In this document: positions 1 through 64,000 of the stretch, one piece after another
Layout of the letters: each line of letters begins with the position of its first letter
How positions within the stretch are numbered: position 1 is the first letter of the stretch
Source: Podarcis vaucheri
Taxonomy: Eukaryota
DNA: 64,000 nucleotides
Assembly: GCA_965113315.1 (NCBI GenBank)
Contig: OZ220372.1
Strand: one strand, 5' to 3'
The notes under the pieces: generated by a model
Seen by the model: only the letters and a program-made list of their open reading frames with translations
What the model was told of the DNA's origin: nothing
Databases searched by the model: none
Made by a program: the position numbers and the translations under genes

Positions 1-3000
1 ACGATTCTGTTCTCACAGATCATGCTGCCAGATAATTGTCAGTGAACTGATTGTGTACATCTCTTTGAAAAATTTCAGGCATTTTCCTGGGATGTATTTT
101 TTTAAAAATCTCAACATAATTCTTTGTTCTTTCAAAGGAATCCTATCTGAGTAGACGGCCTTTAAAATAAGCCAATCACTTTAAAGTTAGAATTAGTAGA
201 ACAAGCAAGTGACCTTTTGCAATATTAGAAGGTTAGTTGAAAAATGGTCTTGAAATCCTGCTTTATCTCTGTGAAGCTTAAAGAAAGGCACACAATTACA
301 ACTTGTGGGGTTAACATTTTCATCAAGGAAAATCAGAGCAATGCAAAGGACAGTGTACAGAGGGATGAACTTTTGAGTGCTGAACTTGTAAAATTAACCC
401 CATGTCGAGTATGGAATTCTTGGAACTGAAACTGAGATGCCTTTATATATAAGACATAGTTTACATTATCTCAGAATAGAGGTAATTTTTTACTTTAGAA
501 ACACTTAAAAAAATCTTGTTCTGCTTGTAGACTCTAAACGATTTGCCTTAGTGCTTACTTTATTGTAGCCATTTCCATTGTCCTTAATATAGTTACTTTT
601 GCATTTTAAATCTGGATTTCTAGTTGTCCAGTTACTAATGTACTGAAGTAATTACTACAAGCAAAATACATAGTACTGTCAGGAGAGTAATTCTGACTTT
701 GGAATTCCTGGTCACGACTGGAATTTATCTCGCAGCTGGATTTTGACTTAGTTGGCAAATTTATGAGCATCTCACAGTGGGTAAAACAAAGTTACAATGC
801 CACTTTGCTCTTCGGGCTCTCTGGGTTTCCATTAGTCTGATGTGCTATCTTGTTAATTCAGCCTTGCTAATCTAATGGAAGTATAATAAGCAGAAGTAAT
901 AGGAAGTACAGTAGAGAGTGCTGCAACTTCATTAGAAAGGAAATATGACAGAACATATTTGCAAATGGATTTTAATCCAAAAGCAGGAGAAGCATCTGTC
1001 TAAGGCTTCAATCTTATACGCACAGACATTGGATTAAAACCACAGCAGGACATCCTTCTTAATAGAAACGTATAAGATTGTGTCGCTTGGCAGATAATCC
1101 CTTGCTGTGTGCCAGATCACAGTAACATGCCATGAAAGAGGGCTTGGAAACTTCAGGTTTGGGGTCCAAATGTTGAACTTTCTTTAGGCTAGAGCCTCCT
1201 CGTCAGCTACACCTTCTCTCCTCAGGCCAAACCCTGCACTAGCATGGATGTAGTCCTGTGGGATTGTGAGCAGGGATTGGGTGGGGATAATCAACACCTT
1301 ACTTTTTGGGGAGGCAGGTTCCAGCTAGATCACTACGTCATCCTATGAGCTATTCAGCATGAAATTGGAATGTGTTAGTCTTCTCACTTAAATTCTCATG
1401 TGTGGATAAGTCTTCTCACTTAACCAAAATGTTTCCTTTTGCTTTTGTGCTGATTGGAGCCAATTAGAGCCAAAGGATAGCAGTAAACATGGGGAGAAGG
1501 GTGTGTGGGAGGGACACGAGGCTGCATGCATGCTAATGGAGTTCATTGTTCTTCGTTTCTCAAGGCAACTCCAAACAAAGAGACTGAGAACTATTTTTTT
1601 TATTGTAGAATCCTAGAAGGTTGCATAATCTTAGAAGAGGGTGTGAATGTGAGGTCTTGGTGTGATGAAGGGACTCTGCCTTTCTGAATTTGCTTACTGG
1701 TCCTACTTTGTAACCTCCTTGAATGTTTTTGCCTAGTTGAAATGTGTTATTGATCTATGGTAATGCCTTTTATTTGCTTGCTTGCTTGCTTGCTTGCATG
1801 CATGGAGGAAGGGGAAAGGATGTATCTGTTTGTAAACATTGCCTGCTGTACACTTTTGCCTCTTGCCACAGGCTTGTGGACCCTATAACATTTCCCAGAA
1901 GCGTATGTGGCCCTCATTCCGAAAAGGCTCTCCATAAAAGGAGAGCAAATGTTCCCCAAGTTAAAAACAGCCACCACCACCTGTAAATCCAACTTCCTCC
2001 GCCGATGCAAAAGCTTCCTGTTTCATCTGCCTGGCGAATGTTCTGACCAGGCTTTCTGAAGACCTATCTCTGAAAGGTGTGTGTAGGGCAGTCCTCTGTT
2101 TGAAGGAGTCCTCTACTTAAAAGGCTTGCAGGTTCCACCTAAAGAATAACAGGAAGGGAAAGCTGGAGCCTTGAAAAAGGACTGAGCAGGCACATGGGTC
2201 ACTTGGCCAGTTTTTGCCACTCACCATAGGTTAATTTTTTTATATATTACCTACCATTCATGTTGAAAATCCTTCCGAGGGGCATAAAATACAAGATAAA
2301 GAACACTTTAAAAAACCTACAGGTGTTTGTTTTTTTTTTAAAAGCCTTTCAATAAGTTACCTGGATCCTTCCCACTGGGCAGTTGGTGGTAGAGTGGCCC
2401 TGTGGTTAGGAGGAGATCGTCCTGCTTGAAGAGGCTCTGAGGTGATACCACCTGTTTCCCTGTCTCCTTGAACCTTTCCTACTTCCTGGTTTAATCAGAT
2501 GTGTGTGGAAGACCATTTCTGCTGAACCATTGAAATGGCCTTTAAATATCCAGCTAGCCTGATGGCTAACAGGAAAGGGAGGAAGCCTACATCTATCCCA
2601 ATGAATAAGTGAAAGCATTATCTTCATTAGAGTTGGTTTTTTCAGATCCCAAAGCTAATCCTTCTTTTCTTCAGCAATTGTTGAGCTATGTAAAAAATGT
2701 GAAATATAAAACTATCTAAGAGGGGGGAAAGTCTCATGGGGTACCGCTTTAGATAAGCTTACTCACATATGCACTGAAAACCTTTCTGTATATTCCTGGG
2801 GCACTGTATAAACCCATGGAAACGAGACTTGCTATTATCACACTTTGTTGAGTAGTTTTGGAAATGAATGTATGAATAAGAATGAGAAACTCAGTTTAAA
2901 GAACAGATAACTAAACCATTTATCTTTAAAGATAGGGTTTCATTTTTAAGGGCAAGTAAACAGAATTGCCCCCTTCCTTGCCATTTATGCAGCTCTTCCG

Positions 3001-3190
3001 AGTGTTGAAAGTATCTACATATAACTTTTTTGGTAATCAGTACAACAGCCTTCTAAAGTAGGTCAACATTGTTATTTTCTTCATTGCAGTTTAGGTAGGG
3101 TGGTTTGCAGCAAGGCTTAGAGATAGTGGCTTGGCTTGAGGACATCTTGTGACTGAGCTCATCACAGAAGAGAGACTAGAATCCTAGATA

Positions 3191-3270
3191 CACTGAAGAA
3201 GTGTGCATGCACACAAAAGCTCATACCAATAACAAACTTAGTTGGTCTCTAAGGTGCTACTGGAAGGAAT
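3191..3270 (+). mobile_element. Short relic of a second Penelope-like family (pLTR/3' tail) with a decayed minimal hammerhead
   Basis: CTGAAGA-A-GTGTG-CATG-CACAC-aAAAGCTC at 3193-3222 (hammerhead core, G12 changed to A, palindromic AGCT), then a tail ttagttggtctctaaggtgcta resembling reptile PLE 3' ends. Confidence 0.65.
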
Positions 3271-3499
3271 TATTATATGGAATAATTGCCTTGTTGAGGG
3301 GGGAAAAATCAATAAGGGTTTTGCAAGATGAACCATGTCTTCTCCTCCTAAGTGTGAACAAACATGTTGATTGGTGATCCAGTAAACATTGCATACTAGC
3401 CTTCTAAAAAAATAATAATCAAAAGTTGAAATCCTTTATTAAGGGCCGTTTATCAGTCATAAATTAAGATGACTCTTATAGTACAGTAATTTGTTAATA

Positions 3500-3870
3500 A
3501 ACAGGGGACAAAGTGTAGGAATAAATGCATAGTTCTCACAATGGAGGGAAGTAAACCATGGTGTCTTCCAAGGATCTGTCTAGGTACCAGTTGTATTGAA
3601 ATTATTCATAAACAAATGAAATTAGGCATCAACAGTGGCTGACCCCAAACCATTCAAGATGATTAAAATCAAATAGACTGCAAAGTGCTTCAGAAGGATC
3701 TCTCCAAACTGCATCAACATACAATAAAATGAAATTTAATGTAAGTGATGTACAAGGGTGCAAACAACCCCAATTTCTCATATATTCTGATGGCATAAGA
3801 GTGCATATGACTCCCCAGGAAAGATATTGAGCATGATGGATAGTTTAATGAAAACTTCAGCTCTTGGTGC
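3500..3870 (+). mobile_element. Highly decayed CR1 LINE RT fragment
   Basis: ggtgtcttccaaggatctgtctaggtaccagttgtatt resembles GVPQGSVLGPVLF; cttcagaaggatctctccaaactg resembles LQKDLSKL. Many frameshifts; ends approximate. Confidence 0.55.
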
Positions 3871-4139
3871 AGTGGCCGTTGGGGTGTGTGTGTGTGTGTA
3901 GGAAGAGGAAGCTACCTTATGTTGAGTCATTTCACTCAAATTAGATTGGTTCATCTAATTCAGCACTGACTAGCAGGATTTAAGACAGGACTTGTCTGCC
4001 TCTATGATTCTCCTGTGGGCTGTATTCCATTTGTGGGCTTTATGGAAGCATCTTGTTGGTCATTTTGAAATGTTGAATTTGATGGACCTTTGCTGTGATC
4101 AAACAGGGCTGTTCCTATGTCCTGCTTAGTAGAAACATA

Positions 4140-4390
4140 CAGTGGTACCTCGGGATGCGAACAGGATCCGTTCCGGAGCCCGTTCCCATCCTGAAGCGAA
4201 CGCAACCCGCGTCTGCGCGTGCATGGGTCACTTTCCACCGCTTCCGCGCATGCACGTGACGTAATTTTGACCGTCTGCTCATGCACACACGGCGAAACCC
4301 GGAAGTAATGCACTCTGTTACTACCGGGTCGCCGCGGAGCGCAACCCAAAAATACTTAACTTGAAGCACGTTTATCCCGAGGTATGACTG
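4140..4390. mobile_element. Tc1/mariner (Tigger/pogo-like) MITE
   Basis: Imperfect TIRs CAGTGGTACCTCGGGAT / ATCCCGAGGTATGACTG, TA on both sides, CpG-rich interior. Confidence 0.85.
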
Positions 4391-7103
4391 TACAGACAAA
4401 GAATTGGCAGGTCAATTCAAATCATTATGTAAAATAACCTCATGCCTCCCACTCCTTACTCCCCTCTTTCAATGGTACCATGACTTCTCTTTCTTTCTTC
4501 TTGAGCCTCCCTGCTCTTCACGTACCCTTTCCCTGAATTTCCTTTTCTTAATCTTGCATATTTGGCACCATTCTTTTTGCCACTTTACTTGTTCTCTCCC
4601 CGCCCTAAAGCTTCTCTATCTTTCGAGATTTCTTTTCAGTGCTGAGACTGTCCTGCAAAGCTACTTCTGTCCCTAGGGGCCTATAGGAGGCTTAGATTAA
4701 GCCCAGCTTTTTTCATTTCCACACAGTACAAAAATTCCAACAGCTTTGTTCCCTAAGCATTTGGAATGTTTACGGACTTACCCTGCTATTACAACAGATT
4801 AACTGGTTGGTTATCAAATGCTTCACTGTCCTAAGTGCAATATGATATAGATTTTATTAGGGCAAATTTGTACCAAGTTCTGCAGCGTTTGGGGAGAGAA
4901 CATAAACTATGATATGACAACCCACTGTATGCTTTTATTGCATGGCACAGTTTTACAGCAGTGAATTTCTGGAGAATATATATTATAAGGGGTTAAGAAG
5001 TCATTTTAAAGCTGGGGTCCTGAATTCCAGGTTAAACAGTTGGGATGTCCATTTATAACTTTGGTCTTGGAGCTGTCCTGTTGCCTGCTATGTCTGAGGA
5101 CACTTACTTACCTCCTGTTATTGATATCTCGCTTCCTTTAGCCTCAAGGCTTGCTTTGACAGCTTCAAAACATTAGCATGCAGTGCTAATCTGACCACCC
5201 TCCTAAACGTGTGCATGGAAGTGGAGCTAAAGTAGATGATATACAAAGTGGCTATCTGCCTTTTCCTTTTACAAGGTGAACCTTGAGGTTAAGTAGGCTT
5301 TTCAGTGGCTGTGGGCAGCTAAGCCATAAAGGAGGATTAGAACTTCAGTGTGTCTTGCTTCACTAAGTATGATTAACGGATGGTAGATGTTTGTGCATGC
5401 TGACTTCCAACACTGAAACAGCAATTTATGGCCAGCTCGGTAAGTAAGGCATATTTACATGAGTTTGCATGAAAAATTCATGGAACACTAATAATAGAGC
5501 TTTGACTATCTTGCAAAATTCACCCACCAAACATCGAGAAAGATGGCTGATTCCTAATCTACAGGAAAGAAAACCAACTTCAGGTCTGACTAGGACAACC
5601 AGTGGAGACTTCTTGGTTCTTTTATAGTTATCTTTGGGATTTAAAATGTGGTGGGGCCACTGCAAGAATATCCCTCCCTGCACCGTACTCATCACTAAGT
5701 TGGTAGAAGTTTGGGATTTTCCTGGGGACCGGCACTGAATAGCAGTTCAGAAAAGAATAACAACTGGCTTCATTTACACCATGTGATAAAATGTCAAAAA
5801 GTACTGTTTTATATTTTCATCTTGCATGAAGAGATAAAAGGTACAACACACTTCAATGAAAGCTCACACTGCTGTGGGAATTGGGACTCCCTTGTTTGTG
5901 AAGCCTGAAGGAAATAAGGAACAGCCAAGAAAATCTGCAGCCCAAACTAGTGGGATAGCTGATGAAGAGTCAGATTTAAAATTAGCTTTGCATTACAGAA
6001 AGAGTTGTGCTACAGGGACATTCTTAACATATAAAATAGTTTTTCGTCTGCAGTATAAAGAGTCAATTTGTTAAGTTGTTCAATGAAATCATCTAGTGTT
6101 TTTCCACTTCTTAGCAGATGTTAATATACATTTTTTCTTCTTCTTCTTATAAAATGGTTATACTGCTTAATGCCATAAAAATCTCTACATAAGTTACATC
6201 AGTTCTGAGACATCATAATTTGTTACCAGTTCATTTCTGAACACTGATTCAAAGTGCTGGGTTTGACCTTTAAACTCTACAAGGCTTATGCCTTGTCTTA
6301 GTAAATGCCGTTCCCCACCCCAGGTGTGAAATTGATCAAGAGGAGCCCATTTCCATTGCCACATTTCAAGGAGCTGAAAATTTCTTTCCCCCTTTTTTGG
6401 TTTGTGGCTTTAGAATCCAGAATATTCATTTAAGTGTATTGTTTGCCTTACTTTGAACTGTATTTTCAAACATGTTTTATAATTATGTGCAGATTTTTTT
6501 TTATAAAAAAAAACTGGTTTATTTTTACACACAGCCCCTTAGGAACCACTAAGTTAAAAACAATACTCTTATAGTCAGTCAAATTTGGCATGGTTGCTGA
6601 TGTATATTTCTGAATCAAACAAGAGAGATTCAAGTGAAACAGTCCTGCTATGTTAAGATTGCAATCTTACTCACAGTTACATGGCAGTAAGCCCTATTAA
6701 ACAAAGTGGAACTTGATTCTGTAAATATGCACAGCTAAGGAAACTCTTGCAGAAAAATCCATGTGAACAAGCCGCTTGTACCACATATTTTCACATGAAT
6801 TTGCCCATGGGAATGGCTTTCTTTCAGCACCTTCTTCTTCCAGCATCAGAGGTTTGTGAATTTGATTTTAATTAGAGTATGTTATACTGTGTATAAATGC
6901 ATATCTGGGAACAAAAGATAATGATGTGAGTTTTTCACTGTCATATTAATTTCAGCAGAACATGGATGCTCTCAGCCTTAATTTAGGACTGAAATAAAAA
7001 TTTGTACTGATTTCTTTATTGCTTCTTTCTATATGCATTTTTGTTTCTCACTTCTCTTCTAAATTCACAAACATTTTGTTTCCAAACCTATGTTTACAAA
7101 TAC

Positions 7104-7130
7104 AATAAATAAATAAATAAATAAATAAAT
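7104..7130. repeat. (AAAT)n microsatellite
   Basis: Direct reading. Confidence 0.9.
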
Positions 7131-7853
7131 CAGGAAAGTTTAGGGTTGCTTTCAATCCTGTATAGGATCATTAATCTCCAGAAAGATGGTTAGCAATAGG
7201 AGAGGCATCTATGGAAATAAACAATGTTGAAATCTCAGATTTGCAAAAAAACAAAACCCACAACTCAGCATGGCATTAATATTATTGGATTGTTATCTAT
7301 CACCTTGATGAAGCAATGAAGGCATCCCAAAGCTAATTCAGAAGTAATAACACTTTTGACATACACTCCCTACTGTGATACCCAAAATGTATTATGAGAT
7401 ATAAGCATCTTTTCTAATCTTCATGCCAAAGGCTGATTTTCTCTCTGAAAGCGTAATAAAATACCAGAATAATTAAAATCTACAGTACAAAAGATTAAGC
7501 AACACAGGATTCTAGATTAGTTCCACTTGTTCCAATTTCAACATCAATAACCCCAAGTAATATCTAACTGTTATAAAGATGAAATATACCCTCTGAAAAT
7601 CATAACAGAGTTATCCAACCAGAGAAAACATCCAACCAGAGATAATTCTGGTTGCCATTTTTGCTCTGTGGATTAGAATGCTAATGAATGGGTTTATAAG
7701 AGTCTATGAAGACATGTATGGTTGAGCTGAGGAGTATTCTTCAAAGTATATACATTTTTCTCAACGCATTTCAGTATGCAGAGTGCTGCACATTAGAAAT
7801 GCATCTTCCCTTTCCCGAAACCTTTTATAATACAATTCATTCAGCCTTTATTG

Positions 7854-8054
7854 TAGGGTTGCCATATTCTAAGAAGTAAAATTCCAGGTACAAAAGTTGT
7901 TGTTGCCCTTTTTTTTGGGTAGTGAGGAATGAACTTCTAAGTTGTTGAGGGCAAAGAGTGCTACTCAAAGACCCACTTCCTTTTTTGCCAGTTTTCCAAA
8001 ATTCCCCCTGAACGCTAATTCCACTGTTGAAATCCCAGACATATGGCAACCCTA
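7854..8054. mobile_element. hAT (Blackjack-like) MITE
   Basis: Perfect 14-bp TIR TAGGGTTGCCATAT / ATATGGCAACCCTA with flanking duplication TTTATTG. Confidence 0.8.
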
Positions 8055-8731
8055 TTTATTGGCATAATATGGTACAATTCAGTATTCAGTTACCTGGGAG
8101 TATGTCCCATTGAGTTTAACAGGACTTCCTTCTGAGTGGACATGTAAAGGGTTGCATGGGTAAGCTATCAATTTGTCTTCAAATAAGCATTAATCTAGCC
8201 AATAAATATTAATGGCTGGAATACTGCTTGTCAGACTGGCAGAAAAATACTGAAATAATAATGGTCACATGCTTACATATAAATGTATATTATATACAGC
8301 ACTTCCATTACAAATTGCAGTCTGTTATGTAGGCACGCATAGGAGTCCTATCACAGAGTGGATGAGCTTCGGGAATTACAATTCCTTTATACAGTGATAT
8401 GTCTTGCTTAATGGTATGTCTTGCTACCAGGTAGCCTTTGGAATGGCACTTTATGTTTTGTGCACTGCCACAAATCTGTAAAAGGGGACAGTTGCCAGCA
8501 CTGTAGCATTTCAACCTTTGGGCTCAGCTTGTGCCATGGATGAGACTTCATATGTTGATTGTTGTGCAACAGCCCTTCTGTCTGATTTTACACAGTTATT
8601 GGCTCCTGTAGCATGTGCAGTAGTAATGGTAATCAGGTGGCCATGTGTCCTATTTGAAAAAGGGTGGACCTTATCTGAAGGGCTGTCTGGTCAAGTTTAA
8701 AAATGAAGGACCATAATGCCTGTATGTAGAC

Positions 8732-8863
8732 CAGGGTTTCCCAAACCTGGGTCTCTGTTTTTGAACTACAGTTCCCATCATCCCTCACCACTGGTCCTGC
8801 TAGCTAGGGATGATGGGAGTTGTAGTCCAAACACAACTAGAGACCCAGGTTTGGGAAACACTG
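8732..8863. mobile_element. Palindromic hAT-type MITE
   Basis: TIR CAGGGTTTCCCAAACCTGGGTCT / AGACCCAGGTTTGGGAAACACTG, perfect 8-bp TSD ATGTAGAC (8724-8731 and 8864-8871), internal arms ACTACAGTTCCCATCATCCCT / AGGGATGATGGGAGTTGTAGT. Confidence 0.9.
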
Positions 8864-8879
8864 ATGTAGACCACTGACT

Positions 8880-8915
<36 letters not shown>

Positions 8916-8917
8916 TC
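8880..8917. repeat. (CTTT)n microsatellite
   Basis: Direct reading. Confidence 0.9.
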
Positions 8918-10702
8918 CCTTTCTCATTTAAGAGAACACACAAACATTGGTTCTTTGTGAACGCTTGTCTAAGCTGCCTGATCTTTTATTAAGTTTCACT
9001 GGAAAAACAGCTTAGCTAGTATTGACACACTGTTCATTGCCATAGATAGAAAGAAAAGTAAATTCCTCTTCAGCAGGAACACCATGTTAGTGCCCTGGTC
9101 TGCCCCTAATTGGATAATACATGAAGAAAAACCCAGCATTTGATACCATTGTTTCATAAGATCTTTGCACATTCCCCAACCATCAATCTACTCAACTAGC
9201 AATAGAATAAGGACAGCTATAGGAAATCTGGCTGTATTTATTTACGCCATTCTAATTCACATATATCGGTTTAGGTTATGCTGAATCATATCACCAAATT
9301 AGAGTAATGCATGAATTTCCCTCCTTCACTGAATTTAAACTATTAATAAATATCTATATCTTTTGCTGTGCTATTATTATCTATATCCTGTGCTTTGGAA
9401 GTTGAAACCTTTCCATCCTTATGAAAGGAAATGGGGTCAAGCAGGGGAGGGGGCAGGTCTTTTCAAGCTGGGTATATATTTTGCATATTTATTATACTCT
9501 GTTTATGATAACAGCATGCTTATTTTATTGTTTCCACAATATTACCACAAAGAAAGCTCTGTGCTAAGTTCCTCGAGCAGGAAAGCATTTAGAGGCTAAA
9601 GCACATGAAATAAATGTTGTTATTTGTCAAGCTTTTAGGAAGCAATTTAAAAGCAATATGAAACATTTAGGAGCTGAGAGGGTTGATAAATAATACATTT
9701 CAAAAAAGGGGTGACAAAAGGTAGAGAACAGAACGCTGAGATTTCTTAAATTACAGATGGAGCTAGATCTTTAGCAGAAATTAGGAGGCACTGGTGATAA
9801 TATTTTCATCTTAATATCCAAGCCAGATCTGCACTCTTAGAATCAATGCCTCTCTTTGAGACTGTCAGCGGTTGGCTGAATTATTCTGATGTTGTGAAGT
9901 GATCGTCATAGATAACTCTTAAGTGTGTGGGTGGTTGTTGCAGTTTTTTTAAAAAAAGAATGTGTCCTTAATGATAGAATGAAAGGTCATTTTCCATTAC
10001 CAGGAAACTAAAAGTTAACACAGAGCCCAGAGACAGGCAGAGTTGTGGACTGATGGCCGGTTAGAAAGTGGAGGTACGCAGATGAAGGGTCAGAAGCTGA
10101 GAAAAATAGAGTGTCTAAGAGGCAGCAATGCCATAAAAGCAGCTAGTTCTGCCTCACAACATATACAGCCCCCCCAAAGATAACAAAATATATTACCAAA
10201 GTAAATGGGCACAGATTTGCATAAAATTGCCTTATGCTGCCTTATGCAAATAGATGCGGATTTAGGAAATGATCAGTATAATTTAAATAACAATATAATA
10301 CTTCTTACCATGGGGCCATGTGTCCATTGTGCAAGTGCTAAGTGTCAGTGGACAACGTGCTCTTTCTTCTTCTGGCTAATGATCTTTAAACAGCCTGTCA
10401 GATAGAGGATTGCCTTCAATAGTGGACTGTCCTCTGACAGCACTTCAAATAGAGGGCTGTCCACTAAAGTAGGACACATGGTCATTCTACAGTTCTGGGG
10501 CCAATGGCAGGATGGCTGAAGGAAAGAAGACAGAATATGCAGTGGAGTGTGAGGAAGAGACATAAGGAAAGGGTCCTTGTGAAGAAGCATCAGGATGGAA
10601 TAAATTAATGTGCTATGCTAGGAACAGCATACTTATAAGGGGCTGTTAACATCAACATAGTTATCTGCCCTAAGTAGCCTGGGGCAAACACAGAAGTTGT
10701 GT

Positions 10703-10985
10703 CATAGAATCATAGAACTGGAGAGTTGGAAGGGATCCTGAGAGTTATATAGTCCAACCCTTTGTAATGCAGGAATCTCGAATAAAGTATGCCTGACAGA
10801 TGGCCATCCAACCTACGCTTAAAAACCTCCCATGAAGAAGAGTCCACCGCCTTCCGAGGCAGTCGAATAGCTCTTACCGCCAGAATGTTCTTCTAGATGT
10901 TTAGTTGGAATCTCCTGTCTTGTAAATTGAAGCCGCTGGTTTCAGTCCTGCCCCCTGGAAAAGGAGAAAACAAGCTTGCTCATCT
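10703..10985 (-). mobile_element. CR1 LINE 3' end
   Basis: CATAGAATCATAGAA is the reverse complement of the CR1 (ATTCTATG)n tail, followed by gagttggaaggg...tagtccaaccc 3' UTR and ORF2-end sequence. Confidence 0.8.
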
Positions 10986-11027
10986 GTCATGGAATTTGCA
11001 AATGGAACCTCATCCTACAATCCTATA

Positions 11028-11259
11028 CAGTGGTACCTCGGGTTAAGTACTTAATTCATTCCGGAGGTCTGTACTTACACCTGAAACTATTTTTAACCTG
11101 AAGCACCACTTTAGGTAATGGGGCCTCCCGCTGCCAGAGCACAATTTCTGTTCTCAACCTGAAGCAAAGTTCTTAACCTGAAGCACTATTTCTGGGTTAG
11201 CGGAGTCTGTAACCTAAAGCGTATGTAACCTGAAGCGTATGTAACCCGAGGTACCACTG
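11028..11259. mobile_element. Tigger/pogo-like MITE (AACCTGAAGC-repeat family)
   Basis: TIR CAGTGGTACCTCGGGTTA / TAACCCGAGGTACCACTG, TA TSD, repeated TAACCTGAAGC motif. Confidence 0.9.
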
Positions 11260-13232
11260 TATACCATATACTTGACGGTCATTCTTATTGGTCTCAATGG
11301 GGCTTAGTTCTGACAAAGCAAGCATAGAGTTGCACTCTAGAGCTGCAGGCTTGTGTACACTTAGACTGTGAGCTAACCCCCTTGGACAGCATAGAATATT
11401 GCTGCAGGTTTTGTTGTTTATTTGTCTCCATTTATATACACTACATGCTCTCAAAACCCACTGGATCCCTTTTTCAAGCCCCCCCCCCCCCGCAAAAATG
11501 TTGTTTATTTTAAAAAACAGTTCAACGGGAAGAGGGAAAGATCTGATTTTGGAGTGTGTCTGTGTGAGCACGACCAGAATGCATAAGTAGTTTTGAAATA
11601 AAATGAGGAGCCAAGACAAGGCGAGGAAACAATAACCTTGGAGATTAAGATCAGAAAATTGAACACAACTTTGAATTGACCGACTGCAAACGTATTAAGG
11701 TGCCAACAAACCTCAAATATAAAAAAGAAGGAAATGAAGGAAGAAATAGAAATGAAGGAAAACTTGCCTTGCTGTAATATTTTTGGTGCCAAAATCTTCA
11801 TATTGCCATTTCTTCATGCTGATTGTTATGGGTGGACAATTAAAAGGAATATAAATTCATTAGCGCTGAAGATTTTGGTTCCCAATTGTCAGTGAAAAAT
11901 TATTGTTGCCCAGAATATTTAAATGAATCTGCAAATGAAGACTAAACTTTGTAAGGAGGCTGAACACTTTAGTAGTGGGATGTGAGGGTGAGAGATTCAA
12001 TGTAGCTTAAGCTTTTCCTCTCCAAGCATTAAAAAAAAAAGCTCAAACAGGTTTGGTTAAGCGGCATTTCCGTGTGTTTTTCTCTATGGTTGAAAAAGTC
12101 ATTGGGGATGGAGGAATTTTGAGAAAGAAAGAAAGAAGCGTCCAAGGGAAATGGGTTAAGCAGCTTCTAACCCTCTCCGTCCACCATTCATAAGTCCAGA
12201 TATGCAGCCTTCTGCATCTGCCTTCTAGTAAGCAAAAAGAACACTGGGTGACAAGTACATGCTTCTGCCCTGTAAGGTGCATGTGGAGAATCCTTCACCC
12301 ATCAGCTGCTGCTGAACTATAACTCTCCTCAGTCCCTGCAAGGATGAACGTCTAGCCTGGCCCTGAAATATGTCAAACATTGTGTACTGAGCTCTCAACA
12401 AGCTCGCACGCCAACAACAGTTTCTTCTGCAGAGCTATTTAAATGTTGTACAGCCACGATAATAGCAAAAAAAAGACCGTAGCAGCAGAACAGATAGCTA
12501 AACTGCTCTGTGTTGAAAAACGCTGTGATGTCTGCCAACCAGATTTGCTTCCTGCTCTTTAAACCTGCTGTGTTCTCCATGATTCCCTTTATTCTTTGCT
12601 GTGAAATTTCTTGTCAGGTGAAGGCTTAACACATCTTACTCATTTCTGCTCAAAAGCAGCTGGTGTGGCAAAGGGATGCTTCTGGAAAATGATGGGAGTG
12701 GAAAATGTACCCTTAAAAAAGAAGAAGAAGAAAGCAAGCCATTTGTAAGCACCACTAAGTAAAAGTGTAATTAGTTTTTATTGTCTAGGTATCTTCATCT
12801 AACTAAATGAATCCATTCCTTACATGCGACACTTTCTTGGATGGCGAAGCGTAAATAATGCCGTCAGCAAGCTAACTGGTCTCCTGGGAGATTCCAAGCC
12901 TTTGGGTGAGGTTCATTTATTCTAGTCCTATTGTTTTTCTGCATGTAAATTAGATGAAGGAGGCCAGACTCATCTTTATAAGAGCAGAAGAGAGAAAATG
13001 AAATCATGGAAACTTTGTTACTCTACTGCTCTTATGTGTCAGGAGAGGAGAAGCTTTTCCTGAAAGTAAGAACTGAATGTATAGCTTCTTCACCTTTTAT
13101 ATCCTGCTTCACACTTTGACCCACCAGGCTGAATACAGACCACTGGTCAAATGCTGTAACTGGCAGAGTGCCTCGTGATTTCCCTGTTTTTCCCCAGCCC
13201 TGGGTAGGCAGTAAAACTAAAATAATGCTAGT

Positions 13233-13327
13233 GCCTTCCAGATGCTTTGGACTACAACTCCCATCATTCTCACCTAACATGAACATGCTGGCTGAGGCTG
13301 ATGGGAGTTGTAGTCCGCAACATCTGA
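13233..13327. mobile_element. Core of the palindromic hAT-type MITE family
   Basis: CAGATG...GGACTACAACTCCCATCA / TGATGGGAGTTGTAGTCC...CATCTG inverted arms. Related copies near 28460-28535, 30660-30787, 30926-31046, 36290-36400, 40225-40352. Confidence 0.7.
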
Positions 13328-13439
13328 AAGTCTAAAGACTGAACCAAAGGTTTATTAAGCATCAGGTGAGCTGGCCATATATGGCTGATGGCTTGTATCT
13401 GGATTGGTTGGTAACAGATTTTGCAGATTGGTGTGCTCA

Positions 13440-13895
13440 AGGTTGCTGTTCAACGTCTTGATAAATGACTTGGATGAAGAAATTGAGGGAATGCTCATCA
13501 AATGACACCAAACTGGGAGGGGTAGCTAACGCCACAGAAGACCGAATCAGGATTGAAGATTACCTTAGCAGATTGGAGAGCTGGACCCAAAGTAACAAAA
13601 TGAATTTCAATAGGGACAAATGCTATTCTAGGCTGCATCAACAGAAGTATAGTGTCCCACTCAAGGGAAATAATAGTAATACCTGGTGTATTGTGTCCAG
13701 GTCTGGGGATCACCGTTTAAGAAAGATATTGACTAGCTGGAATGTATGCAAAGGAAGGCGACCAAGATGATCAAGGGTCTGGAAACGAAGCCTTATGAGG
13801 AATGATTAAGGTAGTTAGATATGTTTAGCCTGTATAAGAAAAGTCTGAGAGAGCATATGATAGCCATCTTCAAATGTCACACAGAGGATGGAGCA
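13440..13895 (+). mobile_element. CR1 LINE ORF2 (RT C-terminal) fragment with internal deletions
   Basis: Translates to LFNVLINDLD, DTKLGGVAN..EDRIRI..L.RLE.W...NKMNFNRDKC, then MIKGLE.KPYEE. Confidence 0.85.
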
Positions 13896-15587
13896 ACAGG
13901 GTTGCTGTATACTGGCTGTGGTTGTCTGATCTACCCTTTCCTCTGAAGCAGCTGCAGTTTTGGTGCACCAGGTAGCTTATTCTGCCAGCTGTCAGAAACA
14001 TCTGCTTCCTTCCTATGTTCTTCAAACCAAAAAATGGAAGCTGTTAAGGAAGTTGTGGCCTTTTCCCACCCATCTCATTGTGTGTCTCCCATACCTGGTC
14101 TTGGCTAGGGCACAAAAGGGCCACTTAGCCTTAGCCTTCCCTACTGTGGTAAAATATATTTCTATGGAAATGATAGCAATTATTTCTACATTTTCATCTA
14201 TACATCTAAATTATCACATGCAAATGTTATGCATATATGGCATTGCATTGTGGCTTTCCTCCCTACTGATTCCTGCTTTACCCAGATCTTCCAAATTATC
14301 CTCCCCTGCAACACCGTCCCTCGGCTCTGATTATTACTGAGATGGGATGCCACTCGTATGATATGCCATTATTTTGCTTTCCACCTTCTTCTGCCTGTTA
14401 CCAAGGAGAGAAGATGGTTAATATATTCCAAACATCTTTATGGTTATTAAAATGAGCCTGTCAGCACCTCTTTAAAAGCGATTATGTTACTTTGATTTTC
14501 CTCAGTTCTTAAAATAATGCAATTCTTGAACACAGCTTAAAGCATTTATTGCAAAATCTTTAAATAGACTAAATACTGACAAGAACATTTATTTCCCACT
14601 AAATACAGTCTCTTGTGATTTACAATTTAGGCATGATATGTGTTATTCAAAAACAGTCTCTCTGATTGCCATGCACTATGACATTGGAATAACCTTCAAT
14701 TATTAATTGTGACATTTCAGGCCAACATAAAATATCAATATACTATATATAGTAGCAGTGTGCAGGCTATGTGAGCTTGGCTAAAATCAGCCGTGCTGGT
14801 GAAATAAGTCCATTTTATTCCTTTCGCAACATCTAGTGACAGATATACTGTACAATCTGCTAAGAGATACTGTGTCTGAAGGCTACTATTTCTTTTGGTG
14901 TAATGGCTTGCTGTGGTGTCTGGATTCTGTCTTCAGTGTAATCATGCAAACATTTTCCGAGAGGATAAAATTAACCTGTGTCAATTCCATGTTGTGAAAG
15001 TTGAACCTTGGCTATTTCTGGAGCAGTTTTTATTATAATCCTGGTAGAAGAACCTGCCAGAGTAATACAAAACTAAAATAACATACTTTCAACTGTTTAT
15101 AAAGTTTTCTCAGAAATTTCAAAATCACTGTTAATGAAGAAGCATAATACATTCAACAACTCTTCGCAAGGCCCAATCATAATTCTGGTAGGCTCTGAAT
15201 TTACTTATTAGGGTTGTTGTTGTTTTGTTGTTGTTTTAAAAAGAGAGATCACTTTTTAAGAAAAATTGCAGAATCTTAATGGCTTGGTCCCCTAGGCATT
15301 TTAAAATGTTTTAATGTTTACACACATGCCCTGCTTGCTATTGACTAATTATTAGGACAGCAATATTAATTAATTACAGTGGATAAAGTTGACTAGTGCA
15401 GCTTCGTTGACATAATGGCAATGTACTGTGAAATGCTGGGCTATGAGATTTTTATGAGGACAGTGCCGTGGTTTTCTGCAAGTATCTTCTCTAGTTGTGT
15501 TGTTTATGTGAGTAAGCTGCTGATGGCATGACCTAGTATTTGAACAGGTTAGCTACAGAAAACAGCGTCAGCTAGCTCCAAGTCTCC

Positions 15588-15588
<1 letters not shown>

Positions 15589-15618
<30 letters not shown>
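15589..15618. repeat. (GTT)n microsatellite at the 3' end of a decayed minus-strand L2-like fragment (to about 15870)
   Basis: Direct reading; the adjacent sequence resembles 42060-42210. Confidence 0.7.
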
Positions 15619-17169
15619 AAGTGCCTGCCTTTCCAGCCTAATGTCCCAGACCAGGTTACTACAATTAAAGCACAGTGTTCAAAAAAGTTTAAAAGAATTC
15701 ACAATCACAGAAATAAGGTGGGTTCTAAAAATATCCATCTCAAGTGTCAAACACAAGGTATAGAAGGGTGACTTCTGCATTCGCCAAAAGCTGTATGAAG
15801 AAGATTCTAGAGTTCACAACTCAGGGGCTGCTACAGAGAATGCCCTTTCCTTGGCCACCCCACCCCAAGTTTCTGAGGGCAGTGGAAAAAGCAATAGGGC
15901 CCCCTCTACCAATCTTCACACCTGAAAGGGTCAGAAACAACTACAGTGCAATATTCTGAAGTAAATAGTTCACCAGAAAGATGATTAAAAAGGAGATTCC
16001 TTAATCTCAGTAGTGGCACTTTTGAACACCAGTGATAGGGATTTGGTTGGCCAGGATGGAGCTTCTAAAAAACAAAACCCATGGGAAACAGCAGAGCAGC
16101 TTATTACTGAAATAATGGTATCACATCATATAGCCATATCAAAGAAGCTGACCCATCAGCAGCAATGAGCAAATGGAATAGGGGATGCCCTAAACTTCTA
16201 TGCTGTGTCATATATTAGCCAGCATGTTGACGTTTTTGCCCGTCTGCTAATCCAAGTTGCTTTTGCATCGGCTGGTTGCAAAGGCACTTTTACTGGAGGT
16301 CTGAGGTTTACCATAGATCTAGACAAGGAGGTGGTCTTCTAAGTATCTTCAACTCAAGCCATTTGGGGAATGGGGACTGCTTTATTTTATTTCTGGAAAC
16401 AAAGCAATTAACCTAAGGCTATTAAGTCCAGAGTTTACCTAGGCAACAAGAGCTGCAAGAGCAGTGGGAGAGCTTGCACACCATATGTTTTGCTACCTAG
16501 TCACCTGCAGAGAGCTAAGGAGGCAGCAGCAGCTCTAAGCCGAGACTTGATGTACCTTGATGTACGTCCCATTTTTTAAAACTTTGTAAATTTTTAAAAC
16601 TTTGTAAATTCTAGCTGTAATACTGACATATGGTATTTTTATGTGGACTTCTATCCTCAGAGGTATACTTAAGGAATGCAAGTCTAGCAATCAGAAGAAG
16701 TCCAAACTGTGTGCCACCTTGAAATGTCTAAAGTATTTAGAAAACAGCTATGCACAATTTAGTACCGAAATATTCATAGCCTAAGTAATACTTCAACGCT
16801 ATTCCTCTATGTATAACAAAAACCTTTAGTTATAAATACCTTATGAGTTATTTGCAACTTCTACTATATTACTAACATGTAAAATAGTTTACATAGCAAC
16901 ATGTAAGAACTGTTTTTATTACTAACATTAATATATTTTGTTCTGACTGCACATGATAATAACCCACCTATGAAAATCATGTTACAGATCAGGCGTTAGA
17001 ACCTACAAAGAACCGAGACTCAAGACTGCTCTCAAAAATTAAAACAGATGCAGATATAAAACACACGTAGCTAAAAGTATACAAAAGGCTATGGTTTAAA
17101 GGCAATTAAATTATATATGGAATTAACCACAGTGATATATCTCTTAAAATGCAGATAGAAAAAACCAAA

Positions 17170-17880
17170 ACAAAACCAGCCCTATCGAGCCCTTTCCCTA
17201 AAAGCACCCAGTTCCCAAAAGCCTGGTGGAATAAAAGAGTCTTCACTGCCAATGGAAGGAGAAGAAGGAGGGAGCTGGTCTAGCTTCTCTGGGAAGAGAG
17301 TTCCAAAGTCTGGGAGCAGCCACCAAGAAGGCTGTCTCCCGCATTCCCACCTAATGTGGCTGCGGTGCAAGACTTGGGTATGAGGTCACCCCCTGCACAG
17401 CCAGAATTTGACACTTTCTCCCAACCCTTGCGCTGCCTTCCCAAAGGTGGGTAAGGAGGCACCTAGCTTTGGGAAGGAGGCATGGGGGCTTTGACCAGGG
17501 TCCTGAAGCCTTCCCATCCCCTCTCCAAACCTGGGAAAGTGCTAACTAAGCTTTGGGAAGGAGGTAGGAGGAATCGAGGACCCTGTCAGAGCCCTCACGC
17601 CTCCTTCCAAAAGCCCAGCTCCTCTATTACCCCTCAACTCATCGCCCAGTGCATGTTGACTGCTCACAGAGCCCTAAATCCTGTGCGAGCATGTGAGGGT
17701 GATGGGAGATCTCTGAGCCCAGGCAGGTTTCTATGGAAGAATACAGTTCCCCAGATAGTTTGGACCTAAGCTATATAGGGCTTTATAGGTCATAACCAGC
17801 ACTTTGAATTGTGCTTGAAAATAGCTGGCAGCCAGTGGAGTTGTAACAAGGGAGTCATGTGCTCACTGTAACCAGCCCTG
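17170..17880 (-). mobile_element. L2-clade LINE 3' fragment interrupted by an insert at about 17390-17690
   Basis: Minus strand gives LHWLP..FKVLVMTYKALYSLGPNYL (17730-17840) and AFLVAAPRLWNSLP (17290-17335), typical of the L2 ORF2 C-terminus. Confidence 0.7.
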
Positions 17881-19593
17881 TAAGTCATGTGAATCTTACA
17901 CCAACGTAATAGCGTATACGATCAATCACACATAAGATTCCCTTTACTAATATGAAACTACTGCTGGCCTAATACAGCTCCTTTGCTCTAGGACACACCT
18001 CTTCTACATATTGCTCAATACATAGCATACTTTTAATTTACCTCACCATATCTGTTTTGACTGTTTGATATACAGATCTAGAGATAGGTGTAAAAGTACA
18101 ATATCATTAAAGAGCTGAATACCTAGCATATCCAAATGCCTCTCAAACCTCAGGGGATGTCTAGAATCTCAATAAAATTCCAGAACCTATACACTACTGT
18201 GCCTGAATGGTTCAGCACTATCAAAGTTTATTTCATGTAATACAAAACAAAGCATTGTCAGTACAGAGCACATTGGTTAAATGGCAATGCCATTTTGTGG
18301 TTTCAAAGGCACACCTAAGTACAGAATTTGTCAATTTGTGACTTCCAGATTATTGAATTCATAATGGGTCTGATTATTCAAAAGGTGAAGCAGGGACACA
18401 GAAGGACCAGTATTTTCTAAAATATTCATTTTACTTCTCTCCCCCCCCCTTTGGCAGAAGAGTTATGCACATGGAACAGCAGCTAAATACATGGATGTGT
18501 ATAGCCGTGTCAGTTTATAAACATGTTTCATGGTATAAAATGGATACTTGCACAATTCCTGACCCTTAGATCCACAGAAGCCATTTATTAGGCCATCCAT
18601 TATGGGAATAACATAGTAGCATGATTGTCTCCCCTGTGATTCCTTCCTTGCCAGCTGACTTCTAAGTCCCTTCAATAGGCCAATGACAAATATGGATACT
18701 GTCAGCTACTGACTGGATGCTCTGCATCTGTGTTTAGCTCAGAAACTGTGTGTATGTAGATAGAAGGGATGAGAGGGCTCCTTAAAAGCTTCACCATTAA
18801 AAGACTAACAATGGTTGTGGTTTGAACTTTCTTATGTTCTGACATATCTACACATTAGCATATGCACTCTTTCATCTCCCCATCGTCACCTTCCTTGGAT
18901 AGGCTGTGTACGATGATAATGCCCATGAAATGACAGGCCAAAAGACACCAATTTGAGAAAGCTGCTGCTTGATTTTTCATAATAAAACCCCCATGAACAC
19001 TGCATATTTCAACACGTTCTGCTGCCAACTTTATCTGTCTTGTGTTTTTCTTTCGCTTTTCTCTGGGGAAAGCTCCTCTACGGAGCAATTTTCCGTCTGC
19101 TTTAGAAGCCAAAGGCTTGCTAATAAACACTGTTGTCCTCAACATTACTGCTAGAAATAACAACAGCAGCGATACAAAAGCCCTGCAGTTTGTTAGACGG
19201 CAAAAGCCTGAGACATTAGTTACCTATTATCACAGCTCTTGTGAGTACAAAAAAAGTCCCATCAGGATCCAGAAACTGAGGCAGATTCCTATGGTTTTTG
19301 TCCATGTTCTGTAAACAGCACTTACCACATCAACAGCAAATGTTTATTTGTTACGTTTGTATCCCATGTCTCTCCAAGGAGCCCAGAGCTTCACAAGGAA
19401 CCAGAGAGGTTGGTGATGCTGAGAGCACTCACTAGACTTCATGGGGGGGGGGATTAGGGCTCAATTGACCCCATATCCGACTCAATGCTGTACCACTACC
19501 ACACACTGACTGGCTGTCGTCTGTTGTGGGGTCTTGCCAAAAGAGAGACCAGGTGGATCAATGGTCGAGAGAAAAGGGGCTAGAATATTTAGA

Positions 19594-19765
19594 TAGAATC
19601 ATAGAATCATAGAGTTGGAAGAGACCACAAGGGCCATCAAGTCCAACCCCCTGCCAAGCACTCCTGACATATGGTTGTCAAGCCTCTGCTTAAAGACCTC
19701 CAAAGAAGGAGACTCCACCACAGTCCTTGGCAGCAAATTCCACTGTCGAACATCTCTTACTGTTT
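19594..19765 (-). mobile_element. CR1 LINE 3' end
   Basis: TAGAATCATAGAATCATAGAGTTGGAAGAGACC...AGTCCAACCCCCTGCC; homologous to 10703-10985. Confidence 0.8.
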
Positions 19766-20890
19766 CAGCATTCAAACATCTTAAGAACAGACCTCTCTGT
19801 TCTTCTGTGTAAATCCATCATTTGTAACTGTCTTGTTCTTGCTAAAATGACCAATGCAAAGCTGCAGGATGTTCTCATTTATTTAATAGAAAAGGAAGCT
19901 GCCAATTTTACAATTAGCATCTACACCCACATGAGGAACTAGATGTCTGTTATGATCAGCCAACTGGTGAAACTTTTCTTCCCCCAGAGAAAATAGCAGC
20001 AAATCGACTTGACTGCGTGGCTTTCCACAATAGATGACTGGTTTCACCCATGGATGCTGCTATCTTATGGCGAGATACGTAGCCTCCATGCTTAACTTGA
20101 CCATCCAGAAGGGATGTCTGGGTCCTATACCACAAATAATCACGACGTAGCAGGTGTATGAAACACAAGGCAGCTGTTTCCCAGCTTGTTTAAAACCATA
20201 CCGTGTGTGTGTGTGTTTTTACACTCTTTTTACAAATTTGAATAAGTTGAAATTATGCAGCGATAAACATATGTGTCCTTAACATAGTTGTGGGAGATTT
20301 TCTCAAGGAGCTGCATAAATATGTCTCCAAAATTAGTCTTTAAGTAATCACAAATGTTCCTTAAATGTTTCAAACTTTTACAATATTTAATAAAACTTTT
20401 ATTTCACTCCAACTGTTCTTGGGATGTACTAACATGAAACGTTTCTATGGTCACCCAAGGATTATTGCTTGACCCACTTTTGCTTCGTAGTAGAAGAGGC
20501 TGAGATTGATTGCCTGCAGCACCCAGCCTTGATCCTATTTATGGAAGGTTTATAAGCTTCTGGAGAGGTTGCCATGTTCTGTTCCTGGGGGGAAGAGAGT
20601 GTTGCACAGAAGGAGACAAAGTTAAAAGGTTTTTGTTTGAGCATAGCTTTTAAAATGCCGCCATATCAGGATGTGAAAAGGAATATTTGTGGTTGGGTTG
20701 AAGCAAGGGCAGATTTAGAGTGTGCTCCATAGGGTCCAGCTGCCAGCTGAGAATGTGTTGAGTTTTTCTCAAAAGGGTTGATGACACAAATAATCATGGT
20801 GGCAAGGTGCCATGATATACTAAATAATTAGTATATTAAATAGAGCTAGTGTACAGGTGGTTTCATAGGTTTATAATTGCATGTACATAT

Positions 20891-21140
20891 TAGACTCCAA
20901 TACTTTAGCCACCTCATGAGAAGAGAAGACTCCCTGGAAAAGACCTTGATGTTGAGAAAGATTGAGGGCACAAGGAGAAGGGGACAACAGAGGACGAGAT
21001 GGTTGGACAGTGTTCTCGAAGCTACCAACATGAGTCTGACCAAACTGCGGGAGGCAGTGGAAGACAGGAGTGCCTGGCATGCTCTGGTCCATGGGGTCAC
21101 AAAGAGTTGGACCTGACTAAATGACTAAACAACAAAAACA
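20891..21140 (+). mobile_element. BovB (RTE clade) LINE 3' fragment
   Basis: RLQYFSHLMRREDSLEKTLML.KIEG.RRRGQQRTRWLD...WHALVHGVTKS, then GACTAAACAACAA tail. Confidence 0.9.
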
Positions 21141-21499
21141 AATGTAGTTTCCCTACTCATTCTGAAGCATCAAGGGCAACAGCAAGAGAGATGGCTTTTT
21201 CAGCAGTGGCCCCCCATTTGTGGAACACTTTCCTCAAAGAGGATCACCTGGCACCTACCTAAGTACCATTTTGGTATCAATACCTTTATTTTCTTCTAGA
21301 CCTTTTAATGATTTTAGAGAATCTCTTGCTAGTTTAATGCTTTTAACGTTATGTACTTTGGTTTTCTGCTCGTCTGACTGTGTTTGTTTTTTCTGCTCAC
21401 AGGGGTGGAGTTTTAAGTAAGGTTTTCTTTTTACTTTGTTTGATCTGCTAGCTGTCGGGTTTCTTTCGTTTATTAATAGTTGTTTTGGTTGTTTCTGGT

Positions 21500-21755
21500 G
21501 AGAGCCAGTGTGGTGTAGTGGTTAAGAGTGGTAGTCACGTAATCTGGGTAACCGGGTTCGCGTCTCCGCTCCTCCACATGCAGCTGCTGGGTGACCTTGG
21601 GCCAGTCACACTTCTTTGAAGTCTCTCAGCCCCACTCACCTCACAGAGTGTTTGTTGTGGGGGAGGAAGGGAAAGGAGATTGTTAGCCGCTTTGAGACTC
21701 CTGAAGGGGAGTGAAAGGCGGGATATCAAATCCAAACTCTTCTTCTTCTTCTTCT
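21500..21755 (+). mobile_element. tRNA-derived SINE, Squam3-like
   Basis: A box TGGTGTAGTGG, B box GGTTCGCGTCT, CORE-like GGGTGACCTTGGGCCAGTCAC, L2-like 3' end (AGCCGCTTTGAG) and (TCT)n tail. Confidence 0.85.
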
Positions 21756-22560
21756 ATTTACCAGTCTTGCTGTATATTCCCTGGAGAATTTGGCATATGT
21801 TGACAAATGCATTTGAAAAATGACAATGTATTTTTTGCATCCCCTCCCCCATATTTTCCATGTTTTTTTTATTGTGGTCTATGGTCTGGAGACTATTGGT
21901 TTTGAACTGATTGATTGGAAAATATTTGTTAAATATTTATAACTTAAATATTTATAAGTGTCTTATAGGAAAGGGAAAGAAGAAATCAAGAAAAGAATAG
22001 AAGACAATCTGAGAATTCCTTTATCTTTTATTATCATGCAAGAGATTAATTTCAGCAGATGCAGCTTCTCTTATCCCTTCATGGAAAGTGCACCTATTGA
22101 AATTAATAGTGGTGCAGGATAAGGAAAGATACAGAAGCTTTATCCTCCCTTGCATCTGGTCACTGGACATTGCACCAAAAGAAAGTGCTATGTGAGCAGA
22201 GTGACTGTGGGAAATCAAGGAGCAGGAAACCAAAGTTGATAAGTAGCAAGTTATTTTCCTGTAGTCTGGAAGAGTAAAGGCTCAGAATGCAGAAATTTAA
22301 CAAGAAATGAGGATGAATAGAACATTAATAGGCTTTGGAGGAGGGAGTCTATCAAGGCATAAGAGCCAACTCCTAGGGGCTGAGGTCCTTTCAGCACAAT
22401 CAAATATTTGAAGAAGCTGGTCCCTTAAAGCCATTCAAATAGTGTGCAAACACCGTGTATTGTGATTGATTATGTGGGGTGGGACTTACCTGTCCCCTCC
22501 CCCAATATTTTATTCAAGTTGGCAACCCCCGTATCAAGGAATCTATAGCAAATACCGGTA

Positions 22561-22799
22561 CAGTGGTACCTCGGATTACATACGATTCAGGTTACATACA
22601 CCTCAGGTTACAGACTCTGCTAACCCAGAAATAGTGCTTCAGGTTAAGAACTTTGCTTCAGGATGAGAACAGAAATCGTGCTCCGGTGGTGCAGCAGCAG
22701 GAGGCCCCATTAGCTAAAGTGGTGCTTCAGGTTAAGAACAGTTTCAGGTTAAGTACGGACCTCCGGAACAAATTAAGTACTTAACCCAAGGTACCACTG
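22561..22799. mobile_element. Tigger/pogo-like MITE, same family as 11028-11259, opposite orientation
   Basis: CAGTGGTACCT / AGGTACCACTG TIRs, TA TSD, repeated TTCAGGTTA. Confidence 0.9.
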
Positions 22800-23406
22800 T
22801 AGATCCTTTGAGTAGGGGATCTCTGGATATGGATTTGAGGACATTCTGCAACAGAGATATAAAAGTAGGAGTCCCAGGGAGGGCCAAAGTGAAAAAGTAA
22901 CCTAATCCTTTTGAAAATGAAATGATAAGGATTAATCAGGCTTCAGTATCCCCTCCTGCTTATTGACTGAGACAGGAGAAAACTAAGGATTGTCTTAAAA
23001 TTGGAAAAATACATTCTTGAAACTACGGCGATTCTGAATTACTGCTGCCAAGCTTTAGTCAGTTAAAGCAAAGAAGGGTGTGACGTGTAAAGAACTTAAT
23101 GCAAGAACTCCTGATAGCAAAGAACTTAACATACATTTCAAACTCAGCTGCTTTCACTGTGGTTTACCTGCACCACGCACAGTGGAATGTGCATGGATAG
23201 CTCTGTCCCCTTGACATCAGGATGTGTGCTGGCATTAGTACTGACCCAGTTTGTGATTGGCTGAGTCTGAAAGGGACCACCCCCTCACCCGTAGGGCTTC
23301 CAGCACAGGAGCAAGTACTCTGAGCTCCAATCTCAGCTTTGAAAACCCTGGCTGATTATGTGAAAGTGTCACCTCTCGCAAGCATGTCATGAAAGGGGAG
23401 CCTCTG

Positions 23407-23500
23407 CTTCAGGTTAAGAGCTTCAGGATGAGAACAGAAACCGTGCTCCGGCGGTGCAGCAGCAGCAGGAGGCCCCATTAGCTAAAGTGGTGCTTTCAGG
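23407..23500. mobile_element. TIR-less internal fragment of the same MITE
   Basis: Near-identical to 22636-22731 (gcttcaggatgagaacagaaa...ggaggccccattagctaaagtggtgctt). Confidence 0.8.
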
Positions 23501-24360
23501 CATATTTGGAACAATGCCTGAAAAGTACTAGATCTGTTCCTGACCATTAAGGTTTGTAAAATGAAAGCAATAATCCAAAAAAGCAATATAGTTTGAGATT
23601 GCTTGTCGTGTTTTGAAAGCGGCATTACATCAACTGCCCTTCACAGGTGAAACGTTTGTATGTAGGAACTACGGTAATAATTATCACTATTAAATCATCC
23701 AATGTAACTCAGTATAGAATGAAGTGGTGAATATGCCCTGAAGGCTTGATCAGCACAGCTTAGTTGTATGATGACTGTGATTATATAAGACAAATGCAGG
23801 AAGAGATTAACATCAGTGACATCTGACCGCTTCATATTAAGTGCTTTTAATTACACTGTTCTCACCAAAGTAATTGCTCTATAAATAGATACTTAAGTAC
23901 AGGTTTGTTACATGCAACTAACCATACAGGATACTAGCAATTTTCTTAATTGGTTAACATATAAAAGATATGCCAGAACAATTATGTACCTGGTAAATTT
24001 CTCCCAAAAGGTGTTAACTCTAGGTACTTCTTGTGTAACGAGTTGGCTGAACATAAATTAACTATGGTTGTCAGGTACAGTAAGTTTCTTAAAATACACC
24101 TGGCTTCAGTCTTATAATGGGCTTTTGCTAAATACTGTAGAAACTTCAAGTGTGTTTTTCTTGGTTGTGGCCAATGTGTTTTTTAATGAAATGCCTTTTT
24201 GAAATTATTCTGAATGTATGTTTTTAGTTCTTTGTTTTTGTTTGTGAATCACCTATTTAAATTTATGTTGATAATCCTGTGCAACACATATGATTGTTTG
24301 CAATCCTGTACACATTTAAGTGGGAGTAAGTTCCACTCAACTCGGTATAGTTTAGTTGCA

Positions 24361-25095
24361 TGTTCAGATCCCGAGACCTCCCTCCTTAAATAAAGACACA
24401 TTTGACTCAAATTTTAGTTTCAGTTTTTGGCAGAATATAGGCCACAACTTTATTGATTACAGAAAAGTGAGTGGTTGCATAGGCTCTGGTTCGACTAGCT
24501 CCCTGCACCCTTGCAGGTAGCTCCAACCCAAGAGATCTATCGTAGGTCAGCCAAGGGTGAACACCTGAAAAAGGTGAAAAGCCTGGGAGCAGACTCTGTT
24601 CACTCCCCAGATGCTCCCCTGGGCTCAGGCATGGGCGCAACCCCCTTTTGGGGGTTGACCAAACCAAGTTGAGTCCCTGGATTCCTTTAGGGATGGCGAG
24701 ACCGTTCTCCCAGCCCTCTCACCATAAACCAGTGCCTATCCACAATCTTACAAGTAGTGACGATTTGCTACGCAGCAGGTGGCCTCAGTGAAGTGGGAAA
24801 ATTCCTGCCATGCCCCTGTCCCAACGACAGACGACACACGACGGCATAACAAGGTCAAATGCAAAATACCCTAAATATAGGGAGAGGTGGGCGGGTGTTC
24901 CGATGCATGAGCCAAAAGAGGAAGCTCTGGGTGATGTGCATGGGTTTATATATATATAGGCCCCTTGATCTATTTGTACTGGAAACCATTGGCCAGATTG
25001 AACCCATCATCGAGGGGCCTCCAATCGGGCATTGTGGCTATCCAAATGACCCTACCCACAACCAAGAGGTAAGTCTCATAGATCTCATCGCAACA
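24361..25095 (-). mobile_element. Probable solo LTR
   Basis: TGTTcaGAT ... ATCgcAACA inverted termini; on the minus strand a CCAAT box (24988-24992), a TATA run (about 24945-24958) and AATAAA (24449-24454) in U3-R-U5 order; GC/CpG richer than flanks. No clean TSD. Confidence 0.55.
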
Positions 25096-26957
25096 CGTGC
25101 ACTCTTTGAAGGAGGACATGATTTCTCAGTAAAAATTACTTTGGTGAAAATAGATATGTTTAGGATTGCACTGTAAAGGAACGATAGGCTGTTTCCACCA
25201 CTCTCTCCAGTGCAAGGGCTCTTCTTGCACTAGCAGATGAGTGTGTTTTCAAGTTGCTGAACAGAGGAATCCAAACAACAGTTGCACTAGTGGAAACTCA
25301 TTACCCAAGAGATTGTGTAATTTGTTGTGCAACAGAATTACCAGCAACCTCCTTACGTGCTCTGTTGTGCAATAGCATTCTACTGTCACCAAATATTTTG
25401 CCAGCAGAATAGCTGTACTGCTAAATAACTTAGTGCTATGCTGTGTCATTATAGAAAATTAGGCATTATTTTTGAGTGGTCCTGAATTCTATTTCTACTG
25501 TTGATGTGCTAAAAAATATCCACTATGCATAATTTAGCTCTCAACTTGTTTAGCATTCAAATGTGGCATGAAATGTTGCATTTTCTTTTATACAAAACAT
25601 CAGCATTCAATATGTGTGCTTACTTTGGATGTTAGCATAAAACCATTGAATAGTTAAAAACTACTGCATAAATTAAAGCTGGATAAGTAACATCTGTAAC
25701 AATACTCCTGGACCTTTAAACAGCTTTTAATATTGCTAATTATGCTACTGTGGTATGCTTCTGAAGCATCTTGCCTGAATTGGATCAGGGAACACTGTGA
25801 TATGACAATGACAATTCCAACAGCCTTCCTATAGGGTAGCACAGGGGTTGATACTTCCTCCATCTTTTTTGTTTTCATTGTGCATATGAAAACAAAGAAC
25901 ACATTTTCATTATGCACACCACATACTCAGGTGTGTGTGTGTGTGTGTGTGTTGTTTAACACACCCAATTCATGTCAGAAACTTTTTTTTAAGGGTCCTC
26001 CCAAAATTTGGGCTTGGAAGACATCACTGTGATAATATCACCCAGCTCTTTCTCTCATTTCTATTATCTGATCCTGGCAGGGATGGGAGTTAGTGTATGG
26101 GGATGGAGTGGATGAAGATAAATAAATGGAAGGTTAATCTAGACAAAATGGAGGTACTATAATTTGAGGAAATGTAGTAGAAGGGCTGGAGCTCAGCGGC
26201 AGAGCATCTACCTTGCAGTATTCAGCATCTCCAGGTAGAAGCAAACTCTGAAAACAATTGTATTTCAATGGGCTTTTTAAAAATCGTCATCATCATCTGG
26301 CTTTTAGCGCATTTTAAAACTGATGGCAGCTTTTAAATCATTCCTGTTTTACAGCAGTGTTTTGTTTTGCTTATTGCATTTTAAAACCTTGTGAGCCATG
26401 CTGAGTATGTTTTGATATAGAATTGAGGGATAATGTATTATATAAATAAATGAAAGAATATTTCCTGGATAGAATTGTCTGTTAGCATTCCATCTTTGTT
26501 CCAGGTTAGCTATCACGTTTTAGAAAACAGTGTTTCTGTGCTGGAAACCACGGGGTGGGGGTCCTGCTTGTGGGTTTCCTACAGACATCTGGTTGGCCAC
26601 TGTGAGAACAGGACGCTGGACATAGATGGGCTTGATCCAGAAGGAACCTATGTTGCTGCTGATGAAATGGTTTCAGCCTGGTGGTTTGTTGGGCTGGGAA
26701 TGAGCCATGCCTATGTGATACCCTTTCCTCTCCTGATTGAACCATATATAATGAAATGATCTTCCCAGCAATGTCTGAACGTCTCACCAGACACAGGAGG
26801 ACAATTAAAGGCACAATGAAAAGAGACACCTTCCAAGGAGTGTGGACCCCTTTAATTAACTATGTTAATGACCAAAATCAAATAAGACCTTGTCATACCA
26901 ACTGCTCAGTCTTTGCAGTGGAGAGGCTACGTTAAATAATACATTTGAACATTGAAT

Positions 26958-27509
26958 TGTCAGCATCGCCCTAGAGCCAGTGCACCAACTGGACTCATGC
27001 ACCTCAACCCCGACTGGGCTAGGCGAGCTGGGTAGCACCGCCAGAGACCTCCTTTCCCACAGAAACAGGTCACGGTGCTGTGGACTCACAGCTTAGAGCT
27101 GAGAGCACCAGATTCACTGTCTCAATAATACAGTCGTTGCGCAGCAGAGTTTTGCAGAGTCTTGCAGAGTATAAACCACTCGGAGAGCAGCTCTGTAGAA
27201 TATCTTCCTTTTATTCTGTAACTACAACTATGATACAAAACTATATACAGTGCTGAATATTCTAAGCATAAATCAATGCTACACTGAGAGTCTGCAGCTG
27301 CACTTAGCAGCAATCTTATCTCTAGGATCTCCAACACTCTCACTTTCTCCGATACACTGACTGACTGACTCTCTCTCACACACACAGAGATGTTGCTGGG
27401 CAGAATAAGTAGATAGGCAGGACACGCCTCCTCCTCTCTGGAGAGTCAGCAGAGACCATCAGGAGATCATCAGGAGATTCTTGGGTATGGGAGGGGTGAA
27501 ATCACCTCA
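26958..27509. mobile_element. Possible solo LTR
   Basis: TG...CA bounded by 5-bp direct repeat TGAAT (26953-26957 and 27510-27514); GC-richer segment. The right boundary could be coincidental. Confidence 0.45.
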
Positions 27510-28712
27510 TGAATGAGTAAACATGTGTCTAAAGTCAATGGATAGAACAGGCACCAGTAGCTGCACCGCTGGATAAATGTTTAATGGTTCTTGTATTGGT
27601 ATTATTATTATTATTTTAAAAAAGAAACCCCCATAAAAATAGTTTTAAAAAGGATTTTCATTTCTTAAGCTACAGTTTTGTGAGAGATGCAGACGGGGAG
27701 ATTTTGTTTTAAGGGTTCTCTCCAAAACTGGGTTTGAAACTGGAATCATATCAAAAGAAGATTCTGTCTTGGTGGGAGCCCATAAAGCATACTTTCCCAG
27801 TTTACTTGACATGGGAGATCATATTTTTAAAATTAAAATACCTTGACTGAAACTTAGCAGTTTCTTTTCAGGCTAATAAACAATGGTTTGTTGAACTAGA
27901 ATCATTGCATCTTAACTGGACCAAAGAGGGTTTTATCTGGACTAATCTTCTAGTTTGCGAGTGAATTTTGCAACCAATATTGCCTGTTTTAGAGAAATTT
28001 AAATTTTATGGTAAGACACATCCTGTCTTAGCTGGAGACTGGGTGATAGGTATCCATAGAATCCCTAGTTCAACCTATTCGCTGTGGTTAGGTCTAGGAA
28101 AGTCCTCTCATTTGAAAAGCTACCTACATGTGCATTAGCCTGCCTGGGCATTGAGATCTACCTCGGAGACCTTGCCCATAGGTCCATCTATATGGTACAT
28201 TTCCTTGCCAGGCATAAAAGACAAGGCCTTTCATGTGGTGGCCCCCAGATTGTGAAAAGGAGGTGTGTGGCTTCCATGCCGCAAATATTTAAGTGGGTTT
28301 TTAAAACCCCTTTCTGGCAATGTCTTCTTTAAATTAGGCCTTGCCCTTTTAGAGAACTGTCTTAGAATAAATAGATTTTTATTTCAGTTGAATTTCTGTT
28401 GTGAACCGTTCAGGGATCTTCAGATGAAGCATGGTACGCAAACAACAACAACATTGTTATTGAATTACAACTCCCCTCAGCCAGGGATGATCAAAGTTGC
28501 AGTTCAACAACATCTGGAGGGCCAAAGGTTCCTCACACCTCTGCCCTACAGTTGTCAATAATTAAATTGGGAAATGTAAATGTGAATTAAAAGCTGCATT
28601 TAGTTACAGCCTATGATCATGCAGGCTGAGACATACATTTGTAATAGAACTGTCTGCTGCCTATGTATGATCTGGTTTTACCACACAGCTATCCCACTCA
28701 CATGTAGTAGAG

Positions 28713-28963
28713 CAGGGGTCAGCAACCTTTTTCAGCCATGGGCTGTCCACCGTCCCTCAGAGCATGTGGTGGGCCAGACTATATTTTGGAAGGGAAAAAA
28801 TGAACGAATTCCTATTCCCCACAAATAACCCAGAGATGCATTTTAAATAAAAGCACACAGTTTACTCATGTAAAAACACACTGATTCCCGGACCATCCAT
28901 GGGCCAGACTGAGAAGGCAATTGGGCCGCATCCGGCCTGCAGACCTTAGGTTGCTTGCCCCTG
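28713..28963. mobile_element. hAT-Charlie-like MITE
   Basis: TIR CAGGGGTCAGCAACCT / AGGTTGCTTGCCCCTG, near-TSD TAGTAGAG / TAGGTAGAG, GGGCCGCATCCGGCC subterminal motif. Confidence 0.8.
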
Positions 28964-31051
28964 TAGGTAGAGTCTCTCTGACCATTATTGAGTGTGATTC
29001 ACTCCCATGTCGGTTCTGTAAGGCACAACCCTTTTTCTGTCCCTTTTACCTGTTCCACCCCCCACCCACTTTGATAAGTACACTGGATCAGAGCCTAGAT
29101 TCAAAGTAAGAGAATAATCTACCCTTCCTTAAAATACTGGAAAATCCTTTTATTTATATTCTGCTTAGGAATAATATACAGAAAGCAATCTTTGCTCTAG
29201 AGACTTCTTTTATGAAGAAGAACAAAATACCACTCTAACTGGAAAAGATGATATAAATATGATGGTAAAATTTATCCCCCAATATGTAAGTTTAAAATGA
29301 TTAGAGAGATGAATAATTTATACCAGTGAGTGTAGCAAAATTGGGAAAACTGGCTCGATTCTGATTTACCAGCCACCCTTAGTTAACTTTTGGAACAGAA
29401 TTTGAAAAAGGAAGCTTTATATATATTTCTGGAACATCGAGAGAACAGCTGCTCTCTTTGTGTGCTTTCATAACATGGTCTAACAATTGACAGATTTGAA
29501 ACTCAGACAAATATCCTGATAAACATAAAACAGAGAGGTGACATCATTATTCATGAAGAGAGAATATATTTTGGCTTTGATCCCTAAGAATGCTTTAAAA
29601 TTAGTGTAGGGCTGGAACATCAGAGGGGGGCTGCATGGCATAAAAATACATTTTTAAAATAAACATAATTTTTAAATTTGTCTGTGAGTAGGGATGGTAG
29701 AAAAAGCCAATTCAGCTTGCATTTAAATTCAAACTTTTTGAAACACAGCCATCCTTCAAAATCTCCAAATTTTGCAGTGCACTTCTCCAGCCAAGTAATG
29801 AGCACAAAAATGCATATCCCAGATTAAAGGTCACATAAAAATGAATATTATTAGTGAAAGTAAAATACAAAATCTGTTACTGTACACTAGAGAAAATTAT
29901 TTATGAAAATGTTGCAAGACTGCATACAAGAATAGGTTTATTAGCACAAATTCACACTAAAATGCTGGCAAAGATGAAAAGAAAAATTGTGAAGAACTGG
30001 TGTTTTGTTTTGTTTTTAAAAAATAAGAAATTGAAGGACCAAACTGACAGATTCGCACCATCCCTATCGATGAGCCACAAAATTTGGGTGCCTTCAGGTT
30101 TCCTTAAAAGGACTTGGATCCCACAAGCCTTGATGAGATATCCACATTAAATCCATTTGTCATTACATATTTTTTTCATTAAATGAATATTGAAAGCAGG
30201 AGAAATTCCTACATGAATAAGCCTTAAGATGGGATGAGCATTCCGAATAAAATCTTCAGCACTTCTTCAATCTTACTCCCTGCAGTGTTGTAATTCCATA
30301 AATGTCAATGTAAAGTTTTAATAGTTCAAAAAAATATTCCATTATTCTGTTGCGTGTAAAATTATCCTCCAATCCTAGCTGTGTAAATGTTGTGCACCAT
30401 TATTATTAGGTGCATAAGAACTTCCAAACAATTTATCTTGGGCCTGTACATGTAATCACATTTTTAAAAAAAGAAGGTATATTTTATTAGGAGGCAAGTA
30501 CCTACACCCATTGTCACCCCCATTGTAAAACATCCAAGTAACTCCCCCTCCCCAGAATTTTTTGCTCACCTACCATGTTTCCACTTTTCTCCCCTGAACC
30601 TTGATAGTGTTTCTTTTTTGAGTCTAGCAATGCCTCCCTGCATTTAGCAACTGTATAACAGGTGTGGAGAAATATTCCATATATTGCTAAACTACAGCTC
30701 TATCAGACACAGCAAACATTGCCAATGGCCTGGATGATGGGATTTACAATTTAGCAACATCTGGAGGGGCAAAGGTTCCCCACACCTGAGGCATAACTTT
30801 TCCAAGTGCGGAAATATTTGAAATTAATATGTCTTCCACTAGTTACTTCCGTGGAAACAGAAAATAGTTTTATTGAGGAAAGCTGACTAGTGTTCAATCA
30901 GCTTCAGGTTACTATCCTGTACCCCAGAAGTGGAGAACCTGTGGCCCTTCAGATGTTGTTGGACTCAATGTTCCATCAGCCCCAGCCAACATGATCAATG
31001 CTAAAGGATGATGGGACATCTGGAGGGTCTCAGGTTTCCCATCCCTGCTGC

Positions 31052-31436
31052 ACCCTAAACAGCCTCGGTCCAGTATACCTGAAGGAGTGTCTCCACCCCC
31101 ATCGTTCTGCCTGGACACTGAGGTCCAGCGCCGAGGGCCTTCTGGTGGTTCCCTCACTGCGAGAAGCAAAGCTACAGGGAACCAGGCAGAGGGCTTTCTC
31201 TGTAGTGGCGCCCGCCCTGTGGAACGCCCTCCCATCAGATGTCAAAGAGATAAACAACTACCTGACATTTAGAAGACATCTGAAGGCAGCCCTGTTCAGG
31301 GAAGTTTTTAATGTGTGACATTTTAATGTATTTTTAATCTTTGTTGGAAGCCGCCCAGAGTGGCTGGGGAAACACGGCCAGATGGGCAGGGTACAAATAA
31401 TAAATTATTATTATTATTATTGTTATTATTATTATT
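31052..31436 (+). mobile_element. Young L2-clade LINE 3' end
   Basis: Open frame LNSLGPVYLKE...LRSS...LLVVP...RAFSVVAPALWNALP...FRRHLKAALF, 3' UTR GAAGCCGCCCAGAG, and (TTA)n tail. Confidence 0.88.
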
Positions 31437-34400
31437 ACCCAGGTTCCTAGGAATAAGCTAAGTGAACTCAGTGGGGATAACTTATGAATAAACACAGAGT
31501 GTAGGATCACACTGTAGATCTGATCTCAGTGTAAATTAGAGGAAGGAACATCTGCGGCTTCCACTAAAATTATGGAAACAGAACATGTGACTTTTTATTC
31601 TTTAAGTATAATGTCCATACTGTGAATCCAGAAATTAAGATCTAAAAGTTCCTCTTTTTTATTATTCAGTGTGGGAAACAAGATTTCTGGGCAACTGTTT
31701 TACACTGATAGAACAGTTCACTTTGCATGAACATCAGGGACTAAGTACTAATCATGCCAATAGTCAGTAAACCATGTCTAAAAGTCTGCTTGTTCCTCTG
31801 GGCTTAATATGGATAAAGAAGTGTTGAAAAGAGAAATTGGGAAATGTGGCTTTTCTGATAAGAAATCCAACCATGAAGTTTGAATTAGTGGCAATGTACT
31901 GGATTTCTTTCCCGGGTGTTTCATTATATTATTGAGACTCTGTCATGGTTTAACTTTCAGCAGAGCATCTTTCTATTTCAGCTGGGGAAGGAAATACATG
32001 AGCCCTCCCCCCCCCCAGCCCTTCCCCACTTAAAACCAATAGAACCAAATTATCGAACAAAAGGAATGTGTGGAGAGTTTGTCACATTATTATTTTACTC
32101 AGAGACTATTCTGCTTAGGTGTGATTTACATGTTTCCTGTGTAAACAAACTTTCAGACCAAGAGGACAGATTGCTCCAGAGGCATAAATCTTTTCTCTCC
32201 AGGAAGTGCAACCATGTACAATCACATTAGTGAAACAGCTGCTCTCTTTGTGTGTCTCACTCGATAGGTTGTTGTTACGGATTCTAACGAGAGTAAAACC
32301 AATTAGCTGATTAGAAATAAGAGAGAACATATGAGTAGCACTGGAAAAATGCATATTTCTGCAGCCAGTGTGCTAAAGAAGTGTTGATGCAAAGATTTCC
32401 AAGGGAAATGGCTCTATAGCCTGTTATTGTTAGCAATGCTAATTGCCCAACAGTAACATTTCAACAGTTGGTACCTTGGTCTTGGGCTGAAATATACTTG
32501 GAAAAATGGGAAAACAGAACATTTATCAGAGCTAACATTCAAAGGGTAAGCAAAGCAAGGTAAGCACTAAATCCAAACAGTTTGCTAGTTTTAGAGTACT
32601 ATAGGGTGGGGATTTTTCAAAGAGGATCTCATCTAAATGTTAATTTTGTGCTGAGTTGTCAAAGCAGATTTTCAAATAACTATCCATATATGTATTAGTT
32701 TAATATTTTCAGGATCAAAGCCATGCATCACATATGCAAGCCAAATGTTCAAAGTGATTAGTGATCTGAATTATATAGGCATTTTCTTCAGTATTTTTGT
32801 GCAGCAAGCCTAGCATTAAAAGTTACCCAGAAATGGTTTATAGAGCTTTCCACATATTTACAGTAAGTGTTCAGTAGCCTTCCAATCAAATGCTCAATTA
32901 TGTTAATCCACTTCTGGGGAGCTGTCCAAGATAAAGGTGTGAAAAGAACTAGACATGGGATATTGGAAACATGGTCAAAACTGCTACAAGAGGCCATTCC
33001 CACCCCACCCTGAAGAATGAAGAGGTAATGGCAATTCACATAATTCCATATGAAACTGGCACATGTCTAAAGTCCCTCAGGCTTTATTGGTGCTCTGTAG
33101 AATATGGAGTCATCCTGCACAACATAGATCCTGCTCAGGTTAGAATTGTAAATAAAAATACTTAACATTTATAGCCTTTTCTAGTGTTTCACTTGTTTGG
33201 TCTAGCTGTAGTCCTTACAATAACCCTGCAAAGTTAGTCAATATTCCTGCATGTTGCAGATGGGGGAGGTGGATGGTGGGAGAAAGTGGATTGTCTAATG
33301 CTACCTAATGAGCTCACAGAAATTCAGTTTGGTGGTTTTTCAATAATTTTAAGAAAGAGGAGCAAGATTGGGGGGAAATAGAAAGAAATGGAAGATAAAA
33401 TGGATGCGGTTACTTTACTGTCGTGCAGTAAGGGGAAACCAAGAGGATTTTTGCTTTGAATTATGAGGAGGCTGAGTTCATAGCACCATGGCCAGATTAA
33501 TTCTGACTACCTTATGAATCACTGGCAGAACCTGGCATGCCCACAAACACCTGGAGACACTGCTTGCTGCCTCCCTCTGCTCAAGGGACCCGTGTTATCT
33601 GCCAATATTTGGGTGAGGTCAAAATAAAACCTCTTTCCTGTAGTCTCTTCTTATATAGGGTTCATCCTGAAGCAGAAAAATCTTCCCCTTTAGAAAGATA
33701 CTGCTTGGTGCTTTCCCAAAGTGGGTAAAAGAAGAAGCAGCAGCAGCAAACCTGGCTTGGAGGTGAGGGAACAGAGGAGGGTGGAGACAAGATTTTGTGG
33801 AAGCTTAGATGAGGCAAGCAAGAAACCAGACACCAGAGTCAGCAGCAAGGGCACAGTACCTTGGAGCAGAAGGACATGGGTCAACATCCTCCAAAGCTAA
33901 ACCAGAGTTGCAGTCCTGCTGCCAAAGACTAGCATAGTTTGATCCGAAGATATTAAGAAAGAAAACCAAGCTCTGATATGCTAATACTGTATACCAGAGT
34001 CAGGCGGGGGCCAGAACCATCCTGATGCTAGGAGTAATTAGTTTTGGATTAGAAAATGTGCCTTTGCAGGACTGCTATGTCCTGGAGCCATTCAATCAAA
34101 GAGCACTCAGAGACCATGAGAAGGAATTAGCAGACTGCCTGGGGACTTTAGGAAATACCAGATTTTTCTGTGAAGACACAAATAGTGTTTATTTGGCCAT
34201 GAGTTTGGGCAGCCAAATATGGGTTGCCCTGTCCATGCAGTTGCAGCAGGGCTTAACAACAATGACAACAACACTTCAAATGTCACAGAACAGATGCATT
34301 TTTCTACCTGGAAACTTATTTCCAATTTTTTTTGGGGGGGGGTGAGGTGGGGCAATGTAACATATGAAGCGGCCCTAGAAACAATGTCCTAAACTGATTA

Positions 34401-36095
34401 AATTGACAGGAACAACATATGCCAAACCTGGGCATTGGTCCAGACAAGTTGCATGCAGTGATTGCTGTTTAGAGGGACTCACTCACTGACTACTTTTGGC
34501 TGAATACATTTATTGTTGGTACATACTCTTCTTTCCAGTTGTCTCATCTGTACTCCAGAGACATAGGCACATAGCTGCCTATGCAGGGCGGGGGGGGGGG
34601 GGCGAACCTAGTGGGGAGTGGTGGGAAGATTAAGGGAAACTGCAAGTGCCCAGTCCTCCTACATCACAACACACTGAACATCACTTCAGTGTCCTGTGTG
34701 ATAATAAGGCAATTAGTCTCATAAGTTAAATTCTCTGTTCAATATGATTACATTGTAGAAATGGTGTGAATTTGGGCTGTGCAAAATATTCAGATGGGGA
34801 AAAGCTGCAGCTCAGGGCAGGGACAAAGCTCACTGCTACGTAGTTGTAGAAGGAGACCGTATGCTCACTGCCCTCTCAACAGCTGTTTACCAGGAAGGAG
34901 AGTGGGAGGGAGTGGGAAGGTTGGTGCAGTGCAAATGAACACCAGATTGGTGTGTTTGCATCACGCCAGCCTCCCTGCCTCTGGCTGTCTTTCCTTCTGT
35001 ACAAGCAGCAACATCATGCGCTACTGCATGCCTGGCATCCACAAGGTCTCATGTTCAGCCCATGACATCATCAGGCAGGTTTGGGAAATGCACTCGTCTG
35101 TCAATGTAGACAACACTGAGCTAGACGGACTCATGTTCACTTCTGACTTAGTATCAGGCAGCTTCCCATGTTCCTAGCTAACAAGAGAATATAAGGGAGA
35201 GCAAATCTTATCCTGCCTGGGTGAGAGGAGGGAGTACAGCAATATGGGATGCTCGGTTTCCATACACTGGTGTGTTAGAAGAAAATGATCAAAAGATGGG
35301 ACTGAACTTCTGAAGACAAGCTAGCCAAAGAGCATCTGTAAACTGGTGCTTGGATTGAAAATGGAAGCCTACAATTAAATTGAAGTGGATCTGATTTTTG
35401 CCAGAATCGGCTCCCCTACAGCTACCAAGCTCTGCTTTTCAGAGGGGATAACAATGCAGAGCTACAAAAGGAACTGCTAGTATATCCGTGTGCAGCCTCT
35501 CATTATGCAGACATGATTAGAAGCTGCAGTAAGCATTCACTTTCAGTGACTGACAGTGACAACTCAGAATTAAACAAAATAATGGAGAGTAATTAAAAAT
35601 GACTTAATTATTTCTTGGAAGACGGCTGTTAATTTCAAGATGAAATAATATTGTTGCCACTAACTGCATATTGATTAGAAGAGAAGAGAGCAAAACAACT
35701 GTAGCTAGGAATTAAATGTTATAGTAGTGCAGAGAATAGATTGTTAATCCCCTTGCAATGCCTTTATGCAGAAGGCATTTTAATGTAGTCTCCCTTTTAA
35801 TTCTGAATTGTTTCTGGTCTTCCCCTTCTCTCCCAAATTATGTGGCCAAAATGAGAAGAGAATAAACTATTGTGCTATGCAAGCTAATACCTTGAAAGTT
35901 ATAAATGTGTAGGTTGCATACAAGAGACCAAAGTTTGCACAAGAACAAAATACTAAAATTGAATTTGGGGTGAGCAGAAACTAGCATAAAATTATGGGAT
36001 AATGTTTGTGAATGAAAGAGGATGAGATATATAAGTAGATATTTTGGTAAAACTCTGCAATTTGGATTGCAGTTCTCACAAAACCTAAATACAAT

Positions 36096-36226
36096 TAGAA
36101 TCATAGAGTCGGAAGGGACCACAAAGGTCATCTAGTCCAACTTCCTACAATGCAGGAATCTTTTTGCCCAACATGGGGTTTGAACCTATGCACCTGGGAT
36201 TAAGAATCTCATGTTGTACAGGCTGG
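36096..36226 (-). mobile_element. SINE with tRNA-Lys-like head and CR1 3' tail
   Basis: Minus strand: catgagattCTTaatcccagg...GGTTCAAACCccatgttgggc (tRNA-Lys(CTT)-like) fused to gttggactagatgacc...ctatgattcta (CR1 tail). Confidence 0.7.
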
Positions 36227-38707
36227 AATTTATTCCTTATTAGATAACATGCAGTGAATGTGTTGCCTTTATAGCAAAAGTTGCTATTCAGTGGTGTTCT
36301 AGAAGTTCTAGGACTACAGTTCCCATAATTCCTAACCATTGGCCTGGATGACTGGTACTGATGGGAACTGGAGTCCAACAACCACAAGTTCTTCATCCCT
36401 GTTTATAGTCTTGTTTAAAGCAGCATCTTGAAAACTAAGTGGAAGGAAAGAAAGGTTCACTACGGTTGCAACTAGAATTCCCCCTCAAACCTGATATTCA
36501 CAGTGGAAAGAAAACTCATTTGTGGAATTGTGTGGAATTTCTTTAAGGATCATGGATGAGCTGAACTCCCGCTCCCACAATGCCATGGTTCCAAACTGAC
36601 TTACTCCATTCCACTCAAGCTGGCCGCTTGTTTTTCTAGAACAATCAGCCACATAAAGTCAATCACATGAGGAACCTTGTGTCTGATTTGTCCTCAGAGT
36701 GAGGCAATGCAAAAACCAGAACTGCAATCTCATATGCAAAAAAGCTGAGCCTTGATTTGCTCCACCCTTTGTCTCAACCTGAATGGGTTTTTTTTGGAGA
36801 GAGAGAGAGAGATTACATAATGTTTTATATTGTTTCCAGCCTTATTCCAATATCACTAGAGAGAGAGAGAGAGAGAAGATAGAACTCTTGAAGACTCAGG
36901 AACAGTGTTACTGTGATCAGTTTTGGAGTGGATGGAGGTGTGTTAGCTAATAAGAGACTATCAGGTGACATCCTCCCCCCCCCCAAAAAAAACCTGGAAC
37001 ATCCCTTCTCTCTTTGAATGTAAAAACAAATAAATCCAGACTCGCTGAGAAGAAAGAAATGTGACATCTTTGTTCAGTTAGAGGAAAACTGAGGTTGATG
37101 CCTCTTTGATACAGTGGTGAGACCCAGAGCCTTGGGCCCTTCATCTAGTAGCAAATATGCTTGCTGACATGGAAGGGCACACCTTGAAAAAGAGCGCTAT
37201 CAAACGACACCATTTTGTAAGCAGTGACAGTCCAGAATAGGGCAGGGCATGTCTGGTTTCCAGACAGCCTGGAAACCAGAAAGTGCTTTTTAGTGGAGAT
37301 GGAGATTTCCCTCCCACTGAGACAGGAAGACAAAGCATAACACTGCATGTGCAAGACGTGAAGCCATTTAGAAGCTTGATGAATCTGAATTAGATGCATC
37401 TTTAACAGTAGCTGGGATTAAAGGCTCGGCAATAACATAAGAGAGATAATTGGAATCTCACAATGCACAGTACTTCACTTTGGCATCAATTTCATAATAT
37501 AATAAAACTTATCATTTTGGAAGCTTGTCTGGTTTTTAGAAAAAGGCTGTGAACAATTCAATCTGTCCTGGTACATCAGACATGGCGTGCAGGTGGCTTA
37601 AGAACAAAGCATTTAATCAAGCAAAATTTTACTTAAACTACCTGATGATTCATCATCAAGTTCTTTCTCCATGTCCGTTGTGCCTTTCTGAGCTATTATT
37701 TATAGAATATTTGAAGAGCCTGGACTCCATGTGCTGCTGCTGCTGTGAATGCTATTGTACTGTAAATTACTGTTTCCTATTCGTTTCTGATTCAGTATAG
37801 ATTGCAGTGACTCATCCTTCTATTTTGATTGATGCTCTTTAGCGGCTGCACTAAAAGTCACGTTTTGTCACCAGTAATGCCTTGGTATTATTGGAATAAG
37901 ACTCCTTTCCTTGAGGGTGGGGGAAAACCCTATATAGTTAGGCAATTTAAGAATAATTTTCTTTTTTTCTCCCCCCTCCCCACTTTTTTTTTCTCAACAG
38001 AAGACTGGCATGCCAAATTGTTTGCAAATTATGTTTCTGTAAATATCACCTTTTGCTCATATTAATTTTGCCTGACTCACAACTTTGCAAAGTATTTTGG
38101 CTTTAGACATTTGACACTTGCTGTTCTATATTTTTCAGAAAGTCTGCTAAACTTCAGGTAAATTTCTTTGGGTAAATGGCTAGGAGTCCAGGTTGCCCAA
38201 GGTTCACTCAGCTTGAATGAGAGGGGTTTTGAACTTAAGCAAATCCTAAAGGTGTCAGCAAAAATGAAAGGGGGAATGACCTAAAAAGGAGCATTTGGCT
38301 TTAGGATAGGAGTGCATTGGTAATGGTGCTGGAAAAAGAGAATTGTGGGGGATTACCTTGGAATCGCAGAAGAAGCCTGCTGCAACAGACGAAGCACCTA
38401 TCTAATCCAGCAACCTGTTTTCCACAAGGGTCAACCAGTTGTCTTTGGTTGTCCTCAAGGAGGACATGAGAGCAAGAGGACTTTCACACTGCTGTTTCCT
38501 GGCAACTAGTGTTCAGAGGTATCCTCCCTCTGATCCTGGAGACAGCCTGTAGAGATGTTGACTGCTGTTGTTAGATTTATTACCCACCTTTTATCAGAAG
38601 ATCCATGGACAGTTTACAAGAGTCGCCATTGATATTAAGTCATTGCAAAAGTACTAAATGTCAAGTGACAGAAAAACAACCAGTTTTAACTGGGATGGAA
38701 GATACCA

Positions 38708-39062
38708 TATTGTTGTTGCTGGCATCCATCTGCCTCAAGAGACAATGGAAGAATGTGCCATTGGGGGTAAAGTCAAACCGTTGGAGAGTTACAGTGCCTG
38801 CTGTGGCTGTAGGGACCAGACATGGGAGAGACATGTTTTATTGCAGCTGGGGCAGATGAAGCTCACCATCAATTGAAAGGTTGTTGGTTATGGTGGAGCG
38901 CAGGTGGAACAAATTGTCTGCCACCTCAAGAGCATGGTCACCAAAGCTGATGCATCTTGACAACGTCTTGACCCAAGATGTTGGTCTTCATCAGGCTGAT
39001 GGTGAGGCCGAACTCCATGCAGCCTTAGGCAAAATGGTTGAAGAGTTTCTGCTTCTGCATCT
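38708..39062 (-). mobile_element. RTE-clade LINE fragment (RT end joined to 3' terminus)
   Basis: Minus strand gives EFGLTISLMKTNILGQDV (38955-39010), a decayed C-terminal CNKTCLS motif and a (CAA)n tail at 38710-38718. Confidence 0.7.
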
Positions 39063-39657
39063 GCAAACCATTTTCACTCTAGAGTTTGGGAACAAATCTC
39101 TGTTCTGCCATAGACTCACTGTTAGTGGGAATCACAGTACTAGGCCTGTTGACCATTTGTGACATCTACTGCAATAATTGCGATCAACCAAGATATGGCC
39201 TCTGAAGCACTTAATGGTGGTATAGATATAATTAACATAATGTCTGTGTTTGTTGGAAAGTTTTCATTTGTGAACGTTGTTCTGCAATTTCTGTTTCCCA
39301 TTCAGTGCTGCACATGCCACACTCAGCGTGGGTGGAGGTGAGATGCACTTTTACATGGCTAATTATACACTTCACCTTAACTACACACTTTGAAAGATGG
39401 CACAGTCTAATTGCAGATCAGTGTCTTTATTTTGTCAAGGTCTGTACCTGGAAAGTTTTGGAAATAAGTAGGTACAGTCTTGGCAGCCTGTTGTAGGAAG
39501 CAAAGGTGTAAGCCCTTGATATCAAACAATAAGGTAAGATTCCATCTGCCAGTCCCCAACTAGAAAAATGAAATAGCAGAATATAGATGCTATCCATTTC
39601 TAAATACCAGTTATGCCTTTATTTGTGTTCTATGAGCTGTTCCTTTTCTCCCTCAAC

Positions 39658-39687
<30 letters not shown>
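39658..39687. repeat. (CA)n microsatellite
   Basis: Direct reading. Confidence 0.95.
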
Positions 39688-39688
<1 letters not shown>

Positions 39689-41539
39689 CACATTGCTTAT
39701 TATTAATGGCTCCTTAGTTGAGATACAGAGGTTTTTTTCCTGCTACCACATCCCCATATTTGTACAACAGTACTCCATAGTATTGCAAAAATAAATAAAT
39801 TCTGTCCTCTGTTACATACTGAGTGATATTAAATGTTAACCATACTCAGAAGGAACCCATTTGAACAAGGGGGCAATACTCAAATGAGTAGAACATTTGT
39901 TCTCTTTACAGTGTATATTTTGATTGCTTCTCAAAAGCCATAATCCTATGCACACTTGCCAGGGAGTAAGTATCACTGAACTGAATGGAACTTACTTATG
40001 AGTAGACATGCAGCAGTCTGCTAGCACAATGGCACTTCTTTGCTTCCTCTTAGCTGCCGAGTCTTGGTGACCCTTGGAAAAGGCTTTGGATGTGGTGCAG
40101 GGAATGCAGCTTGAGAAGGGACTTCACAGAAAAACGCTGAACACCACCTCCATGGAGTGGCCTTTGAATTTAACTCAATGCATCTGGTGGTCATTTCTTT
40201 CTCCTTTCAAAGACCCTGTGTGAAGCAGGGTTTGGGATCCTGTGGCCCTCCAAATACTGCTGGACTCCAACTCCCAGGCAACATGGCCAGTGGTCAGGAA
40301 GGATGGGAATTGTAGTCCAGCAAAATCTGGAGCACCACAGGTTTCCCAGCCCTACCAAAAGTTAATTGGAAAGCAGCATATCTGCAAGCAACATAATTAT
40401 ATTACTGTATTATAATAAATGAGAAAGTCTCATATCCAAGCATTTGTGTGTTAGAAGATTTGACCGTGCCTAGCAAGCCATAAATACTGGTGATGTCACT
40501 TTATTTCTCTCCCTCCACCTCTTTCTTAGTGTGAATAGATTCCAGAAGAGCTAATTAAATTCTTAATCTGATCCTAGGCTGTGAGAAATCTCTGCTTGGA
40601 TGCACATGATTAAGTTCGTCGTCTATGCGATTTCTCTCTCTTTGATTGTGTGATTTCAAGTTTCCCATTACTGGAGGATTTTTAAATTGTTGTCTAAATT
40701 GTTGTCAAAAGGAGCAGCTACTTGAAAATAGAGACTGGCAAAAGGTACTCAAAAGCAAAACAAGGTGAGGGGTGTTTCTGTGTGTTCAGGGCAAGTCCAG
40801 CTGATGATTCGGAGAAAAAGATTCCTCCAGCTTCTAGCTAATTAGCTGTTGATTTAAACTCTTTCTGGCACAGGGCACTGTGTTTTGCTCAGTGTAGGAT
40901 CTCGGTAACTGGCAGTATCAATAAGAGCTTAGAGAGGAAAGGGGGGGAGAAGCTATTATCATCTGTTGAAAAAAAGACTTAACATTTATGTTATTTTTGT
41001 GGTGCATCTCCTCCGAAAGTAGGGCATCTGCAGAAGGCATTAGCTGTGGCTCTGGCATTATAGTTTATCAGCTGGTCACTTTCATATTTTCTAATTGAGT
41101 TCCTCCACCAATGGGGAGGCAGGAAGCATGAGAACTTGCCCTTTAAAATGGCAGCTTGTTAGTTTGTCTGTGTTTTGATCTCTTCTGATGAGAGTGCAAG
41201 GTTTTGTTTCTAACAGAACTACAGGGCTCACACCAACAGATTTATCAGGTTTTAAAAATGTTTCTCAGAAGCTGAAGGTCACAGTTGCTGATTAGACTTC
41301 ATATTTGTGTTCTAGCAGCCAGCAAATGAGTTGACCTGGGTGGAAAGTTTTGCTGAAAAAGGGCAGGGCACATGCTTAGCAGTGATAGGATCTGCTGTGA
41401 TATCAATAATAGCATGAAATTGATATGCATTCTGTATATTGGCCTGCATATTTTTAGGGACTCCAGCATATGTGTGTTGAGGTAAAGTCTATGGAATATC
41501 TAAGCAAGAAGGTCTATAATGTGTTCCAGCTTGGCAATA

Positions 41540-41541
<2 letters not shown>

Positions 41542-41578
<37 letters not shown>

Positions 41579-41629
41579 CAATTAGTGTGTGTGTGAAATT
41601 AGGATACACAGAGAGAGAGAGAGAGAGAG
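41542..41629. repeat. (GT)n and (GA)n microsatellites
   Basis: (GT)n at 41542-41577, (GA)n at 41610-41629. Confidence 0.95.
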
Positions 41630-43801
41630 AATTGTGTGCCACTTTACAATAAGGCTTACAAAATAAGACTTGCAGGTGTGTACTTCTGAGAAGACTTGTT
41701 TAGCCCTATTTTGTAAATGTTGAGTGATTGTTAATATTGCTGCTGTTATCCTAGAATTTACTAGCTACTTATTGTAAACAGTAATGCAAGAGGGAAATGA
41801 AATGCAGAAGTTCCTTTGACCTCAATGTATGAACAAGGTGTTGTAGAGGTGAATTGTTACCGCAGATGTTTACAATTCTTCCTCCCAACAGTGGGTATGA
41901 GTGCATGTGAAATGATGGAGAGACTTAGGGCTGTACAATATTAACCCTGTGAAAGTAGAGGAAACTGAGGTTTAATTTTTAGCTTACATCAACAATACTG
42001 TAAAGCATAATAATATCACTGTCTAATTTTTCCTTACTACTACTAGTTGTAATAATAATGAATCCTTCACCAGGAGGTTCCAGGGCATGTGGCAATAATT
42101 GAAAATTCAGTATTAAAAACAGTTTAAACAATCAAATTCACAGGAATAGGGTGGGTCCTAAAAACACACATATCAGGTGTCAAAGGCCAGGATAAAGAAG
42201 TGTGTCTTACATATTTGTGCATGTATATAAATAAATGATAGGAAACTGAAGATGTTGAGAAATGCTGTTTTGTGCTAGTGTAAAACCATAACAATATTTA
42301 GTTTGCAATGCTTAGATCATTGTACTGAGGAAATTATTATCATTTATAAACGTAAAAGTAGCTGCTAAAAAAATTAAAAGCTTTACTTTGCCTGTATATC
42401 AGATAAGGCATCAGATGTTGTCTCCATTAACATTCTACAAGATCATTTGCAAAAGAATAGCCACAGAAAATGTGCTGTACAGCACATCACATTCCTGTCG
42501 TAACAAAACATTTATGTTCTGAAGACCTGGTCTATTTGAGCTGTGATCTTAGCTGAATGCTGCATCAGAAATCCAGGGAAGTGAAAAGGAAAGCACAATA
42601 GTGAAATGAAGCAGATTTTGCATGGATATTAGAAGTCATCAAAATGTAGGATGCAGCGTATGTTCTGTGATTTTCATTCAGAATGGCAACTTCACCTTCA
42701 CACTGATAAACCAAGATAATGTGATAATCTGGACATGTACCCACCTGGGAACTTAAGCCAAAGCTGCTGGGGGGAAAACATACTGCACAGTTTTGAATGG
42801 TTTATTCTCAACAATGTGATGTAGGCTGCAATTTAATGCATGTGTATCTGGGGATAAGCCCCACCGAACTCAGTTGGACTTCTGAGGAGACAAGCACAGG
42901 ACTGAACTGTTAAATGCTTAATTTTAACTGGATTGTGCACAAGTATATTTTGAATTCCATCTGTTGATGCAATATGCTGTGTGTCCACTTAAAGGAATGA
43001 TATGATGCTCTTGACCTCTTGAGAGCCTTGAGACAGAAGGCTTGTTCAGTGGAGGTATGTTTTCTGAACTGAAATACATCTGCTGCTGTGGTTCCTACAC
43101 TTTCACAATTTCATGTTGTATTTTGGCAGTTCATGGTAGAAAAAGAGACTCTGTATCAGCCTCCTCTGGGAAGGAGCAGGTGGATCTCTGGGCAGTTCTG
43201 CTATAGATGGTCAAAAGGTTTAGTCTGTCAATTGTTTAAAAATAGCAACAACAAAAAAAATCCTCCCCTCACCCAACACACTGAATGCTGAACTGAAAAG
43301 AGGAATTTAAAAAATAGCTTGGGAAGAAAGCCAAAAGAAGATTTCTGCTTGAAAGGACTGTGAGTTCAGTTCCAGTACTGAAAACAAATTACTGAGGTGG
43401 ACATTATGAGCTCAGAGGTACCCAATTCCCATATTCTAAGTGGATGTTCATCTTGTTGAGTCACTGTTTTATAGTCTGCTCTGGTTGGTAGATCTGGGAT
43501 TTTCTTCTATAAGACAAAGCAGATCCTGTAAGTCTGAAGTCTGCCCAGCCCTGAACTAAACTATGTTTTAAAAGCAGCTCCTTGCATAATTTGAATTTAG
43601 AGTAAAACTAATAAATGATGACCTGAGTCTCAGCCCTGTGTCCAGCATTCCTTGAAGGTGGGGAAGCCACCATTAGGCTAAGATGCCTATCATTTGCAGC
43701 TCTACCCTGAAATAAGCCCTACTGTGATTTTCTTCTAAGGAACGTTTACTCCCAAGCAAGTGTGGAGAGCATTGGAGCTTGTAAGTGCTGAAAGAGCCTT
43801 T

Positions 43802-43996
43802 GGGGAGGGTCATAGCTCAGTGGTAGAACACTTGCCTTGCATACAGAAGGTCCCAGGTTGAATCCCTGGTATCTCCAAATAGGGCTGCAGAAGACTCCCT
43901 TCCTGGAACCCTGGAGAGCCGCTGCTAGTACTTAGTTAGATGGACCAGTGATCTGGTCTTAGTTAGATGGACCAGTGACATAGGAACAGCTTCCTG
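43802..43996 (+). mobile_element. tRNA-derived SINE (decayed)
   Basis: A box TAGCTCAGTGG, B-box-like GGTTGAATCCC, tail tagatggaccagtga...cagcttcct. Related pieces near 26180-26240 and 35095-35176. Confidence 0.7.
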
Positions 43997-46900
43997 TGAA
44001 AAATCTCAAATTTGATTCGATTCTACCAGGACAGGAGGGAGAATTACAGACAGAATGAATGTATGCTGTGTTTCATTCTGGGGCCTGTATTCTAGGTTTA
44101 TTGGGACATCTGCTGCTTGTGATATAGACAATGATGTTTTAGAGTCACAGATGTGTGTTATGTATGCAAAGAAGTAAGCAGAGGGAAGAACAGAATGTGG
44201 TTCACTCTACACATTACATGGAGTTCCACTTCATTTTCATCTGCACATTAAAAAACAACAACAAACCAGCCAGGCCAGCGTGGGAATAGGAGTGGAAAAA
44301 GGGTGGGAAGAGAGAGGCTGCTTAACCCCTTAACCTATGTACATAAGCATAGTTTTGCTAGATCAGGCCAATGGCCCATCTAGTCCATTATCCTGTTCTC
44401 ACAGTGACTGAACAGAAAGCTGTAGGGACACAGCAAACTAGGCATGAGCACAACAGCTCTCTGCTCACACACCATTCTCAGCTGATGATATTTACTGGCA
44501 TAGAACATTTTTAACCATTGTAGGAAAGACGAGGAGACCCTGACCCTTCTCCTCTGTGGCTGAAAAGGAAGTTCAGGGAGGATTATTTTGACCTGAAAAA
44601 TGTCTGGGAGATCAAGTGAAAAGTAGCCAATCTCTAACCATCTTTCATAACCATCTAAAGCAGGTTTTATTTCTATTTTTTAAATGGAGAAAAATAACAC
44701 ATAACTCCATCTATCGCATAGTTTGAGTCTGAGAGTGGCATTGTTATTTCATACACCACTCTTAAAAATGAAACAACATGTAAACAACTTTGTCCCCTAA
44801 AAGAAATCATTATGTTTTTTGCAAGGTGTTGGTCTTTTTTTTTGTTTTTATAGGGTAAGATTAGAACATCTAGCTGGTTTGCCTGCATTTGGTCTCATTA
44901 ACTACATTTTGCACAGATTTCAATCTTCTTTTATTTCATTACCCAGAATTATGCGTTGTTATAAGTAAGGTAAGTTCATTCTGTATCCCAAGGGACTTGG
45001 ATACACGTGTTTCAGATCTGCAAAAGCTTGTAAAAACATAGGTCACAATTCATTATAACATGTATCAGTTTTGTAAAATTGATCTTACTGACAGTAAGAT
45101 TTGCTTTAATCCAACCAGGGAGAACCAGAAATTGGAGCAGGATTTCACCTGTGGTTCCTCTCAGTTTCCAGCAGTGGTAGCATGTTATTATTTACTGGAT
45201 TGTCTTCATATTATTGTAACAAAGGCATGGCACACATATGCATTTTCAGGGACCACCTTGTTCTCCATACAGTGCTTCAGGGGCCAGGAGTGTGTTTTGC
45301 CACATGAAATGATCCCCTTCACAATTCACCAGTTCTCTTGCAAAGGTCAACTATCAGCTATTAAGAGCTTCACTCATGGAATACATGTATTCAAATATAG
45401 CTGGGCTATTCCATGCAAAACTGAAAGAGATTAAAGTGCAATATTTGTAGAAGACACTCTGGCAGCTACACTCAGTGGGCCAACCACACAGTATGTCAGG
45501 GTGTGTTTACTGTGCACTTTGCCTGTCCTGACTCCCACCTGAAGACTCTCAGCTTGATTATAACCAGAGGTTCTATTCCAAAAACCACCACAATGCCCAA
45601 ACATAGATCACGTAACGAGATGTGCAAGTCAGAAGCTCTATCAGAGCCCTAAGGTTCATTAGCTAGGCATAAGCTAAGTCATTGTCCCAACACGTCACAC
45701 ACACTCTGAATTCCCAGTCATTCACACAGTTGGTGTCTTGAGCCTTGGGCAATTTTGCAAGTGGGATGGATCTATTCTTGTTGGTACAGCCATAGCTATA
45801 TCTTTGAAGGTGGAGGCACAGATGCTCAGTATTTGATCCAGCCACTGGGCTCCTTCCCATGATCCAACTCTACAGACTTTGTTGAATTCCTCCTCCCTTC
45901 TGACTAGCCTTGCCAAGACACCTCCCCCAGGGTTCATGGCACTACCTGGGATAATATATGTTTGTGCATATTGTGTGAGAAAGAGGAGAGGGGAGAAGGA
46001 GGGATGAACTGAATAATGAATGAAGGGAAAGCCGATTGGTTGGGAGGTGTCATTGGGATGTGTGTGAGAGAGAATGTGTGAATGTAGAGGTGGTGAAGAG
46101 GGAGGGAGGGAAGAGTGTCTCCAATCACTTTGGCTCTGATCACAAATAAACATTTTCTTGATACAAGCCTGGATCAGTTCCCTCAGACAAAAGGCATTTC
46201 TGAGGTTTCCTTCCAATCGTATTCTGCTACATCAATGGAAAACCTGAAAATTGGGGTCCAGAGACTGTCAAGTATAGTGCAAGGAGCTGGTTTCAATAAA
46301 ATGGAGAAGCCTCATGCATGCAAATGTTTGCTGCTTGAAACAGCTTTTTAGATTTAGCTGACGTAAATGAAAGGTAGCCATACAACATCAATAGAAGATA
46401 ACCATTCAAGTTAACTGCCTACAATGACTCCGTTAGCTGACTAAGATGTGGCCCAAAGTAAAGATTTGCTCAGTGAACTAGCATGTGAATTGCAATTCTT
46501 TTTTTCAAAACACTACTGGTGTTTCTTTCCTTCAGAGAGACTTTATCTGAAACACCTCTGAGGCTCTTGGATCCCTGTGGTTTGGAATCAGAGAAGACTC
46601 CGTATCAATCAAAGCATGGTAGTAAAATGACAGCTTCATGTAATTTTAGTGATACCCATTCTCTCCAGTGAGCATGATGAATGCATGATCAAGTAGTTAA
46701 ATGCATTTAATCTATTGACTGGAATGTCCTTATCAAGTGGCAGATAAGGTCTGTCTCTTGTATTAAGGCAGGTCAGGCAGTTCACTATATACTTGGGTCA
46801 ACCATAAAGGCATGCAAATAAAAGGGATATCATTTATGGATCACTTTTCTGGTACTAACAAAACAGGTTTCGCAAGCTGGAAATAAATGTCCATGTTGGA

Positions 46901-48213
46901 CCACTGGGGCAGTTACTCCATCTAGTTCAATACTGGCCACTTCAGCTGGTGGCCTCTTTCCATGGTCTCAGGCACAGAACTGTCGCCAGACCTGGAAACA
47001 GAGACCCTATACTTACAAATGCTAAGGATAGAATCTTGAACTGTGCATGCAAAACTTGTGCTGTACCACAGAGCAGCAGTGCCTCTTGCCAGGGGCACCA
47101 CTAGGGCCAGAGCCCCACCGCCACCAGCAGCAATACTATACTGGCCAACAGTCTCACTTAGCAGTTAGCTGTTGGGCAGTTTCCTAATGCAGCAAATGGT
47201 TTTAGAATTTTTGAATCAATGGAGACATTTGCTGTTGCTGCTGTTGTTTCTCTATGAGGAATTGAAGACTATTTAGACACCACTGCTTCCTTGCCCTCAC
47301 GGCCACCTCCTTTTACTTCTATCAGCTTGCACTTCATCACTCTCAATGTTTTCATGGTTCATTTCCCATAGATGAACTTCAGCCTTCTTGTATCATGAAC
47401 AAAAAATGCTGTGGCATCTGCCTTTATGTTTTGACATGGTAGTGCACATGTTACTTGAAAGCAAATCTGACTTTCTTTGGTTTCATTTGCATTCTATATT
47501 TCATTTTTATACACAAGATTAACCCCCCCCCCACACACACACCATAAACAGAAGTGCTATACCTGAAGTAGCAAAGCAGATCACTATAAATTTGGGCTCT
47601 CTAATGTGGTGCCTGCAGCACTGTCACTCGCTCAGAAACCACTCTTGGCACCTATCAATTTTTTTAAAATGAGGGATTTGTGCTTTTGTTTTGGTTGGAG
47701 GGCTTGTATGGGTTTTTTTGGGGGGGGTGTTGCTTTTTTATCTGGTTTTTATGGGGGGGCATGTGACTGTTAGCCTGCTTTGGGGTATAATTTCTGAGTA
47801 TCACCAGTTTTTCTTCTGTGAAATAAATTTTGTGGTGCCCAGAACAGTTTCTTAGTTTTCTGCACGTACCTCCTATGATAAACACAGAAGCAAGACATCA
47901 TTGTGGTTGTACATGTGAATGTCTGCATTCAAGAATCATGTGCTTTTGGTTGCCTTTTTGTCTTATAATTCAATGGTTCTTTTAATGATTGTAACTAAAG
48001 ATTTATTCTATTTTTTAACATGCCTTGCAATAGCTGATACCCAAACAGCATATAGTACAAGTATCACATTTTAAAATATCAAAAGATATAATTTCTCAGA
48101 ATTTGTGTTGGCTAATCAAATTGTTCGTTAATCCATATTGTTTTAAAAGTATTTCTTGCTAGTTGTAGACAACAGCATTCATGTGCGAACAGTGCATAAA
48201 CCCAAAAGATATA

Positions 48214-48456
48214 CAGTGGTACCTTGGGTTAAGTACTTAATTCGTTCTGGAGATCCATTCTTAACCTGAAACTGTTCTTAACCTGAAACTGTTCTTAACC
48301 TGAAGCACCACTTTAGCTAATGAGGCCTCCTGCTGGTGCCACGCCGCTGGAGCATGATTTCTGTTCTCATCCTGAATCAAAGTTCTTAACCTGAGGTAAT
48401 ATTTCTGGGTTAGCGGAGTCTGTAACCTGAAGCGTATTTAACCCAAGGTATCACTG
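48214..48456. mobile_element. Tigger/pogo-like MITE, same family as 11028-11259
   Basis: CAGTGGTACCTTGGGTTAA / TTAACCCAAGGTATCACTG, TA TSD, internal 18-bp duplication. Confidence 0.9.
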
Positions 48457-51400
48457 TAGTCCATATACTGGAGTGTTTCCATTCAGTTCCACAGAAAGTT
48501 CATGGGCTGAGCTGGGTCAGACATTCAGAATACTTTGTGTCTGCATTCATGTACAGAGCAAAACATGTCACATTAAATCATAGTTAAAAGCAAACTGTGA
48601 ACTGGCAGTGTGTCAGTGCAAACTGGTGAAAAGTTCCTGCTCTACTTCTCCCTTGCTCCTGCTGCTGTTGTACCACTGGAAAACAAGCCAAAATATGACT
48701 TTTCCCGATTGCAGAACCCGAGATTCTTCTTTTGGGGGTGGGGGGCGGAACCACAAGTCTGAGTCTGGACATTATGAAGAGTCAGATTCCTAGCTTGTTG
48801 GTGCAACAACAGCAGGCACAGACAAGGAGCACAGCAGCATTTCAGCAGCATTCACTGCACAATTCACATTAAACCATAGTTTGTTTTAGTTTGTGGTTTA
48901 TTATGAACCAGGCCAATGTGCCGTCTGGGGCATCCATTGATATAGCTGCAGCTTTCTGGTGGCATTTTTTGAGACTGTGGCAACACGTTTTTCAGCTATT
49001 TTGATCTCGGTAATCACTCTGGCAATGCTGGGTGTACCTTGGGTGATATTCTGCCTTTGCCATTTGAATGAGTTCATGGAGCAATCAGGGAACATCTCGT
49101 GGATAATGTTTTAGCACTCCTTGGGCATTCTAGATCCCATGAAGAGCAATACGGGAGCTGGGCTGTGCACCAATACACCACTTCTCCTGATATCCATGCT
49201 TACAGAACAAATGTCTGCAGGAGAGTGCCTTCAAGTATACAGTCATATTTGCAAAGGCTTTTTCATGATCTGGAGCCAATTGTGCATTTGGATACCAGGC
49301 GAGGGGTTTCTTAGCACATGTGACATTAGAGGCTGCTACCATTGCTTTGCTCTTCATGGGAGCCAGAATGCCTGAACAGGGCTTTTGGATGTCTGAAATT
49401 GCCTTAAGGAACTTCTGCATTGTTAGATAATGCATCTCTTCCAGAATTGTTCAATTGCCGTCAGTGAGAATACTGTGGATTTGGGGTACCAGGGGTAAAG
49501 CTTGCTCAAGTTTGTTGTAATAGAATTAGGAACTGTGTCTTTTAATTCAGGTTCTTACATCTTAAAATATTCAGAAACAGTAAATGAATTCCACAATGCT
49601 GACATTTTATAGTATTAATAATGATTATATTAATTCAAGTTAATTATGTCCAGACACTCAGAATCATGTATAACTAATTGAATCTTATTTTCCCTAGAGT
49701 GTTTCAAGTGGTTGCAGACAACTAGTGATTAGATGTTCAAAAAAATTAGAAGTTGCAGTGTATTTGGGTAGGTAGTGGCAGCACAGACTTCCATGCTGCA
49801 AGTCGAATCCTGAGATCCATATGCCTAATGCTCAACTGAATAGGCACTAGTGATTAGTTATTTCTGGAATGTAAAGATTGTCTGTCTGTCTGGTTCCTAT
49901 ATGTATTAAGCATTTTAATCTGCGGTGGTTCCCCCCCCCCAAATATAAATTTATGACGAGATTAACAGTGAGCTTAGTTATCAGCCTGCAACATTTGTGT
50001 CAAATTCTTTTTCATCTTTATGCTCCTTTTGTCAGTCACCCCTAGTGTCAGGCACCTTCCTAAACTCATATATGCTCTTTATTCATTGACCAAATATAAG
50101 GGCGCTGTGAGAACATTTAGAACAACTCCTAAAAATAAGGCACTAGACATCCAGCAATTCCTATCATCATTTCCTTGTTGTGTTCTTTAAGCATTTAAGT
50201 ATTTGGAGGCATCCCAGAAAAATACACTTTGACTAAATCCCATTGAAAGCAAAGTAGAACTTGGTTACCACTAATAAGCCGCAAGAGACTTACTCATCAT
50301 AATTAACTTCTGCTGGGTTCACAAATCAATGCAACCCTATTTGCATTAGAGGGAGTCTCTCCAGGCCAAAGTAGATGTGGTATAGTACCCAATGCAGTTA
50401 GCTACTCCAGAGGGGGAATTTTCCCCAGGACCACAGCAGGAGCAGAAAGGATCAAAATCCCCCTCTTAGCCTGCTGCGGTTGCAGGAATTCCCCTTCCAA
50501 TAGTTGCCATTTGCCTTAAACCTGCAGTTTAAATGCAAAGGCATACTTTAACATCACATCTCTTTTGGCCCTCATTATTAGCTGGAGTGGTAGTGGGAGC
50601 CCTGTGAGCGGACCTCTTAAATTTCAGGTTTTATATGCCAATGATCTCCCTTGGACTCATAATATTATTTACAATTAAATGCATTGCAAAACTGAGGTGT
50701 ACATGTCCATAGCCATGTACTATTAAAGTTAAAGTTTTGAATAAAGCATATCCTGAAGATTGTAGTCCAACTCTGCCGCTGCAATTATAGAGAGAACTCA
50801 CTCAAGTAATTAACACTCAGTAAAATAATTAACTGGGGGGGGGGAGAGAGATCTACACTACCAAGACAGACCTTGGCATATTCTTACTTTTCTATCCTTG
50901 TTTCAGCACAAATTTCTGTAGTCCTTTCTAGTGTTTTGAAAAAATATGGTTATTTTCTTTTATCACTTACTCAATATCCCCACCCACTGAAAACAAATGT
51001 TGAGTACTGAAGGTGTGTGATCATGGAGATAATGAGCAGTAATTTGCATTCCTCTTTTGTGGTCATCTGTGTTCCTTTTAGCTTCTTCTGGGACATATTT
51101 TATGAACGTGACAGGGAGTTAAATAAGTTACCCGTGTTTCAGCCTGGTCTTGCCGATAAGTCTTCCTCATTTATATACAAACTGGCAAATGTTTTGGGAT
51201 CTGAACATGAAGTCCCCTTATGAACGACAGCGTGAAGTGCTGCACGCACACCTAATTGTGTTTCAAATCCTCAGGCAAAGTGCTACTAAGCAGATTATTC
51301 ACACGTACCCTTAAGCTATAAGAAGATGAAGTGAAAAGCAGAAATGTAAGGGTAAATAAGTATTTCAGTTTGTTGGCACCATGACAGATAGATATACAGA

Positions 51401-52997
51401 AAGACTTGTTGAATTTGACGTTCTACTGCCCAGATTTAAAAATGTATTGTGACGTACACCCCAAACTCTGAGCGGTGAGATACTTTCAAGGGTGCCAGCT
51501 CATATTTCAGGTCACTGGAATGAAGATAACTAGAAACTGTAGTTTCTCTGTGATATGTGGTTTTATTTATGCTTATATGCAAGCTGGGATTGAGATGGAA
51601 GGGCTCACAGCATCAACACTCCTAACAGATCTTGCTCCCCCATTAGGTTTCATAGGGGACCTCCAAAGTTGTAGGTTTGGACTTTGCACAAAGACCAAGT
51701 CTGTGTCTTCTGTGTCTTCCCACCTCCAGGTGAGATTAGCCCCTAGCCTATTGTTCTACCCCCTAGGAGGGTTAGAAGAGAAGGGCCTGCTCCTTCCTTC
51801 TGGAAGCATCACAAGCTCATTAGTTTTATGGCAACACACGTGTACTTGACCAACCCTTTAGATATGAAAAGGGATGCTTAGCAGGCTTGGCTAGGGCAAT
51901 TAATTTAGACTGGTTTGATCACTTCAGCAGCTCAATCTGCTACAGAATTCCATCTAAAGCCATAGGCTTGGAGGGGACCCCAATATGGCATTCAGACCAC
52001 CACAATCCATTATATAACAGTATATAAGTTGTAGAAGTTGATATGTTTGCACATGTTTTTCCTTGCTTGTGCTTCTTTAATATCCTGGATACTAATCAAG
52101 TGTGAAGAAAGACAAAGGGAGCAGAGAATCCAAATGTTTTATGATTGATCCAGCACAGGGATAACTTTTCCACTGACCACCACATAGCTCACTCAGTTAC
52201 TCACTGGTTTCTCCCTTGAACGTGGCTTTTGAGAACAGCTGGTTTGTTCCTACTGGATTTTCAAAGTGCATCTGCCAAGAGGTTTTTATGGGAGTCAAGT
52301 GCAGGGTAACCTTACCATGGAGTGACTTGAAACAGTGCTTTCAAGTGACAGATTTCAATGTGGTGCTATTTTCTTACCTCCAGCTTCCTTAAAAGTTTAA
52401 CCACTGAATGCTACTGCATTGACAGAATGGGGAGGGAAGCAATATTTTGGCAATTTCTTCTCCCTGCTGCCCCCACCCTCACCCCACCCACCAAACTTCT
52501 CTGAAGTGCCAACCATCTTTCTAGAGCAATTTGGGGAAAGGGTGAATGTAGCTACATGGGGGGAGGAGATATAACATAAAATTGTCTCCAAACCTATTCT
52601 GCTGATGGTTGACTTCCATCAGCAATGTGACACCCAGTGGATTTCAGTCTTGGAAAGGGAGTGCCAAGTCTAGACCAACAGATTATATCTGTGATATAGT
52701 TGCACTCTTGGTCCCGCATCCATTTGTGGTGCAAATGGGAGCAACTGTACACCAGCATTGGGCTGTTTGTCTGCATTACATTGTCTGCAGGTTCACACAG
52801 ACAAATAGCCCAACATTCTTTGCATGTATTTCACCTGCATTTACTAGGATCGTTTCCCACATATCTTTTGTTTAGCTCTGAAGCATGAGAATCTCCCATT
52901 ATCTGTATCGCTGTGCAAATATCTACCCATATGTATCCAATGCATTGAATTTCTCACAATACTAAGAATGCCAAATCTATTCATGGCAATAATTGTA

Positions 52998-53249
52998 CAG
53001 TGGTGCCTCGCAAGACGAAAAGAATTCATTCCGCGAGTCTTTTCGTCTTGCGATGTTTTTCGTCTTGCGAAGCACCGTCCGTCGCAACTGCGACTCTTCA
53101 AGCGGCTTTAAAAAAAAGTGCAAGACGTTTTCGTCTTGCGAAGCAAGCCCATAGGGAAATTCGTCTAGCGAAGCAATGCAAAAACGGAAAACCCTTTCGT
53201 CTAGCGAGTTTTTCGTCTTGCGAGGCATTCGTCTTGCGGGGCACCACTG
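52998..53249. mobile_element. Tigger/pogo-like MITE (TTCGTCTTGCG-repeat family)
   Basis: TIR CAGTGGTGCCTCGCAAGACGAA / TTCGTCTTGCGGGGCACCACTG, TA TSD, CpG intact. Confidence 0.9.
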
Positions 53250-54975
53250 TACTGGCACAGAATCTGTTTGGTCCCTGTGAGATTCTTAAAGGAGACTATT
53301 CCGTGAATGGACTTAGGTTTTTTGGAGGGTGGGTGGTGGGTGGTGGGTGGGCGGCAATCAGCCATTTAGCCTCAACCTCAGCCTCCTTCACCTCATTTCA
53401 GAGATCCAACAGATAAGGTACAAGACCAAAATAGCTCTGCAAAATATTTCTGTTCCACAGAGGATTCCACCTTGATCTGAAAAGACTGTTGAAAAGCTAG
53501 TGCAACAGTTCAGCTCTTTTTTCTGACTTTAATGATATCATTTGGGGTGAATGTGGTCTATGATGACAAACAATGCAGCTCATTAAAATATGGTCTCCAA
53601 CTGTTCTTCTGTCTAGCAATTTTATAAATTACTAATGAGAATTAGATTTACATCCCCCCCTTATACTTAGATTCTCCACTTACACTGGAATCCTATGTAT
53701 GTTTACACAAAAGTTTACTCAGCCAATAGAACTTTATTCCAGGAAAGTGTTATAGCAGGGGTGACTCGTGGCTAACCTGTTGGCGATATTCAACACTTTA
53801 GGGTCCATATGCCTACAGCAGATATGAGCAAACCTGGGTACAGCTGATCCATTCATACACGACAGAGGGAGAGAGTTCTGCCACCTTGCAGTCCAGTACA
53901 CTCTTACCAATGGGACTTCCTTCTGTATAGACACATCTAGAGTTGCACTCTTGGTAGCCTACAGACCTGTCTTCTTTGAATAAAAATGCTGCAATGTGCA
54001 GAGGTTGATAATGATGAATACAAAACCTTCAAACACTGTAATAATGACAATGACCACAGCAATCATTCATGACTAGGTGCAAAATGTCAAAATTGGAAAG
54101 AATTGTATCTCATGTTGTATCCTTAAATAATGTGACATTACATCTTGGTGTGTTTTTTAAAGTGCAAATGCTTGTCTGTTTGAGACATATCACATCCCTA
54201 CAAGAGGTCTAAAAGTTGTAGTACTTTCCCCGATTTAATTATCTTGCACTTTCCAGATGCAGTCTGTCTGCTATTGACATGGGAAATTTCATTTTGTTGC
54301 AATATCTTTCGCGTGTGTCTCCTTGATATTGATAACAGTTGCTTGTGTTGCTGCTTATCTCCTTTTTAATTCTGAAAATGTAATAAAGAAAGGAAATACA
54401 AGTAGAAGCTAGATGCTGTGGTTAGGCAGACAGCCTTCAAAGCCTTGCATCAAAATCAAGCTAATACTGAGGGGAAACCTAGTACGCTTCTTGTAGCTTA
54501 AGTTTTTCTTTTATTATTTTCATACGCCGCTATCTTGAGGCAACACAGTTCACAAGGCACTGTTTCAGCATGCCGACAAAACAAACCATGGTCCAAACAA
54601 TAAGGAAATGAAAGAGGTTCCCATGGGATTCCCTGTTACATCTCCGAGCAAGTTTTTGGAATGTATGGTTAATTATCACATTCGTCTACACTGTGATTCT
54701 TTCATGCACATTTATGTTTGGATTCATTTCCTAAACAAAACATCCATAGTTAATCATGCAGTTCAGTGGGGCTAATCAGAATGGTGGCTTAGTCACAATG
54801 AAATCATTGGGCGTGGAAGGGCAGGATGCTTTGCAATTGTTCCACAACAAAATTACGCACAGGTGGCAAGTTGGTGCATGGACCTCTTTTAATAGGTGTG
54901 AGTTTGATTTCATCTTTGCATTTCTTTAGAAAATGGAAGCAGTCAAGATTTGAGCAAGGGCAGCCCACTCCATTA

Positions 54976-54999
54976 ATATATATATATATATATATATAT
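54976..54999. repeat. (TA)n tract, left part of the insertion target
   Basis: Direct reading. Confidence 0.95.
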
Positions 55000-55354
55000 G
55001 GGACGCGGGTGGCGCTGTGGGCTAAAGCCTCAGCGCCTAGGGCTTGCCGATTGAAAGGTCGGCGGTTCGAATCCCCGCGGCGGGGTGCGCTCCCGCTGTT
55101 CGGTCCCAGCGCCTGCCCACCTAGCAGTTCGAAAGCACCCCCGGGTGCAAGTAGATAAATAGGTACCGCTTACCAGCGGGAAGGTAAACGGCGTTCCGTG
55201 TGCGGCTCTGGCTCGCCAGAGCAGCGATGTCACGCTGGCCACGTGACCCGGAAGTGTCCCCGGACAGCGCTGGCCCCCGGCCAATAAATGTGAGATGGGC
55301 GCACAAACCCCACAGTCTGTCAAGACTGGCCCGTTCGGGCAGGGGTACCTTTAC
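55000..55354 (+). mobile_element. Sauria SINE (Squam1-type), full length and young
   Basis: GGGACGCGGGTGGCGCTGTGGG head, B box GGTTCGAATCC, ACCTTTAC tail, CpG-rich, flanked by TA repeats. Confidence 0.9.
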
Positions 55355-55358
55355 ATAT

Positions 55359-55405
55359 AGACACCCCGACTCTTACACGGGAAGACACCCGAAGACACCA
55401 AAACC

Positions 55406-55410
<5 letters not shown>
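55359..55410 (+). mobile_element. 52-bp inverted fragment of the PLE 5' region
   Basis: Exact reverse complement of 55473-55524. Confidence 0.95.

Positions 55411-55444
<34 letters not shown>
55409..55444. repeat. (AT)n tract between two PLE 3' ends
   Basis: Direct reading. Confidence 0.95.
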
Positions 55445-55446
<2 letters not shown>

Positions 55447-55526
55447 TTTCGTAGATTTTCACGGGTACAGGAATGCAGGTTTTGGTGTCTTCGGGTGTCT
55501 TCCCGTGTAAGAGTCGGGGTGTCTGG

Positions 55527-55564
55527 GCGACGTTTCGACGAGGTCTCACTCGTCATCTTCAGGC
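55527..55564 (-). ncRNA. Minimal type I hammerhead ribozyme motif (3'-most copy)
   Basis: gc-CUGAAGA-U-GACGAG-ugagac-CUCGUC-GAAACGUC^gc: conserved core, 6-bp helix II, palindromic ACGU in place of helix III; helix I only 2 bp by eye. Confidence 0.75.
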
Positions 55565-55619
55565 TGGTGCTTTCGGCTTCTTGTTACTGGAACAGAGCAG
55601 AATCTGGTGTTTGAGTTCC

Positions 55620-55627
55620 TATAAATA
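55620..55627. promoter_or_regulatory. TATA-like box in the PLE spacer (also 58581-58588, 61542-61549)
   Basis: TATAAATA (+) / TATTTATA (-), 64 nt upstream of the ORF ATG in every unit. Confidence 0.45.
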
Positions 55628-55796
55628 CTGTTGAGGGGTGTGGTGTATAGCCTCCAACGTTCTGGGCAGAGAGGAAGTTCCTAGATTAGTGTGCCTTTTC
55701 TTCTTTTGTTCCTTAATTACTTGAGGGATATCTTGAGTGATTTCATGAGTGATATTCTGAATACCATTGGGTGGGTCATTAAGTGTAGATTAGTTG

Positions 55797-58517
55797 CTAA
55801 AGCTTTCGTGTCTTGACCTCTTGAGCTTGTGAAGAGTTTTTCTGAGAAGATGGCTGTGCTGCATTTAGTTGTGCTCTGGCTTGGCTTCGTGTATAGGGGC
55901 GAGCTGTAATTTTGTGCCTTGTGCCAGCCAGATCTGTGTAGGGATTGCAGGGGGGTGCAGCATCCGGAGGTGCCACTATAGTTTGGCTACTGGATGGAGT
56001 CTGTAATATGTCTGTGGAGAGGGTCTGGGTTTGGGTCTGGTGTGGTTGATTGGTGACGGCGTTCTGTGTGCCTCTGGTTCTGGTGTCGGTTTTTGTGGGG
56101 AGGGCTAATTTCCAGATGTCAGGCAGGCGGGACGTGTCGTCACGCTTGTTCATGTTGTGAGGGTGTTTCTCTATCTCGATGGCTTCCATGATTATTCTCT
56201 TGTGGTGATGTTCCATGTTAAAGAGCAATTTGGAATCTGCAAAATTAATTTCGTGTCCTGTTTCTTTCATGTGTTGGAAAAGAGAGGAAGTTTTTTCTTC
56301 TTTTTTGACGGCATTCTTGTGTTCTGCGATACGTGCATTTATTCGTCTGTTTGTTTGTCCAATGTACGTGGCTGGGCAGACTTTGCAGGGTATTTCATAG
56401 ACCCCTTGGTTTTCGAGCTGGATTTTGTCTTTTGGGTTTCTGAGGATATTGGCTATTTTTTGGTTGGTGCAGAAGGCTGTTTTGATATTGTGTTTATGGA
56501 GGATTTTGCTAATTTTGTCTGTAGTGCCCTTGATGTAAGGAAGGAGGGCCATGCCATTGTTTTCTTCTGTGTCTTGGTTTTTGGGGGGTGTTTCTTTTTG
56601 GATTAGCTTCGTAACCTTGTTTTTCTGGTATCCATTGGCGATTAACACATTTGAGAGATTCTGTAACTCAGTTGTCAAGTGGTCTTTGTCAGCCAGGCGT
56701 TTGGTTCTGGAGATGAGAGTCTTGGCTACGGAGTTTATTTGTGCAGGGTGGTGGTGTGATTGTGCATGTAAGTAGCGGTTGGTGTGTGTTTTTTTCCGGT
56801 AGATAGTGTGTCCTAGGGAGCCATCAGGTTTTTTGTAGATTAGGACGTCAAGAAAGGGGAGTTGGTTGTTGTCTTCTATTTCCATAGTGAATTGTATTTT
56901 GGGGTGTAGACTGTTGAGATGTGTGAGGAAGCTATCTAGTTTTTCTTTCCCGTGTGGCCAAATTACAAAGGTGTCGTCAACATATCTGAGCCAAAGTTTG
57001 GGTTTGTGTTCTGACTTGTCTAAAGCATTGGTTTCAAAGTGTTCCATGTACAAATTTGCGATGACCGGTGAGAGGGGTGATCCCATAGGTGCTCCTTCTA
57101 TCTGTTTGTATCTTTGTCCATTGTGGATGAAGTACGTGTTGGTTAGGCAGTGGTTGGTCAGGTCCAGAATGTATTTGGGGGGATTGTATTTGTTTTGAAT
57201 GGCTGTCAAGGCTTCATTAATGGGCACTTGAGTGAAGAGAGATACAACATCGAAGCTCACAAGTAGGTCATCGGGATGTAGGTATTGCTTCTTTATTGTT
57301 TCTATGAACTGGAAGGAGTTAGTAACGTGTGAAGCGATGGATTCTGCATAGGGCTGAAGTTGCTTAGCGAGAAATTTAGCGAGATTTTGTAGAGGTGAGC
57401 CTATGGAGCTGACTATTGGTCTGAGTGGTGTTCCTTCTTTGTGTATCTTGGGGAGACCGTAGAGTTTGGGGCATCTGGATGATTTTTCTCTGGGGATGAT
57501 TCTTAGCTGGATTTCTTCACTGATAGGAGAGGCTTTTATTTTGGATTTGGTGGTTTTTTCCAGATAGGTGGTGGGATCTGTTTTTATAGGTTGGTAGGTA
57601 GGGTCTTGGAGTAGATTTGATAGTTTTGCTTGGTAGTCCGATGTGTTCATCACAACAGTGGCGTTGCCTTTGTCTGCTGGGAGAATGATTATGTTGTTGT
57701 CTTTTCTCAGGTTGGTGAGTGCTTTCTGTTCTTCTTTGTGTAAATTGCTTCTGGGTGGTTTGCTGGAGCAGAGGATGTTGGTGACTTCAAGTCTGATTTT
57801 ATTGGCTTCATCTGGGTCGATTTTAGTCAGGCTAGCTTCGACTCCGCATATGATGTTTTCCGTGGGGATGCGTCTCGGGGCGACTGCAAAGTTGAAACCT
57901 TTGGAGAGTACTTTGGTTTCAGTTGGGGTGAGGATCCTGTCTGATATGTTATGTACTGTTTGTTTCATGGGTTGTTGTGGAGGGTGGCTGGGCTTCTGGC
58001 GTTTCTCTAGTTTGTAGAGTTTGTTGGTGTGTCTGTCTGTCTTATGTGAGGTCTCAGTTTCAGCTCTCCAGACGGCTAGTTGTTTGCATTTGTCCCAGAG
58101 TGCAGGGTGGATTTTGTTACATAGTTTGAGGTGAAGAGTGAGCAGATCTTTGTTGGTTTGGTTTAGTAGGTATCTTTTCTTATGTATTTCGTTTCTGATT
58201 AGGGATAGTTCAGTTCGTTTCAGGATCCTTTCGGTAGCTGGGGTTTTAGAGTGGAATTTAAGTTGGAAGCATGTGGGAGTTAAGTTGTTGTCTCGGCATT
58301 TGCGTAGGAACAGGAGATCACATAAGATGGTGGCTCTTCGGATTTCTAGTTTCTCGTAGGTTCTTGTCAGCTGGAAGGTTTCCTCCCCGTAGAGGTGAGA
58401 TATTTGCTTTCGTAGATTTTCACGGGTACAGGAATGCAGGTTTTGGTGTCTTCGGGTGTCTTCCCGTGTAAGAGTCGGGGTGTCTGGGCGACGTTTCGAC
58501 GAGGTCTCACTCGTCAT
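55797..58517 (-). CDS. PLE polyprotein, 906 aa: N-terminal domain, reverse transcriptase, GIY-YIG endonuclease (Penelope/Poseidon type)
   Basis: IILPADKGNATVVM, LYGLPKIHK..PLRPIVS, SFDVVSLFT, GAPMGSPLSP, WLRYVDDTF, LPFLDV, GVYEIPCKVC...YIGQT; no Cys-rich linker between RT and endonuclease. Confidence 0.97.
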   Translation of the reverse strand: MTSETSSKRRPDTPTLTREDTRRHQNLHSCTRENLRKQISHLYGEETFQLTRTYEKLEIRRATILCDLLFLRKCRDNNLTPTCFQLKFHSKTPATERILKRTELSLIRNEIHKKRYLLNQTNKDLLTLHLKLCNKIHPALWDKCKQLAVWRAETETSHKTDRHTNKLYKLEKRQKPSHPPQQPMKQTVHNISDRILTPTETKVLSKGFNFAVAPRRIPTENIICGVEASLTKIDPDEANKIRLEVTNILCSSKPPRSNLHKEEQKALTNLRKDNNIIILPADKGNATVVMNTSDYQAKLSNLLQDPTYQPIKTDPTTYLEKTTKSKIKASPISEEIQLRIIPREKSSRCPKLYGLPKIHKEGTPLRPIVSSIGSPLQNLAKFLAKQLQPYAESIASHVTNSFQFIETIKKQYLHPDDLLVSFDVVSLFTQVPINEALTAIQNKYNPPKYILDLTNHCLTNTYFIHNGQRYKQIEGAPMGSPLSPVIANLYMEHFETNALDKSEHKPKLWLRYVDDTFVIWPHGKEKLDSFLTHLNSLHPKIQFTMEIEDNNQLPFLDVLIYKKPDGSLGHTIYRKKTHTNRYLHAQSHHHPAQINSVAKTLISRTKRLADKDHLTTELQNLSNVLIANGYQKNKVTKLIQKETPPKNQDTEENNGMALLPYIKGTTDKISKILHKHNIKTAFCTNQKIANILRNPKDKIQLENQGVYEIPCKVCPATYIGQTNRRINARIAEHKNAVKKEEKTSSLFQHMKETGHEINFADSKLLFNMEHHHKRIIMEAIEIEKHPHNMNKRDDTSRLPDIWKLALPTKTDTRTRGTQNAVTNQPHQTQTQTLSTDILQTPSSSQTIVAPPDAAPPCNPYTDLAGTRHKITARPYTRSQARAQLNAAQPSSQKNSSQAQEVKTRKL

Positions 58518-58525
58518 CTTCAGGC
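58488..58525 (-). ncRNA. Minimal hammerhead ribozyme motif (middle copy)
   Basis: Identical to 55527-55564. Confidence 0.75.
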
Positions 58526-58757
58526 TGGTGCTTTCGGCTTCTTGTTACTGGAACAGAGCAGAATCTGGTGTTTGAGTTCCTATAAATACTGTTGAGGGGT
58601 GTGGTGTATAGCCTCCAACGTTCTGGGCAGAGAGGAAGTTCCTAGATTAGTGTGCCTTTTCTTCTTTTGTTCCTTAATTACTTGAGGGATATCTTGAGTG
58701 ATTTCATGAGTGATATTCTGAATACCATTGGGTGGGTCATTAAGTGTAGATTAGTTG

Positions 58758-61478
58758 CTAAGGCTTTCGTGTCTTGACCTCTTGAGCTTGTGAAGAGTTT
58801 TTCTGAGAAGATGGCTGTGCTGCATTTAGTTGTGCTCTGGCTTGGCTTCGTGTATAGGGGCGAGCTGTAATTTTGTGCCTTGTGCCAGCCAGATCTGTGT
58901 AGGGATTGCAGGGGGGTGCAGCATCCGGAGGTGCCACTATAGTTTGGCTACTGGATGGAGTCTGTAATATGTCTGTGGAGAGGGTCTGGGTTTGGGTCTG
59001 GTGTGGTTGATTGGTGACGGCGTTCTGTGTGCCTCTGGTTCTGGTGTCGGTTTTTGTGGGGAGGGCTAATTTCCAGATGTCAGGCAGGCGGGACGTGTCG
59101 TCACGCTTGTTCATGTTGTGAGGGTGTTTCTCTATCTCGATGGCTTCCATGATTATTCTCTTGTGGTGATGTTCCATGTTAAAGAGCAATTTGGAATCTG
59201 CAAAATTAATTTCGTGTCCTGTTTCTTTCATGTGTTGGAAAAGAGAGGAAGTTTTTTCTTCTTTTTTGACGGCATTCTTGTGTTCTGCGATACGTGCATT
59301 TATTCGTCTGTTTGTTTGTCCAATGTACGTGGCTGGGCAGACTTTGCAGGGTATTTCATAGACCCCTTGGTTTTCGAGCTGGATTTTGTCTTTTGGGTTT
59401 CTGAGGATATTGGCTATTTTTTGGTTGGTGCAGAAGGCTGTTTTGATATTGTGTTTATGGAGGATTTTGCTAATTTTGTCTGTAGTGCCCTTGATGTAAG
59501 GAAGGAGGGCCATGCCATTGTTTTCTTCTGTGTCTTGGTTTTTGGGGGGTGTTTCTTTTTGGATTAGCTTCGTAACCTTGTTTTTCTGGTATCCATTGGC
59601 GATTAACACATTTGAGAGATTCTGTAACTCAGTTGTCAAGTGGTCTTTGTCAGCCAGGCGTTTGGTTCTGGAGATGAGAGTCTTGGCTACGGAGTTTATT
59701 TGTGCAGGGTGGTGGTGTGATTGTGCATGTAAGTAGCGGTTGGTGTGTGTTTTTTTCCGGTAGATAGTGTGTCCTAGGGAGCCATCAGGTTTTTTGTAGA
59801 TTAGGACGTCAAGAAAGGGGAGTTGGTTGTTGTCTTCTATTTCCATAGTGAATTGTATTTTGGGGTGTAGACTGTTGAGATGTGTGAGGAAGCTATCTAG
59901 TTTTTCTTTCCCGTGTGGCCAAATTACAAAGGTGTCGTCAACATATCTGAGCCAAAGTTTGGGTTTGTGTTCTGACTTGTCTAAAGCATTGGTTTCAAAG
60001 TGTTCCATGTACAAATTTGCGATGACCGGTGAGTGGGGTGATCCCATAGGTGCTCCTTCTATCTGTTTGTATCTTTGTCCATTGTGGATGAAGTACGTGT
60101 TGGTTAGGCAGTGGTTGGTCAGGTCCAGAATGTATTTGGGGGGATTGTATTTGTTTTGAATGGCTGTCAAGGCTTCATTAATGGGCACTTGAGTGAAGAG
60201 AGATACAACATCGAAGCTCACAAGTAGGTCATCGGGATGTAGGTATTGCTTCTTTATTGTTTCTATGAACTGGAAGGAGTTAGTAACGTGTGAAGCGATG
60301 GATTCTGCATAGGGCTGAAGTTGCTTAGCGAGAAATTTAGCGAGATTTTGTAGAGGTGAGCCTATGGAGCTGACTATTGGTCTGAGTGGTGTTCCTTCTT
60401 TGTGTATCTTGGGGAGACCGTAGAGTTTGGGGCATCTGGATGATTTTTCTCTGGGGATGATTCTTAGCTGGATTTCTTCACTGATAGGAGAGGCTTTTAT
60501 TTTGGATTTGGTGGTTTTTTCCAGATAGGTGGTGGGATCTGTTTTTATAGGTTGGTAGGTAGGGTCTTGGAGTAGATTTGATAGTTTTGCTTGGTAGTCC
60601 GATGTGTTCATCACAACAGTGGCGTTGCCTTTGTCTGCTGGGAGAATGATTATGTTGTTGTCTTTTCTCAGGTTGGTGAGTGCTTTCTGTTCTTCTTTGT
60701 GTAAATTGCTTCTGGGTGGTTTGCTGGAGCAGAGGATGTTGGTGACTTCAAGTCTGATTTTATTGGCTTCATCTGGGTCGATTTTAGTCAGGCTAGCTTC
60801 GACTCCGCATATGATGTTTTCCGTGGGGATGCGTCTCGGGGCGACTGCAAAGTTGAAACCTTTGGAGAGTACTTTGGTTTCAGTTGGGGTGAGGATCCTG
60901 TCTGATATGTTATGTACTGTTTGTTTCATGGGTTGTTGTGGAGGGTGGCTGGGCTTCTGGCGTTTCTCTAGTTTGTAGAGTTTGTTGGTGTGTCTGTCTG
61001 TCTTATGTGAGGTCTCAGTTTCAGCTCTCCAGACGGCTAGTTGTTTGCATTTGTCCCAGAGTGCAGGGTGGATTTTGTTACATAGTTTGAGGTGAAGAGT
61101 GAGCAGATCTTTGTTGGTTTGGTTTAGTAGGTATCTTTTCTTATGTATTTCGTTTCTGATTAGGGATAGTTCAGTTCGTTTCAGGATCCTTTCGGTAGCT
61201 GGGGTTTTAGAGTGGAATTTAAGTTGGAAGCATGTGGGAGTTAAGTTGTTGTCTCGGCATTTGCGTAGGAACAGGAGATCACATAAGATGGTGGCTCTTC
61301 GGATTTCTAGTTTCTCGTAGGTTCTTGTCAGCTGGAAGGTTTCCTCCCCGTAGAGGTGAGATATTTGCTTTCGTAGATTTTCACGGGTACAGGAATGCAG
61401 GTTTTGGTGTCTTCGGGTGTCTTCCCGTGTAAGAGTCGGGGTGTCTGGGCGACGTTTCGACGAGGTCTCACTCGTCAT
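58758..61478 (-). CDS. PLE polyprotein, 906 aa, second tandem copy
   Basis: Same protein except GSPLSP to GSPHSP (nt 60034) and terminal L to P (nt 58762). Confidence 0.97.
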   Translation of the reverse strand: MTSETSSKRRPDTPTLTREDTRRHQNLHSCTRENLRKQISHLYGEETFQLTRTYEKLEIRRATILCDLLFLRKCRDNNLTPTCFQLKFHSKTPATERILKRTELSLIRNEIHKKRYLLNQTNKDLLTLHLKLCNKIHPALWDKCKQLAVWRAETETSHKTDRHTNKLYKLEKRQKPSHPPQQPMKQTVHNISDRILTPTETKVLSKGFNFAVAPRRIPTENIICGVEASLTKIDPDEANKIRLEVTNILCSSKPPRSNLHKEEQKALTNLRKDNNIIILPADKGNATVVMNTSDYQAKLSNLLQDPTYQPIKTDPTTYLEKTTKSKIKASPISEEIQLRIIPREKSSRCPKLYGLPKIHKEGTPLRPIVSSIGSPLQNLAKFLAKQLQPYAESIASHVTNSFQFIETIKKQYLHPDDLLVSFDVVSLFTQVPINEALTAIQNKYNPPKYILDLTNHCLTNTYFIHNGQRYKQIEGAPMGSPHSPVIANLYMEHFETNALDKSEHKPKLWLRYVDDTFVIWPHGKEKLDSFLTHLNSLHPKIQFTMEIEDNNQLPFLDVLIYKKPDGSLGHTIYRKKTHTNRYLHAQSHHHPAQINSVAKTLISRTKRLADKDHLTTELQNLSNVLIANGYQKNKVTKLIQKETPPKNQDTEENNGMALLPYIKGTTDKISKILHKHNIKTAFCTNQKIANILRNPKDKIQLENQGVYEIPCKVCPATYIGQTNRRINARIAEHKNAVKKEEKTSSLFQHMKETGHEINFADSKLLFNMEHHHKRIIMEAIEIEKHPHNMNKRDDTSRLPDIWKLALPTKTDTRTRGTQNAVTNQPHQTQTQTLSTDILQTPSSSQTIVAPPDAAPPCNPYTDLAGTRHKITARPYTRSQARAQLNAAQPSSQKNSSQAQEVKTRKP

Positions 61479-61486
61479 CTTCAGGC
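61449..61486 (-). ncRNA. Minimal hammerhead ribozyme motif (5'-most copy)
   Basis: Identical to 55527-55564. Confidence 0.75.
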
Positions 61487-62015
61487 TGGTGCTTTCGGCT
61501 TCTTGTTACTGGAACAGAGCAGAATCTGGTGTTTGAGTTCCTATAAATACTGTTGAGGGGTGTGGTGTATAGCCTCCAACGTTCTGGGCAGAGAGGAAGT
61601 TCCTAGATTAGTGTGCCTTTTCTTCTTTTGTTCCTTAATTACTTGAGGGATATCTTGAGTGATTTCATGAGTGATATTCTGAATACCATTGGGTGGGTCA
61701 TTAAGTGTAGATTAGTTGCTAAAGCTTTCGTGTCTTGACCTCTTGAGCTTGTGAAGAGTTTTTCTGAGAAGATGGCTGTGCTGCATTTAGTTGTGCTCTG
61801 GCTTGGCTTCGTGTATAGGGGCGAGCTGTAATTTTGTGCCTTGTGCCAGCCAGATCTGTGTAGGGATTGCAGGGGGGTGCAGCATCCGGAGGTGCCACTA
61901 TAGTTTGGCTACTGGATGGAGTCTGTAATATGTCTGTGGAGAGGGTCTGGGTTTGGGTCTGGTGTGGTTGATTGGTGACGGCGTTCTGTGTGCCTCTGGT
62001 TCTGGTTCTGGTTCT

Positions 62016-63916
62016 ACAACATAATCATTCTCCCAGCAGACAAAGGCAACGCCACTGTTGTGATGAACACATCGGACTACCAAGCAAAACTATCAAATCT
62101 ACTCCAAGACCCTACCTACCAACCTATAAAAACAGATCCCACCACCTATCTGGAAAAAACCACCAAATCCAAAATAAAAGCCTCTCCTATCAGTGAAGAA
62201 ATCCAGCTAAGAATCATCCCCAGAGAAAAATCATCCAGATGCCCCAAACTCTACGGTCTCCCCAAGATACACAAAGAAGGAACACCACTCAGACCAATAG
62301 TCAGCTCCATAGGCTCACCTCTACAAAATCTCGCTAAATTTCTCGCTAAGCAACTTCAGCCCTATGCAGAATCCATCGCTTCACACGTTACTAACTCCTT
62401 CCAGTTCATAGAAACAATAAAGAAGCAATACCTACATCCCGATGACCTACTTGTGAGCTTCGATGTTGTATCTCTCTTCACTCAAGTGCCCATTAATGAA
62501 GCCTTGACAGCCATTCAAAACAAATACAACCCCCCCAAATACATCCTGGACCTGACCAACCACTGCCTAACCAACACGTACTTCATCCACAATGGACAAA
62601 GATACAAACAGATAGAAGGAGCACCTATGGGATCACCCCTCTCACCGGTCATCGCAAATTTGTACATGGAACACTTTGAAACCAATGCTTTAGACAAGTC
62701 AGAACACAAACCCAAACTTTGGCTCAGATATGTTGACGACACCTTTGTAATTTGGCCACACGGGAAAGAAAAACTAGATAGCTTCCTCACACATCTCAAC
62801 AGCCTACACCCCAAAATACAATTCACTATGGAAATAGAAGACAACAACCAACTCCCCTTTCTTGACGTCCTAATCTACAAAAAACCTGATGGCTCCCTAG
62901 GACACACTATCTACCGGAAAAAAACACACACCAACCGCTACTTACATGCACAATCACACCACCACCCTGCACAAATAAACTCCGTAGCCAAGACTCTCAT
63001 CTCCAGAACCAAACGCCTGGCTGACAAAGACCACTTGACAACTGAGTTACAGAATCTCTCAAATGTGTTAATCGCCAATGGATACCAGAAAAACAGGGTT
63101 ACGAAGCTAATCCAAAAAGAAACACCCCCCAAAAACCAAGACACAGAAGAAAACAATGGCATGGCCCTCCTTCCTTATATCAAGGGCACTACAGACAAAA
63201 TCAGCAAAATCCTCCATAAACACAATATCAAAACAGCCTTCTGCACCAACCAAAAAATAGCCAATATCCTCAGAAACCCAAAAGACAAAATCCAGCTGGA
63301 AAACCAAGGGGTCTATGAAATACCCTGCAAAGTCTGCCCAGCCACGTACATTGGACAAACAAACAGACGAATAAATGCACGTATCGCAGAACACAAGAAT
63401 GCCGTCAAAAAAGAAGAAAAAACTTCCTCTCTTTTCCAACACATGAAAGAAACAGGACACGAAATTAATTTTGCAGATTCCAAATTGCTCTTTAACATGG
63501 AACATCACCACAAGAGAATAATCATGGAAGCCATCGAGATAGAGAAACACCCTCACAACATGAACAAGCGTGACGACACGTCCCGCCTGCCAGACATCTG
63601 GAAATTAGCCCTCCCCACAAAAACCGACACCAGAACCAGAGGCACACAGAACGCCGTCACCAATCAACCACACCAGACCCAAACCCAGACCCTCTCCACA
63701 GACATATTACAGACTCCATCCAGTAGCCAAACTATAGTGGCACCTCCGGATGCTGCACCCCCCTGCAATCCCTACACAGATCTGGCTGGCACAAGGCACA
63801 AAACCACAGCTCGCCCCTATACACGAAGCCAAGCCAGAGCACAACTAAATGCAGCACAGCCATCTTCTCAGAAAAACTCTTCACAAGCTCAAGAGGTCAA
63901 GACACGAAAGCTTTAG
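62016..63916 (+). pseudogene. 5'-truncated but uninterrupted PLE RT + GIY-YIG reading frame
   Basis: Starts at NIIILPADKG and keeps all RT and endonuclease motifs; lacks the first ~274 aa, promoter and native ATG. Confidence 0.85.
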
Positions 63917-64000
63917 CAACTAATCTACACTTAATGACCCACCCAATGGTATTCAGAATATCACTCATGAAATCACTCAAGATATCCCTCAAGTAATTAA
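62016..64000 (+). mobile_element. 5'-truncated inverted PLE copy, running off the window end
   Basis: Reverse complement of 58674-60658 with about 10 substitutions. Confidence 0.96.

Follow-up and report, generated by a model that had tools for sequence, protein, structure and literature searches.

Within the 64,000-nt stretch of Podarcis vaucheri DNA analysed here (contig OZ220372.1; hereafter the window), the short fragment at 55359–55410 is best explained as an ordinary, very short 5′-truncated insertion of a Penelope-like element (PLE) in an (AT)n hotspot, whose early stop was probably unrelated to ribozyme cleavage (a reading to which we assign a probability of roughly 0.6). The identity and orientation of the two facing copies, the two family-wide 3′ ends (+84 and +113..118) beside (AT)n and the lack of a tail in the fragment are observed; the proximity of the fragment end to a predicted hammerhead cut is probably a coincidence. 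Element positions are numbered with +1 as the A of the ATG at 55556, 58517 and 61478, and statements on published work refer to the available excerpts of the papers cited.

An inverted-repeat search of the window reproduced the perfect inverted pair from which the original prediction had started: the arms 55359–55410 and 55473–55524 are 52 nt in length, 100% complementary and separated by 62 nt. In a BLAST comparison of the element unit with the window, the first arm aligned with nt +33..+84 of the element (identity 100%, E 5e-21), a match far above chance, and it represents the sole short copy of the family within the window. The supposed 62-nt loop is composed of 34 nt of (AT)n (55411–55444) and 28 nt of the element (55445–55472, nt +112..+85). 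Additionally, the inverted-repeat search identified the first arm as complementary to copies 2 and 3 of the array too, indicating a second copy of the element rather than a selected hairpin; the ‘hairpin’ is thus two PLE copies, arranged tail-to-tail with (AT)18 between them (Table 1). A selected RNA hairpin or miRNA was rejected because the arms are two copies of one element, while the Rfam matches on the fragment (MIR537, MIR7723 and others), every one of which fell below the gathering score, are such as any long hairpin would give.

The fragment starts 4–5 nt past the predicted hammerhead cut (+28/+29), and the proposal that it equals nt 5–56 of the predicted 3′ cleavage product (cut after +28) was found to be correct, with end bases that are ambiguous with (AT)n. 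Since its first A (+33) and last AT (+83/84) are common to the flanking (AT)n, the true copy measures 49–52 bp and lacks 4 or 5 of the bases predicted for the product. An interpretation of the ATAT before the fragment as decayed +29..+32 was discarded, as three of these 5 nt would have to have changed next to a run of 52 bases that are all identical.

Table 1. Features of the fragment, its neighbours and the facing array in the window.
Feature	Position	Strand	Basis
(AT)12 flanking the SINE on the left, probably the remaining half of the original microsatellite	54976..54999	.	BLAST
CpG-rich SINE, apparently full-length, ending in ACCTTT (Sauria-type), 4–5 nt from the fragment 5′ end	55000..55354	+	CpG o/e 0.92 versus 0.20 in flank; PMC13295347 (excerpt)
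5′-truncated, tail-less PLE copy (nt +33..+84; 1 nt and 2 nt at its ends are common to (AT)n)	55359..55410	+	BLAST, inverted-repeat search; +84 is a family-wide end
(AT)18 microsatellite, target common to fragment and array	55409..55444	.	BLAST; family 3′ ends adjoin (AT)n
Seamless head-to-tail array, ~2.2 units of a 2961-bp Penelope/Poseidon-type element	55439..62006	-	Inverted-repeat search, BLAST, ORFs
PLE ‘tail’, nt +85..+112 (+118 if 55439–55444 is read with one mismatch); on the array end, absent from the fragment	55445..55472	-	BLAST, contig ends, PMC11167929 (excerpt)
Minimal type I hammerhead motif with a 2-bp helix I, a 6-bp helix II and a palindromic helix III around the core; cut predicted at 55529|55528; ATG 55556 inside	55529..55562	-	Motif scan; descriptor of PMC4209133 (excerpt)
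Inverted 5′-truncated copy, head-to-head with the array, continuing past the window end	62016..64000	+	Inverted-repeat search, BLAST

The array, a young one, carries two intact 906-aa ORFs for RT and GIY-YIG (58517–55797 and 61478–58758, minus strand). RVT_1 was detected in the 906-aa ORF with an E value of 7e-15 (55.8 bits; cutoff 29.6), and GIY-YIG PF01541 (residues 705–744) scored 22.9 bits against a cutoff of 22.6 in the excised region and 19.7 bits, below cutoff, in the whole protein; a PDB search returned weak RT matches only. The hallmarks of EN+ PLEs are present, i.e. RT in a single ORF, a C-terminal GIY-YIG, a pLTR derived from tandem copies, an inverted 5′-truncated copy and a tail. 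The element would belong to the Penelope/Poseidon clade, judging from the layout that it has in common with Poseidon PAc of Anolis carolinensis and from an RT-EN linker with no obvious Cys motif by eye. BLAST comparison of array copies 1 and 2 identified differences at 2 of 2961 positions, and the inverted arm 62016–64000, aligned with 55713–57697, differs from the tandem copies at ~10–11 of 1985 positions; being more divergent than copies 1 and 2 are, it probably derives from another source copy. Exact 17-nt scans found no family copies among 5 viral and 118 metagenome loci (metagenome: 59 of 64 parts), all 123 loci being taken as chance matches since the best alignment was 39 nt at 87%. The tandem 906-aa ORFs (55797–58517 and 58758–61478), each with a pLTR upstream, make this a candidate active source locus. 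At the head-to-head junction (61995–62016), the terminal 6-mer of the truncated arm occurs in an additional copy, which resembles slippage or RT repeat addition.

In its anatomy, the locus agrees with known EN+ PLE insertions. In the canonical cases (PMC8557442, PMC3846280 and PMC2377424, in the parts available), 5′-truncated copies, tandems and an inverted copy at the 5′ end (here at 62006/62016) are likewise encountered, as are a 30–40-bp tail at one end only and microsatellite targets; the inverted copy is usually head-to-head, however, whereas the 52-bp arm lies tail-to-tail across target DNA. The closest parallel is provided by PAc (PMC11167929, excerpt), which also possesses a single ORF for RT and C-terminal GIY-YIG, tandem copies, an ATG at the start of hammerhead stem II with the cut ~28–29 nt into the ORF, and two RT starts that bound the tail (main +111..118) at AT-rich targets; by eye, the AC-rich stem-loop region is also similar to the printed RNA template of that study. 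The two differ in family sequence and in helix I, for which we count 2 bp here and, by eye, ~3 bp in the RNA printed for PAc.

The hammerhead motif at the array end (Table 1) recurs at 58523 and 61484 in the array units. A motif scan against the features given in PMC4209133 (excerpt) identified the core boxes, helix II, the palindromic helix III and the cleavage triplet, while the Rfam hammerhead models gave no match at E<=1. In common with the minimal PLE hammerheads of that paper, the motif displays an extra nucleotide before helix II, a G-C closing pair and a helix III that is loopless. In contrast to the 4–5 bp that are usual for helix I in those ribozymes, only two contiguous pairs are formed, both in the window and in variants from contig sets X1, X6 and X7 (three organisms). 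This lowers without abolishing the likelihood of activity, as the D. virilis hammerhead also has a helix I of 2 bp (PMC4209133, excerpt). In the predicted fold, helix II is the sole confident hairpin of the region.

To locate the 3′ ends of family copies, the three contig sets, together with RNA run X23, were aligned to one pLTR-ORF junction (window 58310–58759), to which 174 (X1), 156 (X6) and 189 (X7) contigs aligned in part. Loose ends with (AT)n were located at 58400 (+118) in 45, 68 and 71 contigs (X1, X6 and X7, respectively), and at 58434 (+84) in 23 contigs each of X1 and X6, the latter position being absent from the X7 ends listed. In PMC11167929 (excerpt), Anolis Poseidon is described as using AT-rich targets, extending both strands and starting RT at two sites, chiefly at +111..118, between which the 30–40-nt tail lies. 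Each of the two copies studied here ends at one of these natural starts, the fragment at +82..84 and the array at +113..118. The original prediction had proposed that RT primed internally and then ran off the 5′ end of a self-cleaved RNA. Its first half is supported, since the fragment end is a recurrent family end by (AT)n that matches the upstream start of PMC11167929, where internal RT initiation has already been published; its second half is not supported, given the absence of listed stops close to the cut, of a depth step and of the 4–5 nt adjoining the cut, as detailed below. A modest contribution of the data is that both RT start sites are found again in a further family of squamate type.

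These 3′ ends also bear on the weakest alternative, in which the fragment would be a fold-back copy of the array end or an error of assembly at the self-complementary (AT)n; we consider it extremely improbable. The inverted identity is indeed perfect across this microsatellite, the locus being taken here as assembled, but fold-back is excluded, as it would copy and retain the tail first, whereas the fragment skips these 28 nt and begins at the second natural end (46 contigs), and the presence of natural family 3′ ends on both copies argues against an artefact.

The in vivo role of PLE hammerheads is debated, with cleavage and circularisation proposed on the one hand (PMC4209133, excerpt) and dispensability in vitro reported on the other (PMC11167929, excerpt), and a concentration of copy ends at the cut would bear on this question; the locus and the family ends listed display none. 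No paper mapping the 5′ ends of PLE copies relative to the hammerhead cut was found in the literature searched, including the available part of bioRxiv 10.64898/2026.07.22.740005. The peak at or just after the cut that was anticipated for the family did not materialise among the stops listed for contig sets X1, X6 and X7: of the 25 cDNA stops (7 + 8 joints and 10 contigs), which are the best supported of a longer listing with a further 154 loose-end rows and 5 joint rows, not one is found within 5 nt of the cut, where 0.95 would be expected if they were uniform. The interval +22..+40 is devoid of listed stops; three occur at +43..+50 (+43, +44 and +50), four at −8..−12, ten at −42..−45 and eight elsewhere upstream. 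Rows left out of this count comprise two at the edge, five whose loose ends carry on into a diverged form of the element (X6 58727, twice; X7 58566, 58599 and 58727), those on the 3′ side and those from RNA; some of the joints may equate to later deletions, and some rows may represent one event. Ordering by support should favour a real peak, although 1–2 contigs per base near the cut could fall outside the stops listed.

Furthermore, the summed contig depth 3′ and 5′ of the cut was 1.61M/1.50M (X1), 0.87M/0.90M (X6) and 0.51M/0.80M (X7), i.e. without a step across the cut, in contrast to a 2.5–4-fold step at the +118 end; contig depth is a crude measure, as adjacent bins differ by up to ~2-fold, and excludes only a dominant class. 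RNA run X23 similarly displayed a depth of 61 versus 63 across the cut and no place there at which reads begin or end, the sole listed begin place being 58589; the 133 aligned reads are drawn from ~6% of a run from another organism (organism C) and may reflect copies inside host transcripts. A dominant peak of family ends at the cut is therefore unlikely, while a minor class of such ends is possible. The predominance of listed 5′ ends upstream of the ribozyme (−8..−12 and −42..−45) would mean that uncut RNA is the usual template.

The main cluster of listed stops, at −42..−45 (58559–58562; also 55598–55601 and 61520–61523), coincides with a small palindrome, as noticed post hoc, and lies 26–29 nt downstream of a TATA-like box (−71..−64), which can be read as a TATA box from either strand; it is a candidate transcription start or fold-back site. 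The smaller cluster at −8..−12 (58525–58529) is situated at the 5′ edge of the hammerhead. In X23, adapter-like loose ends on the + strand at 58452–58453 and 58568 may correspond to antisense RNA 5′ ends or to strand-invasion artefacts, and we take their appearance to be that of a 5′-tag library.

According to the ordinary-truncation reading, the GIY-YIG nuclease would have nicked the bottom strand of the (AT)n, with RT starting at +82..84 on the element RNA in a target-primed manner. Synthesis would have stopped at +33/34 and the cDNA may then have been joined to residual AT via 1-nt microhomology. The opposite strand of this microsatellite would have served a second insertion, namely the long array with its start at +113..118, and the inverted repeat would be the consequence of two insertions that face each other tail-to-tail. 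PLEs tend to insert in or beside existing copies (PMC6765202, excerpt). Against this reading, tail-to-tail pairs are rarer than head-to-head ones (PMC3846280, excerpt), and the coincidence with the cut is not highly likely under a broad null (~1–3%). The chance of one end falling in the 6–11-nt zone amounts to 1–7% for ends spread over 150–1000 nt and to about 1–3% for one junction with ends over 340–1000 nt, rising to up to 20% over the three junctions of the window.

A rather unlikely alternative, though the best placed, is a SINE-PLE chimera, in which RT would have started at +84, copied 50 nt of the PLE and then changed template to a SINE RNA, entering at its 3′ end and copying it in full, so that the 5′ end of the fragment would represent the switch point. 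The young, apparently full-length SINE shares its strand with the fragment at a distance of 4–5 nt, and both are bordered by (AT)12 and (AT)18, the target of the PLE. At its 3′ end there is one ACCTTT unit, where Sauria SINEs carry (ACCTTT)n, which is common to Bov-B (PMC13295347, excerpt); by eye, the T-stretch ~10 nt upstream that typifies Sauria SINE sites in the same source is lacking. Short AT fillers similar to that between SINE and fragment occur in the tandem joints listed for the family, and PLEs can carry unrelated sequence (PMC3846280, excerpt). However, prior insertion of the SINE with duplication of part of the (AT)n, followed by insertion of the fragment into the duplicate, would yield an identical sequence, Sauria SINEs have their own partner LINE, and the case consists of a single locus. 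The head and body of this SINE (55000–55354) are presumably Sauria-type, with a tRNA-derived head. U6-LINE-1 chimeras provide a precedent for template switching.

Run-off on cleaved RNA as a minor pathway, with a start at +84, a run-off at +29 and trimming of 4–5 G/C-rich bases upon joining to the AT target, is in our view unlikely. The end of the fragment 4–5 nt from the predicted cut and a core that fits the minimal PLE hammerhead (PMC4209133, excerpt) speak in its favour, as does the cleavage of the Anolis PLE ribozyme in vitro in the presence of its protein; in the same system, however, ribozyme mutants inserted normally in vitro and no ends of RNA-seq reads coincided with the cut (PMC11167929, excerpt). 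The genomic fossil of the original prediction is of the type known from R2 with its HDV-like ribozyme, where cDNA runs off at the cut and ribozyme-defined 5′ ends are established. In R2, the types of 5′ junction found in endogenous copies are correlated with the cut site, in contrast to the lack of listed family stops at the cut in the present case, and junctions vary by target deletions and added bases rather than by loss of element bases (PMC3774820, excerpt). The fragment begins at +33/34 rather than at the cut nucleotide +29, where an R2-like run-off product would start, and it is thus the 4–5 bases expected at the run-off end that are absent. The 2-bp helix I of the window and of the variants of three organisms, and the stop and depth data described above, also count against run-off. 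PMC4209133 (excerpt) proposes cleavage and circularisation by PLE hammerheads, although in vivo cleavage is not demonstrated in the part available; the systems of its circular-RNA model have a seamless tandem array in common with this locus, and the seamlessness of the array (2/2961 differences) fits that model, but is explained equally well by an uncleaved tandem transcript.

The run-off and SINE-PLE chimera readings can combine, in that strong-stop cDNA would form on hammerhead-cleaved PLE RNA and RT would jump at the cut end to SINE RNA, an elaboration that we regard as quite improbable. If true, PLE ribozyme cleavage would thereby have left a first trace in vivo, and jumps from end to end at cut ends would account for seamless tandem arrays too. 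Very improbable is a stall of RT before a folded hammerhead or RNP boundary on uncut RNA, resulting in a structure-biased end: helix II could act as such an obstacle, being the only confident hairpin there, and four of the 25 listed stops map to the hammerhead 5′ edge, but helix II ends at +21, 12 nt past the observed stop, and none of the listed stops falls at +22..+40.

Further features were noted elsewhere in the window. A tRNA model match at 43806–43877 (32.8 bits; gathering 29) perhaps represents a SINE head or a tRNA pseudogene. Additionally, two families of older dispersed, MITE-like repeats with inverted ends were identified, one at 11024–11275, 22559–22813 and 48200–48472, and the other at 8727–8868, 13235–13330 and 36302–36388.

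Follow-up and report, generated by a model that had tools for sequence, protein, structure and literature searches.

Among the closest described systems is PAc, a Poseidon element of Anolis carolinensis with a single ORF for an RT plus a GIY-YIG endonuclease at the C-terminus, found at tandem loci (PMC11167929; this paper, PMC2377424, PMC8557442, PMC3846280 and PMC7229834 are cited here from parts of their text). Its ATG lies at the start of hammerhead stem II, with the cut 26 nt downstream, and reverse transcription starts at two internal sites about 30 nt apart, by an AC-rich stem-loop, on AT-rich targets. The enzyme both cuts and extends each of the two strands, and the model for it is a dimer; copying of more than a unit is not among the tests in the cited part of that study. 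Drosophila virilis Penelope and Penelope-like elements (PLEs) in general form partial tandems of one unit plus a part, making pLTRs, at microsatellite targets (PMC2377424, PMC8557442, PMC3846280). The general layout includes an inverted 5'-truncated copy at the 5' end and an optional tail of 30-40 bp.

How such tandems form is still called undefined in the cited parts of PMC8557442 and PMC11167929, and no mechanism of pLTR regeneration is known in that of PMC2377424. In 2014, PLE tandems were proposed to arise by way of a circle (PMC4209133). Animal non-LTR retrozymes, which consist of head-to-tail units with one type I hammerhead each and a dimer-dependent fold (PMC7229834; bioRxiv 10.64898/2026.07.22.740005), are shown to make circles, but are noncoding and only 170-400 nt long. 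Among the matches listed from the non-subscription literature, titles and abstract openings hold no report of a full-length PLE circular RNA.

Results

The window, the whole 64,000-nt stretch of Podarcis vaucheri DNA analyzed here, contains no N. On its minus strand, an insert of 6563 bp (55444-62006) comprises 2.216 units with a period of exactly 2961 bp: 3599 of 3602 compared positions match at this period, against 1020 of 3602 at periods of 2960 and 2962. Unit 1, the first copied (55444..58404), holds the insert 3' end at ORF +113, a pLTR and an intact ORF body. It is followed by unit 2 (58405..61365) and by a partial unit 3 of 641 bp (61366..62006) whose 5' truncation lies 528 nt upstream from the third ATG. 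The 641-bp terminal direct repeats (55444-56084 and 61366-62006) are identical. The three mismatched pairs (55801/58762, 57073/60034, and 58762/61723) reflect two variant sites, 58762 and 60034, both substitutions private to the middle unit; unit 1, partial unit 3 where it covers them, and the inverted copy described below all agree there. These results bear out an earlier note on this DNA, which had described 2.2 seamless units and full units differing at only two positions. The insert length it gave, 6563 bp, stands for the minus-strand part but not for the whole, since the inverted copy from 62016 was omitted.

The first ORF (55797..58517, minus strand), the single ORF of the element, encodes 906 aa from the first Met, with an N-terminal domain, a DKG motif at residue 282, an RT matching the RVT_1 profile (E = 6.7e-15) and, at the C-terminus, a GIY-YIG endonuclease (EN). 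The GIY-YIG match (residues 704-743, E = 0.0011) is weaker than the Pfam cutoff; its motifs align with those of the Anolis protein P0023, which shares 45% identity over 773 aa. We take P0023 to be PAc because, by eye, its N-terminus matches the RNA letters that the PMC11167929 supplement gives. The element's protein is 96% identical to a Podarcis protein, and a search of solved structures gave four weak matches to bacterial RTs and none to a PLE. An additional Zn-finger in the RT-EN linker is a mark of Neptune and Nematis (PMC8557442); the linker here has none, with one Cys (683) between residue 457 and the EN Cys pair 711/714, and Neptune membership was rejected for this reason. Pairwise similarity and domain order indicate that the element is a Poseidon-clade Penelope-like (EN+ PLE) retrotransposon, of a family separate from PAc and with a longer C-terminal tail (906 aa versus 836 aa). 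The PLE class assigned in the earlier note thus agrees with the PLE-type RT, DKG, GIY-YIG and partial tandem with pLTRs. The second ORF (58758..61478, minus strand) is likewise open for 906 aa and carries L482H in the GSPLSP motif of the RT and an altered last codon (first-Met numbering). L, I or V occupies this site in 112 of 120 relatives, with H in none of those 112 and no motif match in the other 8; L482H looks like an unselected copying error.

A scan of both strands for minimal hammerheads with a stem II of at least 4 bp gave three matches, all on the minus strand, identical and in register (55529..55562, 58490..58523, and 61451..61484). They are predicted minimal type I hammerheads cut after ORF +28, compared with 26 nt downstream in PAc, and the ATG (55556, 58517, and 61478, respectively) lies at the start of stem II, as it does there. 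The motif has the core, a 6-bp helix II and a self-complementary helix III. Helix I has only 2 bp, as in the D. virilis hammerhead, and helix III is loopless; both count against a circle. An Rfam gathering search of the window reported no hammerhead, its sole match being tRNA-like at 43806, so the ribozyme is a descriptor match rather than a curated-family match. As such predicted matches, the hammerhead and the three scarless passes over its cleavage site are present as first described. The head-to-tail units with one predicted type I hammerhead each, whose fold would depend on a dimer, resemble non-LTR retrozymes, but membership in that group was rejected because the unit is 2961 nt long, autonomous and coding, with a 906-aa ORF and a minimal predicted hammerhead.

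A predicted AC-rich stem-loop (55453..55511, minus strand) adjoins the RT start sites +84 and +113 to +118, and has a counterpart in PMC11167929; folded on its unit-2 twin (58414-58472), it gives z = -2.6. In RNA runs X23 and X21, depth shows no drop at the predicted cut and none of the three begin/end positions listed (of four) falls there, at low power: the runs are labeled as a related species, placement was only partial for 432 of 698 and for 373 of 559 reads, and the libraries were not circle-oriented.

The insert adjoins a (TA)17 target microsatellite (55410..55443), and loose ends into (TA)n recur in public runs at 58400-58405 and 58434, respectively (42 and 23 contigs in X1, 15 and 8 in X4, and 30 and 12 reads in X23). 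Across the microsatellite lies a 52-bp fragment of opposite orientation (55359..55410, plus strand), spanning ORF +33 to +84; it is likely a separate insertion, with (TA)17 likely having primed this fragment and the long insert alike. Its 3' end has no tail. Its 5' end lies 4 nt short of the predicted cut, an observation in favor of a circle; for copies no longer than 100 nt the chance is about 0.06, in a single case noticed post hoc. The 3' ends in the window, +113 and +84, coincide with the two internal positions known for RT initiation, which are separated by about 30 nt at an AT-rich target and recur in the public runs. A SINE (54999..55352, plus strand), which we take to be Sauria-SINE-like, is located between (TA)11 and the 52-bp fragment.

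At the opposite end, a 9-nt junction filler (62007..62015) extends a 6-nt repeat ending the long cDNA and contains no palindrome. Beyond it, an inverted 5'-truncated copy (62016..64000, plus strand) starts at ORF +821 and continues past the window end, so that the whole insertion exceeds 8.5 kb. This copy differs from unit 1 at 10 positions in 1985 bp (99.5% identity) and is likely derived from a second RNA template. A junction without a palindrome and a partner of another haplotype argue against self-priming here; self-priming or fold-back was rejected on the missing palindrome, the start at +821 rather than -528, and the 10 differences. The layout of tandem and inverted partner is already known, whereas two full units plus a part exceed the one plus a part of Penelope and PLEs in general. 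No intron was noticed in the element.

The full units show 2 differences versus the partner's 10 in 1985 bp (p = 0.005 by Fisher's test on whole lengths and 0.038 on the same interval). Further, every pass carries, wherever it covers them, six alleles with a minor share in run X1 (0 to 9% of the depth summed), and the inverted partner has the X1 majority allele at all three of the six sites it covers. At least two haplotypes were therefore likely at hand, with all passes from one of them. Five of the six shared alleles occur in X1 at a minor share; the sixth, at 57825/60786, is absent from X1. Rare alleles common to the passes, together with a partner that differs at 10 of 1985 positions, make copying of the array from one donor likely, a new observation here. 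Switching among random family RNAs is judged unlikely, since a single haplotype runs through all passes.

In X4, nine single-contig depths fall exponentially along the cDNA direction, with a decay of 949 nt (r = -0.998) and no floor; these are hand-picked values from one run, with multi-contig sums and one 38-depth variant contig dropped, and contig depth is no copy number. X1 depths, whose rows are sums of many contigs, were left out of the fit; depth over the unit falls only about 7-fold in X1 versus about 58-fold in X4. Under the X4 curve, a 6563-nt cDNA is a 0.1% tail event if template is not limiting. At full-unit distance the curve shows no floor, which makes long arrays appear rare in X4.

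Discussion

Seamlessness had been read in the earlier note as the signature of rolling-circle reverse transcription or an uncleaved multimer, but a circle, an uncut multimer, a template switch in register and unequal exchange would each join units without a scar. It excludes only re-insertion of the element into its own pLTR, since such re-insertion leaves scarred pairs, like those in X1 contigs that join 58560, 58593, and 58828 to 58400 (joints from 58475 and from 58961 in X1, which have unknown letters in between, were set aside as uninterpretable). That route would duplicate part of the pLTR and was rejected because the period here is exact. Nor does the arbitrary 5' end, also taken to point to a circle, single it out, as ordinary 5' truncation fits. 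The alternatives listed in the note, read-through of a longer tandem donor and unequal crossover, are the right ones, with template switching missing, and the inverted partner that it omitted serves as the informative control.

The leading explanation, which we hold about as likely as not, is that the array was made in one insertion by an RT that passed in register over the unit of a single donor more than two times. In such an event the enzyme would cut both strands of (TA)n; the left end would prime cDNA at +113, the internal tail site, and be extended by 6563 nt, the right end would prime a second RNA from another donor, and the two cDNAs would be joined 5' to 5' over the 9-nt slipped filler. 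Tandems appear to arise anew, by analogy with transformed D. melanogaster, where most amplified Penelope copies are tandems with a variably truncated upstream copy (PMC2377424). The long cDNA could have re-entered its template at each turn in two ways: on a 2961-nt circle closed at the hammerhead cut, which is possible though doubtful, or, slightly less likely, by switching in register across the redundant pLTR onto RNA from the same donor. Both ways would leave the same sequence.

That this Poseidon family moves via a 2961-nt protein-coding circular RNA is a tentative proposal. Two half-hammerheads 3 kb apart would pair, cut and close the unit, and the start codon lost by the cut from a linear monomer would be restored in the circle. 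A dimeric RT would then travel around this circle, its partner meanwhile copying a second RNA from the opposite DNA end, and RNAs cut but left unclosed would leave stubs of 52-85 nt, like the neighboring fragment. Hammerhead retrozymes form circles in animals (PMC7229834), which counts for this route. Against it, PAc with a mutated hammerhead still inserts normally in vitro, the dominant substrate is said to be uncut RNA, and in the Anolis relative the cut is neither the beginning nor the end of any RNA reads (PMC11167929); partial tandems are also formed by Naiad and by most Chlamys elements, although canonical hammerheads are absent from them (PMC8557442). The circle of the earlier note is thus a live option, with the in vitro work on PAc favoring uncut RNA.

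Each feature of the array is also compatible with unequal exchange or with an uncut multimer. In the latter case, a donor array with at least 3 units under its own pLTR promoter, or at least 2.2 units within a host transcript, may have given a read-through transcript that stayed uncut and was copied a single time by ordinary reverse transcription from an internal start. Such a single molecule from one donor would account for the clonal passes, mRNA of several copies with uncut RNA as the main substrate is the published scenario for the Anolis relative (PMC11167929), PLEs are able to copy host read-through RNA (PMC3846280), and the X23 and X21 reads span the cut region without a drop. Still, we regard this route as rather doubtful: it only pushes the origin of the array back one step, as read-through would shorten arrays and not lengthen them, and on the floorless X4 curve a self-promoted three-unit donor would make up about 0.007% of copies.

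Expansion of a 1.2-unit insertion in place, through unequal exchange involving the 641-bp direct repeats at its ends, would also be seamless and clonal. The identical repeats are the substrate it needs, 1.2-unit inserts are about 22 times commoner on the X4 curve than a direct 6563-nt cDNA (2.2% versus 0.1%), and the allele missing from X1 could predate the duplication. We nonetheless consider it improbable, since two private changes in 6563 bp would probably leave little time for a rare event, and the minor share of the other five alleles in X1 is as expected of donor-lineage alleles. Near-identical 3-kb units with an adjoining inverted copy are hard to assemble (PMC8557442), so one unit might have been duplicated by the assembler. 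This seems very improbable given that the units differ by two substitutions and no indels in a window free of N, and units that share rare rather than family-majority alleles do not reflect many collapsed loci.

In a young polymorphic family such as this one, the haplotypes of an array and its inverted partner count the RNA templates per insertion and offer a cheap test of tandem origin, and the phase-switch positions of pLTR variants would separate a circle from read-through. If true, a 3-kb coding circle would be new as a retrotransposon intermediate, and would settle how PLEs regain a promoter-bearing pLTR.

Array structure and element identity

Self-comparison of the window aligns 55439-59045 directly with 58400-62006 and finds an inverted match running from 62016 to the window end. 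The minus-strand array at 55444-62006 holds 2.216 units at a period of exactly 2961 bp (3599 of 3602 positions agree, versus 1020 at neighbouring periods), and its terminal direct repeats measure 641 bp each. The earlier note's 2.2 units of 2961 bp are recovered, as are its two differences between full units, at 58762 and 60034; these are the variable sites of the array, both private to the middle unit (58405-61365). That unit carries an L482H change at a position occupied by L, I or V in 112 of 120 relatives (the other 8 gave no motif match), as would be expected of a copying error that escaped selection or of a new mutation. The 6563 bp reported for the insert is the size of 55444-62006; the insertion itself is longer, with an inverted copy that continues past a 9-nt filler (62007-62015) and leaves the window.

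Protein comparison gave 1121 matches among 8000 scored candidates, the best from Podarcis muralis (96%) and Vipera (P0002, 82% over the reverse transcriptase [RT] when compared with 55800-58517). A lower-ranked Anolis carolinensis protein (45% over 773 amino acids) is taken for that of PAc, the Poseidon element of this species, from a by-eye match to the RNA sequence given in the PMC11167929 supplement. Judged by the protein matches, the host is probably a lacertid lizard. Vipera at 82% versus Anolis at 45% may reflect separate subfamilies or horizontal transfer among squamates. Because no Cys cluster is present in the RT-endonuclease linker of the element's protein, Neptune membership is ruled out and the element is, judged by this protein, Penelope/Poseidon. 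The element is new, but its family and layout are already known: partial tandem, inverted 5' copy and tail form the textbook arrangement of Penelope-like elements (PLEs) (PMC8557442, PMC2377424 and PMC3846280), in line with the earlier note's statement that partial tandems are typical of PLEs.

Ends and target

Counted along the ORF from its first ATG, the array's 3' end lies at +113; a fragment of 52 bp in inverted orientation (55359-55410) covers +33 to +84. PAc starts reverse transcription at +111 to +118, a range that includes the array end, and its tail lies between two RT start sites; in both elements stem II of the hammerhead begins at the ATG, with the cut 26 nt downstream in PAc versus a predicted cut after +28 here (PMC11167929). 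Four public runs were compared over 57000-59940. Among the matches listed, loose ends into (TA)n fall at the two 3' end sites in at least 42 and at least 23 contigs of X1, at least 15 and at least 8 contigs of X4, and at least 30 and at least 12 reads of the RNA run X23. Because these ends recur at both sites, the 3' ends of the array and the 52-bp fragment are ordinary family ends. A SINE (54999-55352), presumably Sauria-like, the 52-bp piece and the long insert lie along one (TA)n tract (54977-55443), which appears to have received three insertions.

Elsewhere in the window, four short TA-flanked elements that carry terminal inverted repeats, which we take to be Tc1/mariner-type MITEs, lie at approximately 11029-11261, 22560-22800, 48213-48458 and 52998-53251; the first three are mutually related. 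A tRNA-like Rfam match at 43806-43877 (32.8 bits, broken pairs) is probably the head portion of a SINE derived from a tRNA.

Hammerhead motifs and seamless joining

A descriptor scan of both strands found three minimal hammerhead motifs, all on the minus strand and one per pass, which the Rfam search of the window did not report. Together with the exact period, they bear out the three scarless crossings of the predicted cut described earlier. Helix I has 2 pairs only, and helix III, a predicted self-complementary four-mer lacking a loop, requires two motifs for pairing. A TATA-like octamer on the sense strand, 71 nt upstream of the ATG (58581-58588, with twins in each unit), is a canonical TATA box when read on the antisense strand; some X1 copies seem to have received re-insertions near it (joints 58560 and 58593).

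The earlier note read seamlessness as a signature of a circle or multimer. That reading does not hold, since an exact period arises equally when a circle is closed at the cut, when a multimer stays uncut, when the template is switched in register and when the 641-bp repeats exchange unequally. The one route that seamlessness excludes is re-insertion into the AT-rich pLTR of the element itself (the redundant part of the partial tandem), which leaves scars, of which the array has none. At least three scarred joints in the public-run data connect 58560, 58593 and 58828 each to 58400 (among 12 listed rows of 42).

Insert length and templates

In X4, which comes from an individual other than the window's, nine single-contig depths show an exponential drop the farther they lie from the RT start (decay 949 nt, r = -0.998), with no floor near full length among the nine; they were hand-picked from the rows listed, leaving out multi-contig sums and one low-depth variant, and contig depth does not equal copy number. 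Between the bins on either side of the start, depth falls about 7-fold in X1 versus about 58-fold in X4. Given this exponential decay, the array's arbitrary 5' end, for which the earlier note proposed a circle, fits ordinary truncation. At face value, the share of copies that extend to one unit is 4%, to 1.2 units 2.2%, to 6563 nt 0.1%, and to three units plus promoter 0.007%; a 2.2-unit cDNA could therefore plausibly arise in the tail of this distribution if the template was re-entered, and few donors with three units under their own promoter are to be expected. Read-through would not lengthen arrays. Because of this, and because Penelope amplified in transformed flies is mostly tandem with a variably truncated upstream copy (PMC2377424), the analogy suggests that tandems are built by copying itself.

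Against unit 1, the plus-strand inverted partner has 10 differences in 1985 sites, versus 2 differences between units (p = 0.005 for whole lengths and 0.038 when both are restricted to the same interval). Of six alleles with a minor share in X1 (0 to 9% of the summed depth), each is present in every array pass that covers it; the partner has the X1 majority allele at all three of these sites that it covers. The partner is of a haplotype other than the array's, which suggests that one insertion used two RNA templates. More than one haplotype was then likely available, yet all array passes are of one, which favours a single template or a single donor and disfavours switching between random family RNAs. 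The partner begins at +821 and the long copy ends at -528; their junction filler prolongs a 6-nt repeat, and neither a palindrome nor (TA)n is present at the junction between them. In the simplest reading, synthesis would have been primed at both ends of a single double-strand cut, with RNAs from two different donors as templates, in agreement with PAc, which extends both strands and is modelled as a dimer (PMC11167929). The far end of the partner is predicted near 64240 or 64269-64274.

A possible circle and alternative routes

Circles, named in the earlier note for hammerhead retrozymes, are indeed demonstrated for those of animals (PMC7229834), and a 2026 preprint derives such retrozymes from PLEs (bioRxiv 10.64898/2026.07.22.740005). 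The demonstrated circles count in favor of a circle here, as do the length and haplotype results given above and as would the predicted need for two motifs to pair helix III. A linear monomer would lose its ATG at the predicted cut; closing into a circle would give it back. The 52-bp fragment begins at the no-tail RT start (+84), stops 4 nt before reaching the predicted cut (chance about 0.06, n = 1) and looks like run-off on cut RNA. On the other side, PAc hammerhead mutants insert normally in vitro, with no reads ending at the cut (PMC11167929), and Naiad and most Chlamys elements form the same tandems without canonical hammerheads (PMC8557442); the short predicted helix I would also argue against a circle. 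In the RNA runs X23 and X21 (sampled in part, about 12 and 6 in 100; another species label; reads mostly only partly aligned), depth is not lower at the predicted cut, and no rows begin or end there among the matches listed, from libraries not made for circles. Over 57594-58385, most first mates of X23 map to the plus strand, likely reflecting sense transcription of full-length copies.

Weighing these explanations by judgement rather than computation, we give about an even chance to the re-reading of one donor's unit within a single insertion. A circle, tentatively, takes the larger share of that chance, and a same-donor switch the smaller. An uncut multimer as template ranks between these two routes and is unlikely; unequal exchange is more doubtful still, and an assembly error is improbable. 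The circle hypothesis is already in print and, as far as the leading literature matches show, unproven; this locus is a good test case for it, not its signature.

Follow-up and report, generated by a model that had tools for sequence, protein, structure and literature searches.

A start codon embedded in a predicted minimal hammerhead ribozyme of a Penelope/Poseidon-type retrotransposon from the lizard Podarcis vaucheri

If the start codon of a retrotransposon lies inside a ribozyme whose predicted self-cleavage would remove it, which RNA is translated, and which RNA is copied? This question is raised by a tandem array in the genome of Podarcis vaucheri (GCA_965113315.1, contig OZ220372.1), where we analysed a stretch of 64,000 nt, referred to here as the window. 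The array occupies the minus strand at 55444..62006 and consists of 2.2 units of 2961 bp each, with 3 mismatches between units. Two ORFs of 906 aa each, which start at 61478 and 58517, are encoded on the same strand, namely, ORF 1 (58758..61478) and ORF 2 (55797..58517), and their products differ by one residue. The protein comprises an N-terminal domain, an RVT_1 domain (Pfam, E 3.6e-14) and a GIY-YIG domain, whose match (E 0.0011, 19.7 bits) falls under the Pfam cut-off of 22.6 bits. An inverted, 5'-truncated copy of the element, which begins at ORF nt 821 and continues past the window edge, is found on the plus strand at 62016..64000, with 12 mismatches in 1985 nt. Further PLE traits are present, namely, a pLTR partial tandem, an inverted 5'-truncated neighbour, a 3' tail, and a target that is AT-rich or a microsatellite. 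The element is classified as a young Penelope/Poseidon-type retrotransposon, from its similarity to Poseidon_Ac (PAc) and to proteins of lizards and snakes; a scan of viral contigs found no relatives of it.

The ribozyme is predicted as a minimal type-I hammerhead in three identical copies, all on the minus strand: the first at 61451..61484, with the predicted cut between 61451 and 61450; the second at 58490..58523, where the two full units join; and the third at 55529..55562, in the terminal partial unit. The motif CUGAAGA-U-GACGAG-UGAGAC-CUCGUC-GAAACGUC has these three minus-strand occurrences in the window and none by chance in 100 shuffles, while the min-HHR descriptor matches the window only at the same sites, against a mean of 0.1 in 100 dinucleotide shuffles. 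Copy 1 is made up of the CUGAAGA core, a bulged U, a 6-bp helix II, GAAA, an ACGU palindrome and C17, and the catalytic core C3-U4-G5-A6-N7-G8-A9...G12-A13-A14...A15.1/U16.1-H17 is complete in all three copies (CUGAAGA...GAAA-CG-UC). One unpaired U separates A9 from G10.1, the latter pairs with C11.1, helix II is GACGAG/CUCGUC, and helix III is minimal and of the dimer type, with the palindrome ACGU at 15.x-16.x. Helix I, in contrast with the expected ~3-5 bp, has merely 2 bp (GC/GC), and the predicted ribozyme might scarcely cleave. Metazoan PLEs carry minimal hammerheads (Cervera & de la Pena 2014) of the same type-I topology and pLTR location, in which an unpaired nucleotide likewise separates A9 from G10.1, G10.1 pairs with C11.1, helix II is long, and helix III is minimal and palindromic, implying a dimer, but their helix I is typically of 4-5 bp. 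A text search of that paper for start codon, ATG or AUG returned no mention.

How well supported is this motif? First, a covariance model (R1), trained on 22 other PLE hammerheads with the window sequence left out, gave 28.9 bits (E ~7e-7) at the three sites and 14.5 bits for the runner-up; the match takes in just the innermost pair of helix I. Second, across 23 hammerheads the share of cells that pair was 94.8% in helix II and 77% in helix I, a level that none of 500 shuffles reached; since helix II pairing is built into the search descriptor, helix I is the sole independent covariation signal. Third, the Rfam hammerhead models had no match in the window even at E<=10, a negative that is uninformative because they likewise match no hammerhead in 12 control PLE loci carrying min-HHRs. 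Thermodynamic folding did not set the sequence apart from shuffles, with a z of -0.45 in the monomer region and of 0.22 across nt 29-179, so that support for the motif comes from the core, the covariation and the model.

The start codon of ORF 1 (61476..61478, minus strand) is spelled by three nucleotides of hammerhead copy 1, namely, A9, the U of the bulge and G10.1, and A6 provides the purine at -3; the ATG of ORF 2 is built in the same way. The original prediction, that the A of the ATG is the final A of CUGAAGA, was borne out by the sequence and by the ORF start at 61478, and translation agreed with its reading of the first ten codons, MTSETSSKRR, as helix II plus GAAACGUC. The cut had been placed in codon 10, and C17 is indeed ORF nt 28, the first base of that codon. 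An in-frame TAA, expected ten codons upstream of the ATG, was located at 61506..61508 (minus strand), and the next Met after the start is residue 184, as claimed. The conclusion drawn from these positions, that full-length protein is barred for cleaved linear RNA, is logically sound: a cut after nt 28 would part the sole usable AUG from the ORF, so that full protein could come only from uncut or re-joined RNA. A 5'-UTR intron that would shift the start codon (donor-like CAA/GUAAUU, acceptor-like uuccag/UAA) was set aside for two reasons: the first triplet past the acceptor is the in-frame TAA, and a candidate TATA box of the pLTR promoter (TATTTATA, 61542..61549, minus strand, 71 nt 5' of the ATG, judged by eye) lies inside the putative intron, so that transcripts from this promoter would be without it.

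The overlap itself is not new, as it was described in 2024 for PAc of Anolis carolinensis (Frangieh et al. 2024, Mob DNA 15:12, PMC11167929), which is the only experimental work on an AUG within a hammerhead. We set the PAc hammerhead beside the window by eye, from the supplement of that paper; its consensus reads ...CUGAGG/AUG CCUGCC AUAGAU GUGGGC GAAACGUC^, with the cut 26 nt past the start codon (PMC11167929). Both elements have a single RT plus GIY-YIG ORF, tandem units, CUGANGA-U-G..., GAAACGUC and a short helix I. Their proteins are 45% identical over residues 33-802, whereas residues 1-32 are unalignable, with a difference in length of just 1 aa. Helix II differs in sequence, in a compensated manner, and loop II has 6 nt in the lizard element and 7 nt in PAc; consequently, GAAACGUC reads KRR in the former and ETS in the latter. 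Helix I has 2 bp in the lizard element and 3 bp in PAc, and the lizard unit, of 2961 bp, encodes a longer C-terminal tail.

The PAc hammerhead cleaves only with protein present (PMC11167929); the ribozyme-dead mutants C3G and G8C insert normally, and cleavage is rescued in the C3G/G8C double mutant. The main template is unprocessed RNA, reverse transcription begins internally, at ~nt 85 and nt 111-118, and requires the first 172 nt of the ORF, RNA-seq has 0 reads starting or ending at the cut, and recombinant PAc produced from the hammerhead AUG is active. The PAc evidence was obtained in assays in vitro, and the protein of this relative is 45% identical to that of the lizard element.

Is the layout conserved? 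At the DNA level, the ORF start is the hammerhead AUG in four metagenome loci (L008, L012, L013 and L046), and an N-terminal signature, M-x6-(KRR or ETS), 33-39 aa ahead of the LYGE motif, occurs in at least nine families (P0003, P0006, P0022-P0024, P0026, P0027, P0035 and P0036), whose hammerhead layout is inferred from N-terminal peptides alone. This suggests that an AUG made of A9, U and G10.1 is widespread in Poseidon-type families, both vertebrate and invertebrate. In five more distant families (L007, L040, L059, L065 and L038) the ORF starts 55-122 nt past A9, beyond the cut. We regard the overlap layout as confirmed, that is, as real and conserved.

The same five families also speak for a start of translation elsewhere, for instance at a near-cognate CUG (codon 27, before the conserved domain) or after splicing, which would make the cut irrelevant to the protein. 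Residues 1-32 are unconserved as protein, and many relatives' proteins open just ahead of the ESL..LYGE motif. However, all families of the AUG-in-hammerhead type have a frame that is open from this AUG onwards, more than 13 families have a Met exactly 7 codons ahead of the residues that GAAACGU encodes, the TAA directly follows the only acceptor-like site, and PAc protein made from this AUG is active (PMC11167929). We consider a start elsewhere very improbable.

Conservation bears as well on whether the overlap is incidental, with the hammerhead a folded RNA element or passenger that is rarely or never cut in vivo, and A9, the U bulge and G10.1 happening to spell an AUG that became the start codon in some lineages. 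The bulge is a U in about half of PLE hammerheads, irrespective of whether the ORF starts there, and the RT tree interleaves families with the long-N-terminus signature and families that start just before LYGE, with at least six changes. Moreover, min-HHR activity in vitro is low, cut ends are missing from the PAc RNA-seq (PMC11167929), and Craig et al. raise the possibility that hammerheads are parasites of PLEs (PMC8557442). It is difficult to reconcile this reading, which we consider unlikely, with a catalytic core that is invariant across families with protein identity of only 30-50%, or with the protein-dependent cleavage of PAc and its rescue in the double mutant (PMC11167929).

The ends of the insertions bear on the template. 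The AC-rich ORF nt 29-113 of the terminal unit (55444..55528, minus strand), which run from the cut to the element 3' end, correspond to the PAc region with the reverse-transcription start sites and 'tail' (PMC11167929). Next comes an (AT)n target tract (55411..55443), faced by two PLE 3' ends, the second of which belongs to an inverted 52-bp mini-copy of ORF nt 33-84 (55359..55410, plus strand) whose 3' end abuts (AT)n. The mini-copy is one case only, and its 5' end is 4 nt past the predicted cut. Both insertions terminate at GCA/TA, the array at nt 113 and the mini-copy at nt 84; PAc likewise has element 3' ends at ~nt 85 and at nt 111-119, and these lie in AT-rich targets. The array 3' end is downstream of the predicted cut and two internal hammerheads lie within the inserted copy, which we interpret as a template that was read through both.

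These ends speak against part of what had been proposed, namely, a switch in which RNA left uncut serves as mRNA, and linear RNA that has been cut serves as the template for retrotransposition. What stands is the incompatibility: for one ORF copy, cleavage and full-length translation would be mutually exclusive. A 5'-cut RNA would, moreover, retain the downstream priming module. The equation of cut RNA with template, in contrast, conflicts with PAc, where dead-ribozyme templates insert normally and reverse transcription starts 3' of the cut (PMC11167929), and with the geometry of the window, where the template of an array ending at ORF nt 113 traversed two internal hammerheads. The priming sites at nt 84 and 113 are 3' of the cut and would be lost by a 3' cut, a copy made from 5'-cut RNA would be without promoter and AUG, and the 5' end of the array in the window is not at the cut site. 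We therefore find the switch, as originally formulated, hard to uphold and quite unlikely.

Re-joined RNA could instead take the form of a coding circle: both flanking hammerheads would cut, RtcB or the reverse hammerhead reaction would then join the ends of the 2961-nt unit and restore the AUG junction, and the circle would be translated cap-free and act as a rolling-circle template giving tandem arrays. For PLEs, such circles go back to a proposal of 2014 (PMC4209133), and they have been shown for non-coding retrozymes. Animal and plant retrozymes share the tandem units, a hammerhead in each, and a cleavage-ligation path to circRNA, but they are small and non-coding, whereas the lizard unit has 2961 nt with its own RT and endonuclease. 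The array is seamless, with 2.2 near-identical units, a dimer-type ribozyme would cut two sites together, and hammerhead cleavage can enable cap-independent translation in RNA viruses (PMC13725137). However, the PAc RNA-seq is without ends at the cut and the template in vitro is uncut RNA (PMC11167929), the TATA-like box 71 nt 5' of the AUG permits an ordinary capped mRNA, a linear multi-unit transcript accounts for the array just as well, and a circle junction would have the same sequence as a tandem junction. A coding circle is, in our opinion, doubtful.

We favour, with a probability of about 0.5 for the explanation as a whole, a scheme in which uncut RNA is both mRNA and template, and in which a weak, protein-triggered ribozyme acts as an off-switch or dead end. 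The pLTR hammerhead supplies the start codon (A9, bulged U and G10.1, with A6 at -3), and codons 2-10 encode helix II and GAAACGUC. Uncut RNA, we infer, is translated and also serves as template for target-primed reverse transcription, which would begin in the downstream unit, within ORF nt 84-113, and would then have to read back through an intact hammerhead. With a 1-bp helix III, for which a dimer is needed, and a 2-bp helix I, the ribozyme would be intrinsically weak, and would probably fire only on binding of its own dimeric protein to nt 20-172. Cleavage would then be an off-switch or dead end, and not a template-making step. A cut at the 5' copy would remove cap, leader and AUG and stop translation of that RNA; a cut at the 3' copy would part the priming module from the body and yield abortive mini-cDNAs, for instance the 52-bp mini-copy, which may be a footprint of in vivo cleavage.

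A purely negative role, however, is not easily squared with the universal presence of hammerheads in canonical PLEs, and what the hammerhead does in PLEs that bear an endonuclease is still described as unclear (PMC8557442). A self-limiting circuit is conceivable but improbable, in which a PLE protein dimer on nt 20-172 would pair two hammerheads and trigger the cut that removes cap and AUG, or else a double cut would release a 2961-nt coding circRNA, with its AUG restored, as rolling-circle template for tandem arrays.

Among known systems, the HDV-like ribozymes of R2 and L1Tc (Eickbush 2010, Ruminski 2011, as cited in PMC13725137) are also self-cleaving, at the 5' end of retrotransposon RNA and adjoining the ORF start, and are linked there to processing and translation initiation. 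They cut at their own 5' edge and remain joined to the ORF, whereas in a type-I hammerhead the cut is close to the 3' edge, and core and AUG of the lizard element would accordingly depart with the upstream fragment. The lizard element is intact and of very recent origin, its near-identical units holding two full ORFs, and it would provide a clean second test system beside PAc. Families with the start codon past the cut, set against those with it inside the hammerhead, would constitute a natural experiment on the control of translation by cleavage.

The hammerhead motif, CUGAAGA-U-GACGAG-UGAGAC-CUCGUC-GAAACGUC, occurs once per unit on the minus strand (61484-61451, 58523-58490 and 55562-55529) of a tandem array at 55444-62006 (-), which comprises 2.2 head-to-tail units of 2961 bp, a length divisible by three. 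The three mismatches between units are confined to 55801/58762/61723 (A/G/A) and 57073/60034 (A/T). Both full units carry an ORF of 906 aa (61478-58758 and 58517-55797, minus strand) with an RVT_1 reverse transcriptase domain (E 3.6e-14); GIY-YIG is matched weakly, at E 0.0011, under the Pfam cut-off. The ORF product is nearest to proteins of Podarcis muralis (96%) and Vipera latastei (82%) and shares 45% identity with P0023, the Poseidon protein of Anolis carolinensis. The plus strand carries, from 62016 on, an inverted copy that is truncated at its 5' end and has 12 mismatches over 1985 nt; array and copy together show the anatomy typical of Penelope-like elements (PLEs) with pseudo-LTRs. 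Elsewhere in the window, a tRNA-like match at 43806-43877 (+) (32.8 bits, barely over the Rfam threshold, with several non-canonical pairs) may be a tRNA-derived repeat.

The start codon does lie inside the hammerhead, as the original prediction had it. First, the A of the ATG is the last A of CUGAAGA, and the codon consists, in hammerhead numbering, of A9, the unpaired nucleotide and G10.1, which therefore places A6 at -3, a favourable initiation context. Second, codons 1-10 (MTSETSSKRR) cover the bulged U, helix II and GAAACGUC, and the predicted cut, after C17 (ORF nt 28), falls at the first base of codon 10. Third, an in-frame TAA ten codons 5' of the ATG, and residue 184 as the next Met, were likewise confirmed. 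That translation is initiated elsewhere seems to us very improbable. The 240-nt spacer also contains splice-like sequences (61509-61650 (-)), CAA/GUAAUU about 170 nt and uuccag/UAA 31 nt upstream of the ATG; in D. virilis Penelope, an intron ends at helix I.

Rfam models gave no hammerhead match in the window even at E<=10, which is uninformative because they also missed all minimal hammerheads (min-HHRs) in 12 control PLE loci. A min-HHR descriptor (CUGANGA, one bulged nucleotide, G10.1, helix II, GAAA, a palindrome (cg, cgcg, catg or gc) and UH), run against 80 PLE loci from metagenome contigs, found motifs of window-like build in 28; in the window it returned the three PLE sites only, against a mean of 0.1 matches per dinucleotide shuffle. 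Across the 23-motif alignment, 94.8% of helix II cells are paired, as are 77% of helix I cells, whose pairing lies outside the search descriptor; in helix I, all four pairs show compensatory changes, and nothing comparable appeared in 500 shuffles or any slid register. When the 22 motifs from outside the window were used to build a covariance model (R1), the three window copies scored 28.9 bits (E roughly 7e-7) and the runner-up 14.5 bits. The latter, at 38955-39001 (-) (E 0.047), is a hammerhead-like relic, cagcCUGAUGA-A-GACC...GGUC-AAGACGUU, with a mutated GAAA, probably left over from an old PLE pLTR. The features of the window motif match those that Cervera and de la Pena give for PLE hammerheads; the folding energy of its region does not stand out by itself. 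We conclude that this is indeed a minimal hammerhead of the PLE kind, its weak point being helix I, of 2 bp only (GC/GC), where the R1 match spans just the innermost pair.

The same overlap has been published by Frangieh et al. (2024) for Poseidon_Ac (PAc), the A. carolinensis element that is the closest studied relative (PMC11167929). Followed by eye over the junction between units, its consensus is ...CUGAGG/AUG CCUGCC AUAGAU GUGGGC GAAACGUC^ (PMC11167929). The layout is identical, whereas helix II differs in sequence, though still paired, and loop II has one nucleotide more, so that GAAACGUC is read as ETS in PAc and as KRR in the window. The two proteins can be aligned from residue 33/34 on only, and the N-terminal parts ahead of it, one residue apart in length, do not align, as would be expected if this stretch were constrained as RNA and not as protein.

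The original prediction proposed that uncut RNA could serve as mRNA and cut RNA as template, a switch that has partial support only. Uncut RNA is the sole form that encodes the full protein; cut RNA as template is unsupported, because the priming sites lie 3' of the cut and the hammerheads are read through. In PAc, a template needs ORF nt 1-172, reverse transcription begins at internal sites (about nt 85 and nt 111-118), and mutants C3G and G8C abolish cleavage and keep insertion (PMC11167929). By analogy, uncut RNA would also be the main template here. In the window, the array 3' end is ORF nt 113 (…GAAAGCA/TATA at 55444) and, across the same (AT)n tract, an inverted 52-bp mini-copy of ORF nt 33-84 likewise ends GCA/TA. 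This arrangement (55359-55444), two PLE 3' ends facing one (AT)n tract, fits the priming on two strands that is reported for PAc. Both ends (nt 84 and nt 113) correspond to start sites of PAc and are located 3' of the predicted cut, so that a 3' cut would leave the element body without its priming module; reverse transcription of the RNA behind the 2.2-unit insertion passed through two internal hammerhead sequences. Between the cut and the two end sites, ORF nt 33-113 (61366-61446 (-)) is AC-rich, with three AGACACC(C) repeats, and is similar to the reverse-complement telomeric repeats, (ACACCC)n, of PLEs that lack an endonuclease; inspection by eye shows CCCGAA(A)GACA...AACC(C)UG in common with the corresponding region of PAc, the encoded peptides being unrelated.

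We infer, with a probability of about 0.5, that cleavage, assisted by the protein and probably dependent on a dimer, would be an off-switch or a dead end. PAc cleavage requires the protein, and no PAc RNA-seq reads begin or finish at the cut (PMC11167929). That the overlap is incidental, and cleavage in vivo rare or absent, is unlikely in our view. The 5' end of the mini-copy lies 4 nt past the predicted cut, as reverse transcription from nt 84 running off a cleaved 5' end would leave it, although, as a single case, this is only a hint of in vivo cleavage. Circles were proposed as PLE templates in 2014, and a re-ligated coding circle, the second option of the original prediction, would yield seamless tandems; however, multi-unit transcripts account for arrays just as well and a TATA-like box 71 nt 5' of the AUG permits an ordinary capped mRNA, and we regard such a circle as doubtful.

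Among related families, an ATG at this position is found in some only. A scan of viral contigs returned no relatives. At the DNA level, the ORF starts at the hammerhead AUG in metagenome loci L008, L012, L013 and L046 (~40-46% identical to the window protein), whereas in the distant L007, L040, L059, L065 and L038 (28-35%) it begins 55-122 nt past A9, beyond the cut. At the peptide level, a Met exactly seven codons ahead of KRR or ETS (GAAACGU in its two in-frame readings) and 33-39 residues ahead of the conserved LYGE motif is present in related proteins P0003, P0006, P0022, P0023, P0024, P0026, P0027, P0035 and P0036. On the RT-domain tree, families with this signature are mixed with families starting just before LYGE, at least six changes being needed; the layout is therefore old or recurrent, and labile. 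L008 (6594-6654) has a second in-frame AUG 6 nt past the cut (GUC^GACAAAUG), so that its cleaved RNA would still have a start codon, unlike the window element, which has no AUG there. In L046 (1470-1560), two PLE copies meet in a perfect fold-back junction within the hammerhead core (...CAUAG C CUAUGAAGAUGG...), where an extra in-frame ATG arises two codons ahead of the hammerhead AUG. Since the overlap was already published for PAc, the layout is not new and the window element is a further case rather than the first.
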